From contig OY970166.1 of assembly GCA_963706595.1 (NCBI GenBank), positions 5,088,001-5,152,000 on the forward strand: a stretch of 64,000 nucleotides of DNA, in the 5' to 3' direction. The notes beneath the pieces were generated by a model. That model worked only from the letters and a program-made list of their open reading frames with translations, was not told where the DNA came from and did no database searches. The stretch comes from an uncultured cyanobacterium (GTDB lineage: Bacteria; Cyanobacteriota; Cyanobacteriia; Cyanobacteriales; Nostocaceae). Within the stretch, counting starts at the first letter, position 1, and each line of letters starts with the position of its first letter. This document shows positions 1 to 64,000 of this stretch, piece by piece. The translations under genes and the position numbers were made by a program.

Positions 1-279
1 AGCTAATAATTCTTTTCTTTCTTTAGCAGATAGTGATTTAATTGCTTTCATATCATTTTGTTTAACTAGTTTAGAGTGTAGACCATGAGTGATTCTAGCC
101 TTAGCTGCTTTACCCCCATGAGATGCACAACATTGGTAACCAATCATTACTTTATTTTTACATTGGGTGCCATCTCTTTTAATAACAGGACACCTTTGAG
201 GTTCAGGTCTTCTACCTGACTTATACCTATGTTTGTAAACTGCACTGTCTACATAGCTAGGTTTATTTTCTTGAGACAT
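1..279 (-). CDS. HGGxSTG-like Zn-binding protein, probable terminase small subunit (runs off window start)
   Basis: Not in ORF track; my translation from ATG at 279: MSQENKPS...RCPVIKRDGTQCKNKVMIGYQCCASHGGKAAKARITHGLHSK..., open to nt 1; C..C..C..HGG and HG.xS motif pattern. Confidence 0.65.
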   Translation of the reverse strand, partial: MSQENKPSYVDSAVYKHRYKSGRRPEPQRCPVIKRDGTQCKNKVMIGYQCCASHGGKAAKARITHGLHSKLVKQNDMKAIKSLSAKERKELLA

Positions 280-296
280 TTATATAGATATATTTT

Positions 297-330
297 ATAA
301 AAGTACCAGCAGACATAATCTACTGATACT
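297..330 (-). terminator. Intrinsic terminator-like hairpin after holin-like gene
   Basis: Minus strand AGUAUCAGUAGA-UUAUG-UCUGCUGGUACU followed by UUUAU. Confidence 0.55.
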
Positions 331-360
331 TTATTTTAGCTGATATTAAGTGTGTAATAA

Positions 361-741
361 TTATTTAGAAACTAGAGTTTTAATAATTTTCACATCAGTT
401 TCAATTTCAGATAACTTATTAATGATTTCAGCTTTATTACTTCTAGATTCAAAATCTATTTGAGTAAGAAGTTTAGTAGTATCTTTAGTAGTTTCAGAAA
501 AGGTTTTAACTGCCTCAGTCTGAGAAACTAAATAATGTTTAACAGATGACCATACTTCAACATTGATAAATTTAAAAAAGTATCTTGAACAGAAAGCAGT
601 AACTCCACCAACTGTAACTAAGGTAAGTAGTATTGCTAAAGGAGCGCTAGTAATTGTGTCCTTAGTAGTAAAGTAAGCATCTCTCTGAATGTCAACAGGA
701 ACTGATACCTGTGCTTGTTGTTTATTAAAATTATTATCCAT
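361..741 (-). CDS. Phage membrane protein (holin-like), one TM segment plus coiled coil
   Basis: Hydrophobic LAILLTLVTVGGVTAF; position after tail fibre. Confidence 0.45.
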   Translation of the reverse strand: MDNNFNKQQAQVSVPVDIQRDAYFTTKDTITSAPLAILLTLVTVGGVTAFCSRYFFKFINVEVWSSVKHYLVSQTEAVKTFSETTKDTTKLLTQIDFESRSNKAEIINKLSEIETDVKIIKTLVSK

Positions 742-755
742 CTTTAAACCTATTA

Positions 756-2309
756 TTAAGGTGCAATCTCCATAAGTGTTACAGAAGAATATCCTTGGTT
801 ATAAGAATTAACTAATTTGTTTATCCAAATATTTGTAATACTAGAAGCACCAAGAAAAATACCATATTCAACAAATGAAGTAGTACCAGGACTATCTAAA
901 ATATCATAAGTAATACTATTTGAGGCAATAGTAGCATCAATAGGAGTGAATCTAGTTGTTTGTAAAGTGCTACTAGTTGGGCTCATTCTTCTTAATTCCA
1001 CAATTATAACTGTACCACTTTGAACACTAAGCCCACCTAAGGAAAGTCTTATTAATATTTTGCTATTAACATTAGAAGGTTGGATAATTGTTTGTGGAAA
1101 ACCTAAGTACCCAGGGGTAGTTCCAGCTTGAGCTTGAATTTCATTACCACTACCTACTGTTACTACTTGTAATACCTTACCTCCACCACCACCTCCACTA
1201 GCAGCCGCTTGAGGTTCCCACCTGCTATTAGCAGAACTGTAAACTAATACTTGACCATCAGTAGGAGCAGCAGTATGTACATTGACTCCTCTAAGTTTGT
1301 CTGCATTCCATTGTGCAGTACCATTACCAACTTGAGCAGCAGTAACAGAGTGAGGGTTATTAGTTGCAGTTACGTGACCAGTAACAGTTGTATTTGAAGA
1401 TGCACTAGTCAATCTACCATCAGCACTAACAGTTATGTTAGCAGCGTTATAAGCTCCAGCAGTGACTCCTGAATTTCCTATTGAGGGATTAGGATATGTG
1501 CCAGTTAATGAACCTCCTGCTGATCCTGTAGGGTTTCTAGAATCAGTTAATCTAGAGTCTGAAGTATTAACTTTACCAGCTAAGAAAGTGTCTAGTTGTA
1601 GAGTGGTATAAATTTCAGAAACATCAGCTTTATCATTTAGCAAAGCATCTGTTTCTGTTTTCAAATAGTAATCAGTTAAATCAACAGAACCGCCAGCCCC
1701 AGTCTCATCAACTGCATATTCTAAAGATTGACTAGTGGAGTTATATTTTAAAACTTTACCATCCCCTATAGCAGAGTCATCTACAGCTACACCTTTAATG
1801 CGATCGCTATTCCATTGTGCAGTATCTTTACCTACCTGTGTAGCTGTTACTGAGTGAGGATTAGAAGTGCTAGCAATGTGAGCAGAAGTAGTAGACTCAT
1901 TTGCTTTACCAGTTAATAAGTTATCTACCTCAGTTTTAAGATAGTAAACAGTTAAGTCTGGACTATCAGGAATTAAGTTATCTACTTCAGTTTTAGTGTA
2001 GTAACTGGTTAAATTAGAAATATCAACTTTATCAGTTAATAAAGCATCAACTTCAGTTTGTGAATAATAAGGAATCTCTTCTGAACCTGAACCAACACTT
2101 CCTTGAGCAAGTAAGTCCCAATCTAAAGCAGTCAAGCTGGGTTCTTCACTTGTAGTCTTGTTAGCTCTATAAGATGAGCCATCATAGAAGACTCCTTGGT
2201 TGCGTCTGTATATCCTGCTAGTGACCCAATCTCCTACCCATACTACAGAAATACCATTGACAGTAGGGATAGGGCTAGAAGAAGTAGCTGGGTTAATTTC
2301 TATTGCCAT
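756..2309 (-). CDS. Tail fibre / receptor-binding protein
   Basis: N-terminal CBM5/12-like W..Y..G.V.Y.G..Y.A motif, five YYxKTEVDxLL-type repeats, two NPHSVTAxQVG repeats, poly-Gly linker and C-terminal tip domain ([10 protein letters not shown]). Confidence 0.85.
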
Positions 2310-2310
2310 A

Positions 2311-3693
2311 TTAATATCCTTTTAAAGTTCCTCTAATAAACAATTGAGTGTTAGCTTCAGTGCCAGTAATCTCAACTTTAATTACATTTGTATTAACTAA
2401 TGAATAGCTCTTAACAATAGCGTTATCAGTAGCTATCTCTCCTACTGGTTCCCAAGTAGTACCTGCTAATTCTTTTAGAACAAAGCTGACATTAGCACTA
2501 GCAACAAGTTCAATATCTAATCTCTTGTAATTCTTAGTATCAATGAACCCACCAATATAAGTCTGTACTTCAACTACAGTAGGTATACCAAAATAATCAT
2601 TATCTAAATCTAATTGGAATACAGGCACAGTGTCTTCTAATTCTGTTTGGTGATCAACTAGGTAGGATATAGTAAACTGTCCTGCTGAAGTCCATGCACC
2701 ATTAGTAGCAGTTTTCTCTATGAGTGCAGCTTTATCTTCTAATACATAAGCCCTATCAACTTGTCTTAATTCAATAGAAGATAGTTTTCTTTGATTAACA
2801 ACAGATAAGTCTCTATCTTCTTGTCTAGCAATTTCTGCTAAACTTTTATTTTTCTCAGCTTCAATTAAAACTAATCTTTCTGCTAAAGTTAATTGACCTG
2901 AGACATTACCTCCTTCAGTTTGACTAGCAGTAATAGTTAGTCTTTCCTTCCAGAACTCTTCAGCAGTAATCTCATTTAAGATTCTAATTCTCAGATAAGC
3001 AAGAATTAAAGTTTCATAATTAGTTTTACAGAGAGTAGTTAGGGTTCTATCCTTTGTGATATCTAAACCAGCAGCAGTTTGTAATTTAGTAACGGGATCA
3101 GATACTAGGAAGAATTTAACACCAGCAGCTATAGTGTTGAAAGCATCAGCATGATTAGCTGTAATAAGAGTAAGGTCATCAACATAGGATTCAGCACCCT
3201 TAGCTTGAGTATTATTAATTAACTCTAGTACAGGATTGCCTGTGCCAACGTTTCTCTCAGCTACAGTGAACATTTCTATTCTCTGCCCTGGAGTATTACC
3301 AACTAACCTTATCCTGGTAGAGTCATCAAAAGCAGTAACATCTGTATTAAAGGTAGCGTTAGCATTTATTAAAGTAGTGAGGTTTGAAGTTACATTAGCA
3401 ATGGTGGCATCAGTAGCATCAAAGGAAACACTAACGTTTTTATAAGTGAGAGAAAATCTATTACCTGTAGTTACTTGGCTAGGGTTTAAATAGATTATTT
3501 GAGAAGTAGCAGGGACAGTAGTTGTACTAGGTATAGGTCCAATATCAACTAAACCTTTAGAAACTAAATCTGTGATAGCAGCAAATGTAGTTTTCTTAAG
3601 AGTATCATCATCATACTGTACCCCATAGATATCTGCTATCTGAGGTTTCAAGTAAGCACTTTCAAATAAATCCCAATTAATTGATGTAGGCAT
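2311..3693 (-). CDS. Putative virion structural protein (460 aa)
   Basis: Tightly coupled within virion operon; beta-rich and coiled-coil segments; family not recognised. Confidence 0.6.
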
Positions 3694-3696
3694 AAA

Positions 3697-4584
3697 TTAT
3701 GTTTTTAAAATACTATTTATAGAAAGAATTGGTTTGTAACCAACGTTAGTAAAATCAAGAGCTAAAATGGCTTGTATTGTATTGTTTAAGAAATCAGGCT
3801 TTGCTAATATTTTAAGCTGACTTGATAGTATAAAACTGTTCAACTCATTAAAAGCAGCTATTTGTTTTGATTTTATTTTTTGTAAGACAATCTTCTTTTC
3901 TAAAAAAACTTCATTATCTTTACCTTGTATTGCACGTTCACTTTGTTCTTCAATAGTAAAGAAGTTTGTAGGTATCTTTCTTTGCACATAAACTTCTTTG
4001 TAGAAGCCATCAGTAAATATCTCTGGGGCTAAAAGTCCTGCTGTATAAGCATATTCAAATTGCTTAGTTTGGGAACTAGAAAAGTCACTAATCTTTTTAG
4101 TTTTAGTAGGTTTCTGAAATGTTAATTCTATATTGCCTACAAAGAACCTTCTATTTTGTATGATTTCTGTATCCCCTATTCTATAAGGGTTGAACCTTTG
4201 TTCTAGTAACCAGTCTCTATTATAAATAAATCTTAACTCTTCCCTTTCTTCTGAAGTAGGTGAATAGTCTATACCTTTAATATTATTAGGTAGAGGTACA
4301 AAAGGTTGATTTCTTAAATAGGTAGCTAATGAATCCCAAAAGGAAGGATCTTCAGTTAACTTAGTTAATAGATTGCTAATATAATTAACAACTAAAGCCT
4401 GTCTATAATTGTACCCTGCTATACCCAAGTAAGCTAAATTATTTCTAAATAATAAGAAGGCAGCTTCTCTTCTTTGAAAGATAGGAGATAGTTCATCTAC
4501 CTCCCCAAACATTATATTAAATAGCTCATCAGATACTTCTTCATCTAAAATGATATTTAAAAAGCCATCATTTAAAGTAGTCAT
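3697..4584 (-). CDS. Hypothetical phage protein (295 aa), probably virion
   Basis: 3-nt gaps to neighbouring operon genes. Confidence 0.6.
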   Translation of the reverse strand: MTTLNDGFLNIILDEEVSDELFNIMFGEVDELSPIFQRREAAFLLFRNNLAYLGIAGYNYRQALVVNYISNLLTKLTEDPSFWDSLATYLRNQPFVPLPNNIKGIDYSPTSEEREELRFIYNRDWLLEQRFNPYRIGDTEIIQNRRFFVGNIELTFQKPTKTKKISDFSSSQTKQFEYAYTAGLLAPEIFTDGFYKEVYVQRKIPTNFFTIEEQSERAIQGKDNEVFLEKKIVLQKIKSKQIAAFNELNSFILSSQLKILAKPDFLNNTIQAILALDFTNVGYKPILSINSILKT

Positions 4585-4587
4585 ATT

Positions 4588-5157
4588 TCAAATAAAGTTA
4601 AAATCAAAAGTCCCACCCACAGAAGAAATATTTATATCTGTAGCTTGTACACTGGATAATTGAATTACTAATACTCCTTCTTCTAAAATACTATTCTGTG
4701 CTACTTTAAATAACTGCCTATTGTTTTTCAAATCAAGGAAGGGTATATCAAATCTTAATTCATAAGAGTTAAGCTGGTTACCATCAGGCACTTGAGGATA
4801 CCAATAGTAAGGTATAGGGGTAATGAGTAGAACGTCAGCAGGGTTAGTATTTAATACTCCAGTAGGAAGAGTAGGTAATTCTATTCCTGGACTAATCTGA
4901 GGTCTTTTAATACTCTCTAGTAAGTATCCAGGTAAAGCCCAAGCCCTTTGAGTTTTCTCAACAATAAAAGGTCCTGAGTCTCCATTTTGTACTTCTCTAA
5001 ATCTAACTGCATAATCATCAATAAAATAATTAACTGATGATTTTATATTGCCTGAATAGTCAACTGCTAATATTCCACTAAACTGAGAGACTAAATGAGA
5101 TAATGAATTTCTTCTAGCCATTAACTCATAATGCTCAATTCCTGTAATAAGACTCAT
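4588..5157 (-). CDS. Hypothetical phage protein (189 aa), probably virion
   Basis: Overlaps upstream gene stop (ATGA coupling). Confidence 0.6.
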   Translation of the reverse strand: MSLITGIEHYELMARRNSLSHLVSQFSGILAVDYSGNIKSSVNYFIDDYAVRFREVQNGDSGPFIVEKTQRAWALPGYLLESIKRPQISPGIELPTLPTGVLNTNPADVLLITPIPYYWYPQVPDGNQLNSYELRFDIPFLDLKNNRQLFKVAQNSILEEGVLVIQLSSVQATDINISSVGGTFDFNFI

Positions 5158-7418
5158 AATGTTATACCTGATATGTCTACAAGTTGTTGAAGTACAGCTA
5201 TATCTACATCTACTCTGCTAGCTCCACCTCCTGATAAGAACCACAGTTGTCCAGCACCAGTATTAGTTTCTATACTAAAGGCACCAGATGAGTTTATTCC
5301 ATAAGTACCAATACCAGCAGATACAGGTCTACCCCTACTATCTAGAGGAACAAAAGTAGTTAAGCTATCTACATTTAAAATAGAGTTTGTATAGTTTTGA
5401 TAATTTCTAACATTGAGGTTTCTTCCTTCCCACTTCCAAAACTTTAGACAAGTGCTTTTACAGTAATCTATTAACTCTACTAAAAAGTTACTAATAGCTA
5501 ATTCATAATAATGCTGTATAGGACTTATACCTCTAATAGCCGCAGCTTGTTCAATTGAAGGCAAGTCACTAATAGCAGGCAAAGAAATAAGTTTGTTAGT
5601 TAAATAATCTTCTGTGTAATTAAAATCTAAAGGAACATCTCTTACAGTTGAACTGCTAAGTTTTATTTTACTTTCTAATAAAATAGAACTGAAAGGTAAT
5701 GTATAAGGCATCAGCTTCCACTTGTCAACATTAGTATAAGTATTAGGGATTGACTGATATACATCTTTAGCTATTTCATCTGAGAAGCTTACCCCACCAA
5801 TTAGAAAGTCTTCTGGTGAATTATTTGTCCAGTAGCTATCAGAGAAGTTTGGAACATAAGGACCAGTTGTATTACTAGATAAATTAGTAATTGTTTTTCT
5901 GGTGGTTCCGTTTACTACCACATAGCTTACTAAATAAGTAGTTGGGTTATTTGCCTGATTAAAGTTAGAACGTATTTCTAAATTAGTAATTTGATTAAAG
6001 CTTAACTTTTCACAAAATAAGCTACCACCTAAATTAACAGGACTGGCAGGATTAGTTATATCAAGTAGCTCTCCAATTAATTTACCTGGAAATGGATTAC
6101 CAGTAACTTTAAATAAAGCATTGTTATTATATGCAGGAGGAACAAAATGTCTTCCACCAGCATTAGGAGTAATAACATTACCTGTAGGATTAAAAGCAGT
6201 AAAGTTATAAATAGGTCTAGAATTTGATGCACTTACTCCCCCATGAGTAACACGAATCCTGGCAGGAAAAGGTACACCATTTCTAGTTAAAGTTAATAAT
6301 AATTCTCCATTAGGTATTTGTAATCCTTTTGTAATAGGAGAAAAATCTACTTGATAGGCAGCATTACCTGGGGTGTTACTATTGCTTGAAGGGATAAATG
6401 AGTCAACTATACAATCTTGAGTAAAATAAGAACCAGCACTTTGAATATTATCAACATTAGCAATACTATTAGTAGGTATGATTCCTCTAAATAAAGTACC
6501 TCTGTTTAGTGCGTTTATAGAAGTTGAAAAAAGTTGATAGTAAACATTAGGGTTGTCAAATTGTGCTTGAGTGGGTGTGCCACTAAAATATTTTCTAAAG
6601 TAGCTAATAGTTACTGGATCACCAAAGAACTGTGGTTGATCATATCTATGAGTAGAAGTAAAGTTTGTACCATCATAACTAGCTCTTAAGGTAAAGTTAT
6701 TATAATCAAACCAGTTAGCAACAAGAGGTGTAGTAGGTACTGGAATCTTTACATTAGTAATATCTACATTAGTTTTAAAATCTAATTGGCAGGTTATAGG
6801 TCCACCTGACATTCTAGCTATTGCTCCATAAGGTGCACTTAAACGGTTTGTAGCTAAATCAATTTCATTTCTTATATCAGGGAAATAATCAAAAACATCT
6901 ACACCTGTTAAATCATTTAAGCCAAATACTATTTCTTCTAACTGTTCACCATTTCTAAAAGAAGGAATGCCTGTAGTAAATGCTCCTGTTAATTCTCTAT
7001 TTGATATACTTGCAGTACCAGAACTGGATGTAAAGGTTACTGAATAATCATCAGGTGTAATACTTTTTATAGAGGTGGTAGTTCCACTAGCAAAGTTAAA
7101 ATAAGGTCTTTTAACCTGCCTAATAAACCCAAAGTAAGTTCTGTATGCAGCAGCCCATAGTCTCATTAAACCAAAAGGATTAATGTTATTCCTAACTAAT
7201 CCACCAGAAACCCACATATCAATTAAGCTATTAAAGTTGCTTGGGTTACCAGCTTGAGAAGATAAGCCTACAGAACATCCTGGTATGAATTGTGTGTTAG
7301 GAGGAGGATCACCAGGTCTACTTGTTAAGGCATTACCTTGAGTTAGTTCAAAGGTGCTGCTATTAGGATATCTCTTAATGAATTGAATAACTTTATTCTT
7401 ATGTAGCGGATTTGCCAT
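5154..7418 (-). CDS. Large N/T/S/F-rich phage protein (754 aa), putative tail/nozzle component
   Basis: Immediately downstream of capsid gene; beta-rich composition. Confidence 0.55.
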   Translation of the reverse strand: MANPLHKNKVIQFIKRYPNSSTFELTQGNALTSRPGDPPPNTQFIPGCSVGLSSQAGNPSNFNSLIDMWVSGGLVRNNINPFGLMRLWAAAYRTYFGFIRQVKRPYFNFASGTTTSIKSITPDDYSVTFTSSSGTASISNRELTGAFTTGIPSFRNGEQLEEIVFGLNDLTGVDVFDYFPDIRNEIDLATNRLSAPYGAIARMSGGPITCQLDFKTNVDITNVKIPVPTTPLVANWFDYNNFTLRASYDGTNFTSTHRYDQPQFFGDPVTISYFRKYFSGTPTQAQFDNPNVYYQLFSTSINALNRGTLFRGIIPTNSIANVDNIQSAGSYFTQDCIVDSFIPSSNSNTPGNAAYQVDFSPITKGLQIPNGELLLTLTRNGVPFPARIRVTHGGVSASNSRPIYNFTAFNPTGNVITPNAGGRHFVPPAYNNNALFKVTGNPFPGKLIGELLDITNPASPVNLGGSLFCEKLSFNQITNLEIRSNFNQANNPTTYLVSYVVVNGTTRKTITNLSSNTTGPYVPNFSDSYWTNNSPEDFLIGGVSFSDEIAKDVYQSIPNTYTNVDKWKLMPYTLPFSSILLESKIKLSSSTVRDVPLDFNYTEDYLTNKLISLPAISDLPSIEQAAAIRGISPIQHYYELAISNFLVELIDYCKSTCLKFWKWEGRNLNVRNYQNYTNSILNVDSLTTFVPLDSRGRPVSAGIGTYGINSSGAFSIETNTGAGQLWFLSGGGASRVDVDIAVLQQLVDISGITL

Positions 7419-7423
7419 AATAC

Positions 7424-7446
7424 TTTAAAGGGGGATTATACCCCCT
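7424..7446 (-). terminator. Hairpin/terminator after major capsid gene
   Basis: Minus strand AGGGGG-TATAAT-CCCCCT followed by TTAAA; typical position for attenuating post-capsid genes. Confidence 0.6.
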
Positions 7447-7452
7447 CACTAA

Positions 7453-8526
7453 TTAAAGGTTACTAGGTGCTGTGTAGGAAGTTGCTGTTAGTTGAAGGAC
7501 TGCACAAGCTCCACGGTGGTTAGGTGCATATCCCCAACCGTCTGTCATGATTGTGTTTTCTAAAGCAAAGTTAGACTTAACATCAACTTGTAAACCAGCC
7601 AAGCTAGAAATAGCAGGTATGCGGCTTAAGAAAGGAGTTCTGTTAGCTCCACCATCTACACCTACAGCAACTGCATAATTCAAAGGTACTACAGGTGTTT
7701 TGATAATAGGAACGTTAGAAATGAAACCTACCAAGCCTTCCCAAGGACTTAGTTGACGCATTCTTTCATTACTAGCACCACCACTTTGAATATCAAGTGA
7801 GCGTCCAATTTGATTTTCTGCTGGTACAAACTCAGGTAAAGCTTCTAAGCGGTACTCATAATCACTAACCCAGATTTCAATTTGTTTGAAACCATGATGT
7901 CTGATTTTGTCAATCAATTTGCTGCGTACATCAACAGCAGTAGGATTACCTGCACTAGCAACACCAGTGTAATGTTGTAGGTCACCTGCTACAAAGGTAT
8001 AACCATTTACACTAGGAGCAGCAACAGAGTCTGCATCATTGTAAAAAGGAATACTAGTAGTCTGGTACTTCTGAATACTGTCAATTACTACACGGTTGGT
8101 ATTAGTAAAGATAGCTTGACGTAACGCACTAAACCTAGCTTTTTGGAAAGAAGTAAGTTTGGCTTGTACATAAGAAGCTAGCTCTTCAGAGGTCATTAAC
8201 CTAACAGCTCTACTGCTCAAAGTAAGTGCAGTCATAAACTCTTCATAAGGAATTTCTTGCATGTAATCCCATACAGAAGTCCGTGAGGTAGGTCTAGCTG
8301 ATTCAGTTAGATTTTCTAAATCCTCTCCTTCATAACTTTTGATCAACTTTTGAGGAGTAGCAATTGTTTCTGTCAGAGGAGCAAAGAAACGTGCATTCAT
8401 GTCAGTGTAGTGCATGAAGTCAGAATCTAAGTCTCTGATGATACTAACAACAGACTGATTATCAATAGTGACTAGCTCAGTATCATTAGTAGAAAGTTCA
8501 CCAAAGAAAGTAGTATTGTATGCCAT
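7453..8526 (-). CDS. Major capsid protein (probably HK97 fold)
   Basis: 357 aa; position after scaffold/decoration; followed by hairpin; C-terminal DGWGYAPNHRGACAV resembles HK97-fold C-termini. Confidence 0.75.
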   Translation of the reverse strand: MAYNTTFFGELSTNDTELVTIDNQSVVSIIRDLDSDFMHYTDMNARFFAPLTETIATPQKLIKSYEGEDLENLTESARPTSRTSVWDYMQEIPYEEFMTALTLSSRAVRLMTSEELASYVQAKLTSFQKARFSALRQAIFTNTNRVVIDSIQKYQTTSIPFYNDADSVAAPSVNGYTFVAGDLQHYTGVASAGNPTAVDVRSKLIDKIRHHGFKQIEIWVSDYEYRLEALPEFVPAENQIGRSLDIQSGGASNERMRQLSPWEGLVGFISNVPIIKTPVVPLNYAVAVGVDGGANRTPFLSRIPAISSLAGLQVDVKSNFALENTIMTDGWGYAPNHRGACAVLQLTATSYTAPSNL

Positions 8527-8551
8527 ATATTTTTATTTATGTATTTATTAA

Positions 8552-8917
8552 TTAAATAGAGATTTTAATTTTGTTAGCAGTCAGAGCAACACCAACTTTA
8601 TTGGTTCCTGTACCTGCAACAATACCAGCAGCACCAGCAAAGACAGCAGTGCCAGGTGTGAGAGCTAAGGAAGTACCTTTGTTTTCAACAATGCAATCTT
8701 GCTCTACAGCTAACATAGTGCCTGCTTTACGGGCATAACGTGCTACCCCAACAGGGATAGTAGAGGCAGTTGCTAAGATAGCTAAACCAGCAGAGTTAAT
8801 GGAAACTACTGAACCTTCAGGAATGTCTACTGCTGTAACTAAATTAACAATAGAACCCTCTAAATGAGAAGAGGCAATGAATCTGTATTTGACAACGTTG
8901 TAAGCTACATTTAACAT
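8552..8917 (-). CDS. Capsid decoration/cement protein (DUF2190-like)
   Basis: 121 aa Ala/Gly/Val-rich: G.VV.I...G.A..A....PVGVA ... GTAVFA...G...VGVAL pattern. Confidence 0.7.
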   Translation of the reverse strand: MLNVAYNVVKYRFIASSHLEGSIVNLVTAVDIPEGSVVSINSAGLAILATASTIPVGVARYARKAGTMLAVEQDCIVENKGTSLALTPGTAVFAGAAGIVAGTGTNKVGVALTANKIKISI

Positions 8918-8943
8918 ATTTTTAAATTATAAGTAATTGATAT

Positions 8944-9336
8944 TTAATACCCACGCCAAGCTTTAACTTTGCGTTCTTCTTTAGTAGAAGTTTGTTGTAG
9001 TGGTACTCCAGGTTTGGTAACCACATCTTTAGTACCTGATGCTTTAGCTAATGCACCTTGTAAAGCAGCTTGAATCTTAGGTACTAAGTTTTCTTTTAAG
9101 TCTGTTTCTAGTGATAACTGTTTAGCTAAATAGTCTGCTTCTACTTCTTCTTGAGAAGAACCAGATGCTTTAATACCTAGCAGTTTAGCCATCCTTTGAA
9201 AGTCAGGTTTAGTTTTAGCTAATGCAGCTTCATAATCAATCTCAGGTGCATCAGGTGTAATAGCTTCTAAACCTAAATCTAGTTCACTTGTTTCTTCAAT
9301 GGGAGTTTGTTGTACTTCACTCATCTTCAGTTTCAA
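8944..9336 (-). CDS. Capsid scaffolding protein
   Basis: Acidic N-terminus, helical, basic C-terminus; lies between portal and capsid genes. Confidence 0.6.
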   Translation of the reverse strand: MKLKMSEVQQTPIEETSELDLGLEAITPDAPEIDYEAALAKTKPDFQRMAKLLGIKASGSSQEEVEADYLAKQLSLETDLKENLVPKIQAALQGALAKASGTKDVVTKPGVPLQQTSTKEERKVKAWRGY

Positions 9337-10745
9337 TATTATTTTCTATAGGGTCAATACTATCTTCTACAGGTTGAATAACTTTAGTGCCAGGGTTATT
9401 AATTGCCTTATCTGTAAAGATATTACCATCATCAGCATTAGCAGCATCCTTACTATCAACTAGGGCAGCACTGTATTGAATGTTAAGTCCTTTTTCTGCA
9501 TCTAGCTGTTCAAGTTCTTTGTCAGCTTCTGCTTCAGTTAGACCTTCAACTTGAATCAAGTATCTCTTTCTAGAAATAAGTTTATTCTTGACAGCTTCTA
9601 TTTGTAAACGCTTATCTTCTAAGTTTTCAGGCATCATGTCAGGCAGATCTACTCTAAAAGCTATGTCAATACCTAACTCTGAGAAAATAGTCTTAAGGGC
9701 TGAAAGAAGATAACTAGCTCTACTTAATGTAGCACGTTGTAGTGGCTCATACAACACACTAAGAGAAGATGAACTACTGGCTGATCTAGCATTCTGTAGT
9801 TCTAAGACCATGACTCCACAAAGACTATAAATATCTTGCAGAATGATTAGTCTCTGTCTTTCTAGATAAGGTGAATCTTGAGGTTGTAAATAACCAATGC
9901 GAGGAGTGATACCAAGTTCAGCCGCAGCATTACTAATAGGCAGGTGTAGAATACTAGCACCATCAGAAGTAAATGCTGTTTGAAAAGCTGATGAACCTGT
10001 AGCAGACTCTATACTCTCAAGAGGAGATGAATTAGAATCTACCAATAAATGTAGGTGCAGAAGTTCCAATTGTATAAACCTGTGGCTTGTGATGCTGTCC
10101 ATTTGTGTGGATGCGTGACCGGACTGCACAATACTCCAACTGTAAATGAATTAACCTTTCAATTGGAGATTGTGACTCTCTTCCAATGAGAGAATTTACA
10201 ACTCTTACAATAGGTATATGATCACCTAATTCTACTGGTTCAGCATTGCCTACTTTTTGAAAGTATCTGTATGCAGGTAAGTCAAATACATTTAACTCTG
10301 GGGATTCATTGGTGAGAGTTAAGTAATGCTCTACTCTTACATCAGTGTATGCATTTCTAACAGGGTCATAGACTTCTCTTTTCTCCCGCAGGTACACTAC
10401 TTGCATTGGGTTATTAGGGTCAACCTTAATTTCCTCAATGTCAAGCGTATGAATATGACGCAGCTTACCTTGAGAAACCTCAATGAAAGATTCACCAAAT
10501 ACAGGTACTTCCAAATAGACATCACTCAGGATTCTATAAAGATTAATCTCATTTAGTTTGTCATCTAATTGTTCTTGTTGCTCAGAATTGATAGCTAAGA
10601 ATTTAAGTTTTTTTTGATAGCCATCTCCCAATAAAAATCCTTTGATTTGCTCTACAACTAACTGAATTAGCTTGACTGGTAACTCTTGATTAGTAGCAGG
10701 GTTGATACCTTTGTAAGCATCAAACAATTCTTGTTTAGAACTCAT
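9317..10745 (-). CDS. Portal protein (SPP1-like), split by a +1 frameshift near 10047
   Basis: Removing one T (ACA TTTA TTG) joins ORFs 10032-10745 and 9317-10129 into ~475 aa; IPIVRVVN...SQSPIERLIHLQ and ISRKRYL...EAEADKELEQL resemble SPP1-type portals. Confidence 0.7.
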
Positions 10746-11280
10746 GTATATAAAGTTTCACTTATGTTTATTATATATCTTAATTATACAAGTAGAAAGT
10801 AGGATAAATAGGTTTTTGTATAGGGATACGTGTATGGTTTAAGGTATAGTGGCTACAGAGGGCTGGGTGAGGGGCATTCTACCCCCAGGGGGAGGTTTTA
10901 ATAAAGGTTACTCACCTCATACAACATACCCCTATTAGTCTACTTATTAAATAGGTATCAGTGTTCCTTTAAAGAAGTGCTACATTACTTTTATAATAAG
11001 TATAATGACTACTGGCTTAACAGATAGTAGTGAGTAAGTCTTACTATGTAGTGGTGTACTCCCTAAGTCTACTCAGTACAGTAGTATATGTATAGTATCA
11101 TATATACTTAGTTGTCTATTAGTTAAGCTTGACACTTCAGTAAGGATGAGTAGTATTCACTATATATAATATGTAATAGTTATCTTACAATCATCCATTA
11201 GAGTAATAGTTAGTAACTGTTCTTATATGCTTAAGTAAGTATATAGTATAGTTGTACTAACTGTATAGAGTACATACATA

Positions 11281-11426
11281 GTGTGTGTATATGTCTACTA
11301 CTATTGCTATGTGCATAGTGTGTACTGTTACTGTAGGTACTACTGTTGGTGTGTGTATATGTCTACTACTATTGCTATGTGCATAGTGTGTACTGTTACT
11401 GTAGGTACTACTGTTGGTGTGTGTAT
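11281..11426. repeat. 68-bp perfect tandem repeat, 2 copies plus 10 bp
   Basis: GTGTGTGTATATGTCTAC...TACTGTTG at 11281-11348 and 11349-11416, with restart at 11417. Confidence 0.95.
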
Positions 11427-11534
11427 GTGTATACTGTGTGTGTGTACCAGTGGTAGTAGCTGACTGTAGTAGCTGTGTGTGATGTTACTTACATAAGATT
11501 GTTTATTATTATTTATTATTATTTATTATTTGTT

Positions 11535-11834
11535 ATGGATTTAGATGTAGAGTTCCGCAATGGATGGCGACTACACAGTGCAGTGGTGGCTAGGTGGTTG
11601 GGTGTACCCCATACCCAGGTGAGGGCTACCATAGCTAACCACTACAAGGCTATAGATACAGTAGGCTATGGTCTATGGGAGTCAGGGTCAGACTACTGGT
11701 TAGAGCAATGTCATATAGACCTACTCATCTGCTACCTATTCAAAGGGGATATGCTCACCAGTCTTATGGCTACTGTCTCAGCAGAGTTTACTAACTTTAA
11801 GAAGCAGCATCTTAAATCAGGTGGCTTAGTATAA
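11535..11834 (+). CDS. Divergent Rha-like regulatory protein
   Basis: LHSAVVARWLGVPHTQVRATIANHY parallels VDSRLIASELGVLHKNLKELIKTYY of the 12561 protein; ATG at 11535 preferred. Confidence 0.5.
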   Translation: MDLDVEFRNGWRLHSAVVARWLGVPHTQVRATIANHYKAIDTVGYGLWESGSDYWLEQCHIDLLICYLFKGDMLTSLMATVSAEFTNFKKQHLKSGGLV

Positions 11835-11883
11835 GTGTACTATGCGTGATAGCTTTGCTTTGATATATGAGTAATGCTACAAA

Positions 11884-12068
11884 GTTTGCTGACTATTTAT
11901 AAGCTGTCTGACTATTACCTAAGCAATTAGCTGACTATTCATAAGCTGTCTGACTATTAGTTTGCTCTATGGTTTGCTGACAATTAGCTGGCTTTAGTAA
12001 GCTGCCTTGAGTAAACTGTCTAACCATTAGCTGCTGTCCAATAAACTGCCTCAAGTAAATTGTCAGAT
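11884..12068. repeat. Cluster of short direct repeats (iteron/operator-like)
   Basis: GCTGACTATTYATAAGCTGTCTGACTATTA x2, CTGACTATT x4, TAARCTGCCTYRAGTAAAYTGTC x2. Confidence 0.75.
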
Positions 12069-12256
12069 AAAAGTTTAGTAATTACAGTTTGCTTTGATTC
12101 TCCTTTTAGAGATTATCTATATCTATCTATTACTTGTTCTATCTCTATTAGTAAAGTATATGGTTTTGTAAGTGGTGGCGTTTTTAAAATGTATTGTAAA
12201 AGAATGCTGATAAAAGTCCTCTTATTTTTACTGCCCAATTAATACAGGTATTTATA

Positions 12257-12285
12257 TTGACTAGACTCTTAAAGAATGTTATTAT
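12257..12285 (+). promoter_or_regulatory. Sigma70-type promoter of phage early operon
   Basis: TTGACT-17 bp-TATTAT with extended -10 TGn, 34 nt upstream of ATG 12320. Confidence 0.65.
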
Positions 12286-12319
12286 TAGTAGTATAAAGAA
12301 ATTCAATAAATACACAAAT

Positions 12320-12478
12320 ATGAAACTAGATAAACTTACTTCAATCAGACTTTTTAAAGGTGACAATGACCAGCTTCAAAAGATAGCTGATGCCAAAGGT
12401 TTAGACAGAGCTGACATTATCAGAGAAGCAGTTAAGCTCTATCTGCAAGGTGAAAGAGATCAGACTTTTAGCTTTTAG
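12320..12478 (+). CDS. Ribbon-helix-helix (CopG-like) regulator
   Basis: TSIRL...QLQKIADAKGLDRADIIREAVKLYL. Confidence 0.85.
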   Translation: MKLDKLTSIRLFKGDNDQLQKIADAKGLDRADIIREAVKLYLQGERDQTFSF

Positions 12479-12560
12479 TAAATCCCTTAGTGTAGAGGAC
12501 TAACCTTTACACTCCATTCATTAAAATTATACAAATCATATATATTAAACTCACAAAACT

Positions 12561-13331
12561 ATGTCTAACTTACAAATTACAGTACAAAACATTAACTCAG
12601 AATTGGTTGTTGACTCTAGATTGATTGCTTCTGAGTTAGGGGTTCTACATAAAAATCTTAAAGAGCTAATTAAAACTTATTACGCTGACTTTTATCAACT
12701 TGGTCAGGTCGCGTTTGAAACGCAGGCTGGAGATATTAGATATGCTGAAACTTTTTATTACTTAAATGAAGACCAGTGTTATTTACTACTGACTTACTGT
12801 AAAAATACTCCTCAAGCTAGACAAGCTAAACTTAATTTAGTTAAAGCTTACAAAGCAGCTAGAAATACTGTTGATTTACCTAATAATTTAATTGATGCAG
12901 TTGAGGCTTATCTTATTGCTTTAAAAGAGAAGCAGGCTTTAGCATTGGTGGCTGCTGAGGCTCAAGAGAAGGTAAATGAGTTAACTCCTAAAGCTCAAGA
13001 TTGGGATGCTCTCTGTGACCGTGAAGGGCTGATGAATGTAGAAACTGTAGCTAAAGTTCTTTGTGTAAAAGGGTTAGGTAGAAATAATTTATTTAGATTT
13101 TTACGTGATAAGAGTATTCTAAATTTAAGCAATAACCCTTATCAAAACTTTGTAGATACAGGTTACTTTGTAATCAGAATTAAGTACAACCAATACACAC
13201 TGAAAGATGATTCTGTTACCTTAGTTACACCAAAAGGTTTTAGTTTCATTAAGCGTACACTTGAGAAAGCAGGTTATAGTATTCCTACTAATCCTACTCC
13301 TCCAGGTGCAGCAGCTCTTAAGGCAGCATAG
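12561..13331 (+). CDS. Phage antirepressor (Rha N-terminal + ANT/KilA-C domain)
   Basis: VDSRLIA..LG..HK N-terminus; PKA..WD...GRNNLFRFLR...PYQ.F.D.GYF...TLVTPKG C-terminus. Confidence 0.9.
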   Translation: MSNLQITVQNINSELVVDSRLIASELGVLHKNLKELIKTYYADFYQLGQVAFETQAGDIRYAETFYYLNEDQCYLLLTYCKNTPQARQAKLNLVKAYKAARNTVDLPNNLIDAVEAYLIALKEKQALALVAAEAQEKVNELTPKAQDWDALCDREGLMNVETVAKVLCVKGLGRNNLFRFLRDKSILNLSNNPYQNFVDTGYFVIRIKYNQYTLKDDSVTLVTPKGFSFIKRTLEKAGYSIPTNPTPPGAAALKAA

Positions 13332-13463
13332 TTAAAACAAAGAGAGGGGTAACCACTCCCCTCTCACACACAAAACATATTCTAAATTCTTACAAATAAC
13401 TATATTCTTAATTACATTATACTACATACACTACATATTATTACAGAATTATTAAAACTAAAT

Positions 13464-15018
13464 ATGAATAACGCTTATATTATTAAAACCCTTAGAAGTC
13501 CTGAATCAGTTAAGACCTACTTAGATACCTTGCTAAAAGACTTTACTAAATCTGATTATCAATTCTTTGTTCATGTTTACAGTAGCACTCTAGTATCTTT
13601 TATACAGAGAGAATCTGGTTGGGTTCCTATTAGTGCAGAATTAATTAGAAAGCAGTGGGGTAAAACAAAAATTCAGCTTGAAAAGATGAAAGAAGCTGGT
13701 CTACTAGAAATTAAGGTACTGGATCAACTTGAGCTTGCTGATGGGTTATTCCTAGAGCAAACCTATTCTAGGAAAGATGGTCTATGTCGGTGTTATAGAA
13801 CTCCTCTAGAAATAATGGAACAAATAGAGTACCATTCTCCTGATTCTTCTGAGGAATATACCACCTGCCAATATTACAATTTAATGACTGGTAAAAAAAT
13901 GAATGAGCAGGTGAGATACCTTAAAAAAGACCACAATAATAATTATCATTCTGATTTGCTTTTGGGAGCTATGGATACAATCAAAAAATGTATAGTTAAT
14001 TTAAGTGCTTTGGAGGCACATGTAGAAGCTCTAAAAGATGCGTTGAATCTTTGGTACTGAAAAAGACTTAAGGGCTTTTATTGTGGATAATTCTTGCCTT
14101 AAACGGATTAGAGAAAATCACACCCCATTAGAAAATGGTTTGGCTGAGTATCAGGTAATCTTTGGTGACCCTCAAATGTCTGGTAGATTAACTGAGCTAG
14201 GTAGTTGTATGCAGGGCTGCTCTAGAGAGATGAAAAAGCAGGGGTTCAGTGATATCCCTGGTATTAAAAACTATGATCTAAAGTCTAGTCAAGTATACGG
14301 TTTAATTCAATGGTTTGAAAAAGCTAAGATTGATACTTCTTGGTTGCATGAATACTTAGCTCAAGATAAGCAGGTATATGCTGATGCAGTAGGTATCAGT
14401 AAAGACAGATGGAAGCAGTGCTTTATGGCACTAATTATGGGAGGTTACTTACAAGAAAATGTAAAAGCTAAGAACTTTGAAGTGGTTAAGGTTGTTAAAA
14501 AGATAAGAGGACAATTGATAGAGCAGGAAGACTACCCTAATGTAGCTCTCATCAGGGCTTTATGTCAGGAAGCTAAAGGGAATCCAGATTTAGCTCTGAC
14601 ATATTACACTAGGTTTGCTCAAGTGGTAGCTCCCTTGAAGGCTTGTATTGATGCTTGGCAAGAATGGATGCTAACAAAGTATATCCCAGATGAATCTTTT
14701 TACGCTCATAGCCAGCAGTTACTTGTAAATAAGACAGGTAAAACTTTTAACTTAACAGAGTATCAGACTAAGGGGGAGTGGGATAAAAAGAAAGTTAACA
14801 AAATGAAAAGAAGGCTCTCAGCTTTCCTTCTGCAAGGCACAGAGGCAGCTTATATACATCACCTAACTGTAATCAGTAAGGACTTTGGGTACAGAGTCCT
14901 AAGTAATCAGCATGATGGTTTGGTAACAATTGGAGAGATACCTAGAGAAGCAATGGATATAGCTAAACGCAACTCAGGTCTAAAGTATGCTTACCTAGAG
15001 GAGAAGGCTTTTGTTTAA
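13464..15018 (+). CDS. Family A polymerase-like protein (TV-Pol/primase-polymerase-like), +1 frameshift at ~14046-14058
   Basis: SGRL...MQ, motif A YDLKSSQ, motif B KQCFMALIMGG, LQGTEA, motif C QHDGL; second frame is open from 14047; fused ~517 aa. Confidence 0.7.
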
Positions 15019-15393
15019 CCCATAGAGGTTGATACACCAGTAGACTGAATCAAAGGGGAGGGGTCATGAAGACTGCTCTCTTTTTGACTTGGGGGGCTGG
15101 AATCCTGATTTTGCAAAATTTTAGATATAAACAGGGGGGGTCAGGAAAGAGAGGGAACCAGGAGAACAGGAGACAGGAAGGGGGTATCAGGCAGGGAAGC
15201 AGAGTGAAGAAGACTCATATAAGGTATGTATGGCATAGTCTGTACTACACTATAGCTATAACCCTTACCCAGTAAAGATTACAGGCTATAAACTCCATGA
15301 GTTACGTAGAAGTAAACCCATAATAATAGTATTAAAAAGTACCTAATTTAATATAAGTAGGTACTCTATAATATACCCAAGTATATCTAAGCG

Positions 15394-15591
15394 TTAAATG
15401 TTGCTTTGTGTAGGGGAATAATTTGGTTTACTATAATACACTTTCTCTAAAGCTGAAGGAGAATGGTATCTGGGAGGGTTATGTTTATAGTTTCCTCTTA
15501 AACAAGATTTTACGTTTCCTATTAACAAAAAACAAAGAAGAGTAAGGATAGCATTAACTATTGGTCCCCCTTCATCACTGTTATTTGACAT
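15394..15591 (-). CDS. Small phage membrane protein
   Basis: 65 aa with one hydrophobic segment; weak support. Confidence 0.4.
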   Translation of the reverse strand: MSNNSDEGGPIVNAILTLLCFLLIGNVKSCLRGNYKHNPPRYHSPSALEKVYYSKPNYSPTQSNI

Positions 15592-15740
15592 ACATTTATT
15601 GTTTTGAGTTGAAATTTAAGCACCTAAACCTTAATGTAAGATATTCCCTAAACGCTAGATAGAGAAAAATTACTGAAATGTATCTTCATCTAAGCTTCAT
15701 GAGCCAACTACAAGATTAGCTGACTCATTAAGTTAATTTT

Positions 15741-15962
15741 TTAATCCATTCCAATTAGATAAAGTCTTATGTAAAGTTCATTTAACCTTGCATAAATCTT
15801 AGAGAAATCAGCGTTTAGGACTTTCCTGCTCAGTTCTTCTAGATAGGGTTGATTATACTCAAAACCCTTATCACATTCCTTTAAAACATGAATAGTATAA
15901 TTCAACTCTTCAACAGAAATCTCTAATGCTTCAACTATTTCTTTTACTTTTTGGTTGTGCAT
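15741..15962 (-). CDS. Hypothetical phage protein
   Basis: 73 aa helical ORF directly downstream of integrase, same strand. Confidence 0.5.
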   Translation of the reverse strand: MHNQKVKEIVEALEISVEELNYTIHVLKECDKGFEYNQPYLEELSRKVLNADFSKIYARLNELYIRLYLIGMD

Positions 15963-16015
15963 GATAGATAAATATCCTAAACTAAATGGGTTTTCTGGAA
16001 TGATTATTTGATTGC

Positions 16016-17092
16016 TTACAATTCAGGTAACTTAGGTTTTTTAATACTGCCTAGATAATGTCTAAAGATTATCTCAGGGCTGTTACCAACCAAGTCTGCC
16101 ACCTCATGAGGAGGAATACCACTGCTAATACAATGGCTAATAAAGGTTGACCTACAAACATAGAGTGGACGGTGAGGAATACCTAAGTTTTCCAAAGTTA
16201 TCTTCCAACACCGTTGACCTATATTGTGATCATCAAGTGGTAGACCTTTAGGTGAAGTAAAAATCAACTCTTGTTTATTCTTTGCCTCAGACCTAACCTT
16301 TAGTATTTGGTACACCTTGCTATTCATAGGTACAATCCTATAAACATTTGTTTTGGTGGTCTTCCTGACTCTTTTAGAGCTTCTACCTTTAACTTTATTC
16401 AGAGTTTCATAGACATGAATTTCCCTTTTCTGTAGGTCAATATCCTGCCACCTCAAACCAATTGCTTCACTAAGGCGTAACCCAGTGTTAAGTAACAGTA
16501 GTATAAAATCATGATAGTGATTGTAAAAAGGATCTCTTTGTAGAGAACTCAGAATCATATCCACTTCATTAGTGGTCAGTGGTTTAGCTCTAGGTTTATC
16601 TGGAACCTTGACCTGAAAGCTACCAAACAAATCTTTCCTAAGCACCTGCAAAATAGCTAGGTATCTTTTCTTACTATTCTTTTTAATACCCCTACCATCA
16701 AGCCAGTCTAGAAACTCCTTAGCATCCACACTGGTTTTGATTTGCTTCTTATATCCTTGCAGGAGTTTGAGTAGGGATTGGTCAGCAGAATTGTAGTTAT
16801 CAGCAATCCGTAGCTGAAGCATTTCAATTAGTGGAGGAAACCTTGATTCAGGAGGCTTGCTACCACCATTGCCACCATAAGTAATGCCCTGTAACCAGAG
16901 CTTATACTTGTTGAGTGTAGGATCAAATTGACCTATCAAACAATCCTGGTATATTAACTTACCACAGTAATCTAGCCTAGCTCTCTCTGAGGTATCTTCC
17001 CACGCACCCCAAGTTAGACTGTACCTTTCATCCTGATAAGTCCATCTGAGAATGCAAGAATTACCATTCTTCTGAACCTTTATTTGCCGCAC
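16016..17092 (-). CDS. int: Tyrosine recombinase/integrase with N-terminal arm-binding domain
   Basis: TGLRLSEAIGLRWQDID, KT.KT, YVCRSTF, GNSPEIIFRHY catalytic motifs. Confidence 0.95.
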   Translation of the reverse strand: MRQIKVQKNGNSCILRWTYQDERYSLTWGAWEDTSERARLDYCGKLIYQDCLIGQFDPTLNKYKLWLQGITYGGNGGSKPPESRFPPLIEMLQLRIADNYNSADQSLLKLLQGYKKQIKTSVDAKEFLDWLDGRGIKKNSKKRYLAILQVLRKDLFGSFQVKVPDKPRAKPLTTNEVDMILSSLQRDPFYNHYHDFILLLLNTGLRLSEAIGLRWQDIDLQKREIHVYETLNKVKGRSSKRVRKTTKTNVYRIVPMNSKVYQILKVRSEAKNKQELIFTSPKGLPLDDHNIGQRCWKITLENLGIPHRPLYVCRSTFISHCISSGIPPHEVADLVGNSPEIIFRHYLGSIKKPKLPEL

Positions 17093-17095
17093 TAT

Positions 17096-17115
17096 CTTAT
17101 GTCACCTTATGGCAG
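17096..17115. promoter_or_regulatory. Putative integrase arm-type binding sites
   Basis: Tandem CTTATGTCAC / CTTATGGCAG between the att core and the integrase start. Confidence 0.4.
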
Positions 17116-17170
17116 AACATAGGATAGCCTTAGAAATTAGTGTGCTTATATAGCTGTTTCTGGGGGTTAG

Positions 17171-17214
17171 TTCTCAATGCCATTGAGACGCGCTACCAAC
17201 TGTGCTATAGCCCC
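17171..17214 (-). tRNA. 5' half of tRNA-Ala(GGC), truncated after the anticodon arm (prophage att junction)
   Basis: GGGGCTA TA GCAC AGTTGGTA GCGC G TCTCA ATGGCAT TGAGA A, then no T-arm or acceptor 3' strand; A32-U38 loop typical of Ala(GGC). Confidence 0.9.
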
Positions 17215-17228
17215 TCGGATTCTTATCT

Positions 17229-17257
17229 ATAATCTCTTAATATTTGAGCTTTGTCAA
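17229..17257 (-). promoter_or_regulatory. tRNA promoter
   Basis: TTGACA (17257-17252)-17 bp-GATTAT upstream of the tRNA 5' end. Confidence 0.55.
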
Positions 17258-17304
17258 GCCGGATTTATTAAATGTAAAGTTTATCTTCTGTGACAGGGGA
17301 TTTT

Positions 17305-17496
17305 TTAGGACACTTGTAACAAATAGGTCATACAGTGTCCCATGAGGAAATAAACTACCAACATAGCAGCAGCTGCCAGCGCCACTAATGTCCCAGCCAG
17401 CATGAGAGAGAACTCTTTATACTGTACGGCTTTTTCCATTAGGTGCAGCGACCATGCCACCAGCGCTACGTCAAATAGTAAAATAACAATCAACAT
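17305..17496 (-). CDS. Small two-TM membrane protein
   Basis: 63 aa with two hydrophobic helices, downstream of hisF. Confidence 0.65.
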   Translation of the reverse strand: MLIVILLFDVALVAWSLHLMEKAVQYKEFSLMLAGTLVALAAAAMLVVYFLMGHCMTYLLQVS

Positions 17497-17604
17497 AATA
17501 TTTCTTAATATTTATTCATACTTGTAAACCAATGTTAACACTATTTCAGAGAACTGTATCTAACTTATGATGGATGTGGTTAAGTTTTGATGATGTTTTG
17601 GACA

Positions 17605-18378
17605 TCAAGGACACAACCGTACTGGTACTGAATGATCGTGCAAATAGTTCTTTATTTCTGCAACGCTTAATTGTCCGTAATGCAGTAATGATGCTAGTAA
17701 TGCAGCTTCGGCTTTACCCTCTGTTAATGCCGTATAAATATGTTCACAGTTACCTGCGCCACCAGAAGCAACGACGGGAACTTGTACGGATTCAGCGATC
17801 GCTCTTGTCAGCCCTAAGTCGTAGCCAGCTTGAGTTCCATCAGCATCCATACTTGTCACCAGTAATTCCCCTGCACCTCGTCTTTCCACTTCTTGCGCCC
17901 AACGTAAGGCATCTAAGCCCGTATTTTCTCTACCACCTCGCACGTACACATCCCAGCCTGGATTGTTAGGATCAATCCTGCGTCTGGCATCAATTGCAAC
18001 CACTATGCACTGATTACCAAAGCGATCGCTTGCCCGATTGATTAAGTCAGGATCACGTACAGCCGCTGAATTAATACTAACCTTGTCTGCGCCGGCTCGT
18101 AACAAAGCTTTAACATTTTCTAAGGTTTGAATTCCACCACCAACAGTCAAGGGAATGAAAACCTGTTCAGCAGTGCGATACACCACATCAATAATTGTAT
18201 CCCGGTCTTCATGAGTCGCCGTAATATCCAGAAACACTAACTCATCAGCACCGGCTTCGTTGTAAACCTTGGCTAGTTCTACCGGATCACCTGCATCCTT
18301 AAGGTCTACAAAGTTAACTCCTTTTACAACCCGTCCCGCCTTCACATCTAAGCACGGTAAGATTCTTTTAGATAACAT
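17605..18378 (-). CDS. hisF: Imidazole glycerol phosphate synthase cyclase subunit
   Basis: [34 protein letters not shown]. Confidence 0.98.
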
Positions 18379-18539
18379 AATAACTTTTTCACTCCTGGGT
18401 AATCGACTGGAATTTAAATTCTAATTGGACACGTGTAGTTCTCGCCGAAAATTTTTGCCCCTGATCTCGTATTTACTCGCAGCCATTGCGGCGTAGATAG
18501 CCCTCAAACAGTCCTCAAGTCAAAGTTGATAGCTGAATT

Positions 18540-19643
18540 ATGGCGATAATCTCCTCGAAAAAACAGCCTCAAGAACCCAACGGACAACCAAAGAAGCCCC
18601 GTCGGGAGTCCACCCCCGCACCTGCAAACGAGAACATTTTGCAACCTGAAGCTGCTACTGACGAACAAGGGAAGCAAGAAGAGAGTATCAGACCTCAGCA
18701 ATTTGCTGATTACATTGGACAAAAAGACTTAAAGGATGTGCTAGATATTGCCATCAAAGCAGCTAAGTCAAGGGGTGAGGTGCTGGATCACTTGCTGCTA
18801 TATGGACCTCCGGGATTAGGTAAAACAACAATGGCAATGATTTTAGCATCAGAGATGGGAGTTGACTACAAAATTACCAGTGCGCCAGCGCTAGAACGTC
18901 CCAGAGATATTGTAGGGCTATTAGTGAACCTTAAACCCGGAGATGTCCTATTTGTTGACGAAATTCATCGTCTTTCGCGGATGACAGAGGAAATTCTCTA
19001 TCCAGCGATGGAAGATTATCGTTTAGATATTACCGTGGGTAAGGGGGCTGGCGCTCGTATTAGAAGTATACCACTGAACAAATTTACGCTGGTGGGGGCG
19101 ACAACCCGTGTGGGGGCGCTGAGTTCACCTTTGCGCGATCGCTTTGGCTTAGTTCAGAAGTTGCGCTTTTACGAAGTTGACGAACTCACCAAAATTGTGT
19201 TAAGAAGTGCCGACTTCCTCAAAACTCCTATTGCTGAAGATGGGGCGACAGAAATTGCTCGTCGTGCCAGAGGTACGCCCAGAATAGCAAATAGATTACT
19301 TAAGCGTGTGCGTGATTACGCGGAAGTGAAATTATCGGGTGAGATTACAGAAGTCGTTGCATCAGAAGCATTGCAACTATTTCAAGTCGATCCCTGTGGT
19401 TTAGATTGGACAGACCGCCGAATGCTGAGTGTAATTATTGAACAATTTAATGGTGGTCCCGTGGGCATAGAAACAGTTGCTGCGGCTACAGGTGAAGATA
19501 CCCAAACCATTGAAGAAGTTTATGAACCTTACCTGATGCAAATTGGCTATTTAAGCCGGACTCCTCGCGGTCGAATCGCCACCACTTCAGCCTACAAACA
19601 TTTGGGTTTTAAGCCGCCTAATGAACAGTTATCGCTATTGTAG
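18540..19643 (+). CDS. ruvB: Holliday junction branch migration helicase RuvB
   Basis: [31 protein letters not shown]. Confidence 0.98.
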
Positions 19644-19702
19644 TTAAGGGAATGGCGATGGGGATATGAGGGAGAAAGATTGTGGTACTAGCCCAAGGTA
19701 TT

Positions 19703-19748
19703 TCCCCCTACTCCCTACTCCCCACTCCCCACTCCCCACTCCCCACTC
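19703..19748. repeat. STRR-type heptamer tandem repeat (CCCCACT)n
   Basis: About six CCCYACT units; characteristic of heterocystous cyanobacteria. Confidence 0.85.
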
Positions 19749-19766
19749 TTAAAGGTAAATATATCG

Positions 19767-20576
19767 ATGATGATCAAGTTAATTGGGATTGTTTTGAGTT
19801 TGTTGTTGGTGTTGGGCTGGAGTACACCAGTTTTGGCAGTATCGGAAGTGCCTAGTATTACTCCAGAACAGTTAAAACAAGGAGATGAATGGGCTAATAA
19901 GGCTTTAAAAGCGACTAATAAGGGTGATTTTGCCACGGCGGAAACTTACTGGACACAGATTATTGAGCAGTTTCCCACTAATGCAGGTGCATGGAGTAAC
20001 CGGGGAAATTCGCGGGTGAGTCAGAATAAGTTGCAAGCAGCATTGACAGATTATAACCAAGCGATAGAATTAGCCCCCAATGCCACTGATCCTTATTTAA
20101 ATCGGGGTACAGCTTTGGAAGGATTGGGAAAATGGCAAGAGGCGATCGCAGACTATAATCATGTTTTAGAACTTGATCCTAATGATCCGATGGCGTATAA
20201 CAATCGGGGTAATGCCAAATCAGGTTTAGGACAATGGCAAGATGCGATCGCAGACTATCAAAAATCAATGGAAATCGCCCCAAATTTTGCCTTTGCGCGA
20301 GCTAACTACGCCCTCGCCCTTTATGAAACTGGTCAAATCGACGAAGCCATCCGTGAGATGAAGAACATCGTCCGCAAATATCCCCAATTTGCCGATATGC
20401 GTGCCGCCCTCACAGCAGCTTACTGGGTAAATGGCAACCAAGGCGAAGCCGAAAGCAACTGGGTAGCAGCTTATGGGCTGGATAACCGCTACAAAGATAT
20501 GAACTGGGTAACAAATATCCGCCGTTGGCCTCCCAGTATGGTAGTAGCTTTAGATAAATTTTTGAAACTTCAGTAA
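19767..20576 (+). CDS. TPR-repeat protein with signal peptide
   Basis: Repeated AY.NRG..A.ADY..A motifs. Confidence 0.92.
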   Translation: MMIKLIGIVLSLLLVLGWSTPVLAVSEVPSITPEQLKQGDEWANKALKATNKGDFATAETYWTQIIEQFPTNAGAWSNRGNSRVSQNKLQAALTDYNQAIELAPNATDPYLNRGTALEGLGKWQEAIADYNHVLELDPNDPMAYNNRGNAKSGLGQWQDAIADYQKSMEIAPNFAFARANYALALYETGQIDEAIREMKNIVRKYPQFADMRAALTAAYWVNGNQGEAESNWVAAYGLDNRYKDMNWVTNIRRWPPSMVVALDKFLKLQ

Positions 20577-20660
20577 GTATCCTTAAAGGCTTTTAAGCAG
20601 GTGTCAAAGATACGGTAGTATCTGGATAATTTGAAATTGTTGTGAAGAAAAGTCAAATTT

Positions 20661-22217
20661 ATGTTTCAAGAGATTGCTGCTCAGATAGCTTTTCCTTCCT
20701 TATTTCCATATTCAGTCACATTCTTAGGCTTTACAAGCGTAGTGGGAATACTGGGCTGGCGCTGGTGGAAACAAAAAAATATTTACAAATCCTTAGCATC
20801 CATCCCCTCACCGCCCCGACACTGGCTGTTAGGAAATGCTCCACAAGTATTAGCAGCAGTAAAACAGAAAAAATTTTTCCAATTATTGTTTAATTGGAGC
20901 CAGCAGCTAGGCCCGATGTATGTTTTCTGGATTGGCTATCCAACTCTGGTTTTGAGTAAGCCAAAAGTTATTGAAGATACCATTATCAATGGGATGAGAG
21001 ACGGTAGCCTCATCAGGTCTCAGCGAGCGAGCAAAGCTTGGAACGATATCGGTGGTCCTATTCTTTTCGGTCAAAACGGGACTGAGTGGCAGTGGCGACG
21101 CAAGGCTTGGAACCCTGAGTTCAGTTCTACTGGTATGTCCAGATATGTGGAAATTATTAGCCAAGCCTGCGAACAGGTAATTGAGAAACTGAAAGAAACT
21201 CCGCCACCAAAAGAAGTTCAGGTAGATCCTCTATTTGTAGAACTAACAATGAGAGTGATTTCTTCTCTAGTGCTGGGCATTCCTGTGGATAGGAAAACTG
21301 CTAGTCCTGAAGGGCCACCTCTTGATGTTCTCAAGGTGTACGAAGCAATGTCTACTTTGGGCTATCGGTTCTTACGGGTAGCTACTGGGGGCGAAAAATT
21401 TTGGATGAAATATCTGCCAACTAAGAATTCACGAGATTATTGGACAGCCAGACGATATTTAGAAGACTTCCTTTCTCCCCATGTTGAATTAGCTTTACAG
21501 ATGAGGGAACAAAACAAAACCGATTTAAAACAGGTAAGTTCTTTGTTCCAAGAATCAATGCTAGTAAAAATAGCTGCCAAAGAACCAAAATACAATCGTG
21601 AAACACTAATAGCAGAAGCTATTGAACTTTTAATAGCAGGTACTGACACAACAGCCCATACTTTATCTTTTGCAGTTGCGGAGTTGGCTTTAAACCAGAA
21701 AGTTTTTCAGCAGGCTCAGGTGATTGTTGATCAAGTTTGGCAAAATCGAGGTGGTATTAATACAGAAAACCTCAAAGAGTTGGCTTACATTCAGGCTATT
21801 CTTAAAGAGACTTTGCGCCTTTATTCAGTCGCATCAGGCTCGACTTCATTGGAAGCCCAACGTGAGATCATGATAGAGGATAAGGTAATTCCTCGTGGTA
21901 CAAAAATCTTCTGGTCAATGCTTGGGGCTGGAAGAGATCCAGAAATATATTCAGATCCGGAAGAATTCTTACCAGAGCGTTGGTTAAACAAGAATACTGA
22001 AAGTAGTCCACTGCCAATGATTCACTTTGGCTCAGGTTCTCACCGTTGCCTGGGAGAACATTTATCAATGCTCGAAGGAACGCTAATGCTATCACTACTG
22101 CTGCGCTACTTCGATTGGGAATTAGTCAATGGTCGTTCATCCCTGGAAAATTTACAGCAGAACCTTTTAATTTATCCAAGTGATAGAATGCCAGTGCGTT
22201 TTCAATTAAGAAATTAG
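20661..22217 (+). CDS. Cytochrome P450 with N-terminal membrane anchor
   Basis: AGTDTT, ETLR, PERW, FGSGSHRCLG. Confidence 0.95.
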   Translation: MFQEIAAQIAFPSLFPYSVTFLGFTSVVGILGWRWWKQKNIYKSLASIPSPPRHWLLGNAPQVLAAVKQKKFFQLLFNWSQQLGPMYVFWIGYPTLVLSKPKVIEDTIINGMRDGSLIRSQRASKAWNDIGGPILFGQNGTEWQWRRKAWNPEFSSTGMSRYVEIISQACEQVIEKLKETPPPKEVQVDPLFVELTMRVISSLVLGIPVDRKTASPEGPPLDVLKVYEAMSTLGYRFLRVATGGEKFWMKYLPTKNSRDYWTARRYLEDFLSPHVELALQMREQNKTDLKQVSSLFQESMLVKIAAKEPKYNRETLIAEAIELLIAGTDTTAHTLSFAVAELALNQKVFQQAQVIVDQVWQNRGGINTENLKELAYIQAILKETLRLYSVASGSTSLEAQREIMIEDKVIPRGTKIFWSMLGAGRDPEIYSDPEEFLPERWLNKNTESSPLPMIHFGSGSHRCLGEHLSMLEGTLMLSLLLRYFDWELVNGRSSLENLQQNLLIYPSDRMPVRFQLRN

Positions 22218-22355
22218 GGCTATTAACTGCTAAAGCTTTCAGGCTTTTGTGATACATTTGCCAATATCGAACAACAGAAATTTTTAGCAAGATTTGCTTA
22301 ATGGGTGTGGTGCGACTCAGCGCGACTTAGGCGATCGCACCACACCCCCATCGTT

Positions 22356-23763
22356 TTATACTGAAGTAGTCTCAGGGACTAACCGATTTTGCTCACGCCT
22401 CCCCTTCACAACCATCTGCACACCGCCTTTCGGACCGAACAGTAAGCCCTTACGTACTGGTAGCACTGGTTGACTATCCGCTAATTCCATTTGCCAATTA
22501 GACAGCACTGTGGCTAACACCAGTTTCATCTCAAATAAAGCAAACGCCATACCAATACAGCGACGATTACCACCACCAAAAGGTATAAATTCTGAATTGG
22601 AAAACTGCCTTTCTAAAAAACGCTCTGGTTTAAATGTCTTGGAATCAGGATATAAATCTTCCCGATGATGAGTTAAATAAACACAGGGAATTAATAACGT
22701 CCCAGGCTCAAACTGATATTCTCCAATTTGTAACGGTGATTTGACTAATCTAGTCAAAGTCAGCATTGCAACTGGGTAAAGACGCAATGTTTCCGAACAA
22801 ACTGCATTCAAATAAGGCAATCGAAAAATAGCATTGGGGTCGGGTTTTTCGCCCAAAGTGCTTAACTCTTGCAATAATTTCTCACGCACCTGTGGCTGAT
22901 GGTGAATCCAGTATAAAGCCCAAGTCAGTGATGTAGCTGTAGTTTCGTGACCTGCGACTAATAAAGTCATCAACTCATCACGTAACTCCACATCCGTCAT
23001 CGGTTCACCCGCTTCATCACGAGTTGCCATCATCAAAGATAAAATATCAGTCCGGGATGAATCAGGCTGTGCTTTGCGTTCTTGAATCTCAGCATAAACG
23101 AGTTCGTCAATTTGTCGCCGTAAACGCAAATACTCTCCCCAAGGACTCCAAGCGACCTAAATCCCGACGCAGTGATGGGAACATCAGCAGCATTGACCGT
23201 AAAATAGGTGTTTTGGGATTGAGAATGGCAATTAAAAGTTCTTTGAGTTTTTCGTAACGTGGTCCCTCAGCTAGACCAAATACAGCCTTTAAAATTACCT
23301 GAAAAGAAATGGCTTGCATCGATGACAGGACGGAAATAGTTTCACCAACCTGCCATTGATTAGTTACTCTTTGACTAATATCACCAATTAGCTCACCATA
23401 AGCCAACATCCTTTCACCATGAAAGGGAGGTGTTAATAGCTTACGTTGTCGCTGGTGAGGCTTTCCATCTAGGGCTAGTAGTGATTGCTTTCCTAACAAA
23501 GGCGATTGTACCCCGGCGGCTCCACCAGAGTCTAAATGTTTGGGGTCGGTGCTAAAAATCTGCTGAATAGCTTGAGGGTTGCTGACGAATACTTGAGGCT
23601 TAGAAACTGGGCCGAAGCGGAGGGTGAAAATATCACCATAGCTTTTAGCACAGTCTTCCATATATTCCAAAGGGCTAGTCAGCCATTTGTATGTCTGTAG
23701 CCAAGGATGATTTTTGGGACCATCAGGTAGTTGAAGTTCAGGCATTTTGATTATTTTCCCCAT
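22356..23763 (-). CDS. Cytochrome P450 (CYP110-like), +1 frameshift at ~23154
   Basis: AGHETT, ETLR, FGGGNRRCIG; removing one C restores DLGAWSPWGEYLRLRRQ. Confidence 0.9.
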
Positions 23764-23824
23764 GATTTGGAGCCAGAATTTGATCAGCGAGTTATTTATG
23801 CACCCAATTGCTGGATTAATCTTA

Positions 23825-24032
23825 GAGGGTGTTTGAAAAGTCTTATTATTGGTAGCAAAACGTTCTAGATCCCCCTAAGTCCACGCCAGTTGCTCATGGC
23901 GGAAACCCCCAAGACCGCACTGGCTCCCCTTAAGAAGGGGGACTTTGATCGCTGTTCCCCCCTTTTTAAGGGGAGGCTCAAGGGGATCTGCGAGTGCCTA
24001 AAATCACAGCCAACCACTTTTCAAACACGCTC
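23825..24032. mobile_element. MITE with 17-bp TIRs and TTA target duplication (IS5-like ends)
   Basis: TTA|GAGGGTGTTTGAAAAGT ... ACTTTTCAAACACGCTC|TTA. Confidence 0.85.
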
Positions 24033-24076
24033 TTAAAGCCAAAATTTTGTTCACAATTTCTATTAATATTACATTT

Positions 24077-24892
24077 TTAATTTTTAATTTTCCCTACTTT
24101 TTGGAATAATTCAGCTATTTTGAATGGATTTAATTGTTCAACGTTACTTAAAACTATGGTTGCACCTGCGGCTAAGAGTGTTTCACCATAAGCATCACTA
24201 TGGGCGGCTGTTTCCTGGACGTGAGGCGGTAAAATACCCACACCAATCCAATTCCGGTGAGGATGCATCTCTCGCGCCTTCCTGACGGTATACATATCAG
24301 CTACGGTGTCTCCTACATAGATGATTGCTGACAGATGATTTAGTTCATTCTCTAATAAGCTAATTGTGGCAAAAAGTCCGGTGGGGTCTGGTTTCCCCGG
24401 TGCATCTTCCATTGCAACTAATACTGGCGACTGTAAACCCAGACGTTTGTGTAAAACATAAGTAGCAGAAGCACGGGTAGCACCACTGAAAAATCCCCAG
24501 TCAATTCCTGCTTCTGTGAGTTGTTCTAAATAGCTTGGTTGTAATAATAACGGTTCATCACAGATATACCCATTCCAATTTTCTGGGTCTGTGCCTCGAT
24601 AACGAGATTGAAAAAAGGCGACAATAGTTTTGTAATCCAGTTGCAATTGCTGGCGAGTTTGTCCCAGAGATTCAAAGTAGCGATAAATAAATTCTTGGGA
24701 AGCTTCCCAATCATTATTCCAGAGTCCTTCGGATTTTAGCTGGTCAATATCTCCTGGGGTGGGACGATAGGCTGTGTTGGTAAAATGCTCTACAGTGTCC
24801 GCCAGCGCTCGGCGGTAGGAATTGCCGACATCGCGCACAACACCGTCAATATCGAAAATTACAATTGGGTTTAGGGAAGATTTTTCAGTCAT
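24077..24892 (-). CDS. HAD-superfamily hydrolase (TIGR01548-like)
   Basis: FDIDGV, KPDP, YVGDTVAD. Confidence 0.9.
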   Translation of the reverse strand: MTEKSSLNPIVIFDIDGVVRDVGNSYRRALADTVEHFTNTAYRPTPGDIDQLKSEGLWNNDWEASQEFIYRYFESLGQTRQQLQLDYKTIVAFFQSRYRGTDPENWNGYICDEPLLLQPSYLEQLTEAGIDWGFFSGATRASATYVLHKRLGLQSPVLVAMEDAPGKPDPTGLFATISLLENELNHLSAIIYVGDTVADMYTVRKAREMHPHRNWIGVGILPPHVQETAAHSDAYGETLLAAGATIVLSNVEQLNPFKIAELFQKVGKIKN

Positions 24893-25081
24893 GGAATTGG
24901 TGGATGAAAGCAGCTATTAGATTTTAATCGGTGATGGTTAAACAATTTGCAACCACTATTTGGTCATCAGGTGAAGTATTGAGTTAAAATAAGCGATCGC
25001 ACAGCATATACAGTGGGCATCATTTCCACCCGTGCGATCGGCAACATAGTATTAATCCCCAGATATCCCTCGGAGGTATGA

Positions 25082-25381
25082 TTGACCCAATTTATTCTTA
25101 AAATCCTTTGGTTAGACGAAAACGTTGCCCTAGCAGTCGATCAAGTCGTAGGCAAAGGCACAAGTCCTTTAACTAAGTATTTTTTCTGGCCTCGCAATGA
25201 TGCTTGGGAAGAGTTAAAAAAGGAATTAGAGTCCAAACACTGGATTACTGATGTAGATCGAGTCGAATTGCTGAATAAAGCCACAGAAGTAATTAACTAC
25301 TGGCAAGAAGAAGGCAGAAGACGACCGATGGCAGAAGCTCAATTGAAGTTCCCTGAAGTTGCCTTCACAGGTAGCGCTTGA
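25082..25381 (+). CDS. ycf65: 30S ribosomal protein PSRP-3 (Ycf65)
   Basis: [14 protein letters not shown]...[15 protein letters not shown]. Confidence 0.95.
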
Positions 25382-25906
25382 GGAGTGCAACATTCTGAGT
25401 GCTTAGTAGCATAATTGGTTGAAATTAGCAGCGCCCCAGGCGCTGTTTTTACTCAGCGTTCACCGACTTTGGCATAAATAAAATACACCAATCTCACCCC
25501 AAATTCGATCAGTTATTGAGCATTTAACTTGCACAATTTAGACGGGCAACAAGAGGCAGAGGGAAGGCGGCAGGGGAGAAGAGGAAAGGTTGTTACGTAA
25601 GGAAGTTGAAAGTAATTTCTAACTCCCCCTTGCTCCCTGCGCCCTGCTCCCCTGCTTCTTTTTAAAGATGCCCATCCCACAATAGTTATATTAAAAATGC
25701 TGTGCAGAATCAGGTTTTTTTAGCTTACCTAGCACAGAGGTGAAGTCAAAATTCAAAAACTTTATTCTATAGGTTTTTCATTGATTTTCAATGGTGAACC
25801 AGTGATTATATTATTTAATCAGACTGTAATTGTTTTTTGACATCTCTATTTAGGTAAATAGGGATAAATAAGAAACCACAGATAAATACAGATGAATTTG
25901 TGCTTT

Positions 25907-26902
25907 TTAACTTAATATATCAGCGCGGGGTTTAAAGGTTTCTATTTCTCGCAATTTTTCATAAAGTTCCCGTTCTTCAGATGTGAGATTTTTGGGCGTG
26001 ACAATTTGAATTTCTACTAATTGATCGCCACGTTTGCCGTTTTCACCAGGGTAGCCCTTATTAGCTAAACGCAGTCTTTGTCCAGTCCTCACGCCGGGGG
26101 GGATGGTCATTTTTACTGGACCATCGAGAGTAGGTGCTTCTACTTGTCCTCCTAAAACTGCCTCACAGGGGGTGACGGGAACTTGGCAAAATATATTGAA
26201 ACCATCTAGTTTAAATTGGCGATGAGGTTCAACGGTAATTTTTAAGTAGAGGTCGCCACCATTAATACCTTGATTGCGTAACCGGATAGTTTGACCTGTT
26301 ACCATACCTGGAGGCATAGTTACTTCGAGCGATCGCCCATCTTCAAGGCGAATCCGTTCTTTACCACCTTGATAAGCTTTTTCTAGTGGTAGAGTTAATC
26401 TAGCTTCAATATCTCGGCGGGGTGTGCGCGGTGGGCTTTTGGGAACAGTATACTCAACTCTGCTTTTCGGAGAACGAAAGGGATCGGTTTTGGTACTACT
26501 ACCGCCATTTCTAGTGTCTTTACGACCCCCTACACCCACAACTTGATTAATAAAACTCTCAAAATCATTAAATTGTCCTGGATCGACATCTTCACTGCTA
26601 GTACGACCATTGGCGGAACCAGCCCAGGTTTTAGGTTTGGGTGCTTTGTTACTGACAAAGCCTTTCTGCTTCCAGTAGCGGCTAAACTGGTCGTATTGCG
26701 ATCGCCTAGCCGTATCAGAAAGGACTTCATAAGCCTCACCGATATCTTTAAACTTTTCCTCTGCTGCTTTGTTTCCCGGATTGAGATCAGGGTGATATTG
26801 CCTTGCTAACCGCCGATAAACCTTTTTAATTTCTTCGCCGGAGGCATCTTTAGATACTCCTAAAATTTCGTAGTAATCGCGGAAATTCTGCAAATTTTGC
26901 AT
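25907..26902 (-). CDS. dnaJ: DnaJ/CbpA-type co-chaperone (no Zn finger)
   Basis: J domain with HPD motif plus DnaJ C-terminal domain. Confidence 0.93.
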
Positions 26903-26978
26903 AGTTCAATTATTTAACTTTTAATTTTAGATTTTGGTAATAGAAATTGGGGACAGACAGACGCGATGAATCGCGTCT

Positions 26979-29064
26979 CTACAACCAATCATCATCATCA
27001 TCCCAGTTATCCTGGTAGGTTGGTCGCGTGGGTTTGCGAGAGGAACGGTTATCGTCGTAGGCTGGGGAACGACTATCTCTGCTGTAGTTGCGATCGTAGT
27101 CTTTGTTGTAGTCCCGGCCATAAGCATCGCGGGAATCACGTTCTCGATATGGATCACGGGAAAAATCGCGATCGCGATCGCGTTCCTTGTCGCCTCCTGT
27201 AAAAATGTCCCGAATCGTCCCAAACAAGTCCTCATCTTCATCCTCAGCATAATACTCACGCACTTCTCGGTTCAGTTCATACAAAGCATCTTGTAAATCA
27301 GCATAGGCTTGATCAATTCCCCGATCTTCATTTTCCTGGAGACTTTCCCGCAGTTCTCGGCAAATCCCATCAATTCGCTGACGACGGTTGCGGGCAAACT
27401 GCATCCCAAATTCTAATGCCACTTCTCTGAGTTGGCGTTCTGCTTGTAAAATTAAAGCCTCAGAACGAGTCCGCTTTTCTACTCTTTCCTTGCGTTCTCG
27501 GTCAACATCAGCGTATTTTTGAGCATCCTGAATCATCCGATTTACTTCTGATTCACTCAAAGTAGAAGCGCCTTGAATTGTGATGCTTTGTTCTCTTCCG
27601 GTAGTTCTATCTACAGCCGTTACCTGCAAAATTCCGTTAGCATCAATATCAAAAGATACCTGAACTTGGGGAATACCTCTAGGCGCTGGCGGGATACCAT
27701 AGAGCTTAAAACGTCCCAGAGACTTGTTATTTGCTGCCATTTCCCGTTCACCCTGGACTACGTGAATTTCCACAGTGTTTTGGTTATTTTCTGACGTAGA
27801 AAAAATGTCAGAACGGCGAACTGGGATAGTAGTATTGCGGGGAATCAGTTTCTTCATCACGCCACCAATGGTTTCTAATCCCAAAGATAATGGTGTCACA
27901 TCCAAAAGCAGCACATCTTTGAGTTCCCCCGCCAAAATACCTGCCTGAATGGCAGCGCCGATGGCTACAACTTCATCAGGATTGACATTTTCATTGGGTT
28001 CTATGCCAATTAAATCTCGCACTAACTGCTTGACTATGGGCATCCGTGTCGAACCACCAACTAGCACCACTTCCTCAATATCTACGGGTGAAAGTCCAGA
28101 ATCTTTGAGGGCGCGTTTAACTGGTGTCCGGATACGACTAATCAAGTCAATACATAAACCTTCAAATTGAGAACGAGTCAGGCGAGTTTCGAGATGTTTC
28201 GGTCCATCTGCGGTAGCGGTAATGAAAGGTAAATTAATCTCGGTGACGCTGACCGCCGAAAGTTCAATTTTCGCCTTTTCCGCAGCTTCCATGAGACGTT
28301 GTAGAGATTGTCTCTCCCGTCGTAAGTCTACCCCTTCAGCTTCCAGAAATTGGTCTGCTAACCAATCGACTATTTGTTTATCAAAGTCATTACCACCCAG
28401 TTGAGTATCTCCACTGGTAGCTTTAACTTCAAAAATGCCATCGCCGACTTCCAAAATGGACACGTCAAAAGTACCACCGCCCAAGTCAAAGACCAGGATA
28501 GTTTCCGTCGTACCCCTATCTAAGCCATAAGCCAAAGATGCGGCTGTCGGTTCATTGAGAATCCGCAACACTTCTAAACCGGCAATTCTGCCAGCATCGC
28601 GGGTAGCTTGTCGTTGAGAATCATTAAAATAAGCGGGAACTGTAATTACTGCCCCTGTCACGGGTTCACCCAAATAGCGACTAGCATCTTCTGCCAATTT
28701 TTTCATCACCATTGCCGAAATTTCTTCGGGGGCGAAATCCTTTTTGAGACGGGGACAGGGAATTTTAATATTACCTAATTCGTCTTTGCGGATAGTATAC
28801 GGTACACGCTTAGATTCCTGGCTCAGTTCACCATACTGCCGCCCAATGAAGCGTTTAACTGCAAAAAATGTATTTTGTGGGTTGAGAACAGTTTGCCGTC
28901 TGTGCCATTTGCCCCACCACCCTTTCGCCCTCTTTGCTGAAGCCGACAACAGAGGGGGTTGTTCGCATTCCTTCTGCATTGGCAATCACCACCGGCTTAC
29001 CACCCTCCATTACGGCGACTACTGAGTTGGTTGTACCCAAGTCGATGCCGACTACCTTGCCCAT
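26979..29064 (-). CDS. dnaK: Chaperone DnaK (cyanobacterial DnaK3-type C-terminal extension), +1 frameshift at ~28901
   Basis: GIDLGTTNS start in one frame continues as [20 protein letters not shown] in another; DLGGGTFD; paired with dnaJ. Confidence 0.95.
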
Positions 29065-29382
29065 GCGTTACTCTTCTCCTAGCGTGTCTTATAATTTTAT
29101 TATGATTATGCGGCACTACCTCTAGCTGTTTGCTATTGGATGAAAACACTTCAATGGTATGATAGTCATCATTAAGGTTAGAAGTAGAGGAGTTTAAGCT
29201 TGAGGAGCTAGTTGCAAGACTAGGATAACATTGAGAACGCTAAGTATGTCCAAGTAGCCTCAAATCTTATCCGGCAAATACTTAGCTCTACCGTTTCTTC
29301 CAGTTGGGAAATCCACTTTGATCAACGTTGCTTTTTTGTTTTTCGTGTCAAAAAAAGTTGATCCTGCAACTATTTTAAAGCT

Positions 29383-30231
29383 TTGATTTTAAAAGAACGA
29401 TTACTAAATCATCTGCGGCAGATAGCGCGAGAACGCGATCCTTACTTAGCCACAGCCGGGCATTTTTTTGTTCAAGAATACATCCGTCAAGAATTTGCCC
29501 AATGGGAAAGTGTGGAAATCCACACCTTTCTAGTACGCAGTAAACGCTGTAATAATCTCATTCTCAATTTACCTTGCCAATCTGGAACGAGAAAAAAAGA
29601 TTTACCACCAATTTTAATTGCGGCTCATTATGATGCTGTACCAGGGACACCAGGCGCGGATGATAATGCTACGGGTGTAGCGGTATTGTTGGAGTTAGCC
29701 CGAAAATTTGCGGCTGAACCCGTTAAATACCCTTTACGGCTGGTGGCGTTTGATATGGAGGAATACGGGTTGCTAGGTAGTGCTGAATATGCAGCTTTGT
29801 TACATGAACAACGGCAACCTCTGCGTTTAATGATATCTCTGGAAATGTTGGGATATCGTGATTTTACTGCTAATTCTCAACGTTATCCATCTCCTTTAGA
29901 ACGGTTTTATCCGAATCAGGGCGATTTTATCGCTTTAATTGGTAATTTACGCACACTTCGGGACTTAATCGGGATGAGTCGCAATATTCGCCAAGTTGGT
30001 ATATCCAGTCAGTGGCTACCTGTGCCGAATCGTGGTTTAATTGTTCCTCAAACTAGACTCAGTGATCATGCGTCTTTTTGGGATTTGGGTTATCCAGCGA
30101 TGATGGTGACAGATACGGCATTTTTAAGGAATCCTCATTATCACAAATCTAGTGATGCGATCGCTACTTTGGATTTAGATTTTCTCACAGATGTTTGTGA
30201 AGGTTTAGAAGTTGCTATTCGGCGGTTATAA
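29383..30231 (+). CDS. M28 family peptidase
   Basis: AHYD, PGADDNATG, EEYGLLGS, SDH, YH. Confidence 0.92.
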   Translation: MILKERLLNHLRQIARERDPYLATAGHFFVQEYIRQEFAQWESVEIHTFLVRSKRCNNLILNLPCQSGTRKKDLPPILIAAHYDAVPGTPGADDNATGVAVLLELARKFAAEPVKYPLRLVAFDMEEYGLLGSAEYAALLHEQRQPLRLMISLEMLGYRDFTANSQRYPSPLERFYPNQGDFIALIGNLRTLRDLIGMSRNIRQVGISSQWLPVPNRGLIVPQTRLSDHASFWDLGYPAMMVTDTAFLRNPHYHKSSDAIATLDLDFLTDVCEGLEVAIRRL

Positions 30232-30458
30232 CCTGATCATAAATAGCAAGTAGAAGCTCCGTATAACGGAAACTTTTCCAATTTTCCAGGGTGAGTTGCT
30301 TCAGCATCACCCACTCCAAAACTCTCAACTTTTAGGAACACAAAAATACCCGACTTATTCAATAAGTCGGGGATCTGAGCCTTGTTTGTATTTGCAGTAG
30401 AGTCTATATAGAGGATTTGTGTGTAGATGCTTAGGGGATGAAATACCCCACAAAACCT

Positions 30459-31430
30459 TTACATCAGCTTCAAATCGGTGTACTCCGCCAAGATATCATC
30501 AGATGTGAGGGTATCGCCTTCAGCTTGGGGAGTCCAAAGCACCTCAATAGCTAAAAGTTGATCACCGGGAATTCCTCCAATTCGCCGCAAGGCTTGACGC
30601 AAATCATCAGCACTGTTGATTTGTGGGATTTCAAACTTGCCTAATGTCGCTGCTAATAAGGTAACAATCAGGTATTCTCCAGGTCCTTCGCTTATTAGTT
30701 GGGTGGGGTTATCAATTTGATCAGCAGCAGGTAAAGCTTCTTTTTTCAAGGCTGCTTTGAGCTGGTTGTTGACATTAGATAGAGTTTCTTCGCTAAACTT
30801 GCTGCGTTCTGCTAGTGACAACCGGTTAAACTGACCTTCTGCCGCATTTAATTTAACCTGCTGCGTACCACCACCTCCATATACCCAGTATTCTGGATGA
30901 CGGAGTAAAGCTAAACTCGCTTCTTGCAAAACTTCTGCTCTTCCTTCTGGGGAATTAGTATCAGCAGATTCGGCAATTTTGTTGAGTTCGGTTTGCAAAC
31001 CACGAGCTTGTGCTAACAAACCAACTTGCAAACGAGTTACAGATACAGAAGGATTGCTGCTGTAGCCTACTTCTTCGCCTTCACCACTGCTAACACGGCG
31101 AAAGGTTTGCATCAGGAAGTTGGCGATCGCAAGGAAGATTAAAATACTGAATATACCGCCAAATCCGCCGCCGATACCCCAAAAGGGAATCAAGAAAGGA
31201 AAGCCGAAGCCACCACCACCAGGATAGTATCCTCCACCACCACCAGGCGCATAGGTGCGAGGTGTATAGGTACGGCTAGAAGGCGCTCTAAATGAACCTC
31301 CGCCGATACGACCACCACTGCGGGCGGCTAATGCTCCATCAGCATGGCTAAGTGCTAAAGTTAACACTAAGCTGAAGACAAAGAAAATTTTGAACAGGGG
31401 TTTGAGGGTTTTTTGTAGTTTGTTACGCAT
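30459..31430 (-). CDS. DUF1517 protein (FLAP1-like)
   Basis: SGGRIGGGSF N-terminus, LALLRHPE, EVLWTPQ. Confidence 0.9.
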   Translation of the reverse strand: MRNKLQKTLKPLFKIFFVFSLVLTLALSHADGALAARSGGRIGGGSFRAPSSRTYTPRTYAPGGGGGYYPGGGGFGFPFLIPFWGIGGGFGGIFSILIFLAIANFLMQTFRRVSSGEGEEVGYSSNPSVSVTRLQVGLLAQARGLQTELNKIAESADTNSPEGRAEVLQEASLALLRHPEYWVYGGGGTQQVKLNAAEGQFNRLSLAERSKFSEETLSNVNNQLKAALKKEALPAADQIDNPTQLISEGPGEYLIVTLLAATLGKFEIPQINSADDLRQALRRIGGIPGDQLLAIEVLWTPQAEGDTLTSDDILAEYTDLKLM

Positions 31431-31912
31431 AACACAGACGCTTGAAAATGTATAACTTATGATTGCTTTCTGTGGCTGATAAAAATGCTGTGCTGCCTGG
31501 AATCATGCCACATCGGAACTAGGGTTTTGATTGACAGTAGCTGTTTTTAATATTCATTTTTTCTGGCTACATCTCTAATTTACCGCGTCTTATCTTGGTT
31601 AGACAGTAAGCGAAGGGGGGATTTCTGTAGTAGATAACCGTACCTCAACCATACCCACGATTTACCACCAGTCCTGCAATCACGGCTTCTCTCATATATA
31701 TACATAATTTTGGTCATAACTCTGTGATCTGAATTTCGTTGAATAATTTTCTATATCCTTTGTCATAGCAACTTGACGCATATATTTACACAATCACATT
31801 TCATCTATGCAATTTAGTCATCTTCACTAAAGTCAGTAGATTGCTATCATGATGTGTCGGATTGTTAGCAAACTAGCTGATAAGTAGCTCAAACTTAAAA
31901 AACGTAATACTC

Positions 31913-31945
31913 AGATCCCCGACTTCTTAGAGAAGTCGGGGATCT
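31913..31945. repeat. Dispersed palindromic repeat
   Basis: AGATCCCCGACTTCTTAGAGAAGTCGGGGATCT; related copy at ~30347-30376. Confidence 0.75.
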
Positions 31946-32851
31946 ATATCGTCAAGGTTTTATGTTTAATTATGTTGACCTACTTATGAGAGCCAGTTGA
32001 TGATCATCACAAAAACAGTTTATTTTTCCATAAAAAGCTAGAAAATCGACTATATATGCCACCAAAAACTCATGCTGATTTTGGCATTTTGGCATGACAT
32101 CCACGGTGATCTAGGATAGTCTATTCATATAAACAAGCTTTGGTAATCTTTGTAGCAGTTTATTAATTATAACTTTGGCTATAATGAGCAATTTTTAGTT
32201 AGTGATTTTTTGGTAATAGTTTGATTCAAATTACAAATTACGAGAATTTATCAACCAATCATATAATTAACCAACACTTCACACAAATAATAAATAATTC
32301 CCCATACTTAATGTTCTAAAATATTGCTGAGATATTTGTAATGCATTGGCTCAAAAAAATGGGAAATTATGTTTTTCAAAGCTATATTTTACAGAGTGGC
32401 AATCATGTATACAAATATTTCCGCCTTGCCTGTGTTAATTACAGATGGTAAAAATTTCTGTCAAGAAATGTATAAATCTCTGGTTTGTCCAGTATAGCTG
32501 TTAGCTAAAATGAAAAAAGCCAGACAAATTAGATACAGAGCTAACCAATTATCTGGTGAAATGATTACAAAGAATTGTTGCTCAACATATCGTTGTTACA
32601 ACATCCATAGTCAGTGTGATTTGAGGAGCCAACACGTTACAAAAAATGTTGGAAATACGGAAACTGCCAATCTTAAAGTAGCAGATATCTTCACGCAACA
32701 AAGCATCTGGGTTCGTTTTTATTTCACTTCTTTGCTGAAGCTATAACCAAGTCCATACTGGGGATATCAAAATCACGTCATGCTAAATACTGCACCTGAG
32801 TTTCAGTATTAACACTTTCCTATTATTTGAATTAAACTTATCAAAATTAGC

Positions 32852-34084
32852 ATGGAAAATATCTCACAACTGCCAACAAAAATCAGAGAGCAAACCGCAT
32901 CTCCTGATATTCTCGTAATTTCCCATCTGTTTCTGCCAAAAAAGGCAGTCATTGGGGAATATCTCTATAATCGCTGTCTTCAAGATCCAGAGCGGGTAGT
33001 TGTTCTGGCGGCTGGTTGTTCTGGCGATCAAGTATTTGATCAAGCTCAACAGTTTCCGGTATATCGCTGGCCAAATTCTCGCTCCTGGCTGGGTGATTTT
33101 CTGGGGAGTTTCTTACAGCCTGCGATGGATTTGCTTTGCTCGTTTTTCTTGGCGATTAAACTATATTTTCGTTATCACTACCGTTATATTGAGTGGGGTC
33201 ACGGTTACGAATTTCCGGCGTTGTTGCTATTGAGCTATATTCTACCCATCCGCTTTTTTATTCATCTGCATGGTAGTGATATTCTTGCTAGTTTACACAA
33301 TCCTGTGTGGCGATCGCTCTTTAAATTAACCCTGACACGCGCCGAAGGAATTATTTGTAACAGTTACGTTACCCAAGATTATCTCCGCAAGACTTTTCGC
33401 TTACAAACTCCTACCCACGTCATTCCACCTATAGTCAGACCAGAAAAATTTGGTGTGGACAAGCATCAAGGTAATCTGGAAAATTTACGTCAAAGCGTGC
33501 GGGAAGCTTACAATATTCCCGAAACAGCCATCGTGATTCTTTCGGTAGGAAGGTTAGTCAAGCAGAAAAGCTTCGAGCGCGTGATTGAGAACTTACCACT
33601 GCTGCTAAATGTGGGAGTCGATGTTCACTATCTACTTTGCGGTCAAGGTCCGTGTAAACCTGCGTTAAAAAGTTTAGCGCAGCGCTTGCGGGTAGACAAG
33701 CGGGTACACTTTACTGGATATATACCTGACGCAGAATTAGGTGGCTATTATGCAGCCTGTGATCTATTTGCTATGTTAACTTTGTTAGATCCCAAAGCCT
33801 ATATACAAGGTTTTGGTATTGTCTATTTAGAAGCGAGTTACTTTGGTAAACCTGTAATTGCTTCTCGTTTAGGCTCGGTGATTGATATCGTTCGTCATGA
33901 AGAAAATGGTCTTCTGGTGAATCCCAAATCTGGATACGACGTTTTTCAAGCTTTCAAACGATTATGTAATGACCAACAGTTACGTGAAAAACTCGGTCGC
34001 AAAGGTAAAGAATTAGCCAGACGCAAAACCCTTCACCGTTCGTTGTATCTCTCTGAACCGATCCCGAATGGTTTGTTGAATTAA
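32852..34084 (+). CDS. Glycosyltransferase family 4
   Basis: VGRLVKQK, GFGIVYLEA..FGKPVIAS. Confidence 0.93.
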   Translation: MENISQLPTKIREQTASPDILVISHLFLPKKAVIGEYLYNRCLQDPERVVVLAAGCSGDQVFDQAQQFPVYRWPNSRSWLGDFLGSFLQPAMDLLCSFFLAIKLYFRYHYRYIEWGHGYEFPALLLLSYILPIRFFIHLHGSDILASLHNPVWRSLFKLTLTRAEGIICNSYVTQDYLRKTFRLQTPTHVIPPIVRPEKFGVDKHQGNLENLRQSVREAYNIPETAIVILSVGRLVKQKSFERVIENLPLLLNVGVDVHYLLCGQGPCKPALKSLAQRLRVDKRVHFTGYIPDAELGGYYAACDLFAMLTLLDPKAYIQGFGIVYLEASYFGKPVIASRLGSVIDIVRHEENGLLVNPKSGYDVFQAFKRLCNDQQLREKLGRKGKELARRKTLHRSLYLSEPIPNGLLN

Positions 34085-34293
34085 CCACCCCCGACAATGG
34101 TAACAATTTCTAAGCGATCGCCTGGTTGTATTTGTGTTTCTGACCAATATTGACGGTGTAAAATATCACCGTTATACTCCACCGCGATTAAACGGGGATT
34201 AAAACCTAACTGTTGGAGTAAATCGGGTAAAGAAGTTTGAGACAAGCAACTACGAGTTTCCCCATTTACCTGGAGGGTAATTTGATTAGACAT
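34081..34293 (-). CDS. thiS: Sulfur carrier protein ThiS
   Basis: VNGE, AVEYNG, C-terminal VGGG. Confidence 0.95.
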   Translation of the reverse strand: MSNQITLQVNGETRSCLSQTSLPDLLQQLGFNPRLIAVEYNGDILHRQYWSETQIQPGDRLEIVTIVGGG

Positions 34294-34349
34294 CTTAAAA
34301 GTGTTGAGTGCTGAGACGCGATTTATCGCGTCTGTACAAGAAAGGAAAG

Positions 34350-35456
34350 TTATGCTTTAATCCGATGCAGTTGGGAAATCAAATATTGTGTGACTAGGGT
34401 AGGCTGTTCCGCTTCGATGATAGCTCGTACTATCGCTACACGTTCTGCTCCCGCCTCGATCACATCATTGATATTATTCGCATCTATACCCCCTATAGCA
34501 AACCAAGGAATTGAGCTATTTTGGGCGGCGTAGTTGACATATTCTAAACCTGCTGCTGGCTTGTTTGCTTTCGTAGGAGTTTCATAAACTGGACCAACAC
34601 CAATATAGTCTGCACCTTCAGCAATTGCCTTTTGCATTTCTTCTGAATTTGTAGTCGAACGCCCGATCAAACGCTGGTGTCCGAGTAATTGTCTGGCCAT
34701 AGCAATGGGCATATCTTGCTGTCCCAAATGAACCCCATCTGCGTCCACCGCCAAAGCTAAATCCACTCGGTCATTCACGATAAACAAAGCACCATAAGAA
34801 TGGCATAGTTGCCGTAATTTTGTCGCTTGTTCCAGACGCACAGTGTCATCAGTGGTTTTATCACGATACTGCACCAGGGTTAATCCCCCTTTGAGCGCTG
34901 CTTCCACCGTTTTTAACAAAGTTTCTGAGGGAGAAGTAACTAGATATAAATGCGATCGCCACAGCAATTGATGGCGCTGGTAGCCCATTAAACTAGTTTC
35001 CAGGGTATAAACACGATAGCGCATCTGCTTAAAAGCTTTACCCATATTGGGGTGATAGAGCTTGCCGTATTCTTCCAGCACCCGCATTGCTTCTTGGACA
35101 CGACAAAAATTTGCTTGTAATAACGCTTTAATACTAGAGCGTTGTTCTTCCTGGGGATGGGTCAATTCCGTACCGGGGTCCCCTGGTGTATCTCGCGCCG
35201 CCCGCAGTTCAGCAGTATGCCAATGAGCCAACTCTTGACGCAGATACTTGCATTCCCCCAGCAATTGAGCATTGTTTAACCCAAAGCGACACCATTCTTC
35301 GATAATTCGCAAGCCTTCGCGGGCGCGGTCTAGATTTGCATCTAAAATGCGGTAAACAACTTGCTGCATTTGTGCTTTTTGGCTGTTTGACTCGACCATG
35401 ACAACAACCCTATTAGTGCTTTCGTTAAGTGACGTAATGTCAACACTTTTAGACAT
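34350..35456 (-). CDS. thiE: Thiamine-phosphate synthase (cyanobacterial long form)
   Basis: DANLDRAREGLR, QYRDK, NDRVD, GVHLGQ, TPTK. Confidence 0.96.
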   Translation of the reverse strand: MSKSVDITSLNESTNRVVVMVESNSQKAQMQQVVYRILDANLDRAREGLRIIEEWCRFGLNNAQLLGECKYLRQELAHWHTAELRAARDTPGDPGTELTHPQEEQRSSIKALLQANFCRVQEAMRVLEEYGKLYHPNMGKAFKQMRYRVYTLETSLMGYQRHQLLWRSHLYLVTSPSETLLKTVEAALKGGLTLVQYRDKTTDDTVRLEQATKLRQLCHSYGALFIVNDRVDLALAVDADGVHLGQQDMPIAMARQLLGHQRLIGRSTTNSEEMQKAIAEGADYIGVGPVYETPTKANKPAAGLEYVNYAAQNSSIPWFAIGGIDANNINDVIEAGAERVAIVRAIIEAEQPTLVTQYLISQLHRIKA

Positions 35457-35798
35457 TTTGATTAAAATTTTCTAGTACGGCGATTTGAAAAATAAGTAGA
35501 GCTTGACTATTCATTTATACATAGGTAGCTTATTACATCATGGTACAAAGATTTAGGGACGACTTTATAATATATCTTAAACTGGACAAAAACCATAATA
35601 CAGCCTTGTGCAATTAGGTCTGTAAATGATAGCTGGTGTGGTCTAGCCATAGAAGTTAGGAAGCATCAAACTATTTTTTCGGTCATGGCTTTGTAGTTTG
35701 AATTAGTAATTATTCTCGGAAATATTGAGCAATGATAGTTTAATCTATCTCTAGGAATAAACGCTGCATTTATGAAGTGGTATTACTTGACTTTCCTA

Positions 35799-36524
35799 TT
35801 AAAGAGCTAATAGGATAATTGCATAACTGATTGTCCCAAAAGCAAATGACCAAAAGCAGCTTTCTCTGACTTCTGGTAGTTCTTCATTGAGTACATTGAG
35901 TACAATACCTCCGGCTAAAAAGGCAAATAAAACTGCAACCACTGCCTGATCAATTTTTGTAACTATGCCAATTAACCAACCAAAAATTATGGCTATTGCT
36001 AATAACCAGCGTCCCACTTGATCATATAATTTTTGGTAATTTTCTCGCAAAGCATGATCATTGACTACAAAATGCAGCGCCATCGCCAAAGCAAATAATA
36101 ATAAACTCTGGATACCTGATTCTTCTCGGTGTACTAGCAAGTAGCCAATTAAAAGATTATAAATAGCAAAAGCACCAATATGTATCCAAAAAAAATCTGA
36201 ATAGGTGATATCTGTCTTTCCTGTTCTGGGAAGGCGTTGACGTGACGTTCTCGCGAATCGCTCTAAGCCATAAAAAACTGTTAAGCCTAAAAGTGCTACC
36301 AAATAGACATGATGCTCTAAAAAACTCAGCCCCAGATTTACACTGCTTTGGAATGTAACTTGTGCTTGGCTCAGTTCTGGCAAAATGTGGATAAATACGT
36401 AAGTAACAGATACCCCACTCCCAAAGGATAAGCAACGACTATGTAGTGTTTTTTTGAGGAATCTGAGTTTACCTGCAAACAAATGTATAGTGGCTAAGGC
36501 GATCGCTAAAATCCCAGTATTCAT
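35799..36524 (-). CDS. ZIP-like membrane protein
   Basis: Multiple TM helices, HILPE, LHF..DH, EELPE. Confidence 0.7.
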   Translation of the reverse strand: MNTGILAIALATIHLFAGKLRFLKKTLHSRCLSFGSGVSVTYVFIHILPELSQAQVTFQSSVNLGLSFLEHHVYLVALLGLTVFYGLERFARTSRQRLPRTGKTDITYSDFFWIHIGAFAIYNLLIGYLLVHREESGIQSLLLFALAMALHFVVNDHALRENYQKLYDQVGRWLLAIAIIFGWLIGIVTKIDQAVVAVLFAFLAGGIVLNVLNEELPEVRESCFWSFAFGTISYAIILLAL

Positions 36525-36640
36525 GCTTTTTTTTGTATTAGTGACTACAGCCTATAAGTAGGGGATTTTTTTAATTGGCAGTTCCTCAAGTCAGAAAGTC
36601 GAAACAATTATCGACATCATAGTGTCTAAGGGTATAAAAC

Positions 36641-38269
36641 TTGATTGTTAGGACTTATCTCAAGTGGATTTATCTAATTATGTATTCTGAATATCATCAA
36701 GTAGAAATGCAGCAATTAAACCTAAATACCCAGGTTGACAGATCCAATTCTTCCCTGGAATTAGTCTTACCTTTAGTTTCTTCTCTATTGTCTTTCACCC
36801 TGGCTTTAGGAGTGACATTGAGTATCAGCCCCGCTAGGGTCTTGGCTCAAATGCCATCTGTGGAAAGAACGGTGTCTGAAGTTAAAATGTTATTTGTCAA
36901 TCCCAGCGTGGGAAATAACTCATCGGGTAATGGTAGTGAAAGCGCTCCTTTACAGACGATTACTCACGCTTTGCAAGTAGCCTCTCCCAATACAATGATT
37001 ATGCTTTCCCCAGGGACTTATAGCGCTGACACTGGAGAGGTTTTTCCCCTAAAGCTGAAACCAGGTGTTGCGATTCAAGGGGATACTCGCAATAAAGGAC
37101 AGGAAATCACAATTCAAGGCGGTGGCAGATTCCTCAGTAGCAGGTTTGGCGGTCAAAACGTCACAATCATCGGCGCAGATCAAGCTGAGTTAAGCGGGGT
37201 AACGGTGACAAATCCCAATCCTCGTGGTTATGGTTTGTGGATTGAATCGAGCCATCCTGTGATTAGAGAAAATACATTTACTGGTAATACTCAAGATGGG
37301 ATTTCCCTGACTGGTAACAGTGCGCCGATAATTAGGCAGAATTACTTTCATCGTAATGGGGCGAATGGCATGACCATTGGCGGTGATTCCCAGCCAGAAG
37401 TGCGGGAAAATGTGTTTGAGCAAACAGGATTTGGGATCAATATTACTCAAAATGCTGCTCCTGTAATCACCCTTAATCAAATTCAAAACAATCGCTCTGG
37501 GATTATAGTCCAAGCTAATGCGCGGCCGATTTTACGGAATAATTTAATTCAAGGTAATACAGAAGATGGTTTAGTGGCGATCGCTCAAGCCATTCCCAAT
37601 TTAGGTACTATTGCTGAACCAGGTGGTAATGAATTTCGTAATAATGCTCGCCATGACATTAATGCTAGTGCGGCCAAGGAGATGATTCCGGCGGCTGGTA
37701 ACAACTTGTCTCAAAATCGCATTGCTGGTAAGGTCGATTTCAATGCTCAAACAGCACCCGCAGCTCAAATTCCTCAGATCCCTCAGCGTCCCACTGTTGC
37801 AAATCGTCCCATCCCAGCTAATGAAGAAATTACCTCTTCTGCTACCAGTCAGCCCAATCAGGCTAATCAGTCACAGATAAATTATGTGAAGATTGACCCC
37901 AATATTGTAGAATTTACTGCCCCCCAGTCACCATCTCCTGGACAATTAGCGACCACATCAGCAGCACCTCCTTTTGGGGAATCACCGTTGTTACCCGTTC
38001 CTAATAGCAATACTCGCCCCAGTCAGACAACCACATACTTACCGCCTGCTAGAGTTCAGCCGGGTGTACGTTACCGGGTAGTTGTGAATATCGCAACTGA
38101 TCGGGAACGAGCCATAGTGCGAAACTTAGCCCCGGATGCATTTCCGACTATCCGCCAAGGTCGTCGAGTTATGCAAGTGGGAGTTTTTAGCGATCGCAAT
38201 AATGCCGATGAAATGATCAACGTCCTGAATAGTAACGGTTTACAAACCATAATTGAGCCGTTAAATTGA
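36641..38269 (+). CDS. DUF1565 beta-helix protein with C-terminal SPOR-like domain
   Basis: FVNP..G...G....PL.TIT.AL, PGTYS...GE.FP; start may be downstream. Confidence 0.85.
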   Translation: MIVRTYLKWIYLIMYSEYHQVEMQQLNLNTQVDRSNSSLELVLPLVSSLLSFTLALGVTLSISPARVLAQMPSVERTVSEVKMLFVNPSVGNNSSGNGSESAPLQTITHALQVASPNTMIMLSPGTYSADTGEVFPLKLKPGVAIQGDTRNKGQEITIQGGGRFLSSRFGGQNVTIIGADQAELSGVTVTNPNPRGYGLWIESSHPVIRENTFTGNTQDGISLTGNSAPIIRQNYFHRNGANGMTIGGDSQPEVRENVFEQTGFGINITQNAAPVITLNQIQNNRSGIIVQANARPILRNNLIQGNTEDGLVAIAQAIPNLGTIAEPGGNEFRNNARHDINASAAKEMIPAAGNNLSQNRIAGKVDFNAQTAPAAQIPQIPQRPTVANRPIPANEEITSSATSQPNQANQSQINYVKIDPNIVEFTAPQSPSPGQLATTSAAPPFGESPLLPVPNSNTRPSQTTTYLPPARVQPGVRYRVVVNIATDRERAIVRNLAPDAFPTIRQGRRVMQVGVFSDRNNADEMINVLNSNGLQTIIEPLN

Positions 38270-38399
38270 ATCTTCTCAGAATTGGGTAGGGTGCGTTATG
38301 GACTTTAGTCCTAACGCACCGATAATCTAGAATGGTGCGTTGCGCTACGCGACAACACACCCTACTAAATCCCCCAAGTCTGGGGAACTTTAACGGAAG

Positions 38400-39497
38400 T
38401 TAAATCTTCACTTTTTGGTTGAGGGGACAAGGCATAGTGGTTTTTCCTGCCCAATCTGTCAAAGTATTTTCATCTTTATAATGCCGATGACTTTGCATCA
38501 ACAACCGCCAGGCTTCTTGGGCATCTAATAAGTTAAATTTGTCGGCATAATCCGTTTCTAACCACTCTCGCACCTGAACATAATAATCAGAGTTCATTCC
38601 TGGAAAAATATGATGTTCTGTATGGTGGGAAAAATTAAAATGTAACAGGTCAAAGATTTTATAAACCCGTAAAGATGTAGAATTTACCAGTGGATCATTA
38701 ACATCAGTCATCGGACAAAGCAGATGATTCGTATAAATATAGAACATCAAGCCTGCATTGCCAATTGCAATCGGTAAAAAGTAGCCTAATATAAGTTTTA
38801 TGGGGTCAAATTCTAGATAGGCTAAAATAGCTAGATGAATTATTGACATGAGCAAGATTTCACCTGCGATCGCTCGCCGATCTTTAGCACTCACTGTAAA
38901 TGCAGCCGGAACATAATCAACTGATTTACTATTAAAAAATAGTACCGAGGTGAGATTGCGAAAATTATGTACTCCCCACGCCGAAGTCATACCCACAATT
39001 AGCCAAAAGGGATTGACTTCTAAAGAAGGCACAAATAGATTATGAATCCATTTACCCCAGGTTTTAGACTGTTTTTCTAAGTAATTACGATCTGGATCAC
39101 CCAAGTCATTGGTGTTATTATGATGTACCCGGTTATGAACCGACTTCCATAATGTTGGCGGCATCCACAACATTGTTAGCCCTAGAAAGCTGAAAAAATA
39201 GGCTAATTGTGAGTTTCTAATTACACTACCATGCATCAAATCATGGGAGCTAAATAATAAGGCAACCACACTATTGCCCATAATAATTGTTAGAGGTAAA
39301 TATAACCACAAAAGATAGACTGGCCAATTATCTAATTGAGCCGCTATCATCCAGCCAAGTATCAAAATTGCGAGATTAATTATCAGGATAATTAACTTAC
39401 TCACATCTGGTGTAAATGCTTCAGGTGGAAGCCGAGAACGTAATACTTTCGAGTAAGTTACCTGGCTAATTAATCTCTGCTCAGTATTTAAATTCAT
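38400..39497 (-). CDS. Fatty acid desaturase family protein
   Basis: His boxes HDLMH, HNRVHH, HTEHH. Confidence 0.92.
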   Translation of the reverse strand: MNLNTEQRLISQVTYSKVLRSRLPPEAFTPDVSKLIILIINLAILILGWMIAAQLDNWPVYLLWLYLPLTIIMGNSVVALLFSSHDLMHGSVIRNSQLAYFFSFLGLTMLWMPPTLWKSVHNRVHHNNTNDLGDPDRNYLEKQSKTWGKWIHNLFVPSLEVNPFWLIVGMTSAWGVHNFRNLTSVLFFNSKSVDYVPAAFTVSAKDRRAIAGEILLMSIIHLAILAYLEFDPIKLILGYFLPIAIGNAGLMFYIYTNHLLCPMTDVNDPLVNSTSLRVYKIFDLLHFNFSHHTEHHIFPGMNSDYYVQVREWLETDYADKFNLLDAQEAWRLLMQSHRHYKDENTLTDWAGKTTMPCPLNQKVKI

Positions 39498-40013
39498 GGA
39501 TGACGATCACACAATAACTTTAACTAATGCTTGTCTTAAACTAACAGTTTTTCTGCAAGTTTAAGACAAGATACTTATTCACAGTAACATAGTCTGTATC
39601 CATCAGAATCTATTTAGTATTTTTACAGTTTTTCCTAATTTGTCAGGGATGAATTTATCTGTTTTGAATTACTTTTGCGTGGATCTACTTCCGGGAAAAT
39701 ACTATATACCATTTTTTCTGGCTTCGCATCCTTCTAAGCAGTATGTGCTTGCTGGGCGTTCGTTCGCGTAGCGTCTCGGAAGAGAACGTTTGTCAGTCAT
39801 ACATTCAGGCAGATTTATGGCTACGCCACGCAGCTGTCAGCCAGAATTTCGAGAATTTTTAAACACAAATAAAATGAATATTAAAAAGAGTGAGATAAAT
39901 ATTAAAGTTGAATATAAAACTCAAGCTTGAAGAATAGTTAAAACCTGTAGTTAGGGTAACTCAAACTTGAATTTATCAATATGAGTGTTAAGTTCTTCCT
40001 GGGCATAGACACG

Positions 40014-40799
40014 TTATCGCTGATCATCCGATATCGCTTTAAGTTTTGATGTAAATGAATCAGATTGATCGCTAGTTGATGGAGTAAATTGTCCAATGGG
40101 TGGATGATTGGCAGATGGTGGTAGTAGTTTTGTGGGCTGGTGAGGTTTTGGTGGTGGAGAATTTCTCTGAAAATTATTTTGTGAGTTTAGCTGGGACTGA
40201 GTAGTAGAGGTCGCAGTGCTGAGAGTGGAATATACTAATATGTTTTCTACTGGCTTCTCCTCCTCTTGTACATTCATCGCTTGTAGGGTTGCAGTTTGAG
40301 TTTGACTATACCTTTTCCGCACCTGAGCAGGTAAGGGATTGGCTGTAACTGGTTGAGGAATCGATGCTGACTCAGATGGAATTTGTGGCTTGATAGGAGG
40401 TAGAACTGGTGCAGTCATTTCAGTTAAGCTTTCGGGAAACTTGCTACAAATCAGGCGTTCAAATTCCATATTGAAATGATAAATCACCTGGCCTCGCCTC
40501 TGCCAAAATGCTAATATTTGCTGCACTGAAATTCCTTTATAGCGTCCTTGATATAGCGCCTCAACGACTGCCAAATGCAGCCAATGTACTGGGTATTGGG
40601 TTTGCCAAAGTTTAATTAGCTCACTGGCAGTATGGCCACTGAGGTCAAAACTATAGTGAGTTAATAGGGCGATCGCCAATTCGGCAGAGGTTTGTGAGGC
40701 TGTTGTAATCATGGGGCTATTGGCTTCAGACGAGGGGTATAAATTGTCTGCCCATCGCTTATAGCCTAACGTGTTTTTAGCTATAGGATTTGTTACCAA
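40014..40799 (-). CDS. ftn6: Ftn6-like cell division protein (DnaD-like N-terminal domain)
   Basis: LL.HYSFDL...W.HLAVVEALYQGRYK..SV.QIL..WQRRG followed by low-complexity C-terminus. Confidence 0.6.
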   Translation of the reverse strand: MVTNPIAKNTLGYKRWADNLYPSSEANSPMITTASQTSAELAIALLTHYSFDLSGHTASELIKLWQTQYPVHWLHLAVVEALYQGRYKGISVQQILAFWQRRGQVIYHFNMEFERLICSKFPESLTEMTAPVLPPIKPQIPSESASIPQPVTANPLPAQVRKRYSQTQTATLQAMNVQEEEKPVENILVYSTLSTATSTTQSQLNSQNNFQRNSPPPKPHQPTKLLPPSANHPPIGQFTPSTSDQSDSFTSKLKAISDDQR

Positions 40800-40855
40800 G
40801 AGTTTCCAGGCTGATAAACAGTGTCTTTCATTTTACTTGGTCAACTGCTGACTGT

Positions 40856-42934
40856 CTAAACAATATATGTTGAATTAATTTTTGACGTTCGCTGGATAGC
40901 AACTAATGCTTGATAAACCATTGCGGCTACTTCGGCACGTGTGGCTTCCCGCGTCGGTACAAGTTGTTTAGGGTTTGGGTAATTGACCACAATTCTTTGC
41001 TGTGTAGCAGTCATAACTGCTTGTCGAGCATAATCGGGAATTGTCTGACTATCAGTATAAGTGAGTAAAGCATTGTTATCAGCTGTTGGCAGGGTAAGTC
41101 CATTCACTAAGGAGACAATTACCTGTAACCTTTGCACATTTTGAGCGGGGCGGAAGGTGCGATCGCCAAATCCACTGACGAAGCCACCTCTACTAGCAAT
41201 TTGTAAAGCTTGATACGCCCAAAAATCTGGGGCTACGTCGGTAAAATCTGGTGCGGGGCGCTTGGGTGGAGGATTAAAGGCCACTGCTACTAAAGCCGCA
41301 TATTGGGCGCGAGTCATGGGTTGATCTGGCTGGTAGCTACCATCAGCAAAACCATGAGTTAAATTCATGCTGGCTAATCCCCGAATAAATGCTTCTGCCC
41401 AATGTCCGGTAATGTCGGTAAATCCGGGAATATCAACACCAGGGCTGACAATATAGGGGGATGCGATCGCCTTCTCCTGACTGTTGGCTACCAAAGCTTG
41501 ATAAATTAATGCTGCCACTTCACCACGAGTTATATCTCGCAGAGGTTCGAGTTGTTCGGTTTGGGGATAGTTAATTATTAGTAATTTCTGGGTAGCCACT
41601 GCTACAGCATTAGTGGCATAAGTGGGAATTTGAGCGCGATCGCGGTACACGCTTAAAACTTGGGGATTACCGCCAGTTAGTTTTAACCCATTAACTATAG
41701 ACACTATGGCCTGTACTTTGGTCAAATTTTGTCCGCCTCGAAATGTCCCATCAGGAAAACCACTAATGAAGCCCATTTCAGCAGTTTTGAAAATGGCTGA
41801 TGCTGCCCAAAAGCTGGGATTGACATCCGTAAATTTACTACCTTTATTTCTGGAAGGTAACTGAAAAGTTTTGGCAATGATCGCCGCATACTGAGCGCGA
41901 TTGATGGGGGCATCGGGGGCAAAAGTGCCATCGGGAAAGCCGCTAATTGCACCCATCTTCACCAATGCTGCGACAAAATCTGCTGCCCAATGTCCAGCTA
42001 GGTCAGAAAAAATACTGCTGCTACCTGAGATGCTGCGCGGATGATCTTCTAGGACAGCGATAAAATCCACCCTGCCTTTAACTTGGGTAGGATTCAACTG
42101 ATTACCTGCGGAAACTAGCGGTTGTGATGTGGAATTATCTAAATCGAATCGATTATTTTTACTAAAAATATTACCAGCCGCGTCTTGGTTATTACCTAAA
42201 TCAGGGATAGCGTCACCATTGACTAACATCCCGCCTTGGGCATTTTTGGTAATCAGATTATGACGCAGCACAGGTCTAGCGTTACGAGAAAGAGCGATCG
42301 CCGAACGGTTATCTGATATTGTGTTATCTGCGAGCAAAGGGGCTGCAAAGTCACTGATGGCTATGCCCAAAGAATTTTGATGAAATGCATTCCGTAGCAC
42401 TTCTCCCTTGCTATGACGCGCCATCATCAAGCCACTGGCAGCATTTTGTCTAAACACATTATCCACAATTGCGGGTTTAGCATTACCGGTGACAAAGATC
42501 CCTTCTCGACCACAATTAATTAAAGTATTATTAGCTACATTTGCTCCTGCCGACTCAATCCAGATACCTGTACCTTTAGGCGCTGGGTTCGTCACAGTCA
42601 CACCTAAGAGACTGGCGTTACCTTGCAACAGTAATGTGACACTTTGCAGACCAAAGCTAGGACTTTGATACTGACCACTCCCAGAAATCACAATCCCCGC
42701 GCCTTTGTTAGCTTCGTTACCGACTACCGTCACGCCCGTGGGAATAATTATGGGAAACACCTCACCATTAGCTAGGCGATAAGTCCCGGAGGTCAACTGA
42801 ATAATTACTGGAGTTTTGCTGGCTTTTAAGGCACGGGTGAGACTTTTAAACGGACTCGACCGGGAACCAGGATTGGAATCATTCCCCTGCACAGGATTGA
42901 CATAGAGTGTGGGAAGGAGGGTAGAATTCGCCAT
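40856..42934 (-). CDS. DUF1565 beta-helix + S-layer homology domain protein
   Basis: Beta-helix N-terminus; repeated GFPDGTF.P...TRA SLH motifs. Confidence 0.92.
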   Translation of the reverse strand: MANSTLLPTLYVNPVQGNDSNPGSRSSPFKSLTRALKASKTPVIIQLTSGTYRLANGEVFPIIIPTGVTVVGNEANKGAGIVISGSGQYQSPSFGLQSVTLLLQGNASLLGVTVTNPAPKGTGIWIESAGANVANNTLINCGREGIFVTGNAKPAIVDNVFRQNAASGLMMARHSKGEVLRNAFHQNSLGIAISDFAAPLLADNTISDNRSAIALSRNARPVLRHNLITKNAQGGMLVNGDAIPDLGNNQDAAGNIFSKNNRFDLDNSTSQPLVSAGNQLNPTQVKGRVDFIAVLEDHPRSISGSSSIFSDLAGHWAADFVAALVKMGAISGFPDGTFAPDAPINRAQYAAIIAKTFQLPSRNKGSKFTDVNPSFWAASAIFKTAEMGFISGFPDGTFRGGQNLTKVQAIVSIVNGLKLTGGNPQVLSVYRDRAQIPTYATNAVAVATQKLLIINYPQTEQLEPLRDITRGEVAALIYQALVANSQEKAIASPYIVSPGVDIPGFTDITGHWAEAFIRGLASMNLTHGFADGSYQPDQPMTRAQYAALVAVAFNPPPKRPAPDFTDVAPDFWAYQALQIASRGGFVSGFGDRTFRPAQNVQRLQVIVSLVNGLTLPTADNNALLTYTDSQTIPDYARQAVMTATQQRIVVNYPNPKQLVPTREATRAEVAAMVYQALVAIQRTSKINSTYIV

Positions 42935-43257
42935 TGATGATTTTAATTTATAACAGTCAAGTCATGGATAATAAGTTATACCAATTTTCTATACACTTGG
43001 ACATGAACGAATTTATCTGTGGTTAACTAATTCTTCTCCCCTCTCCTTGATAAGGAGAGGGGTTGGGGGTGAGGTTCGATATTCGGTTAAATCAGCATGA
43101 TTAAAAAAATAAGGAGAGCTACTCATGCGGCTCTCCAGATCATTAGGGTTCATCTACTACACACACAATAGCTCTTTAGGTGTGAGGGGTGTAACCTATT
43201 TTTCTGCCTGCTTTGTAAAGATTTGATGAAAAAATCCTGTAAAGAACTGATGAACAC

Positions 43258-44751
43258 TTAAGTATTCAGTTTTTTCTCGACTAATTCATTAGTGATTTGA
43301 GGGTCAGCTCGTTTGTCAGTTTTCTTCAAAACCTGCCCCACAAAGAAGCCTTTGAGCTTTGTATTGCCGTTGCGATACTTTTCTAGCTCTTTGGGGTTAG
43401 CGGCGATCGCCTCATCAATGAGCAATTCTAGTACACTACGATCAGTGATTAACTCTTGACCTGCAAAAGCCTTCTCAGGGGAAACACCAGCCAGTAAATC
43501 TGGTAGCTTTTGTTTAGCTTGGGCGTTGCTAATTTTCCCTGATGAAATCAGAGTAATTACCTCAGCTAAATTGCCGGGAGTTAAAGCAATCTCAGTAATA
43601 CTGAGTTTTTCCTTATTCAGATAGGCGGCGATATCTTGAGTAATCCAGTTAGCAGCAGCCTTGGCATTTGCACCAGATTTAATTGCAGTTTCAAAATAAT
43701 CAGCCACAGTGCGGTCTTCTGTCAACACTCGTGCATCATAAACCGAAAGCCCCAAGTCATTTTCATAATGATGGCGTTTATAGGCGGGAAGTTCGGGAAG
43801 TTCGCTGCGCCATGCTTCTAATTGCTCGTTAGACACCTCAATGGGAGTTAAATCTGGTTCTGGGAAATAGCGGTAATCACTGGAACCTTCCTTCACCCGC
43901 ATACTACTTGTGCGTTGAGCGCCTTCTTCCCAGAGGCGAGTTTCTTGGATAATGGGTTCACCGGCTTCTATAGCCGCAATTTGGCGTTCAATTTCGTAAT
44001 CAATCGCCCGTTGAATGGCGTTGAACGAGTTCATATTTTTAATTTCTACCTTCACGCCAAACTGTTCTCGCCCCACGGGACGCACCGAGATATTGACATC
44101 ACAGCGTAGAGAACCTTCTTGCATATTGCCATCACTGACACCGAGATAACGCACAATTCGGCGGATTTCTTGAGCGTATTCAGCAGCTTCTTCACCAGAA
44201 CGCAAGTCAGGTTCCGAGACAATTTCCACCAATGGCACACCTGCGCGATTGTAGTCTACCAGAGAATAGGTAGAACCAGATAGGCGATCGCTTCCCGCGT
44301 GTACCAATTTTCCCGCATCTTCCTCCATGTGCAGACGAGTCACACCAATACGTTTACGAATTGGGTTCCCCTCAGCATCTACCATTTCGATTTCTAACCA
44401 ACCATGTTCGGCTATGGGGAGGTCATATTGAGAAATTTGGTAATTTTTGGGCAGGTCAGGATAAAAATACTGTTTACGGTCAAATTTGCTATATTTAGCG
44501 ATTTCGCAATTCAAAGCCAAGCCAGTTTTTACAGCATATTCCAGGACTTTTTCATTCAGTACAGGTAAAACCCCAGGTAAACCCATACAAACAGGGTCGA
44601 TGTTAGTATTAGGGTCAGCACCGAAAGCTGTAGAGCTATTGGAGAAAATCTTGGTATTGGTACTCAGTTGACAATGGGTTTCTAGACCAATAATCGCTTC
44701 GTACTCAGTTTTTACAGTTGTAGCAGCAGTCATACTATTATTGCTATTCAT
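43258..44751 (-). CDS. gatB: Asp/Glu-tRNA amidotransferase subunit B
   Basis: IGLETHCQL, FDRKQYFYPDLPK, YRYFPEPDL. Confidence 0.98.
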   Translation of the reverse strand: MNSNNSMTAATTVKTEYEAIIGLETHCQLSTNTKIFSNSSTAFGADPNTNIDPVCMGLPGVLPVLNEKVLEYAVKTGLALNCEIAKYSKFDRKQYFYPDLPKNYQISQYDLPIAEHGWLEIEMVDAEGNPIRKRIGVTRLHMEEDAGKLVHAGSDRLSGSTYSLVDYNRAGVPLVEIVSEPDLRSGEEAAEYAQEIRRIVRYLGVSDGNMQEGSLRCDVNISVRPVGREQFGVKVEIKNMNSFNAIQRAIDYEIERQIAAIEAGEPIIQETRLWEEGAQRTSSMRVKEGSSDYRYFPEPDLTPIEVSNEQLEAWRSELPELPAYKRHHYENDLGLSVYDARVLTEDRTVADYFETAIKSGANAKAAANWITQDIAAYLNKEKLSITEIALTPGNLAEVITLISSGKISNAQAKQKLPDLLAGVSPEKAFAGQELITDRSVLELLIDEAIAANPKELEKYRNGNTKLKGFFVGQVLKKTDKRADPQITNELVEKKLNT

Positions 44752-45014
44752 ACTATTAATATTAGTTTAGCCGTCTGTCGCTTCCAGGCGGGTATTACGA
44801 AAATACCTGTTCGAGAAATGCGGTTTGAGGAATGGGGATTTAGTTAAATACACTGGTGACAGCTTCCGTAACTTTACCCCTTCTTCCGTTAAGATAATGA
44901 GCTATGTGGTGACTAAACTGATTTAACAGTGATTGCAAACAAATGACGTTTCCCCAAATGGCGAGGGGCAGACTTCAGAAATATTATATATTTCATCTAT
45001 AGGTAATAAACAAG

Positions 45015-45900
45015 ATGTCAAATCAGGATTATAAATATGACGTTGCGCTTTCTTTTGCAGGGGAAGACCGTAAATACGCAGACGAATTAGCACAAAGGCT
45101 AAAATCTCTTAATATTCGTGTCTTTTATGACGAATATGAACAAACCACACTTTGGGGAAAGAACCTATATACTCATCTTTCTGAGGTATACCAAAAGGAA
45201 GCTCGTTTCTGCGTCATGTTTCTTTCACAAAATTACGCTCAAAAGTTGTGGACAAACCGTGAACGTGAAGCGGCTCAAGCTCGTGCTTTTCAGGAAAATA
45301 AAGAATACATTCTTCCTATACGTCTGGACGATACAGAGATACCAGGAATCCTAATTACTACTGGATACCTAGAATGGTCTAATGCTGATTCAATTGCTAA
45401 GAGGGTGTTTGAAAAATTGAGCATTAAGGTGACATCTGATATTCCTGTTACTGGTGATGAGGCATCAGAAGTAGGAGAAGATTATACTGAATTACGGGAA
45501 TTATTGAATAATCAAGAATTTGCAAAAGCTGACTTTTTAACTGCAAAGTTGATGCTTCGGGTTGCAAGACAAGAACAAGAAGGCAGGTTAAGTCTAGAAA
45601 ATCTGCTCGAATTCCCAAAAAAAGATATAGTTACTATCAACAGACTTTGGGTATCAGGAAGCAAAGGAAGATTTGGATTTAGTGTGCAAAAACAGATTTG
45701 GATGGATTTGGGTTGGATAGAAAAGTGCCTCGAAAGGTGAGCTTGGGCAAATTGAAAGGCATCTTATGATCGAGAGAACTGTGTAAGTTTTTTTGAATGG
45801 TGGAATGGGTAGAAGGGTAAAAAAGTGTTATTAATATATATTTGAGCAAAGGGCAGCCGCAGGACACCTGCCTCTAGGAATATATGTAAAGGTACACCGA
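45015..45900 (+). pseudogene. TIR domain + GUN4 domain protein, decayed C-terminus
   Basis: YDVALSFAGEDR...WTNRE TIR; ADFLT...LW..GS.GRFGFSVQKQIW GUN4; the GHLP motif reappears out of frame at ~45861 with stops afterwards. Confidence 0.75.
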
Positions 45901-46381
45901 AGTTAATAATGGATGTATAGAGATACATCAGAAATGGTGGGAACTGCGACTGTCTGCGACGAAATAAAAGTAAAGGAAGAGGAAGAAAGAGAATGGAAAG
46001 AGTTAATTAAGTAAGGAAAGAAAATTAGAGAGAAAAATATGAAAAAATTGTAAGGGTACTAGAATACTTTTATATATTTATTGTAAAATATTTAATACGT
46101 ATTTTAATAGTCATGGCATTGGGTGCATTTATAGGAAATTTTTTAAAAAATGGCATTTTAGGTATGGGATTTGCAGTAATTTTATTAATAGTGTTAGAGC
46201 TTTTTGGATTAGAAACGAACGTAAAAGTAAAGAGTAAATTATTTACGAAGATTAAACGAGTGAATGAAGGAAAGAGGAAAAGCGTTACGTAAAGCGTGAA
46301 GACTACATAAAATTCTTGGAATCTCTGTGTGAAGTGTAACACATAAATGTTCCAGCCTTTCCTAAACATTTGTTATCAAAA

Positions 46382-46780
46382 TCAGGAATTCCGATACCTG
46401 GCACTGTCATAACAATTAGCCACCACAAACTGTTCAGCCACTTCACGAACTGCCGAATCTTCAAATTCCCATTCCGCCCAAGGTAATCGCATCTGCCCTG
46501 GCGATGTCTTTTTACCCTTATGCTTTATAACTTTAGGCAACAATTTACTTCCCCAGTGATAGCTTTTCCCTGGTTTAGGTTGAGGCTTATACTTCTTACA
46601 AAAACCTCGATATTTAGCAGCGCATTCAGACAACGAATTACCCAAAGATAAAAAATCAGGATGCCATTGAGTTAGTCCATCATCTGTTAGCCTATCGTAA
46701 GTGCCAAATTTACTAAAATCATAGAAAAATCCCGCTTCCCTTCCAGTCGCTTTGGGGTTAGGGTGAATGTACTGCAGTGT
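46382..46780 (-). pseudogene. C-terminal remnant of IS200-like/RAYT tyrosine transposase
   Basis: Frame extends upstream of ORF track: TLQYIHPNPKA..FYDFSKFG...WHPDFLSLG; N-terminal HUH part absent. Confidence 0.65.
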
Positions 46781-46893
46781 AATCGTAATGCCCTATGATA
46801 AATTAACCAGTGCATGTGGTTTTCATATTTCTAATCTCGACTTGCAATCGCCATGTTTTTTTTAGTATTTTACGAATACCGCGCAACAACTCA

Positions 46894-47430
46894 ATGAATA
46901 GCAACACTCGCTTACAGATAATTTTAGCTAATACACCTGTGGGTATTGTATTACCTGCGATCGCTCAACTCAATCTGCCTAACTGGTGGTTAGCCGGGGG
47001 TGCAGTGCGAAATACAGTGTGGTGTGCAGTATTTGGTCAAAAATGTCGTTTATTCATCAAAGACTTCGATATTGCCTTTTTTGATGAATCAGGAGACCGT
47101 TCCCAGGAACTAGCAGCAAAGGCACAATTAACCGCACAATTTCCCAATTATCAGTTTGATGTCAAAAATCAAGCGAGTTTTGCCCGTTGGCGTTCAGGAC
47201 GAACACCCTACACCAGTACAGAAAATGGTATTGAAAATTGGTTACACACCGCCACTGCTGTGGGAGTTCGACTAAATGCACAAAGGGAATGGCAATTTTT
47301 CACTCCCTACGGCTTAGACGACTTATTTGGGGGAATTATTCGCCCGACACCAGCACATATCAACAACCCCGACGCTAAAAATAAAGCATCTGAATTTCTT
47401 TCCAAATGTCCAGATTTACAGTTAGCATAA
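46894..47430 (+). CDS. Nucleotidyltransferase family protein (DUF925-like)
   Basis: WLAGGAVRNTVW, KDFDIAFFD, VKNQA, PYGLDDL. Confidence 0.88.
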   Translation: MNSNTRLQIILANTPVGIVLPAIAQLNLPNWWLAGGAVRNTVWCAVFGQKCRLFIKDFDIAFFDESGDRSQELAAKAQLTAQFPNYQFDVKNQASFARWRSGRTPYTSTENGIENWLHTATAVGVRLNAQREWQFFTPYGLDDLFGGIIRPTPAHINNPDAKNKASEFLSKCPDLQLA

Positions 47431-47475
47431 ACTCAGCATTTCCCCTCACGCTATGTGGAAAAATCAATGAGAAAC

Positions 47476-47561
47476 CTAACCCCCCAACCCCCTTCCCTAC
47501 AAGGGAAGGGGGAGAATTCAAAGCCTCTCTCCTTGTAGGAGAGAGGTTTGGAGAGAGGTTT
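47476..47561. repeat. REP-like double hairpin cluster
   Basis: CCCCTTCCCT-ACA-AGGGAAGGGG and CCTCTCTCCT-TGT-AGGAGAGAGG; similar unit at ~43038-43075. Confidence 0.7.
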
Positions 47562-47581
47562 TCTAAATACCCTAAAAATAC

Positions 47582-49795
47582 TTATTTCGATATCAATTCC
47601 CTAAAGCTTTTATCATCAGCAATTTCATCAAAATCAATATCAAAAGCCGCATCTTCTTGATATCTAGGATTCAATTCAATTGCTTGCTGAAGATTTGCCA
47701 AAGCTAATTTCAGTTGTCTTTGCAGCGCATAACAAGCGGCTTTATTGTAATAAGCGCTTGCATAGTTGGGATTAATTTCTAATGCTTTGTCAAAACTAGC
47801 GATCGCCTCATCATCCTCTCCTAATCTTACCAAAGCATAACCACGTTTATCCCAAACCTTAGCAGAATTGGGATTAATATCAATGGCTTGATCAAAACTA
47901 GCGATCGCATCCTCATATCTTTCCAATTCTATCAAAGCCAGACCACGATTCAACCAAGCCACCGGATCATCAGGTTTGACTTGGGTAGCTTTGTCAAAAG
48001 AATCGAAAGCTTTTTGCTGTTGTCCTAGTTTACCAAAAGCCACACCGCGATCGCACCAAGCCTGATGATAATCTGGTTGAATTTCAATAGCCTTTTCATA
48101 GGATGCGATCGCATCTTTGTAGCGTTGCAATCTTCCCAGAGTTAAACCGTGTTTTAACCAACCAACATGATTATCAGGATCAGCTTTCACTACTTTATCA
48201 TAGAGTGCGATCGCCTCTTCATATTTTCTTTGAGAAAATAACTCATCTCCTACTTGGAGGTCATCATTCACTAACTCTGACTCTTGTGGCTGAACTTCCT
48301 GAATTTCTGACTTTTCAGGAACCGATAGCGGCTGAGTATTTACCAATTGTTCCTGAATTTCTGACTTTTCAGGAACCAATAGCGGCTGAGTATTTACCAA
48401 CTCTTGCAAAATTATATTCTTGCGTTCTTGAGCATCCAACTGCAACTCAGAAAGTTGAGCCACAAAATCCGTCTCTAATTTTTCTAGCTTTTCTAGAATT
48501 AGCAGCTTTTGTTCTTGAGCATTTAATTGTAATTCCGAGAATTGAGCCGTAAACTCAGAACCTGATGCTTCTAAATTCCTAATAATTTGCTCTTTTTCGT
48601 TTTGAGCATCTACCTGTAATTCAGATAATTGAGATGCAAAATCTGACTGTAATTTTGTTATCCTCTCCAGGATATCATCTTTCTGTTGCTGAGTCTCAGA
48701 CTGCAATTCAGCCATTTGAGCTTTAAATAAATTTTCTAACTCCCCTAAACTTTCCAGAGTTTTATCTTTCTCTTGTTGAGCATCTACCTGCAAACCGCCT
48801 AAACTCTCAAAAAAGCTATGTTTTTGTTGCTGAGTCTCAGATTGCAATTCAGCTATTTCTGATTTAAATAATCTTTCTAATTCTCTGACATTTTCTAGAA
48901 TCTCATTCTTTTCTTGTTGAGCATCCACCTGTAAATTTGTGAAACTTTCAACAGTGGTATCCTTATTTTGCTGAGTTTCAGACTTTAAGCTAGAAAGATA
49001 GGAAATAAATTCATTCTGAGATTTTTGTAAATCTTCCAGAATTATATTTTTTTGTTGTGCAGCTTCTAAATGCAATTCATCTAGTTTCTGATTTAGCTCA
49101 GATTCTAACCTAGCTAAATTTTCTATAGTTCTATCTCTCGTTTGTTCTGCTGACCATTGCAATTGAGATAGTTTTTCCACAAATTCCGACTCTAAATTTT
49201 CTTGAATATTTTGAACTTTTGTTTCTAATCCTGCCAATATATTATCTCTTGACTGCAAAAGTTCAGAAGTCAAATTAGCTAAATTATCTTGCTCTTTTTT
49301 AATATTTTCTTGTAGAGTCGCAACTTCTTTTTCTAATTCCCGATTTATCTTTTTCGATTCTTGAATTAAATTTTCGGCATCTTGCTTGACAATAGTTAGC
49401 TGATGTTGTAATTGTTCCACTCCCTGTAGCTGCGCCATTGCTCTATGAACAATTTCACGAATTGCCACTTTTCGCAACACCCAGAATAAAGCAATCACCG
49501 CCACAGGAAACAAACTCAATATCACCAACCACACATTGAATAAAACAACCGTGTTATTCAATGGTTGCGCCCCAACCGGTGGGACTTGCTCTGGAGTCGG
49601 CTGTTGTGCTTGCAACTGAGCCAACTTTTCCGGCTGCTGATGAGATATAACCTCAGCAGTATTCAGTTGTGTGGAAACGGATGGCCTGAGTTGTCCACTA
49701 GCCATACCAGCAGACAGCAGCAACGGCGAAAAGACAACAGCGTTTTTCAACACTAAAGTGAGGACAACTTGATTTTTGCGCTTCATAAGAACCAT
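47582..49795 (-). CDS. Membrane-anchored coiled-coil protein with C-terminal TPR repeats
   Basis: Signal/TM segments, Q/E-rich repeats (ELQ.DAQ.EK), TPR motifs; internal duplication LVNTQPL.VPEKSEIQE x2. Confidence 0.9.
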   Translation of the reverse strand: MVLMKRKNQVVLTLVLKNAVVFSPLLLSAGMASGQLRPSVSTQLNTAEVISHQQPEKLAQLQAQQPTPEQVPPVGAQPLNNTVVLFNVWLVILSLFPVAVIALFWVLRKVAIREIVHRAMAQLQGVEQLQHQLTIVKQDAENLIQESKKINRELEKEVATLQENIKKEQDNLANLTSELLQSRDNILAGLETKVQNIQENLESEFVEKLSQLQWSAEQTRDRTIENLARLESELNQKLDELHLEAAQQKNIILEDLQKSQNEFISYLSSLKSETQQNKDTTVESFTNLQVDAQQEKNEILENVRELERLFKSEIAELQSETQQQKHSFFESLGGLQVDAQQEKDKTLESLGELENLFKAQMAELQSETQQQKDDILERITKLQSDFASQLSELQVDAQNEKEQIIRNLEASGSEFTAQFSELQLNAQEQKLLILEKLEKLETDFVAQLSELQLDAQERKNIILQELVNTQPLLVPEKSEIQEQLVNTQPLSVPEKSEIQEVQPQESELVNDDLQVGDELFSQRKYEEAIALYDKVVKADPDNHVGWLKHGLTLGRLQRYKDAIASYEKAIEIQPDYHQAWCDRGVAFGKLGQQQKAFDSFDKATQVKPDDPVAWLNRGLALIELERYEDAIASFDQAIDINPNSAKVWDKRGYALVRLGEDDEAIASFDKALEINPNYASAYYNKAACYALQRQLKLALANLQQAIELNPRYQEDAAFDIDFDEIADDKSFRELISK

Positions 49796-50111
49796 CCTGA
49801 TTCTTGGGTCAATTTTTGAAGTGGCTTGCCTATCTCCAATCTATACCAGAATTCAATTTTGACCGAACACTTCACCGCGCGCAAGCCCCCAAAATTATTT
49901 AGGGAGGATTTCGGATTTCGGCTCCCTCTCCTGACTAACCAGAAGATTGCAGTAAATCTTTATACCGTTGATTTATACTTCAGTAGGGTGTGTTATGCCA
50001 CAGGCTAACGCATCATCCCAGATTCTCAGTGGGTTATGGACGTTAGTCCTAAAGCCACCTACCTAAATCAAAGGTTTTTGGACTTGTGTGTAGACTGTGG
50101 TTCCTGACTAA

Positions 50112-50266
50112 CTACCGTATACACACAGCTTGAGCCAAAGAGAGCTTCCAGCCCTAAAAACAAGATTTCCGCTTAAATCCAGTTCCCCTCCTCGCTTGCG
50201 GGGAGGGGCTAGGGGTGGGGTTTTATGACACAAAAGAGAATTTCCCGACTTGTGTGTACACTGTGG
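50112..50266. mobile_element. MITE with imperfect TIRs and 11-bp direct repeat
   Basis: TTCCTGACTAA|CTACCGTATACACACA ... TGTGTGTACACTGTGG|TTCCTGACTAA. Confidence 0.8.
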
Positions 50267-50538
50267 TTCCTGACTAAGGAGAGGGCTTGCGTAAGGTTTT
50301 ATACAAAATAAATTTAGAGGCATATCACCTCTTTGGGTTCAACAGCTTCCTCCCAGTGGCTCAAACTAGACACAACTCCCTTCAGAATTAAGCAGTCTGG
50401 CGAAAATTGATGTCCTTCGGCCTTTGAGTCCCCAAAAACTTAATATTTCATACCAAATGATAGAAGAAGGACAGTGATGATTGTGTTACCTTAGTATAGT
50501 ATTGCTTGCAAAGCAAACTATTGAATTAAGAGGCAATC

Positions 50539-51030
50539 ATTATCGTAGTCAAAAAACAACTAATCAACTCGCAAATTAAGTCAAATCAAGTCTACTTGAT
50601 TGATCATGAGAATAATAACCGTGGTCTGGTTGACACTTCCGAAGCTCTACAGCTAGCCGAAAGTGTAGACCTTGACCTGGTTGTAGTCTCCGAAAACAAA
50701 GACACGCCAGTTGCGAAGATTATCAACTATGGTAAGCTTCAGTATCAAAAGAAAAAACGTCAGACTCAGAGCGCTAGACCAAGCGTCAAGGAAGTTCGAT
50801 TCCGTCCCAACGTGGGTGCAGCTGACTATAATTTACGCATTGAGCAAGCAGCTCAATGGTTAAGCAAAGGCGATTCTGTTAAGTTCGCTATTCGTTTGCG
50901 AGGCCGAGAACATCAACATCGCGAGCAAGCTGGAGAAATGCTAGACCGCATTGTAGCTGCTTTGAGTGAAGTAGGCAAAGTCCAGTCACTGGATAAACGC
51001 TCACTGATTGTTCAAGTCGTTCCTGCTTAA
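50539..51030 (+). CDS. infC: Translation initiation factor IF-3, probable non-canonical ATT/ATC start
   Basis: LDLVVVS...PVAKIINYGK, KEVRFRP, LRGRE; frame open upstream to ATT 50539 after GAGG. Confidence 0.9.
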   Translation: MIVVKKQLINSQIKSNQVYLIDHENNNRGLVDTSEALQLAESVDLDLVVVSENKDTPVAKIINYGKLQYQKKKRQTQSARPSVKEVRFRPNVGAADYNLRIEQAAQWLSKGDSVKFAIRLRGREHQHREQAGEMLDRIVAALSEVGKVQSLDKRSLIVQVVPA

Positions 51031-51308
51031 AATAATCTTTCAGGGATATCTTTTAAATCGCCTACTAAAAATAAAAGCTGTACATAGGGAATGAGGTTGA
51101 ATGACCCAAAGCCTGATTGGTTACAGCTTGTATAAACAAAAAGTAGGAAATCGGAGAAGGCGCAAGTGAAATCAGATGCAGTTACTTGGTTCGAGTTAGC
51201 CAGGAAGCAGATGATTCACTTGCCATATTTTAGTTTGTATTTCAGGAATTTCCCAGAAGATATAAATTCTCCAAGTCATACATCCCAAATAACTTCTTTC
51301 TGATACTT

Positions 51309-51797
51309 TTAACCGAGACATTCTCCGACATTTGAGATATCGTGAACATCCAGTACAACATCACCAACTGAGTCAGTGAAGGTGGTATCCCACATTGCCT
51401 TGAGGAAAATCCCCACGGCTCCATTAAAATCACGCGGTATTTCATAACCACAATTAGGGCAAAAAAAGTTCTTAGAACTACCAAGTTTTCTATGAGTGTT
51501 ACCGCATTTAGTGCAAGTCTTCGATGTATATTCTTCAGTTATCCTTACCAATTTGGAACCGTAGCGGTTACACAAATGCTCAAGGGTTTGAGAGAACTGA
51601 TAGAATGCCCAACTCATCATCGCACGGGAAGTCTTATTTCTTAACTTCCGCTTCTTTTTAACAACCATTTGGGAAGTTTCAAAGGTGGGAAGTACAATCA
51701 CATCGTAGTTTTTAGCTAGATATGACCCGACTTGTTTATGGCACTCAGAGCGTAGATTCTTGATTCTGGTTCTGAGTCCTTCGTCCCTTTGTCTCAA
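51309..51797 (-). pseudogene. tnpB: TnpB (IS607-type) C-terminal remnant
   Basis: YDVIVLPTFETSQM, EEYTSKTCTKCG, CPNCG..RDFNGA; N-terminus incl. RuvC-I missing. Confidence 0.85.
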
Positions 51798-51880
51798 CTA
51801 ATTGAGTAATAATTTTTTATTTTCCAGTCTCTGAGTCACCGGATGGCAAACAATCGAGACTCAGCCGATGATACTGTTAC

Positions 51881-52331
51881 CAAAAAATTGGGTTTAAAGC
51901 CTCGTCGTTCTACGACGGCTTTTAATTGATTAGTGTACCAGTATGCTGCTATAGTAATTGTAGTGGAAAGGTAATCAACCACTTAAAAAACCTAGCCGTC
52001 GAAAGACAAAGCACTGAACCTTGATAATTGAACGGCAGTTGCTCTAATTGGGGAAACCCCAAGACCGCACTGCCTCATCTATGCGGTTCTACTGCATTAT
52101 TCTAGTTTCCTCCTAGCAGTAGGTAAAAGATTTATAGGGGCTAGACGAATCAGCATTTTGAAACAATTTGTTTCAAACCAAACAGGACTTGCACTCATGC
52201 AAATAGGGTAGGGCATACCCGAATTAACGCTTGGGGAGAATCCCACCTCTGGTTTAGACGACGCAAGGACTCTAGGTTAAGTGGTTTCGTTGAACCAAGA
52301 ATCCCCGTCGATTTATCGCGGGGAGTGTCAA
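51881..52331 (+). mobile_element. Non-autonomous IS200/IS605-family element (no ORF) with omegaRNA-like right end
   Basis: Preceded by TTAC; left hairpin AAAGCCTCGTCGTTCTACGACGGCTTT; ends GAACCAAGAATCCCCG...CGGGGAGTGTCAA. Confidence 0.8.
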
Positions 52332-52369
52332 ATCCTCTGACTAGGTAAATTGTTGCCTTCCGCAAACTC

Positions 52370-52657
52370 TTACTCTTGAGGCTCATCAGAGATGGGTTCA
52401 GATTCGTTTTCGGGTTCGGTTTTGAGATTAACTGGCAGTTTAACGGGTTTGGGTCCACGCGCCAGGGCAGGATTACCTCTTTGAATATTATCATCTTTAA
52501 AAGATGATTTTTTCCCGCCGCCAGAAGAGCGATTAACAACTGGTTTCAAGCTTTTCGACTGAGATTCCACAGGGGGCGTAGAATCGGAATGTTCGGAACT
52601 ATTGTCTGTAATTGCTTGGGACTGACGTTCCGATTTCTTGATTGGGCGTTCTACCAT
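52370..52657 (-). CDS. Hypothetical low-complexity protein
   Basis: MVERPIKKSER...NPALARGPKP. Confidence 0.6.
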   Translation of the reverse strand: MVERPIKKSERQSQAITDNSSEHSDSTPPVESQSKSLKPVVNRSSGGGKKSSFKDDNIQRGNPALARGPKPVKLPVNLKTEPENESEPISDEPQE

Positions 52658-52911
52658 TGTTAATTTTTATAAACTTATCTGTATATTACATCGGTTTGGT
52701 GAGAACTTGTGAAAAGTGCGCTGCTAAGTAACACAAGGCTTAGGCGAAGTACCAAAGGCAGAAGCAACTTAAGAAGTTAATCATATTTTAATTATCTACT
52801 ATATACAGATAGTTACCTTGTGTGTAATCTTAAGAATATTAGGATTTATTCGGTGACAGTATTTGTTTTGAGTATTGACAGGTGTTCCCTTTTGGTATCT
52901 ACAAATTTAAT

Positions 52912-52952
52912 TCTCCGAAATTTAAATCTATACACAGTAATAATTTTGGAGA
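52912..52952 (+). promoter_or_regulatory. rbp 5'-UTR RBS-sequestering element
   Basis: TCTCCGAAA complementary to TTTTGGAGA covering the SD. Confidence 0.6.
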
Positions 52953-52959
52953 CAATCCG

Positions 52960-53283
52960 ATGTCGATTTACGTAGGCAACCTTTCTTACGAGGTTACAGA
53001 AGCTGACCTTAGTGGTGTATTTGCTGAATATGGCACTGTTAAGCGGGTTCAAGTACCTACTGACCGTGAAACAGGCCGGATGCGTGGTTTCGCTTTTGTT
53101 GAAATGGATACAGAAGCAGAAGAAACAGCTGCCATTGAAGCACTAGATGGTGCTGAATGGATGGGTCGCGGACTGAAAGTGAATAAGGCTAAACCCAAGG
53201 AAGACAGAGGTTCCTTTGGTGGTGGTAACAGAGGAGGAGGATATGGTGGTGGTGGTGGTGGTGGTGGCCGTAACCGCTACTAA
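52960..53283 (+). CDS. rbp: RRM RNA-binding protein, glycine-rich (Rbp family)
   Basis: [11 protein letters not shown]2, [11 protein letters not shown]1, Gly-rich tail; true start ATG 52960. Confidence 0.96.
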
Positions 53284-53463
53284 ACTTCACCACTAAAAAT
53301 TTCCTTTAGGGAATTACCAAAAATAAATTAGCCATAATTTGTAGGGAGCGTTACGGCATTGAGTCTCAGGGTTTTGCCTGTGTAGTCGCGACTAACCGTC
53401 GCCCGGTGCAATATCTGAGCCTACAGATTGGTTATTTTGTGAGTGGGAATTTTCCAAGAGTAC

Positions 53464-53494
53464 AAAAAAGCCAGATTTTAAATCTGGCTTTTTT
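53464..53494. terminator. Bidirectional intrinsic terminator
   Basis: AAAAAAGCCAGATTTTAAATCTGGCTTTTTT. Confidence 0.75.
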
Positions 53495-53581
53495 GCGTAA
53501 CTATGGGTGAATTTGTGATAAACATTTCTTAGATGCTACCGTCTACAAATCGAGATAGGAGTAAAAGGACTTTCTCTGACT

Positions 53582-55630
53582 ATGACGCGTAGACACAAAA
53601 TAGCTTACAGCTTGACATCACTAATCAGTGTCAGCTTAATATCGCACTTGATTGCACCTGATTCTGCCCTTGTGGCTGCACCACCGAGAAACCCCGACAA
53701 AACGGTAAATTGTGAAATTTTAGTGGTGGGTGGTGGACTTTCCGGCGTAGCTACAGCTTACGAAGGTTTACTAGCTGGGCGTAGAGTTTGCCTCACAGAA
53801 ATTACCGATTGGTTGGGAGGACAAGTTTCTTCCCAGGGAACATCTGCATTAGATGAACGCCCCACCCAGCGCAGTCGCCAATTTTATTCTCGTGGCTACT
53901 TGGAATTGCGAAATCGCATTGAACGTAAATACGGTAAACTTAATCCTGGGGAATGCTGGGTAAGTGACTCTTGCTTTTTGCCTCGTGATGCTCACACCGT
54001 GATGGCTCAGATGCTCAAAGATGCTGAAAGAAAGGGTAGAGGTAAGTTAGAATGGTTCCCCAATACGGTAGTTAAAGATTTAGAAGTTAGCCCATCTACA
54101 GTTGAGGGTGGTGGACAGTTAATTAATAGCGCGATCGCAATTCAACATCAACCAGCACCAGGCGCACCGCCTCATAACACTTTCACTTTATCTCAAACCA
54201 TTGAAGATGCTTATCGCTACGAAAACTCATCTCGGTTTACCAAAAATATTATTCGCCTAGTTCCCCAAAAGAGCCAAGGTAACGCCCCAAAATGGTACGT
54301 TGTCGATGCTAGCGAAACCGGGGAAATTATCGCCCTTGCTGACGTTCCCTACCGCTTAGGTATTGACCCTCGTTCTCATTTAGAACCTTCTTCTTCCAGC
54401 GCCCAAAACGATCCTTATTGTACCCAAGGCTTTACTTACACTTTTGCAATGGAGGCTACCAAGGAACCACAACCCCAAGAAATGCCGCCATTTTATCTCC
54501 AGTATTCCCCATATTTCAGTTATGAATTACAGCGACTGGCAAACTTTGACTTAGTTTTCACCTATCGCCGCATTTGGAGTCCGCAACAGGGACAACCTGC
54601 AACCTTCGGAGGTGTGAGATTTTCCACTCCCACGCCAGGGGACATTTCCATGCAAAACTGGACTTGGGGTAACGACTATCGCCCCGGAACTGCCCAAGAT
54701 AACCTAGTTTACACGCGCCAACAGTTGCAAGCTGCTGGACAGTTGCAACCTGGGGGTTGGCTGGGGGGACTGCGAACAGAAAGCCTCCGCAAAGGTGAAG
54801 AAATCTCACTTTCGTATTATTACTGGCTAGTAGCTGGAACTACAGATTCTCAACTGGGTGAAGGTGTTAAACAGCAATACCCAAATAATCGCTTTATATC
54901 CGGCTTAAATTCCCCAATGGGAACAGCGCATGGTTTATCGAAATATCCCTATATGCGCGAAGGAAGGCGGATAATTGGCCGTCCCAGTTGGGGACAACCA
55001 GAAGGGTTTACGATTTGGGAAACTGATATTTCTCGTCGTGACTACAACGATGAGTATTACCGCAATACTCTACCGGCAGCTATGTACCGCAGATTACAAG
55101 CTACACTAGCCGGCTTGGAAGCAGTATCTGTACTTACAGGACAAAAACCTCCCGAACAGGTGATGTGGCGGACTCGTTCGACTATTTTTCCTGATTCTGT
55201 AGGTATTGGTCACTATGCCATAGACTTCCATCCTTGCATGGAGAAAAGCCCCCCAGAAGCTGCTGGTAACAGAGAACGTCCTGGAGAAAGGCGCGGTGCT
55301 GGTCAAGCTTATCCCTTCCAAATTGCCCTCAGAGCCATGATTCCCCAAAAAATCGATAATTTGATTGTAGGGGGCAAAAGTATCGCTACCAGTCACATTG
55401 CTGCGGCTGCTTATCGGGTACACTCATTTGAATGGTCGTCTGGTGCTGCTGCGGGAACCACTGCGGCTTTCTCTTTAAAAAATCAAGTTGCACCTTATCA
55501 ACTGGTAGAGGATTTACCGAGGGCTGCACCACAATTACAAGCTCTCAAACGTCTGTTGCAGCAAAATGGCAACCCGACAGCTTTCCCTGATACTTCCATT
55601 TTTAACGAAAACTGGGATAATTGGCGTTAG
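53582..55630 (+). CDS. Exported FAD-dependent oxidoreductase
   Basis: Signal peptide, VVGGGLSGVATA, GGQVSSQG, PYMREGRRI. Confidence 0.9.
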   Translation: MTRRHKIAYSLTSLISVSLISHLIAPDSALVAAPPRNPDKTVNCEILVVGGGLSGVATAYEGLLAGRRVCLTEITDWLGGQVSSQGTSALDERPTQRSRQFYSRGYLELRNRIERKYGKLNPGECWVSDSCFLPRDAHTVMAQMLKDAERKGRGKLEWFPNTVVKDLEVSPSTVEGGGQLINSAIAIQHQPAPGAPPHNTFTLSQTIEDAYRYENSSRFTKNIIRLVPQKSQGNAPKWYVVDASETGEIIALADVPYRLGIDPRSHLEPSSSSAQNDPYCTQGFTYTFAMEATKEPQPQEMPPFYLQYSPYFSYELQRLANFDLVFTYRRIWSPQQGQPATFGGVRFSTPTPGDISMQNWTWGNDYRPGTAQDNLVYTRQQLQAAGQLQPGGWLGGLRTESLRKGEEISLSYYYWLVAGTTDSQLGEGVKQQYPNNRFISGLNSPMGTAHGLSKYPYMREGRRIIGRPSWGQPEGFTIWETDISRRDYNDEYYRNTLPAAMYRRLQATLAGLEAVSVLTGQKPPEQVMWRTRSTIFPDSVGIGHYAIDFHPCMEKSPPEAAGNRERPGERRGAGQAYPFQIALRAMIPQKIDNLIVGGKSIATSHIAAAAYRVHSFEWSSGAAAGTTAAFSLKNQVAPYQLVEDLPRAAPQLQALKRLLQQNGNPTAFPDTSIFNENWDNWR

Positions 55631-55687
55631 GGTTGAAGAATCTTAGATTTTAGATTTGGGATTTAGGATTGACCACATAGATTTATC

Positions 55688-55798
55688 GGCGTTGCTGATT
55701 TGAAGTATGAACACGATTTGTGATGATGTCAAAACCCCTGTAGAGACGTTCCATGGAACGTCTCTACATTTAAATTCATATTTGGTTTCAGCAACGCC
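55688..55798. mobile_element. 111-bp MITE with 8-bp target duplication
   Basis: GATTTATC|GGCGTTGCTGA ... TCAGCAACGCC|GATTTATC with internal perfect hairpin. Confidence 0.88.
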
Positions 55799-55900
55799 GA
55801 TTTATCTATGGGTTTATACGATTAAGGAATTATTTGTCTAGGGGCTAGCTAGGGTAAACGGATAAACCGCTATTTCATCTTTGCTTTTCCAGTCCCTATT

Positions 55901-55958
55901 ACCCACTCCCCACTCCCCACTCCCCATTCCCCACTCCCCACTCCCCATTCCCTACTCC
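55901..55958. repeat. STRR heptamer tandem repeat (CCCCAYT)n
   Basis: About eight units. Confidence 0.85.
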
Positions 55959-56024
55959 GCAGACAATAGACTAGACTGGTTATTTATAGTGTAGATTTGT
56001 AAAATTCTGTTGGCTCACTGTTTT

Positions 56025-56351
56025 ATGGTTACAAGACTTTCAGCAGCTGTGTGCGGAACAAGTGCAGCACCAACTGTAGCTCCTGGAAAGACTACTCAAG
56101 TTATCCGCAAGACTTATCCGAATTACAAGGTGATTGTTTTAAACGATGACTTTAATACTTTTCAGCACGTGTCTGAGTGTTTGATGAAATATATTCCGGG
56201 AATGACTGGTGATAGAGCTTGGGATTTGACCAATCAGATACATTATGAAGGGCAAGCTATTGTCTGGGTAGGTCCCCAAGAAATGGCGGAACTGTATCAT
56301 CAACAACTACGTCGAGCTGGTTTAACAATGGCACCTTTAGAAGCGGCTTAA
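56025..56351 (+). CDS. clpS: Clp protease adaptor ClpS
   Basis: YKVIVLNDDFNTF..V, HYEGQAIVW. Confidence 0.93.
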   Translation: MVTRLSAAVCGTSAAPTVAPGKTTQVIRKTYPNYKVIVLNDDFNTFQHVSECLMKYIPGMTGDRAWDLTNQIHYEGQAIVWVGPQEMAELYHQQLRRAGLTMAPLEAA

Positions 56352-56356
56352 TTATC

Positions 56357-56680
56357 ATGGGCAAACCCGCAAAAGACGCTTCTGGCAAAGATGGCAGATT
56401 AGTCTGGAATCACTCAACTCATCTTTCTGGTCTCATTCCAATTTTAGAACGTCTCTGTCAGCAGGATGGGATTCAAACTGTCACGCCAGGTGTGATTGGG
56501 CGGGCGAAAGGCCATTGTCCAAAAATGCAACTACGTGTATCTGTACCTATTCGAGGTGGTTATAAAGTCATAGCGCGTCAGGGTAAGACCGTACAAGAGG
56601 TTTTTATCCTGACCACTTTAGATCAGGATAAATTTAAAGATACTATTGCGATCGCCATGAAAATTAAATCAGCCTCATAG
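56357..56680 (+). CDS. DUF2103 family protein
   Basis: RLVWNHSTH, TPGVI, ARQGKTVQEVF. Confidence 0.8.
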   Translation: MGKPAKDASGKDGRLVWNHSTHLSGLIPILERLCQQDGIQTVTPGVIGRAKGHCPKMQLRVSVPIRGGYKVIARQGKTVQEVFILTTLDQDKFKDTIAIAMKIKSAS

Positions 56681-56716
56681 TCCATTGTCCATCGTGCATC
56701 GATTCTTGACTATTGG

Positions 56717-57037
56717 CTATTCTTCCACTTGGCGGACTGAAAATTTGTGTAATGGCAAACTGAGAACGCAAGAGAAAGTTAAGAAATATGACAAAGCGAT
56801 AGTGATTTTTACTGACATGAGTGCAGTTTCCCAATCAGGTAAAATCAACTTTTCCAGCCCAAAAGCACAACAGTAAACCAGCCAGTAAGAGAAGCTCATT
56901 CTAAAGAGAATTTTCTCTGTTTCTTCCAGATTATCTTTTGGCTGTTTGCGATCCCACAGTAATAATAGACCAGCAACACAAGCAACAAAGGATACAGCAA
57001 CTACAAATTCGTGGCACATTAAATTCATTGAATGCAT
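56717..57037 (-). CDS. Hypothetical membrane protein
   Basis: Three hydrophobic segments. Confidence 0.6.
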   Translation of the reverse strand: MHSMNLMCHEFVVAVSFVACVAGLLLLWDRKQPKDNLEETEKILFRMSFSYWLVYCCAFGLEKLILPDWETALMSVKITIALSYFLTFSCVLSLPLHKFSVRQVEE

Positions 57038-57249
57038 TTGCGTTGATCCAATACTTTCCCGATGAGATTCAGTCTAAAGGAATATTCTCCCTATACCCAA
57101 AATATATTTACAAACTGCAATAGAACACTGTAATTAAGTTTAAGTAATGCAACGAAAGGTTGAGTTAAATTAAGTTCACTAATTTAAACAATTTTTAATT
57201 TAAATTAAATAGTTTTGTAAAGCAAGTCTAAGCCCGTTAAAGTTTAGTT

Positions 57250-58116
57250 TTATTGAAGAGAGCTAATTCTGTTTTGTAACTCAATCAAATCAGGATACTG
57301 ATTAACATCCAGTTGATTCAACGCCCAATCAAAAAACTTGTCTAGAGCAATATATTGAGATTTTTGTCGCTGCATAGCTTTTTGAATATCATTACCATGA
57401 AACCAGATCAAATACTGCTTATGTGTCCAAAATTCCTCTTGGGCAAACTGCTGCTGATATACAGCAAGGCTTTGTTCAAATCTGTCTGGAGTGACAGTTC
57501 CAACAGCCTCTTGAAAGCGGTTAATTAATTCTACAGCTTGATTTTGACAGTCTTGAAGAGCGAGTGAGGGTGGAAGTTTACCACTACCACCTGTCCATGT
57601 TGTTTTGAGTTGATGTCGAGATGTACTTGATTGCAATAAATCAGCTAATGCCCATCTTACTGTTTGATAATCTTGCAAGCTGATTGCAGCTTCTTCCATC
57701 CAAGGTGAAATCGCCTCAAATCCTGGTGAATCTCCATGTCCCCATTTAGAAGTAGGATTATCTTGTTTTTCTATATCTTTTGTGTGCCAATAGTTATGAA
57801 TTAAATCGGCATTTAATAGATAATTTTCTACACAAGCACGATGGGTAAGCATCATGGAATTGAGTGGTATTAATGCACTATTATCAGTAGGTTTAGCGTC
57901 AAAATCGCGGTCGCGAAAAATTATGTATTGTTGATTTGTCGCTCCTTCTTTAGAGAAGTAACCCTGAACAAAAACCGAAAATGTAAATTTACTGCCAGCA
58001 GGAACAATTGTGGGCTTATTTGTTAAAACGTTTTCGACAACTCTATTCAGGAGTCTAAAATCTAAGCTAGTTTGCTTGCCCTCACAGAAAATAATTTTGC
58101 CACTAACAACACTCAC
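57250..58116 (-). CDS. TOPRIM-like (DUF4435-like) nuclease, AriB-like
   Basis: IIFCEG, RDRDFD, VENYL motifs; coupled to upstream ATPase. Confidence 0.7.
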   Translation of the reverse strand: MSVVSGKIIFCEGKQTSLDFRLLNRVVENVLTNKPTIVPAGSKFTFSVFVQGYFSKEGATNQQYIIFRDRDFDAKPTDNSALIPLNSMMLTHRACVENYLLNADLIHNYWHTKDIEKQDNPTSKWGHGDSPGFEAISPWMEEAAISLQDYQTVRWALADLLQSSTSRHQLKTTWTGGSGKLPPSLALQDCQNQAVELINRFQEAVGTVTPDRFEQSLAVYQQQFAQEEFWTHKQYLIWFHGNDIQKAMQRQKSQYIALDKFFDWALNQLDVNQYPDLIELQNRISSLQ

Positions 58117-58118
58117 AA

Positions 58119-59180
58119 TTACACCTCTAGTCTGATAATATATGCTTCCGGTACTAATTGCTCTATATAATCAGAGTGGGTTGTAATGATAAACTGATTA
58201 TTTGTGCCTAACTTGGGTAAAGCTCTCAGCAATGCCTGTTGCATTGGTGGATGTAAATGCAACTCAATTTCATCAATAAGAATGACAGAGTTATGAATAT
58301 TCCAACTAGCAAAGTCCACTAGCATTGGAAAAATAGCACGTTCACCCCCGGACATCTCAGAAATTTCATACTGGTTTCTACCGTCATATAAATAAAACCA
58401 GAGTTCACTGAAGATATCATCCACATTCTCTCGCGGAACTGGTCCTTCAAAACTTCGTTCTGGAAAAACTGCTTTGTAAGCGCGTTCAATTTCGGCGTAT
58501 AAATCCTTTTGTCCTGGGCGTAAATGGGGAATTTTCTGCGTTTCTACATCTTGATGGAATTGTCGCCATTTAGAAAGGCGATCGCGCAAGAGGTCTTCTG
58601 TGATTTCAACTTTGCGATCTGGATCTTCTGTAGTCAGGCTAGTTGAAGTTCTCTGTTCTGTGTACCAAAGAATTGTACCCACTCGTTCAAATACTGAAAA
58701 TCCTTCAGCACGGAGTAATTGTTTAGCGTATTCTCTTCCTTTAAATTGAAATAATTCAGCAGCACTATCTGCTTGAACACGTCCATTTCGCCATTTCAGG
58801 GTAACAATATGCTTGTCACCAGGAGGCTGCAAATCACGACCCATGTTTTGTAATTTCTGTTGAAATTCTCCCACAGCTTGGAGTTCACCAGATGAGAATT
58901 GTACCTTTACAGTTACCTCTGGCTCAAATCCGCCCCAGTTACTTCCAAGCAGTTCATAGTTAAATCCTGCCCATTCTAAATCGGAAGGTGCTTTTAAGCG
59001 TCCAGTTGCTGTGCCGAGAGTTGAGGCGATCGCTTGTAAAAGACTTGTTTTTCCAGCACCATTCATGCCGATGAGAACAATAATATCTCGCGCTAACCCA
59101 GTTTCTGGATCTGTGAAATCAAATACTGGAGAAGACCGGAATCTCTTAAAATATTTTAGTTGTAGGGATTGAATTTTCAT
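58119..59180 (-). CDS. ABC/AAA_21-type ATPase, AriA-like
   Basis: Walker A GMNGAGKT, MSGGE signature, ILIDEIELHLHP, ITTHS. Confidence 0.9.
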   Translation of the reverse strand: MKIQSLQLKYFKRFRSSPVFDFTDPETGLARDIIVLIGMNGAGKTSLLQAIASTLGTATGRLKAPSDLEWAGFNYELLGSNWGGFEPEVTVKVQFSSGELQAVGEFQQKLQNMGRDLQPPGDKHIVTLKWRNGRVQADSAAELFQFKGREYAKQLLRAEGFSVFERVGTILWYTEQRTSTSLTTEDPDRKVEITEDLLRDRLSKWRQFHQDVETQKIPHLRPGQKDLYAEIERAYKAVFPERSFEGPVPRENVDDIFSELWFYLYDGRNQYEISEMSGGERAIFPMLVDFASWNIHNSVILIDEIELHLHPPMQQALLRALPKLGTNNQFIITTHSDYIEQLVPEAYIIRLEV

Positions 59181-59390
59181 ATTGAGATTCTCCTAAATAG
59201 GAGAAACAGTGATTTTAAAAAAGTATTGAATTACAATAATTTTACATTAGACATCTGGTGAAAATAAAATATGCTTTATCTAAAAACCTTGCACTGCGGT
59301 TAATACGTTAAAAATCCCTTGTCCAAAACCTGAAAAGGATTTTTAGGACTTATTGTTTTTGCCCAGCCTCCAAAAAATGGTAGTTCATAG

Positions 59391-59651
59391 TTAATAATGG
59401 TATCGACAAGAAATAATAGTTAAATAAACATCATCAACAGCATAAACCAAACGATTGGTATCATCAATTCGCCGTGACCAAAATCCTGCTAAATTTTCCC
59501 TGAGAGGCTCTGGCTTACCAATACCCTCAAAAGGCATCCGCATCGTCTCCTCAATTAGTTTATTGATTCTTTTGAGAGTCTTTTTATCTTGCCCTTGCCA
59601 GTAAAGATAATTAGCCCAAGCCTCATCAGTCCATGCCAACATTTTAGTCAT
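59391..59651 (-). CDS. yoeB: Txe/YoeB family toxin
   Basis: YLYWQ, GIGKPEPL, WSRRI...RLVY, RYHY. Confidence 0.95.
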   Translation of the reverse strand: MTKMLAWTDEAWANYLYWQGQDKKTLKRINKLIEETMRMPFEGIGKPEPLRENLAGFWSRRIDDTNRLVYAVDDVYLTIISCRYHY

Positions 59652-59898
59652 CTAGCAAATCTCGCTCCACCACGTTCCCCTGCTTAAATTGAGCAATAGA
59701 ACGTTCTAAATGGGCTGCATTTGCCGGAGACTTCAATAAATGCACAGTCTCCATCAGACTATTAAAAAACTCCAGCGACATCACCACCGCATCATCCGCG
59801 TCTCGTCTGGTGATAATTGTATAGTCAGCATCTTCCGTCACCTGATCTAAAACTGTTTTTAGACTATTTCTTGCTTCGCTAAAAGAAATAATTTTCAT
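59644..59898 (-). CDS. yefM: Phd/YefM family antitoxin
   Basis: FSEARNSLK, ITRR, ETVHLLKSPANA; start ATG 59898; overlaps toxin start. Confidence 0.93.
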   Translation of the reverse strand: MKIISFSEARNSLKTVLDQVTEDADYTIITRRDADDAVVMSLEFFNSLMETVHLLKSPANAAHLERSIAQFKQGNVVERDLLDD

Positions 59899-59996
59899 CT
59901 GGGGAAAGTTGTACTGTTTATTGTACAAGTGTAGCGTTTTTTCTAGATTGTACAATAATTACAAGAAAAGAGCGCTTCGTGTGGAAACAATTTGAT

Positions 59997-60188
59997 TCAA
60001 AATGAGGCGATATCATCTTCGGCAGATTCGTCGTCTATAAAACGTAGTCGCTCAAATAAAGGCAGTTCTTTTTTTTGTTGCTGCAAGTAATTGGATAATA
60101 TTTTAATGATTGCTTCCTGTGGATTCTCATAGTGACTAACTGCAATAATTTCATTAATTAGTTCATCATCTATTGTGATCATGGTCAT
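59997..60188 (-). CDS. Orphan VapB-like antitoxin fragment
   Basis: TMITIDDELINE RHH-like start; no cognate toxin visible. Confidence 0.45.
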   Translation of the reverse strand: MTMITIDDELINEIIAVSHYENPQEAIIKILSNYLQQQKKELPLFERLRFIDDESAEDDIASF

Positions 60189-60366
60189 GGCTTTGTCCCC
60201 GGTTGTTTTAAAGAAATTTAACGTGAGTTCGACAGAGAGGAAAGTCTGAAAAGCTTGTTAGGTAGTAATTTGAAGAAATAGGATGCCAAAGAATGAAGAA
60301 AATGGAGAGAGAATAGTTGAAAAAATTACAAAAAATGCGGAGACTAAAAATATTATACCTACTTTA

Positions 60367-60837
60367 CTAATGCTCACAAGCAGCAATACTTACCCAGGTG
60401 CTAGAACCATCAGCCCAATGTTCTTTTTTCCAAATAGGGGCATTATGTTTAAGAGTATCAATAGCATAACGACAAGCTTCAAACGCTTCACTACGATGCG
60501 GACAACCAACGGCTACTAAGACGCTGATTTCTCCCACTTGCAAACGCCCGACGCGATGATAAATTACTACCCGCTTCACATCAGACCAAGTGGAACGAAT
60601 ATCAGCAGCAATTTGATAAAAAACTCGTAACGCCATTGGTTCATAAGCTTGATATTCTAAAGCAATCACAGGTTGTCCATCTGTTTGATTGCGAACCATT
60701 CCACTCATCACCACTACAGCACCATTAGCTGCGTCGTTGGCTTTGGCGTAGACTTCTTCCAGGGATAATGGCGCAAAGGTGATGGCAAAACTATCTTCGG
60801 TTTTTGGTTTAATGGCAGAGGTTAGTGTATTAGACAT
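60367..60837 (-). CDS. moaE: Molybdopterin synthase catalytic subunit
   Basis: LEYQAYEPMA, HRVGRL.VGE.SV, APIWKKE. Confidence 0.96.
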   Translation of the reverse strand: MSNTLTSAIKPKTEDSFAITFAPLSLEEVYAKANDAANGAVVVMSGMVRNQTDGQPVIALEYQAYEPMALRVFYQIAADIRSTWSDVKRVVIYHRVGRLQVGEISVLVAVGCPHRSEAFEACRYAIDTLKHNAPIWKKEHWADGSSTWVSIAACEH

Positions 60838-60880
60838 GGTAGTTTCACGCAGAGGCGCACCAGGCGCAGAGAGAGAGTAA

Positions 60881-61843
60881 TTAAGGAAGGCTATTTCTTT
60901 TATTGAGAAATTTTAGTTGATGATACAGACAGCTAATTAGCGGTAAATTTACACCTGCTGCTTGGGCTTTTTTTTATGGGTTGCCGAAAATTGCTTCTAC
61001 TTCTAAGGGTCGGTGTTCATCATAGTCAATTTTCATGCTGGTACGGTAAGGTTTCATTTTGAGAGTGTAATTCAGCATGGTTTGAATGAAGCTGTCAGGA
61101 ATGATACGCCCGGAAGTTTTCGCGCCAGCTACTACTTCGTTCATCAATTGTTCAACTAATTTACGGGTGTCAGCATCAGCCATTAATTCGTCTGTTGTCG
61201 CATTGAGTATTACAGACAGCCCATTGTAGGGTATATTCCATACCAGTTTTTGCCAACGCGCCAGCAATAAATCTGCGGCTAATTCTATTGGGATACCAGC
61301 ATTTTGAAAATCATCAGCAATATGCTGCGTCCTAGCTGTAATTGGATAAGGTCTATATTCATGGGTATATTCACCCAAGGTAATTTTTCCATAATTTAAG
61401 TGCAGAATGTGTCCTGATCCCACTTTATTGGAACACAGAAAACATAACCCACCAATAACTTGAACATTGCTGACAATTCGGGCAATATCCTCTTCTACAC
61501 CCAAACCATTTTGTAATACTAAGACTATCCCGCTATTTTTAACCACGGGTGGTAATAATTTTGGTAGTAAATGGTTTTGAGTCGTCTTCAGTGCCACTAT
61601 GACTACATCACATTTTGGCATCTGGTTGACATCGTTATAGGCGTTAACTTGGGGAAGAGTAAAATCACCATCTTTTGATTCGACAAATAAACCAGATTGG
61701 CTGACGTGTTCGTAATCACTTTTGAGCAAAAAGTGGACATCTAAACCAGATTTTTGCAATTTAGCGCCATAAAACCCACCTAATGCACCAGTTCCGAGGA
61801 TGGCGTACTTGCGATCGCGCAGCAGTCCGAAGGAATCGCACAT
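60881..61843 (-). CDS. panE: 2-dehydropantoate 2-reductase, in-frame premature TAA at 60974-60976
   Basis: GTGALG, LQNGLG, WQKLVWN, TSMKID; frame continues KKAQAAGVNLPLISCLYHQLKFL to 60881. Confidence 0.88.
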
Positions 61844-62201
61844 TTCTTATATACAGGATTCTCTAAGAATAATCATAAAGCGATGTCCGAACGCCCCATC
61901 TACAGTTAACTTTTTGTAATAAAATTTTAAGCTATTACATAATATTTTAAGAATTTGCACATAATAAATGATCCTGTTTGATGTATTTTTACAGTAGGAA
62001 TTACTCTCAGGTAAAAATTACCCAACTGAATTTAAAATTCTCTAATAATTACGATAAATATTATGAGAGTTTCTTGAAAGAGTTTAAATTATGTTACATA
62101 AGCGGAGTAATCACTTTAGCGGTGTGTTAAGGTGAATTCAAATATCTAAAAATATGTTTATTTACTATTTTTAAGATGTTGACATTAATCCCACTAAATT
62201 A

Positions 62202-62537
62202 ATGCTTGATTTCAACGCCTTAGCTGAGTTCTCCCGTACAAACTGCACCAGCATTTGTGCATTTCTTGTCCCAGCCAACATAATTGCCACATCATTGACA
62301 ATTATCTTCACAGTACTGCGTCGCCCCATACATCAAGTGTGGAAATCTGTGGGATTTGCTACTATCTTCGCTTTAGTGATGGTACTGCACGTATTTACTT
62401 GGTTTATGATAGGCGTGGTAATGTTGCCTACTTATATATTGTTGTCCCTAGCAATCAGTTGTTTGGTGACTAATTTTGCAGCTATCCTTTGGCAAAAGTA
62501 CCAAGTTCGGAATCAGACTCAGACTCAAAGAGCTTAA
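62202..62537 (+). CDS. Hypothetical membrane protein
   Basis: Three TM helices, ICAFLVPAN, HVFTWF. Confidence 0.75.
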   Translation: MLDFNALAEFSRTNCTSICAFLVPANIIATSLTIIFTVLRRPIHQVWKSVGFATIFALVMVLHVFTWFMIGVVMLPTYILLSLAISCLVTNFAAILWQKYQVRNQTQTQRA

Positions 62538-62768
62538 AATCCGCGCATAAATCTTTATTTTTGGCTCTTAGGCAATAATTTGCCAGATTTCAGGATATCT
62601 AAAAATTAGGCGTTGCTGAACTTGAAGAGGAAATGCCAAAATTAAATTTCCTTAACTTTTGTTCTCTGCGCCTCTGCGCTTGGTACGTGTTAGCGGGCTG
62701 TAGCCCGAAAAATCTACATTCTCAATCAACAGCACGAAATTTTGCAGATTTTTGGATATTAATTCTTA

Positions 62769-62941
62769 GAGGATGTTTTAAAAGTTTTGGGCGAATATAA
62801 TTCGCTACTACACAAGCAAAGTCCACCTGCGTGGACTAATGAAAAATTCAGGTTTTTAACCCGCGCAGGCGGGTTTGGTTTGTATAGCCGCGACTTCCAG
62901 TCGCTAGGGCTAGTAATAAATTAGACTTTACAAACATCCTC
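62769..62941. mobile_element. MITE, same TIR family as 23825-24032
   Basis: TTA|GAGGATGTTTTAAAAGT ... ACTTTACAAACATCCTC|TTA. Confidence 0.85.
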
Positions 62942-64000
62942 TTAGGGAACTATACCTTTAATTGTATATGCTGCCCAGTAGTAAGGATGACTGTAAAGTT
63001 TCTTATTGGGAACCATTTTACTACTTCTATATAAATATGTTGCTAAATAAGCTTTAAGTTTTAATTCATCAGGATCTAAATTATTTAGGAGGTTTTCATA
63101 CCATTTTGTGAGTTCAAGGGCTGTTAGTTCTTTTAGCCATAATGTGGCTTCAGCTAAGGCTGTAACTGGTGATTTATTTGATTGTAGTCTTCTATAAAAC
63201 TCAATCATGACTAAAGCGTTAGCAGATGATTCTACAGTCCATAGGGTACTTACTATATGGGGTACTCCTCTACAGATAAAACCAATGGCTAAATCCATAT
63301 ATTCGGTGTTAATGTGCTGATTTTTAGTTCTCGCTGTTTCACAAGCGGAAAAAGTTACTAATTTGTAACTACTGAGGTTTCTTTGGGAAATTTCTTCTAA
63401 GGTTATTTGCTCTTCATCTACTAATGTCAAGGCAGATTTTTTCGGCTCACTGTAGTTGTTGATTACGCGCCCGGCAAAATGAAAAATATTATTATGATCA
63501 AATAAGGCATTTGCTACTTCATTTTTGGTAGCATTAGCTCCCTGGATGCGTTGGGGATGATTGAACATTTTGCTAATAATTTCAGATTCTAATTTAGCAA
63601 ATTTTAGTGGGGAAGAATTTGTGCTGTTGGGGTACTCGACACTAAGCAGTGTTTGATGTGGTAATTGCCATAGACTTTCTGCTTTGACAGACAAACCTTT
63701 TTGGACACTGGGCAAATAGCTAATGCTGAAATTACTTGTTAGTTCTGACTGAGACGGCGAAGAAGGATTAAAAAGAGTATGGAGAGGCAATCGATGTAAG
63801 TCGCGGTGGGGAATTAAAATTAGTTGGGTGATGTCTTCGAGTTCTTGTGTAATTGTGGAAATTTGCAGAATATTTTGCAGTTGCAACAGCTTTTCTGCCA
63901 TATCCACTCGCCAAACATGATTAATTTTACTATGTTGGTCTTGGGCTTGACTGAGATATTCTTGGTATTCCTGATGCCAATCTTCCAGCCAATCTTCAAA
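62942..64000 (-). CDS. CHAT (caspase/HetF-like) domain protein, 5' end outside window
   Basis: LILIPHRDLHRLPLH, FSACET, STLWTV, PYYWAAY; frame open to window end. Confidence 0.9.
   Translation of the reverse strand, partial: FEDWLEDWHQEYQEYLSQAQDQHSKINHVWRVDMAEKLLQLQNILQISTITQELEDITQLILIPHRDLHRLPLHTLFNPSSPSQSELTSNFSISYLPSVQKGLSVKAESLWQLPHQTLLSVEYPNSTNSSPLKFAKLESEIISKMFNHPQRIQGANATKNEVANALFDHNNIFHFAGRVINNYSEPKKSALTLVDEEQITLEEISQRNLSSYKLVTFSACETARTKNQHINTEYMDLAIGFICRGVPHIVSTLWTVESSANALVMIEFYRRLQSNKSPVTALAEATLWLKELTALELTKWYENLLNNLDPDELKLKAYLATYLYRSSKMVPNKKLYSHPYYWAAYTIKGIVP

Follow-up and report, generated by a model that had tools for sequence, protein, structure and literature searches.

The polymerase-like gene described here belongs to a prophage of about 20.3 kb that is integrated in tRNA-Ala(GGC) and bounded by a 44-bp repeat, in a 64,000-nt stretch of DNA (hereafter, the window) from an uncultured cyanobacterium of the family Nostocaceae. 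The features of the prophage, in window coordinates, are the following:

1..10745, minus strand, virion and packaging genes (portal, major capsid, cement, tail fibre)
11313..11394, plus strand, two more box-A-like cores, at 11313 and 11381, within a direct repeat of 68 nt; no purine tract
12257..12478, plus strand, ribbon-helix-helix regulator upstream of the polymerase gene (Pfam RHH_1, E 5.8e−5)
12561..13331, plus strand, Rha + KilA-C antirepressor, directly upstream; the same neighbour is found in several Nostocales relatives
13464..14060, plus strand, N-terminal half of the polymerase gene (198 aa), with a probable winged-helix domain (about residues 15–145) and the start of the thumb
14027..14055, plus strand, net +1 frameshift region in a variable linker, with a one-base excess in DNA alignments against relatives
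14047..15018, plus strand, C-terminal half, a 323-aa open frame with predicted family-A palm and fingers and both catalytic Asp
15129..15213, plus strand, purine-rich, C-poor tract of 85 nt, candidate unwinding or template region of an origin
15229..15248, plus strand, box A, clade-specific (core 15233–15246), candidate binding or start site
15255..15285, no strand assigned, degenerate 31-bp palindrome, candidate site of a host architectural protein, also present elsewhere in the host chromosome
15290..15303, plus strand, box B, clade-specific, past the palindrome; kept within one phage and different between phages (by eye)
16016..17092, minus strand, tyrosine integrase (Pfam Phage_integrase, E 4.4e−22)
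17171..17214, minus strand, right att site, a repeat of 44 bp identical to the 5′ portion of tRNA-Ala(GGC)

The left partner of the att repeat was located about 3.05–3.1 kb (3053–3096 nt) before the window start, inside an intact tRNA. The repeat corresponds to the 5′ part of the tRNA gene, unlike the usual 3′ part; the complete tRNA, whose 5′ half comes from the phage, stands at the distant left end, and the 5′ fragment that was displaced is found a short way upstream of the integrase, in the same orientation. A small terminase candidate crosses the window start with the large terminase just outside, and beyond the window the left arm has just these two genes, the small terminase being a probable assignment, and an ORF of 110 aa. 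Neither Pfam nor PHROGs recognised a helicase, primase, SSB or other polymerase anywhere in the 20.3-kb prophage, in which several ORFs are unannotated. This agrees with the preliminary description of the locus, which had seen no replication gene between the antirepressor and the integrase, and its suggestion of a stand-alone enzyme is strengthened by the left arm, where no replisome gene was recognised either. As far as annotation goes, the polymerase-like gene is the only recognisable replication gene of the prophage. An Rfam search over 10700–17400 returned the tRNA fragment only, and GC skew along the prophage was uninformative. An unusual TA/GT-rich non-coding stretch at 10950–11470 holds the 68-nt direct repeat with its two box-A-like cores, which were not found in the copies of G003, L001 and L002, and may serve as a late promoter, a packaging region or a set of additional binding sites. 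Between the antirepressor and the polymerase gene there is a GC-rich hairpin (13342–13365), accompanied on the minus strand by a T-run; relatives have hairpins of this kind, which possibly control read-through.

The gene occupies 13464–15018 (1555 nt, i.e., 3 × 518 + 1), and ORF analysis placed it in two frames separated by a net +1 frameshift: the first ORF stops at a TGA (14058–14060), while the polymerase half is read in the +1 frame, which is open from position 14047. Reading TGA as tryptophan was considered and rejected, as this recoding leaves the frame closed and the break is therefore a frameshift. The fused protein of ~517 aa assumed in the preliminary description thus exists in relatives but not in the window; the first reading had missed the status of the frameshift, the adjacent cis element and the probable nature of the N-terminal domain. 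A protein search with the C-terminal half retrieved 55 proteins, mostly of 460–560 aa, and intact relatives of the split gene measure about 500–520 aa, the closest being P0002 (517 aa; 77% identity with the N-terminal and 85% with the C-terminal half). In genome G003 the related prophage occupies the same site, and its polymerase and portal genes are intact; the window, in comparison, has frameshifts in these two genes and in a nearby host gene at 23154. The portal gene (9317–10745) is broken by one base near 10038 and is a single ORF of 453–482 aa in relatives, and the host gene (22356–23763; 481 aa in G003, 88–95% identical) is frameshifted near 23154, a sign of assembly indels. Among 163 host orthologs drawn from 18 G003 stretches, five were frameshifted and seven had an internal stop in the window's assembly, which is rated 94% complete despite being a single contig. 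The dN/dS ratios were 0.12–0.25 in both gene halves and 0.20–0.21 in intact pairs, values by which both halves appear to be under purifying selection. Taken together with the frameshifted host genes, this selection marks the polymerase break as a recent mutation or an assembly error, and the window's copy is dead unless the latter applies.

All five family-A motifs quoted in the preliminary description (SGRLTELGSCMQG, YDLKSSQ, KQCFMALIMGG, LQGTEAAYI and QHDGL) were recovered, in that order, from the ORF ending at 15018. Conservation was scored in 183 homologs (all those of at least 380 aa among 191, leaving out the window's own fragment) with residues numbered as in the intact relative P0002. 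G240, R241, N269, D271, K317, N422, E460, D484, G485 and K514 are 99% conserved and Q457 is conserved in 97%; with R241, D271, K317, E460, D484 and Q457 retained to this degree, the motif match is far beyond chance. Both catalytic Asp are thus present, as originally claimed, in the form of D271 and D484, which were assigned through motif order, secondary structure and HHalign and not by residue-level superposition. In the model of the intact relative D271 sits at a strand end and D484 in a beta-hairpin, and the LQG/HD region aligned with the host PolA at an HHalign E of 0.044.

The same 183 homologs depart from PolA at several active-site positions. The steric-gate Glu is replaced by Gln (94%) or His (5%), the motif-B Tyr by Met (74%) or Phe (15%), the motif-B Arg is missing (position 313 is Val in 53% and Lys in 20%, K317 being kept in 99%), and motif C reads HDG, lacking the third carboxylate of PolA. 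The exchanges of Glu for Gln and Tyr for Met had been proposed to be compatible with rNTP use, a view not supported by a study on the Klenow fragment, where E710Q and Y766A are mutators and do not raise fingers-closing with A-rUTP (K2 0.056 and 0.059 vs 0.083 in the wild type), an effect that E710A does have (K2 0.16; PMC3715850, Table 1). By analogy with this one distant enzyme, the two exchanges suggest low fidelity rather than rNTP use, and catalysis may be slow, given the absent motif-B Arg and the mutator-type equivalents of E710 and Y766.

AlphaFold was run on 48 sequences with P0002 in the lead (pLDDT 90.3). In structure searches, residues 148–517 of the model resembled family-A DNA polymerases, with Z scores of 17.8 (Pol theta) and 17.5 (Klenow) in a wide search and up to 19.3 in a second look (rmsd 3.4–4.2 Å over about 300 residues), and the palm and fingers fold expected from the motifs is accordingly present in the model. 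Single-subunit RNA polymerases scored Z 7–11 (best 11.4 for the yeast mitochondrial and 11.2 for the T7 enzyme), some of these matches (mitochondrial, T7, N4) reaching into the N-terminal part. The intact relative is therefore predicted to have a family-A palm/fingers/thumb fold nearer to DNA polymerases than to single-subunit RNA polymerases, with a two-helix antiparallel thumb (helices 180–195 and 199–217) placed before the Arg hairpin. The model also supports the earlier statement that an exonuclease domain is missing: no 3′–5′ exonuclease was seen, and the roughly 150 residues before the polymerase core were modelled as a winged-helix-like domain. The N-terminal domain, listed as unknown in the preliminary description, is probably a winged helix, which we treat as a lead. 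Its predicted topology (helix-strand-helix-helix-long hairpin, residues 15–145) is of the winged-helix type, and its matches, to the ORC2 winged helix (Z 6.3), MotA (Z 5.6) and clusters of RepA_N, IncFII RepA and HTH_36 (TM 0.37–0.50), are weak, scoring as common arrangements do and too low to exclude chance. Folded alone from a single sequence, the domain gave an unusable model (pLDDT 38).

A profile search showed the family to comprise 1,243 clusters at 50% identity, 526 of them at E ≤ 1e−30, with a patchy occurrence (seen in two of 60 relatives and in two of 400 genomes from the phylum) and distant members in large phages of Dickeya, Erwinia and Vibrio. Pfam (48 members searched) and NCBIfam (41 members) gave nothing informative, PHROGs matched only the unknown-function families 30690 and 34692, and the PDB searched by sequence with profile A1 returned no match at E ≤ 10. 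In the entire genome of Ma-LMM01 the profile matched exactly one protein, gp30 (E 7e−37), which aligned with the family over 406 columns, N-terminal domain included (HHalign 99.7%). Although gp30 (L139:22746–24266) adjoins the transposase genes gp31/32, it is at least 97% identical in all nine Microcystis-phage records found and thus acts as a phage core gene and not as cargo of the adjacent IS. Iyer, Abhiman and Aravind listed Ma-LMM01 in 2008 among the carriers of TV-Pols, proposed these enzymes to be primase-polymerases, and set apart a subset that carries a globular N-terminal domain and is linked to integrases, resolvases, transposases and a KilA-C protein (PMC2579912). Judged by these sequence matches, gp30 is very probably the TV-Pol named in 2008, and the window's family is very probably the N-domain branch of TV-Pol and not a new enzyme class, which bears out the TV-Pol link drawn in the preliminary description.

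Directly 3′ of the gene lies an element (15129–15303) composed of the tract, box A, the palindrome and box B. The 14-nt core of box A occurs three times in the 5.57-Mb genome, always within the prophage. The palindrome matrix found 28 sites of at least 15 bits in host genome G000 vs 7 in one shuffle, so that the palindrome looks like the site of a host protein. Some of the host copies follow a shared upstream sequence, and the palindrome is a candidate site for a cyanobacterial IHF-like protein; IHF of the E. coli type is absent from Synechocystis (PMC6607411). Across 35 tracts we counted 128 C in about 2,990 nt, and T was followed by A in 167 of 221 cases compared with 423 of 1,566 in 270 host tracts, which leaves the opposite strand rich in CTA, TTA and CTG. 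Primases of other bacteria start at these triplets; the bias could also reflect the base composition of the phage. A promoter and terminator scan of 13250–15500 detected 11 promoter-like sites (7.0 ± 2.7 after shuffling), none of them at the element.

The association of the element with the gene was examined in 51 loci, selected from 80 distinct ones for a near-complete gene with 800 nt on each side, a tract being defined as a 60-nt window with at least 50 purines on one strand no more than 800 nt from the gene. At this threshold, which was picked after the data were seen, a tract lay near the gene in 30 of the 51 loci vs 7 of 276 control ORFs of the same loci; the counts were 32/51 vs 17/276 at a threshold of 48 and 24/51 vs 4/276 at 52. 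With one locus per 60%-identity clade, the tract was present in 17 of 33 vs 2 of 165 controls (Fisher p 1e−13). In the host chromosome 7.8% of 1.6-kb blocks pass the same definition, the examples shown being short tandem repeats. The remaining 21 loci (16 clades) had no tract at threshold, many of them GC-rich non-cyanobacterial islands, and it was likewise absent from L081 (score 42) and from the large-phage homologs (44–46). Where present, the element stands upstream or downstream of the gene, in either orientation and in one to three copies (three in L004, L005 and L029; two in L003, L009, L011, L013 and L031), an arrangement that fits an origin and not the gene's own promoter. Between copies within one phage the tract and the palindrome drift and boxes A and B are fixed (by eye); between clades the boxes differ. 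Box A was common to 15 pairs with 51–91% N-domain identity and different in pairs at 59% or less, a co-variation of box and protein that is equally expected from shared descent. Scans with box A only gave 86 matches, of which eight had an upstream tract, all in gene-bearing loci, and the other 78 were without tract or gene; the eight come from two contigs matching the motif's source phages and are weak in that respect. Two long element patterns, probably too strict, had no match in viral contigs. In L019:9575–11929 the gene takes a 784-aa fusion form with the purine tract inside the ORF, and several other homologs have N- or C-terminal extensions of 100–300 aa.

Gene and tract also occur together on two circular plasmids with virion genes absent and no Rep annotated or recognised: Calothrix NIES-4105 plasmid6 (13.7 kb; an intact 574-aa ORF across the record origin, and a serine recombinase) and a Synechocystis B12 plasmid (33 kb; ParA, with the polymerase-like gene split). 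On either plasmid the true Rep could be one of the unannotated ORFs. On the Calothrix plasmid, two overlapping unannotated ORFs (L036:4398–4787 and 3749–4453) had no Pfam or PHROGs match; the first resembles an initiator-type N-terminal domain (by eye) and could be an alternative Rep. Rep proteins of several cyanobacterial plasmids are still unknown (PMC10899382). Further plasmid searches with three other seeds recovered just the same two of 72,556 records. In a survey of 32 clade representatives, covering 180 ORFs of at least 200 aa located 6 kb or less from the gene, an integrase or resolvase was present in 15 of the 32 neighbourhoods, a VapE-like gene in two and an NrS-1-type helicase/primase gene in one; none of the 180 ORFs belonged to a D5 or DnaB Pfam family. 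In phage L081 the gene adjoins ParA. The family is found beside integrases and resolvases in other phyla, on the two plasmids and in large lytic phages, which keep homologs in addition to their own replication genes, so that the undescribed cyanophage group envisaged earlier was too narrow a frame. Other neighbours included a 210-aa GIY-YIG-like homing endonuclease ORF (by eye) near or directly before the gene (L002:9249–9881, L004, L028), a CBASS-like pair (SMODS + S_4TM) in a gene-bearing integrative element (L089:981–2956), and type I restriction genes flanking an element with the polymerase-like gene (L012, L014).

An orientation-free, clade-specific element, a sole candidate replication gene and a strand-asymmetric tract beside a protein-binding cassette together have the anatomy of an origin. 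We consider the chance slightly better than even that the gene encodes a one-protein initiator, namely an origin-binding primase-polymerase of the TV-Pol branch, with the element at 15129–15303 as its origin and unwinding left to the host. Beyond the co-occurrence of gene and element, we infer the following steps. The N-terminal winged helix would bind the phage-specific boxes A and B, which a host protein at the palindrome may bring together by bending the DNA; the palm would then initiate a new strand close to box A (de novo, probably from dNTPs and at low fidelity) and extend it through the tract, the direction of synthesis being a guess. The exposed pyrimidine-rich strand could serve to load the host helicase, primase and replicative polymerase, which would copy the rest. 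Such an enzyme would work like ColE2-type Rep proteins, yet with a PolA fold. The initiator is favoured by the predicted family-A fold with both catalytic Asp and no other recognisable replication gene, by the N-domain look-alikes (RepA_N, IncFII RepA, the ORC2 winged helix; all weak), by the linkage to the tract, the virion-free plasmids and the ParA neighbour in L081, and by primer synthesis in CcPol (PMC7581432). The tract-less loci, the large-phage homologs, the three of 32 neighbourhoods with helicase/primase-type genes, the weak winged-helix scores, the perhaps slow catalysis and the unannotated plasmid ORFs count against it. More tentatively, and a little short of an even chance, phages, integrative elements and plasmids of several phyla may share an unrecognised replicon class defined by a PolA-fold protein with a winged helix, a composite origin and no phage helicase, primase or SSB.

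Two alternatives would assign the element to RNA synthesis. R-loop priming has precedents in ColE1 and in mitochondrial replication, and a G/A-rich, C-poor strand favours stable RNA:DNA hybrids; here the enzyme, or the host RNA polymerase, would make a purine-rich RNA over the tract that primes DNA at box A. The C-poor composition of the tract strand, the start of most tracts at a pyrimidine followed by AG, AA or GA and the hairpin-plus-T-run sequences preceding several of them (both by eye) are consistent with this, as is the HDG form of motif C, but the gate residue is Gln or His and not small, Klenow E710Q shows no rUTP preference (PMC3715850), and the fold is nearer to DNA polymerases, which leaves the R-loop an unlikely candidate, though ahead of the other alternatives. 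The enzyme could instead be a single-subunit phage RNA polymerase whose repeated elements are promoters driving late genes. Phage-specific sequences in up to three copies would suit promoters, the structural matches to mitochondrial, T7 and N4 enzymes extend to the N-terminal part, one reading direction of the elements in L009, L011, L029 and L031 faces virion genes, and a comparable role was floated for divPolA2 (PMC11348598, section 13). Since copies within one phage face both ways (L004, L005), the single full copy in the window comes after the gene, with the closest virion gene about 4.4 kb away, the element is also carried by plasmids without late genes, and the motif-B Tyr is replaced by Met or Phe, we regard a transcription enzyme as improbable.

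The other two alternatives concern how much of replication the protein would perform. At one extreme it would be a self-sufficient replicase, able to prime and, by strand displacement, copy all 20 kb of the genome independently of the host replisome; it is the sole polymerase of the prophage, TV-Pols were put forward as primase-polymerases (PMC2579912), and the inverted element copies in L004 and L005 could start both strands. An enzyme with no proofreading domain, a mutator-type active site and a short two-helix thumb, with no SSB or helicase recognised around it and one full element in the window prophage, is ill suited to this task, and we rate it the least probable of the readings. At the other extreme it would be a polymerase with an accessory part in repair or gap filling, or else a DNA-binding protein with weak catalysis, and the element a recombination or packaging site travelling with the gene. 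The integrases and resolvases in 15 of 32 neighbourhoods, the resemblance of the palindrome to a general host site and the large-phage homologs without a tract fit such a role; yet the element hugs the polymerase gene and not the att sites or the terminase, it occurs on plasmids without packaging genes, and the prophage would be left with zero replication genes, so that little probability remains for it, about as much as for the transcription enzyme.

In the literature covered, which took in few subscription papers, neither a cis element of this branch nor its use as sole replication gene in temperate phages was described; to that extent these two points are new here, the kind of polymerase being already known. 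The cognate, clade-specific element would be the missing substrate that makes the TV-Pol primase proposal of 2008 directly testable. If the one-protein initiator is correct, it would account for the replication of these small cyanobacterial prophages and assign a function to more than 1,200 clusters for which Pfam and NCBIfam offer no informative match; it could also supply cyanobacterial vectors with a compact replicon of 2 kb and mutually distinct origins. The broader replicon class, if true, would constitute a third solution to origin-specific priming beside DnaG and the AEP Rep proteins.

Compared with known systems, the family shares with TV-Pols the minimal family-A core without a nuclease, a length of 400–600 aa, the hairpin Arg (R241 here, 99%), the two Asp, a two-helix antiparallel thumb and a neighbourhood of tyrosine integrases, resolvases, transposases and KilA-C proteins. 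It differs in lacking the Arg of the TV-Pol fingers motif RxxxK, which gp30 lacks as well, so the motif may not hold for the N-domain branch, and in the N-terminal domain, which was predicted as all-helical in 2008 and is modelled here as an alpha/beta winged helix. The other TV-Pol subset has a D5-like helicase as fusion or neighbour, and none is seen in the window's prophage; further differences are that a complete tailed prophage here has the window's gene as its one recognisable replication gene and that the main text of the TV-Pol paper mentions no cis element except direct repeats of ~200 nt around a Brucella element (PMC2579912). CcPol, the only TV-Pol assayed as of 2020 (PMC7581432), makes DNA primers with a partner protein, and the CcPol-MP and PolA-SSB primases of SCCmec likewise use a mobile-element family-A domain to start strands de novo (PMC7581432; PMC10061031). 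CcPol keeps the E710 and F762 equivalents, whereas the window's family has a Gln gate, and it depends on a separate SSB of the OB fold and has a helicase beside it, in contrast to the fused N-terminal domain found here, with neither neighbour conserved. The divPolA2 proteins of barbaviruses and ICP1-like phages also combine an exonuclease-less PolA palm with an N-terminal globular domain, as described in PMC11348598 (section 13). Their one representative compared, AUR84708, accompanies a PolB and has no flanking tract (41/60). Identity with divPolA2 was rejected, as AUR84708 reached an HHalign probability of 0.2% against the family profile and gave no profile match. CyRepX was also rejected, being helicase-like by its published description. 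T7-like RNA polymerases have the same superfamily fold, but they exceed 800 aa vs about 500 here and gave lower structural scores than DNA polymerases; their small gate residue and retained motif-B Tyr have no counterpart in this family, with its bulky gate and lost Tyr. Canonical PolA enzymes (Pol I, T7 DNAP) possess the gate Glu, the motif-B Tyr and a 3′–5′ exonuclease, all three absent here, and RepA-type winged-helix initiators have no polymerase domain. The closest likeness in proposed logic is to ColE2-type Rep, an origin-binding primase of the AEP primase fold that makes a short RNA primer: in both cases one protein would bind its cognate origin and prime, and the host would complete replication.

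Follow-up and report, generated by a model that had tools for sequence, protein, structure and literature searches.

A prophage in the window, the 64-kb stretch of DNA analysed here from genome G000, has displaced the 5′ half of a tRNA-Ala(GGC) gene to one of its junctions, and the whole gene stands at the other junction, just outside the window; of this integrated layout we are nearly certain. We also hold it to be highly probable that three features belong to a single explanation, namely an attP carrying a tRNA 5′ half, a swap of promoters between tRNA and integrase upon integration, and the retention of a phage arm after the prophage decays. The promoter-proximal junction lies at 16-18 kb, where the minus strand reads in order hisF, a 63-aa gene, TTGACA-17-GATTAT, nucleotides 1-44 of tRNA-Ala(GGC), 78 nt of other DNA and a tyrosine integrase gene (int). 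The two junctions comprise:

17605-18378 and 17305-17496, minus strand: host flank, hisF and the small 63-aa gene respectively; the same flank stands at empty sites and remnants
17257-17229, minus strand: putative host tRNA promoter TTGACA-17-GATTAT, a sequence match found at the matching position before the intact gene at the empty sites of G001, G002, G004, G005 and G010
17214-17171, minus strand: displaced 5′ half of tRNA-Ala(GGC), nt 1-44, the att identity block of the promoter-proximal junction (44/44 identical to the far copy)
17188-17172, minus strand: anticodon stem-loop dyad TCTCAAT-GGC-ATTGAGA, probable core site
17183-17177, minus strand: 7-nt anticodon loop ATGGCAT, likely place of crossover
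17170-17093, minus strand: phage P′ arm and int leader, with 10-bp-spaced repeats TGCCATA (17114-17108) and TGACATA (17104-17098), probable Int arm-type sites
17092-16016, minus strand: tyrosine integrase, 358 aa (Pfam PF00589, E 4e-22; R206, K247, R314 and Y346 invariant in the alignment)
G000:C1 5085052-5085025: candidate P-arm promoter TTCAAA-16-TATAAT preceding the restored tRNA, with arm repeats TGACATA/TGCCATA in its spacer
G000:C1 5084875-5084947, minus strand: complete, restored tRNA-Ala(GGC) called by ARAGORN, 3,053-3,125 bases before window position 1

An earlier reading made from the sequence only had claimed that the tRNA is cut after its anticodon arm and that its 3′ end is not restored at the window junction. 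This is confirmed: after nt 44 of the half, at 17171, non-tRNA sequence stands in place of a T-arm, ARAGORN called no tRNA in the 64-kb window, and Rfam gave only a partial tRNA match of 26 bits at the junction. The stretch from the tRNA half to int showed no terminator-like site. The same reading had proposed a search upstream of the window for a matching half with its T-arm, and the complete tRNA was indeed found there: the 44 nt recur exactly once in the genome, 20,267 bp off, as the start of a complete tRNA-Ala(GGC). Chance is no explanation for this recurrence, since the copy has no mismatches and opens a whole tRNA, and the runner-up diagonal in the 5.57-Mb one-contig genome spans 14 nt. 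The fragment starts at 5105214 and the full gene at 5084947, both on the minus strand of C1 with the fragment upstream of the gene, and among the 44 tRNA genes that ARAGORN called in G000 the restored gene is the only Ala(GGC). The plain ARAGORN run listed no tRNA-Leu(TAA) for this genome; a call with an intron appears at 903086-903346.

The second check that had been proposed, a comparison with the empty locus in relatives, showed the uninterrupted site in five genomes of the same genus (G001, G002, G004, G005 and G010), each with host promoter and whole gene, and the downstream flank of the empty site is the G000 flank beyond the far junction (alignment checked for G002). Taken with the repeat, these empty sites therefore indicate that insertion of the prophage separated the 5′ end from the rest of the gene, which was made whole again at the far junction; the same two-junction layout also occurs in G003 and G007. 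By eye, the host flank past the far junction (L001:1845-6883) holds two ATPase-like ORFs around a WD40-repeat protein.

[quoted passage not shown] This candidate was rejected: the pairing is absent in G126, G135, G339 and G395, halves of Pro and Val tRNAs are followed by a similar motif, and the junction RNA is not predicted to fold in this way, so that these bases are probably a DNA motif.

The element measures 20,267 bp, with a GC content of 35.5% against 41.3% for the genome. Besides the integrase, it encodes:

13464-15018, plus strand: gene without assigned function, split in two ORFs by a 1-nt frameshift (one 517-aa ORF in G003)
12561-13331, plus strand: Rha/ANT antirepressor
12257-12478, plus strand: small repressor-like protein with Arc/CopG-type matches (phrog_876, E 1.4e-8)
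9317-10745, minus strand: portal-like gene in two pieces owing to a 1-nt frameshift (457 aa in G003)
7453-8526, minus strand: major capsid protein (phrog_3990, E 1.8e-21)
756-2309, minus strand: tail-fibre-like protein
1-279, minus strand: start of a gene crossing the window edge, probably the terminase small subunit judging from its position
G000:C1 5085890-5087542: terminase large subunit (phrog_2, E 1.3e-18), after the small subunit and before the far junction

ARAGORN called no tRNA inside the prophage. The late gene order is unusual, with portal and capsid first and the terminase subunits last beside the far att, and the phage genome measures only about 20 kb; this portal-first, terminase-last order is common to G003, G135 and G028. 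Between convergent phage genes lies an AT-rich hairpin (15324-15386, minus strand) with a weak Rfam match to Yfr10, 29 bits against a cut-off of 43 bits. The att copies do not differ from each other and int is uninterrupted; the portal gene and the gene at 13464-15018 carry 1-nt frameshifts relative to G003, and the G000 prophage may thus be defective. Assembly error is also possible, because a host P450 gene in the window is split too: it lies at 22356-23763 as two overlapping ORFs beside an intact convergent P450 (20661-22217), and represents a pseudogene or an assembly indel. Contigs of a related phage, arm included, were found in one seawater metagenome run. No attP was seen among the contigs of three DNA metagenome runs, a result uninformative on excision, and viral contigs held no relative of the integrase and no arm or junction pattern. 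The best integrase match among isolated phages has 30% identity (Planktothrix phage PaV-LD), solved structures matched only as distant integrases, and the nearest named integrase relative, at 93%, comes from a Nodularia record, which makes Nodularia the most likely host.

Relatives of the integrase occur in at least 16 of 389 genomes of the family (E <= 1e-50), in a search that scored the best ~5 candidates per genome and can miss copies. A tRNA 5′ half stands directly before int in 15 of the 16, derived from Ala-GGC in 12 cases and from Val-GAC, Val-CAC and Pro-CGG in one case each. Fourteen of these 15 5′-type elements have a full tRNA behind a phage arm at a second site; in G339, which is 80% complete, the second tRNA copy was not found. 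The sixteenth, G212, is flipped, with the inverted 3′ part of Val-CAC before int (loci L096 and L098). In a tree built without two truncated integrases, the two Val-CAC integrases, one of 5′ type and one flipped, are sisters (96/96); a single lineage has thus used tRNA-Val(CAC) in both orientations. A near-palindromic loop as the cause of flipping was rejected: the flipped case lies at Val(CAC), whose loop is non-palindromic.

Two genomes of the set show further histories. G003 holds a second copy of the phage backbone (L059-L060; G003:C1 about 3674700-3693400) whose integrase is a distant one (27%) and follows an intact tRNA-Met, which is the usual layout; its displaced 3′ tRNA-Met fragment was not found in the 32 kb searched, and an IS200/IS605-like gene pair, recognised by eye, lies near its far end. 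G395 (L091 and L095) has a tandem history, in which an older phage arm stands before a 5′ half and another integrase that contains a stop and has different repeats; its full tRNA stands 43.7 kb further, behind a different arm.

The identity blocks of the 5′-type elements end at nt 42-44 and that of the flipped G212 element begins at about nt 22, and their overlap (about nt 22-42) is centred on the anticodon. Crossover would accordingly take place, in all probability, inside the 7-nt anticodon loop. The perfect dyad that the sequence-only reading had singled out as a plausible recombinase core is present as described, and because the two kinds of block overlap around the anticodon it is still the likely core; what had to be corrected is its reading, as it is the normal anticodon stem-loop of tRNA-Ala(GGC), in which the anticodon stem is extended by A32-U38 and U33-A37. 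Of these two pairs, A32-U38 is a recognised feature of tRNA-Ala(GGC). The A-C mismatch reported in the D-stem (A12-C23) is likewise real, and its attribution to relaxed selection on a dead half is wrong, since both 44-nt copies are identical and the allele is widespread: besides the two copies of G000, it is present in intact genes of G001, G002, G005, G009 and G010, those of G001, G002, G005 and G010 standing at uninterrupted sites, and is carried by eight of the 11 genomes of the genus (G000 counted). The mismatch is a host allele. A GCAC/GCGC D-stem mismatch is found as well in intact tRNA-Val(CAC) genes (loci L097 and L096).

Each of the two arms carries a pair of 7-nt repeats 10 bp apart, located at -132/-122 or about -120/-110 from the anticodon on one side and at +66/+76 or +77/+87 on the other. 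The P′ pair falls at +65 to +88 in 13 of 14 junctions, with a single repeat in the 14th. Shifts by whole helical turns fit Int arm-type sites, which these repeats probably are, and similar 10-bp pairs are described for mycobacteriophage Omega (PMC3706429). Upstream of the restored tRNAs the P arms hold sigma-70-like sites whose spacer contains the far-arm repeat pair and which mostly end 64-77 nt before the tRNA, reading TTCAAA-16-TATAAT in G000, TTTAAA or TTGAAA-17-TATAAT in its congeners, and TTGACT-17-CATAAT or CATACT elsewhere. Scored against shuffled sequence, the G000 site reaches p 0.053, its -35 matching 4/6 with a 16-nt spacer, and the other same-genus arms give 0.000-0.023 (5/5); over 17 arms, ten score p <= 0.023 and six (p 0.09-0.20) are not clearly above shuffles. 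A single match at the G000 far end is weak by itself, because that end has 8 promoter-like sites against 4.3 +/- 1.8 in shuffles. We think that the P-arm promoter very probably works in driving the tRNA. Of the two options left by the sequence-only reading, the one in which a new 5′ half and promoter come from the far end of the phage finds support in a complete tRNA behind phage-arm DNA with a TATAAT-containing candidate site.

From these features we propose the following cycle. A temperate phage of about 20 kb would recombine, by its tyrosine integrase, in the anticodon loop of tRNA-Ala(GGC), its attP carrying the 5′ half of the gene instead of the usual 3′ half. On the phage circle, the P-arm promoter would face the half-tRNA and int; integration would then swap promoters, the phage promoter passing to the rebuilt tRNA and the host tRNA promoter to int. 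In G000 the host promoter of tRNA-Ala(GGC) is now directed at the tRNA half and int. More tentatively, Int bound to the repeats in the promoter spacer and before the int start may damp both transcripts; that Int controls the arm promoter is conceivable, and we would lean slightly against it. As a prophage decays, the P arm would be kept as the upstream region of the tRNA and the original site would erode. Against the promoter swap it can be said that the tRNA of an intact lysogen could be read from the co-directional late operon.

The last step of this cycle can be followed in genomes without the prophage. We searched the 389 family genomes with a 28-letter arm pattern in which the -35 and four letters of the -10 are fixed, and obtained 43 places in 42 genomes, with none for the reversed control. 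The motif occurs in 31 genomes without detected integrase versus 11 with. ARAGORN placed a tRNA ~95 nt downstream of the arm at all 30 loci fetched and at 4 later ones. All 32 arms tabulated read TTGACT-17-CATAAT, CATACT or TATACT, a conservation that is partly by construction because most of the promoter was fixed in the pattern; the last T of the -10 was free to vary in the search and is invariant. As orphans we took those 32 of the 42 motif genomes in which no link of the motif to an integrase-bearing element had been established before. In 31 of these 32, the sole Ala(GGC) match with an intact 5′ end lies 95-96 nt behind the motif, and in G384 the motif precedes Val-GAC. Of 32 ancestral sites found, 30 were fetched, and none of these has a full tRNA: a 5′ remnant, either truncated or mutated, outscores all 30 shuffles at 23 sites, and the other 7 are without a remnant. 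The orphan arms are spread over six genera (g1, g80, g61, g19, g76 and g6). Most of those in g80 share a single truncation at nt 29 and are probably one event rather than independent ones. Several g80 ancestral sites (L143-L160) also show a ~140-bp insertion between the old promoter and the dead 5′ remnant. Some orphans, G306 above all, may be fragmented lysogens, because the integrase search scored only the best ~5 candidates per genome.

Two cases illustrate the end state. In G006, which is 100% complete, the only Ala(GGC) match lies behind about 200 bp of arm beside a divergent pstS-like gene. At a distance of 36 kb, in inverted orientation, stands the host promoter together with a degenerate half and a P′-arm stub. 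In G009 and one G008 contig, a remnant of 1.2-1.6 kb with a lysin-like ORF (by eye) separates the old promoter from the arm. The G008 assembly (C157 and C239) contains both an empty site and a remnant-bearing site with matching host flank, possibly through strain mixture. The best available sign that the arm drives the tRNA is that the whole tRNA is kept behind the arm while the old half decays, and this pattern points to domestication of the phage promoter as the tRNA-Ala(GGC) promoter. A bolder version, in which the attP arm is an integrase-repressible promoter domesticated in several Nostocales lineages as the only tRNA-Ala(GGC) promoter, and Int acts as a trans-regulator of host translation, strikes us as rather unlikely. 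GCC makes up 22% of Ala codons in the host and 5% in the phage; were the bolder version true, an incoming or induced relative of the phage could bind the Int repeats still present in orphan arms and turn down the GCC-reading host tRNA.

The strongest competitor to a working arm promoter is a rebuilt tRNA behind an arm promoter that does not function, the gene being silent or fed by read-through and GCC being read by other Ala tRNAs. G000 does carry three Ala(TGC) genes and one Ala(CGC) gene, its promoter match is modest, and in G008 and G009 the host promoter lies just 1.2-1.6 kb upstream on the same strand. Read-through of this kind is at odds with G006, where the upstream gene is divergent, and a silent gene should decay as the halves at the host promoter have done, whereas a whole tRNA stands behind 30/30 fetched arms; we therefore regard the idea as improbable. 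Less probable still is that the P arm is a native host upstream region picked up by the phage, so that nothing was domesticated. The greater number of motif genomes without detected integrase would agree with this, as would the resemblance to host leaders of the ~10 nt with which phage arms end just ahead of the tRNA, yet the same repeat pair stands in the P′ arm beside int, four different tRNAs are found behind the arm (Ala-GGC, Pro-CGG, Val-GAC and, in related form, Val-CAC), most of the other families shown for the order normally have a TTGAC(A/G/T) site near the tRNA, and most orphan genomes retain a dead 5′ remnant at the ancestral site. Least credible of all is the other option of the sequence-only reading, a tRNA switched off in the lysogen and restored only by excision in the manner of the heterocyst nifD, hupL and fdxN elements, since it draws only on the broken look of the window junction and on a heterocyst-forming host group (inferred from named homologues), and is refuted by the gene being whole in the integrated state of G000 and 13 other 5′-type elements, by capsid, terminase and tail-like genes in the element, and by whole tRNAs kept behind the arm in genomes lacking the prophage body.

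The preferred reading, a phage promoter passed to the rebuilt tRNA and kept after decay, bears on more than this locus. Integration of the 5′ type must bring a promoter along, and the clade offers a named candidate together with a built-in tRNA/int promoter swap. Its genomes also form a natural sequence of stages: the empty site, the full lysogen, and finally some 100-200 bp of phage arm left before the only tRNA-Ala(GGC). Should the promoter prove functional, many filamentous cyanobacteria would depend on a phage attachment site for part of their core translation apparatus. The int-attP pair could be developed, as a candidate, into an integration tool for filamentous cyanobacterial hosts. As a caution, a lone tRNA 5′ half at a prophage edge does not make a switch.

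Zhao and Williams are said to have described, in 2002, tDNA islands with a displaced 5′ fragment. A thaumarchaeal survey that cites their work considers 5′ recombination considerably less frequent (PMC6563490), and Islander lists 159 5′-fragment islands among 3919 (PMC4383910). Measured by the Islander definition, the G000 element has a full tDNA and an end fragment on a shared replicon and in shared orientation with the 5′ fragment upstream, an integrase with PF00589 whose Xer and integron scores are all far below the cut-offs, a length of 20,267 bp where 2-200 kb is required, and an empty target in the five relatives named above. Like the Islander 5′ islands, it combines a tyrosine integrase, a 5′ fragment upstream of the regenerated gene, one orientation and an anticodon-centred site; unlike those islands as described there, it belongs to a whole Nostocales prophage clade using four tRNAs, with a promoter-like site overlapping the arm repeats and an arm persisting without the prophage (PMC4383910). 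Pelagiphage HTVC028P has a 40-bp attP core that is the 5′ end of tRNA-Asn, with reconstitution verified by PCR, and resembles the G000 prophage in that its core is the 5′ end of a tRNA gene; its attP however lies downstream of int and the main text does not use the word 'promoter', whereas in G000 a gap of 78 nt separates the core from the start of int, which is read in the direction leading away from the core (PMC8477408). Prochlorococcus tycheposons are described as likewise targeting Ala-GGC (bioRxiv 10.1101/2020.12.28.424599).

With the tRNA-dependent lysogeny of actinobacteriophages the G000 prophage would share a host that relies on a phage promoter for one tRNA isotype; those phages are described with a core of ~10 bp, a tRNA that is not rebuilt and a phage-encoded whole tRNA, whereas in G000 a 44-bp core rebuilds a hybrid host gene (PMC10865867). 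The G000 prophage has no complete cognate tRNA of its own, and this together with its 44-bp core and rebuilt tRNA places it outside tRNA-dependent lysogeny. In KplE1, a recombination arm overlaps the control sequences of the integrase gene intS and Int represses its own gene, which makes it the model for the possible Int control in G000, where the probable arm repeats lie at 17098-17114 and in the P-arm spacer; KplE1 has the usual layout of full tRNA then int and its own int promoter in attL, whereas in the G000 lysogen the host tRNA promoter faces int (PMC2951348). The G000 prophage and the heterocyst elements are both site-specific recombinase elements of a filamentous cyanobacterium. The heterocyst elements keep their target gene broken until excision; the G000 prophage, unlike them, restores its target and carries virion genes. 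In a literature search covering mainly the main texts of open papers, we found nothing on this phage family or on retention of an arm or promoter, and the descriptions of 5′-type elements that we consulted neither identify the promoter they carry nor follow its fate. The window junction is thus a member of a rare but known class of 5′-type integration; what appears to be new beyond that class is the clade-wide design with a putative promoter in the arm, the predicted exchange of promoters with int, and an arm that has been retained repeatedly.
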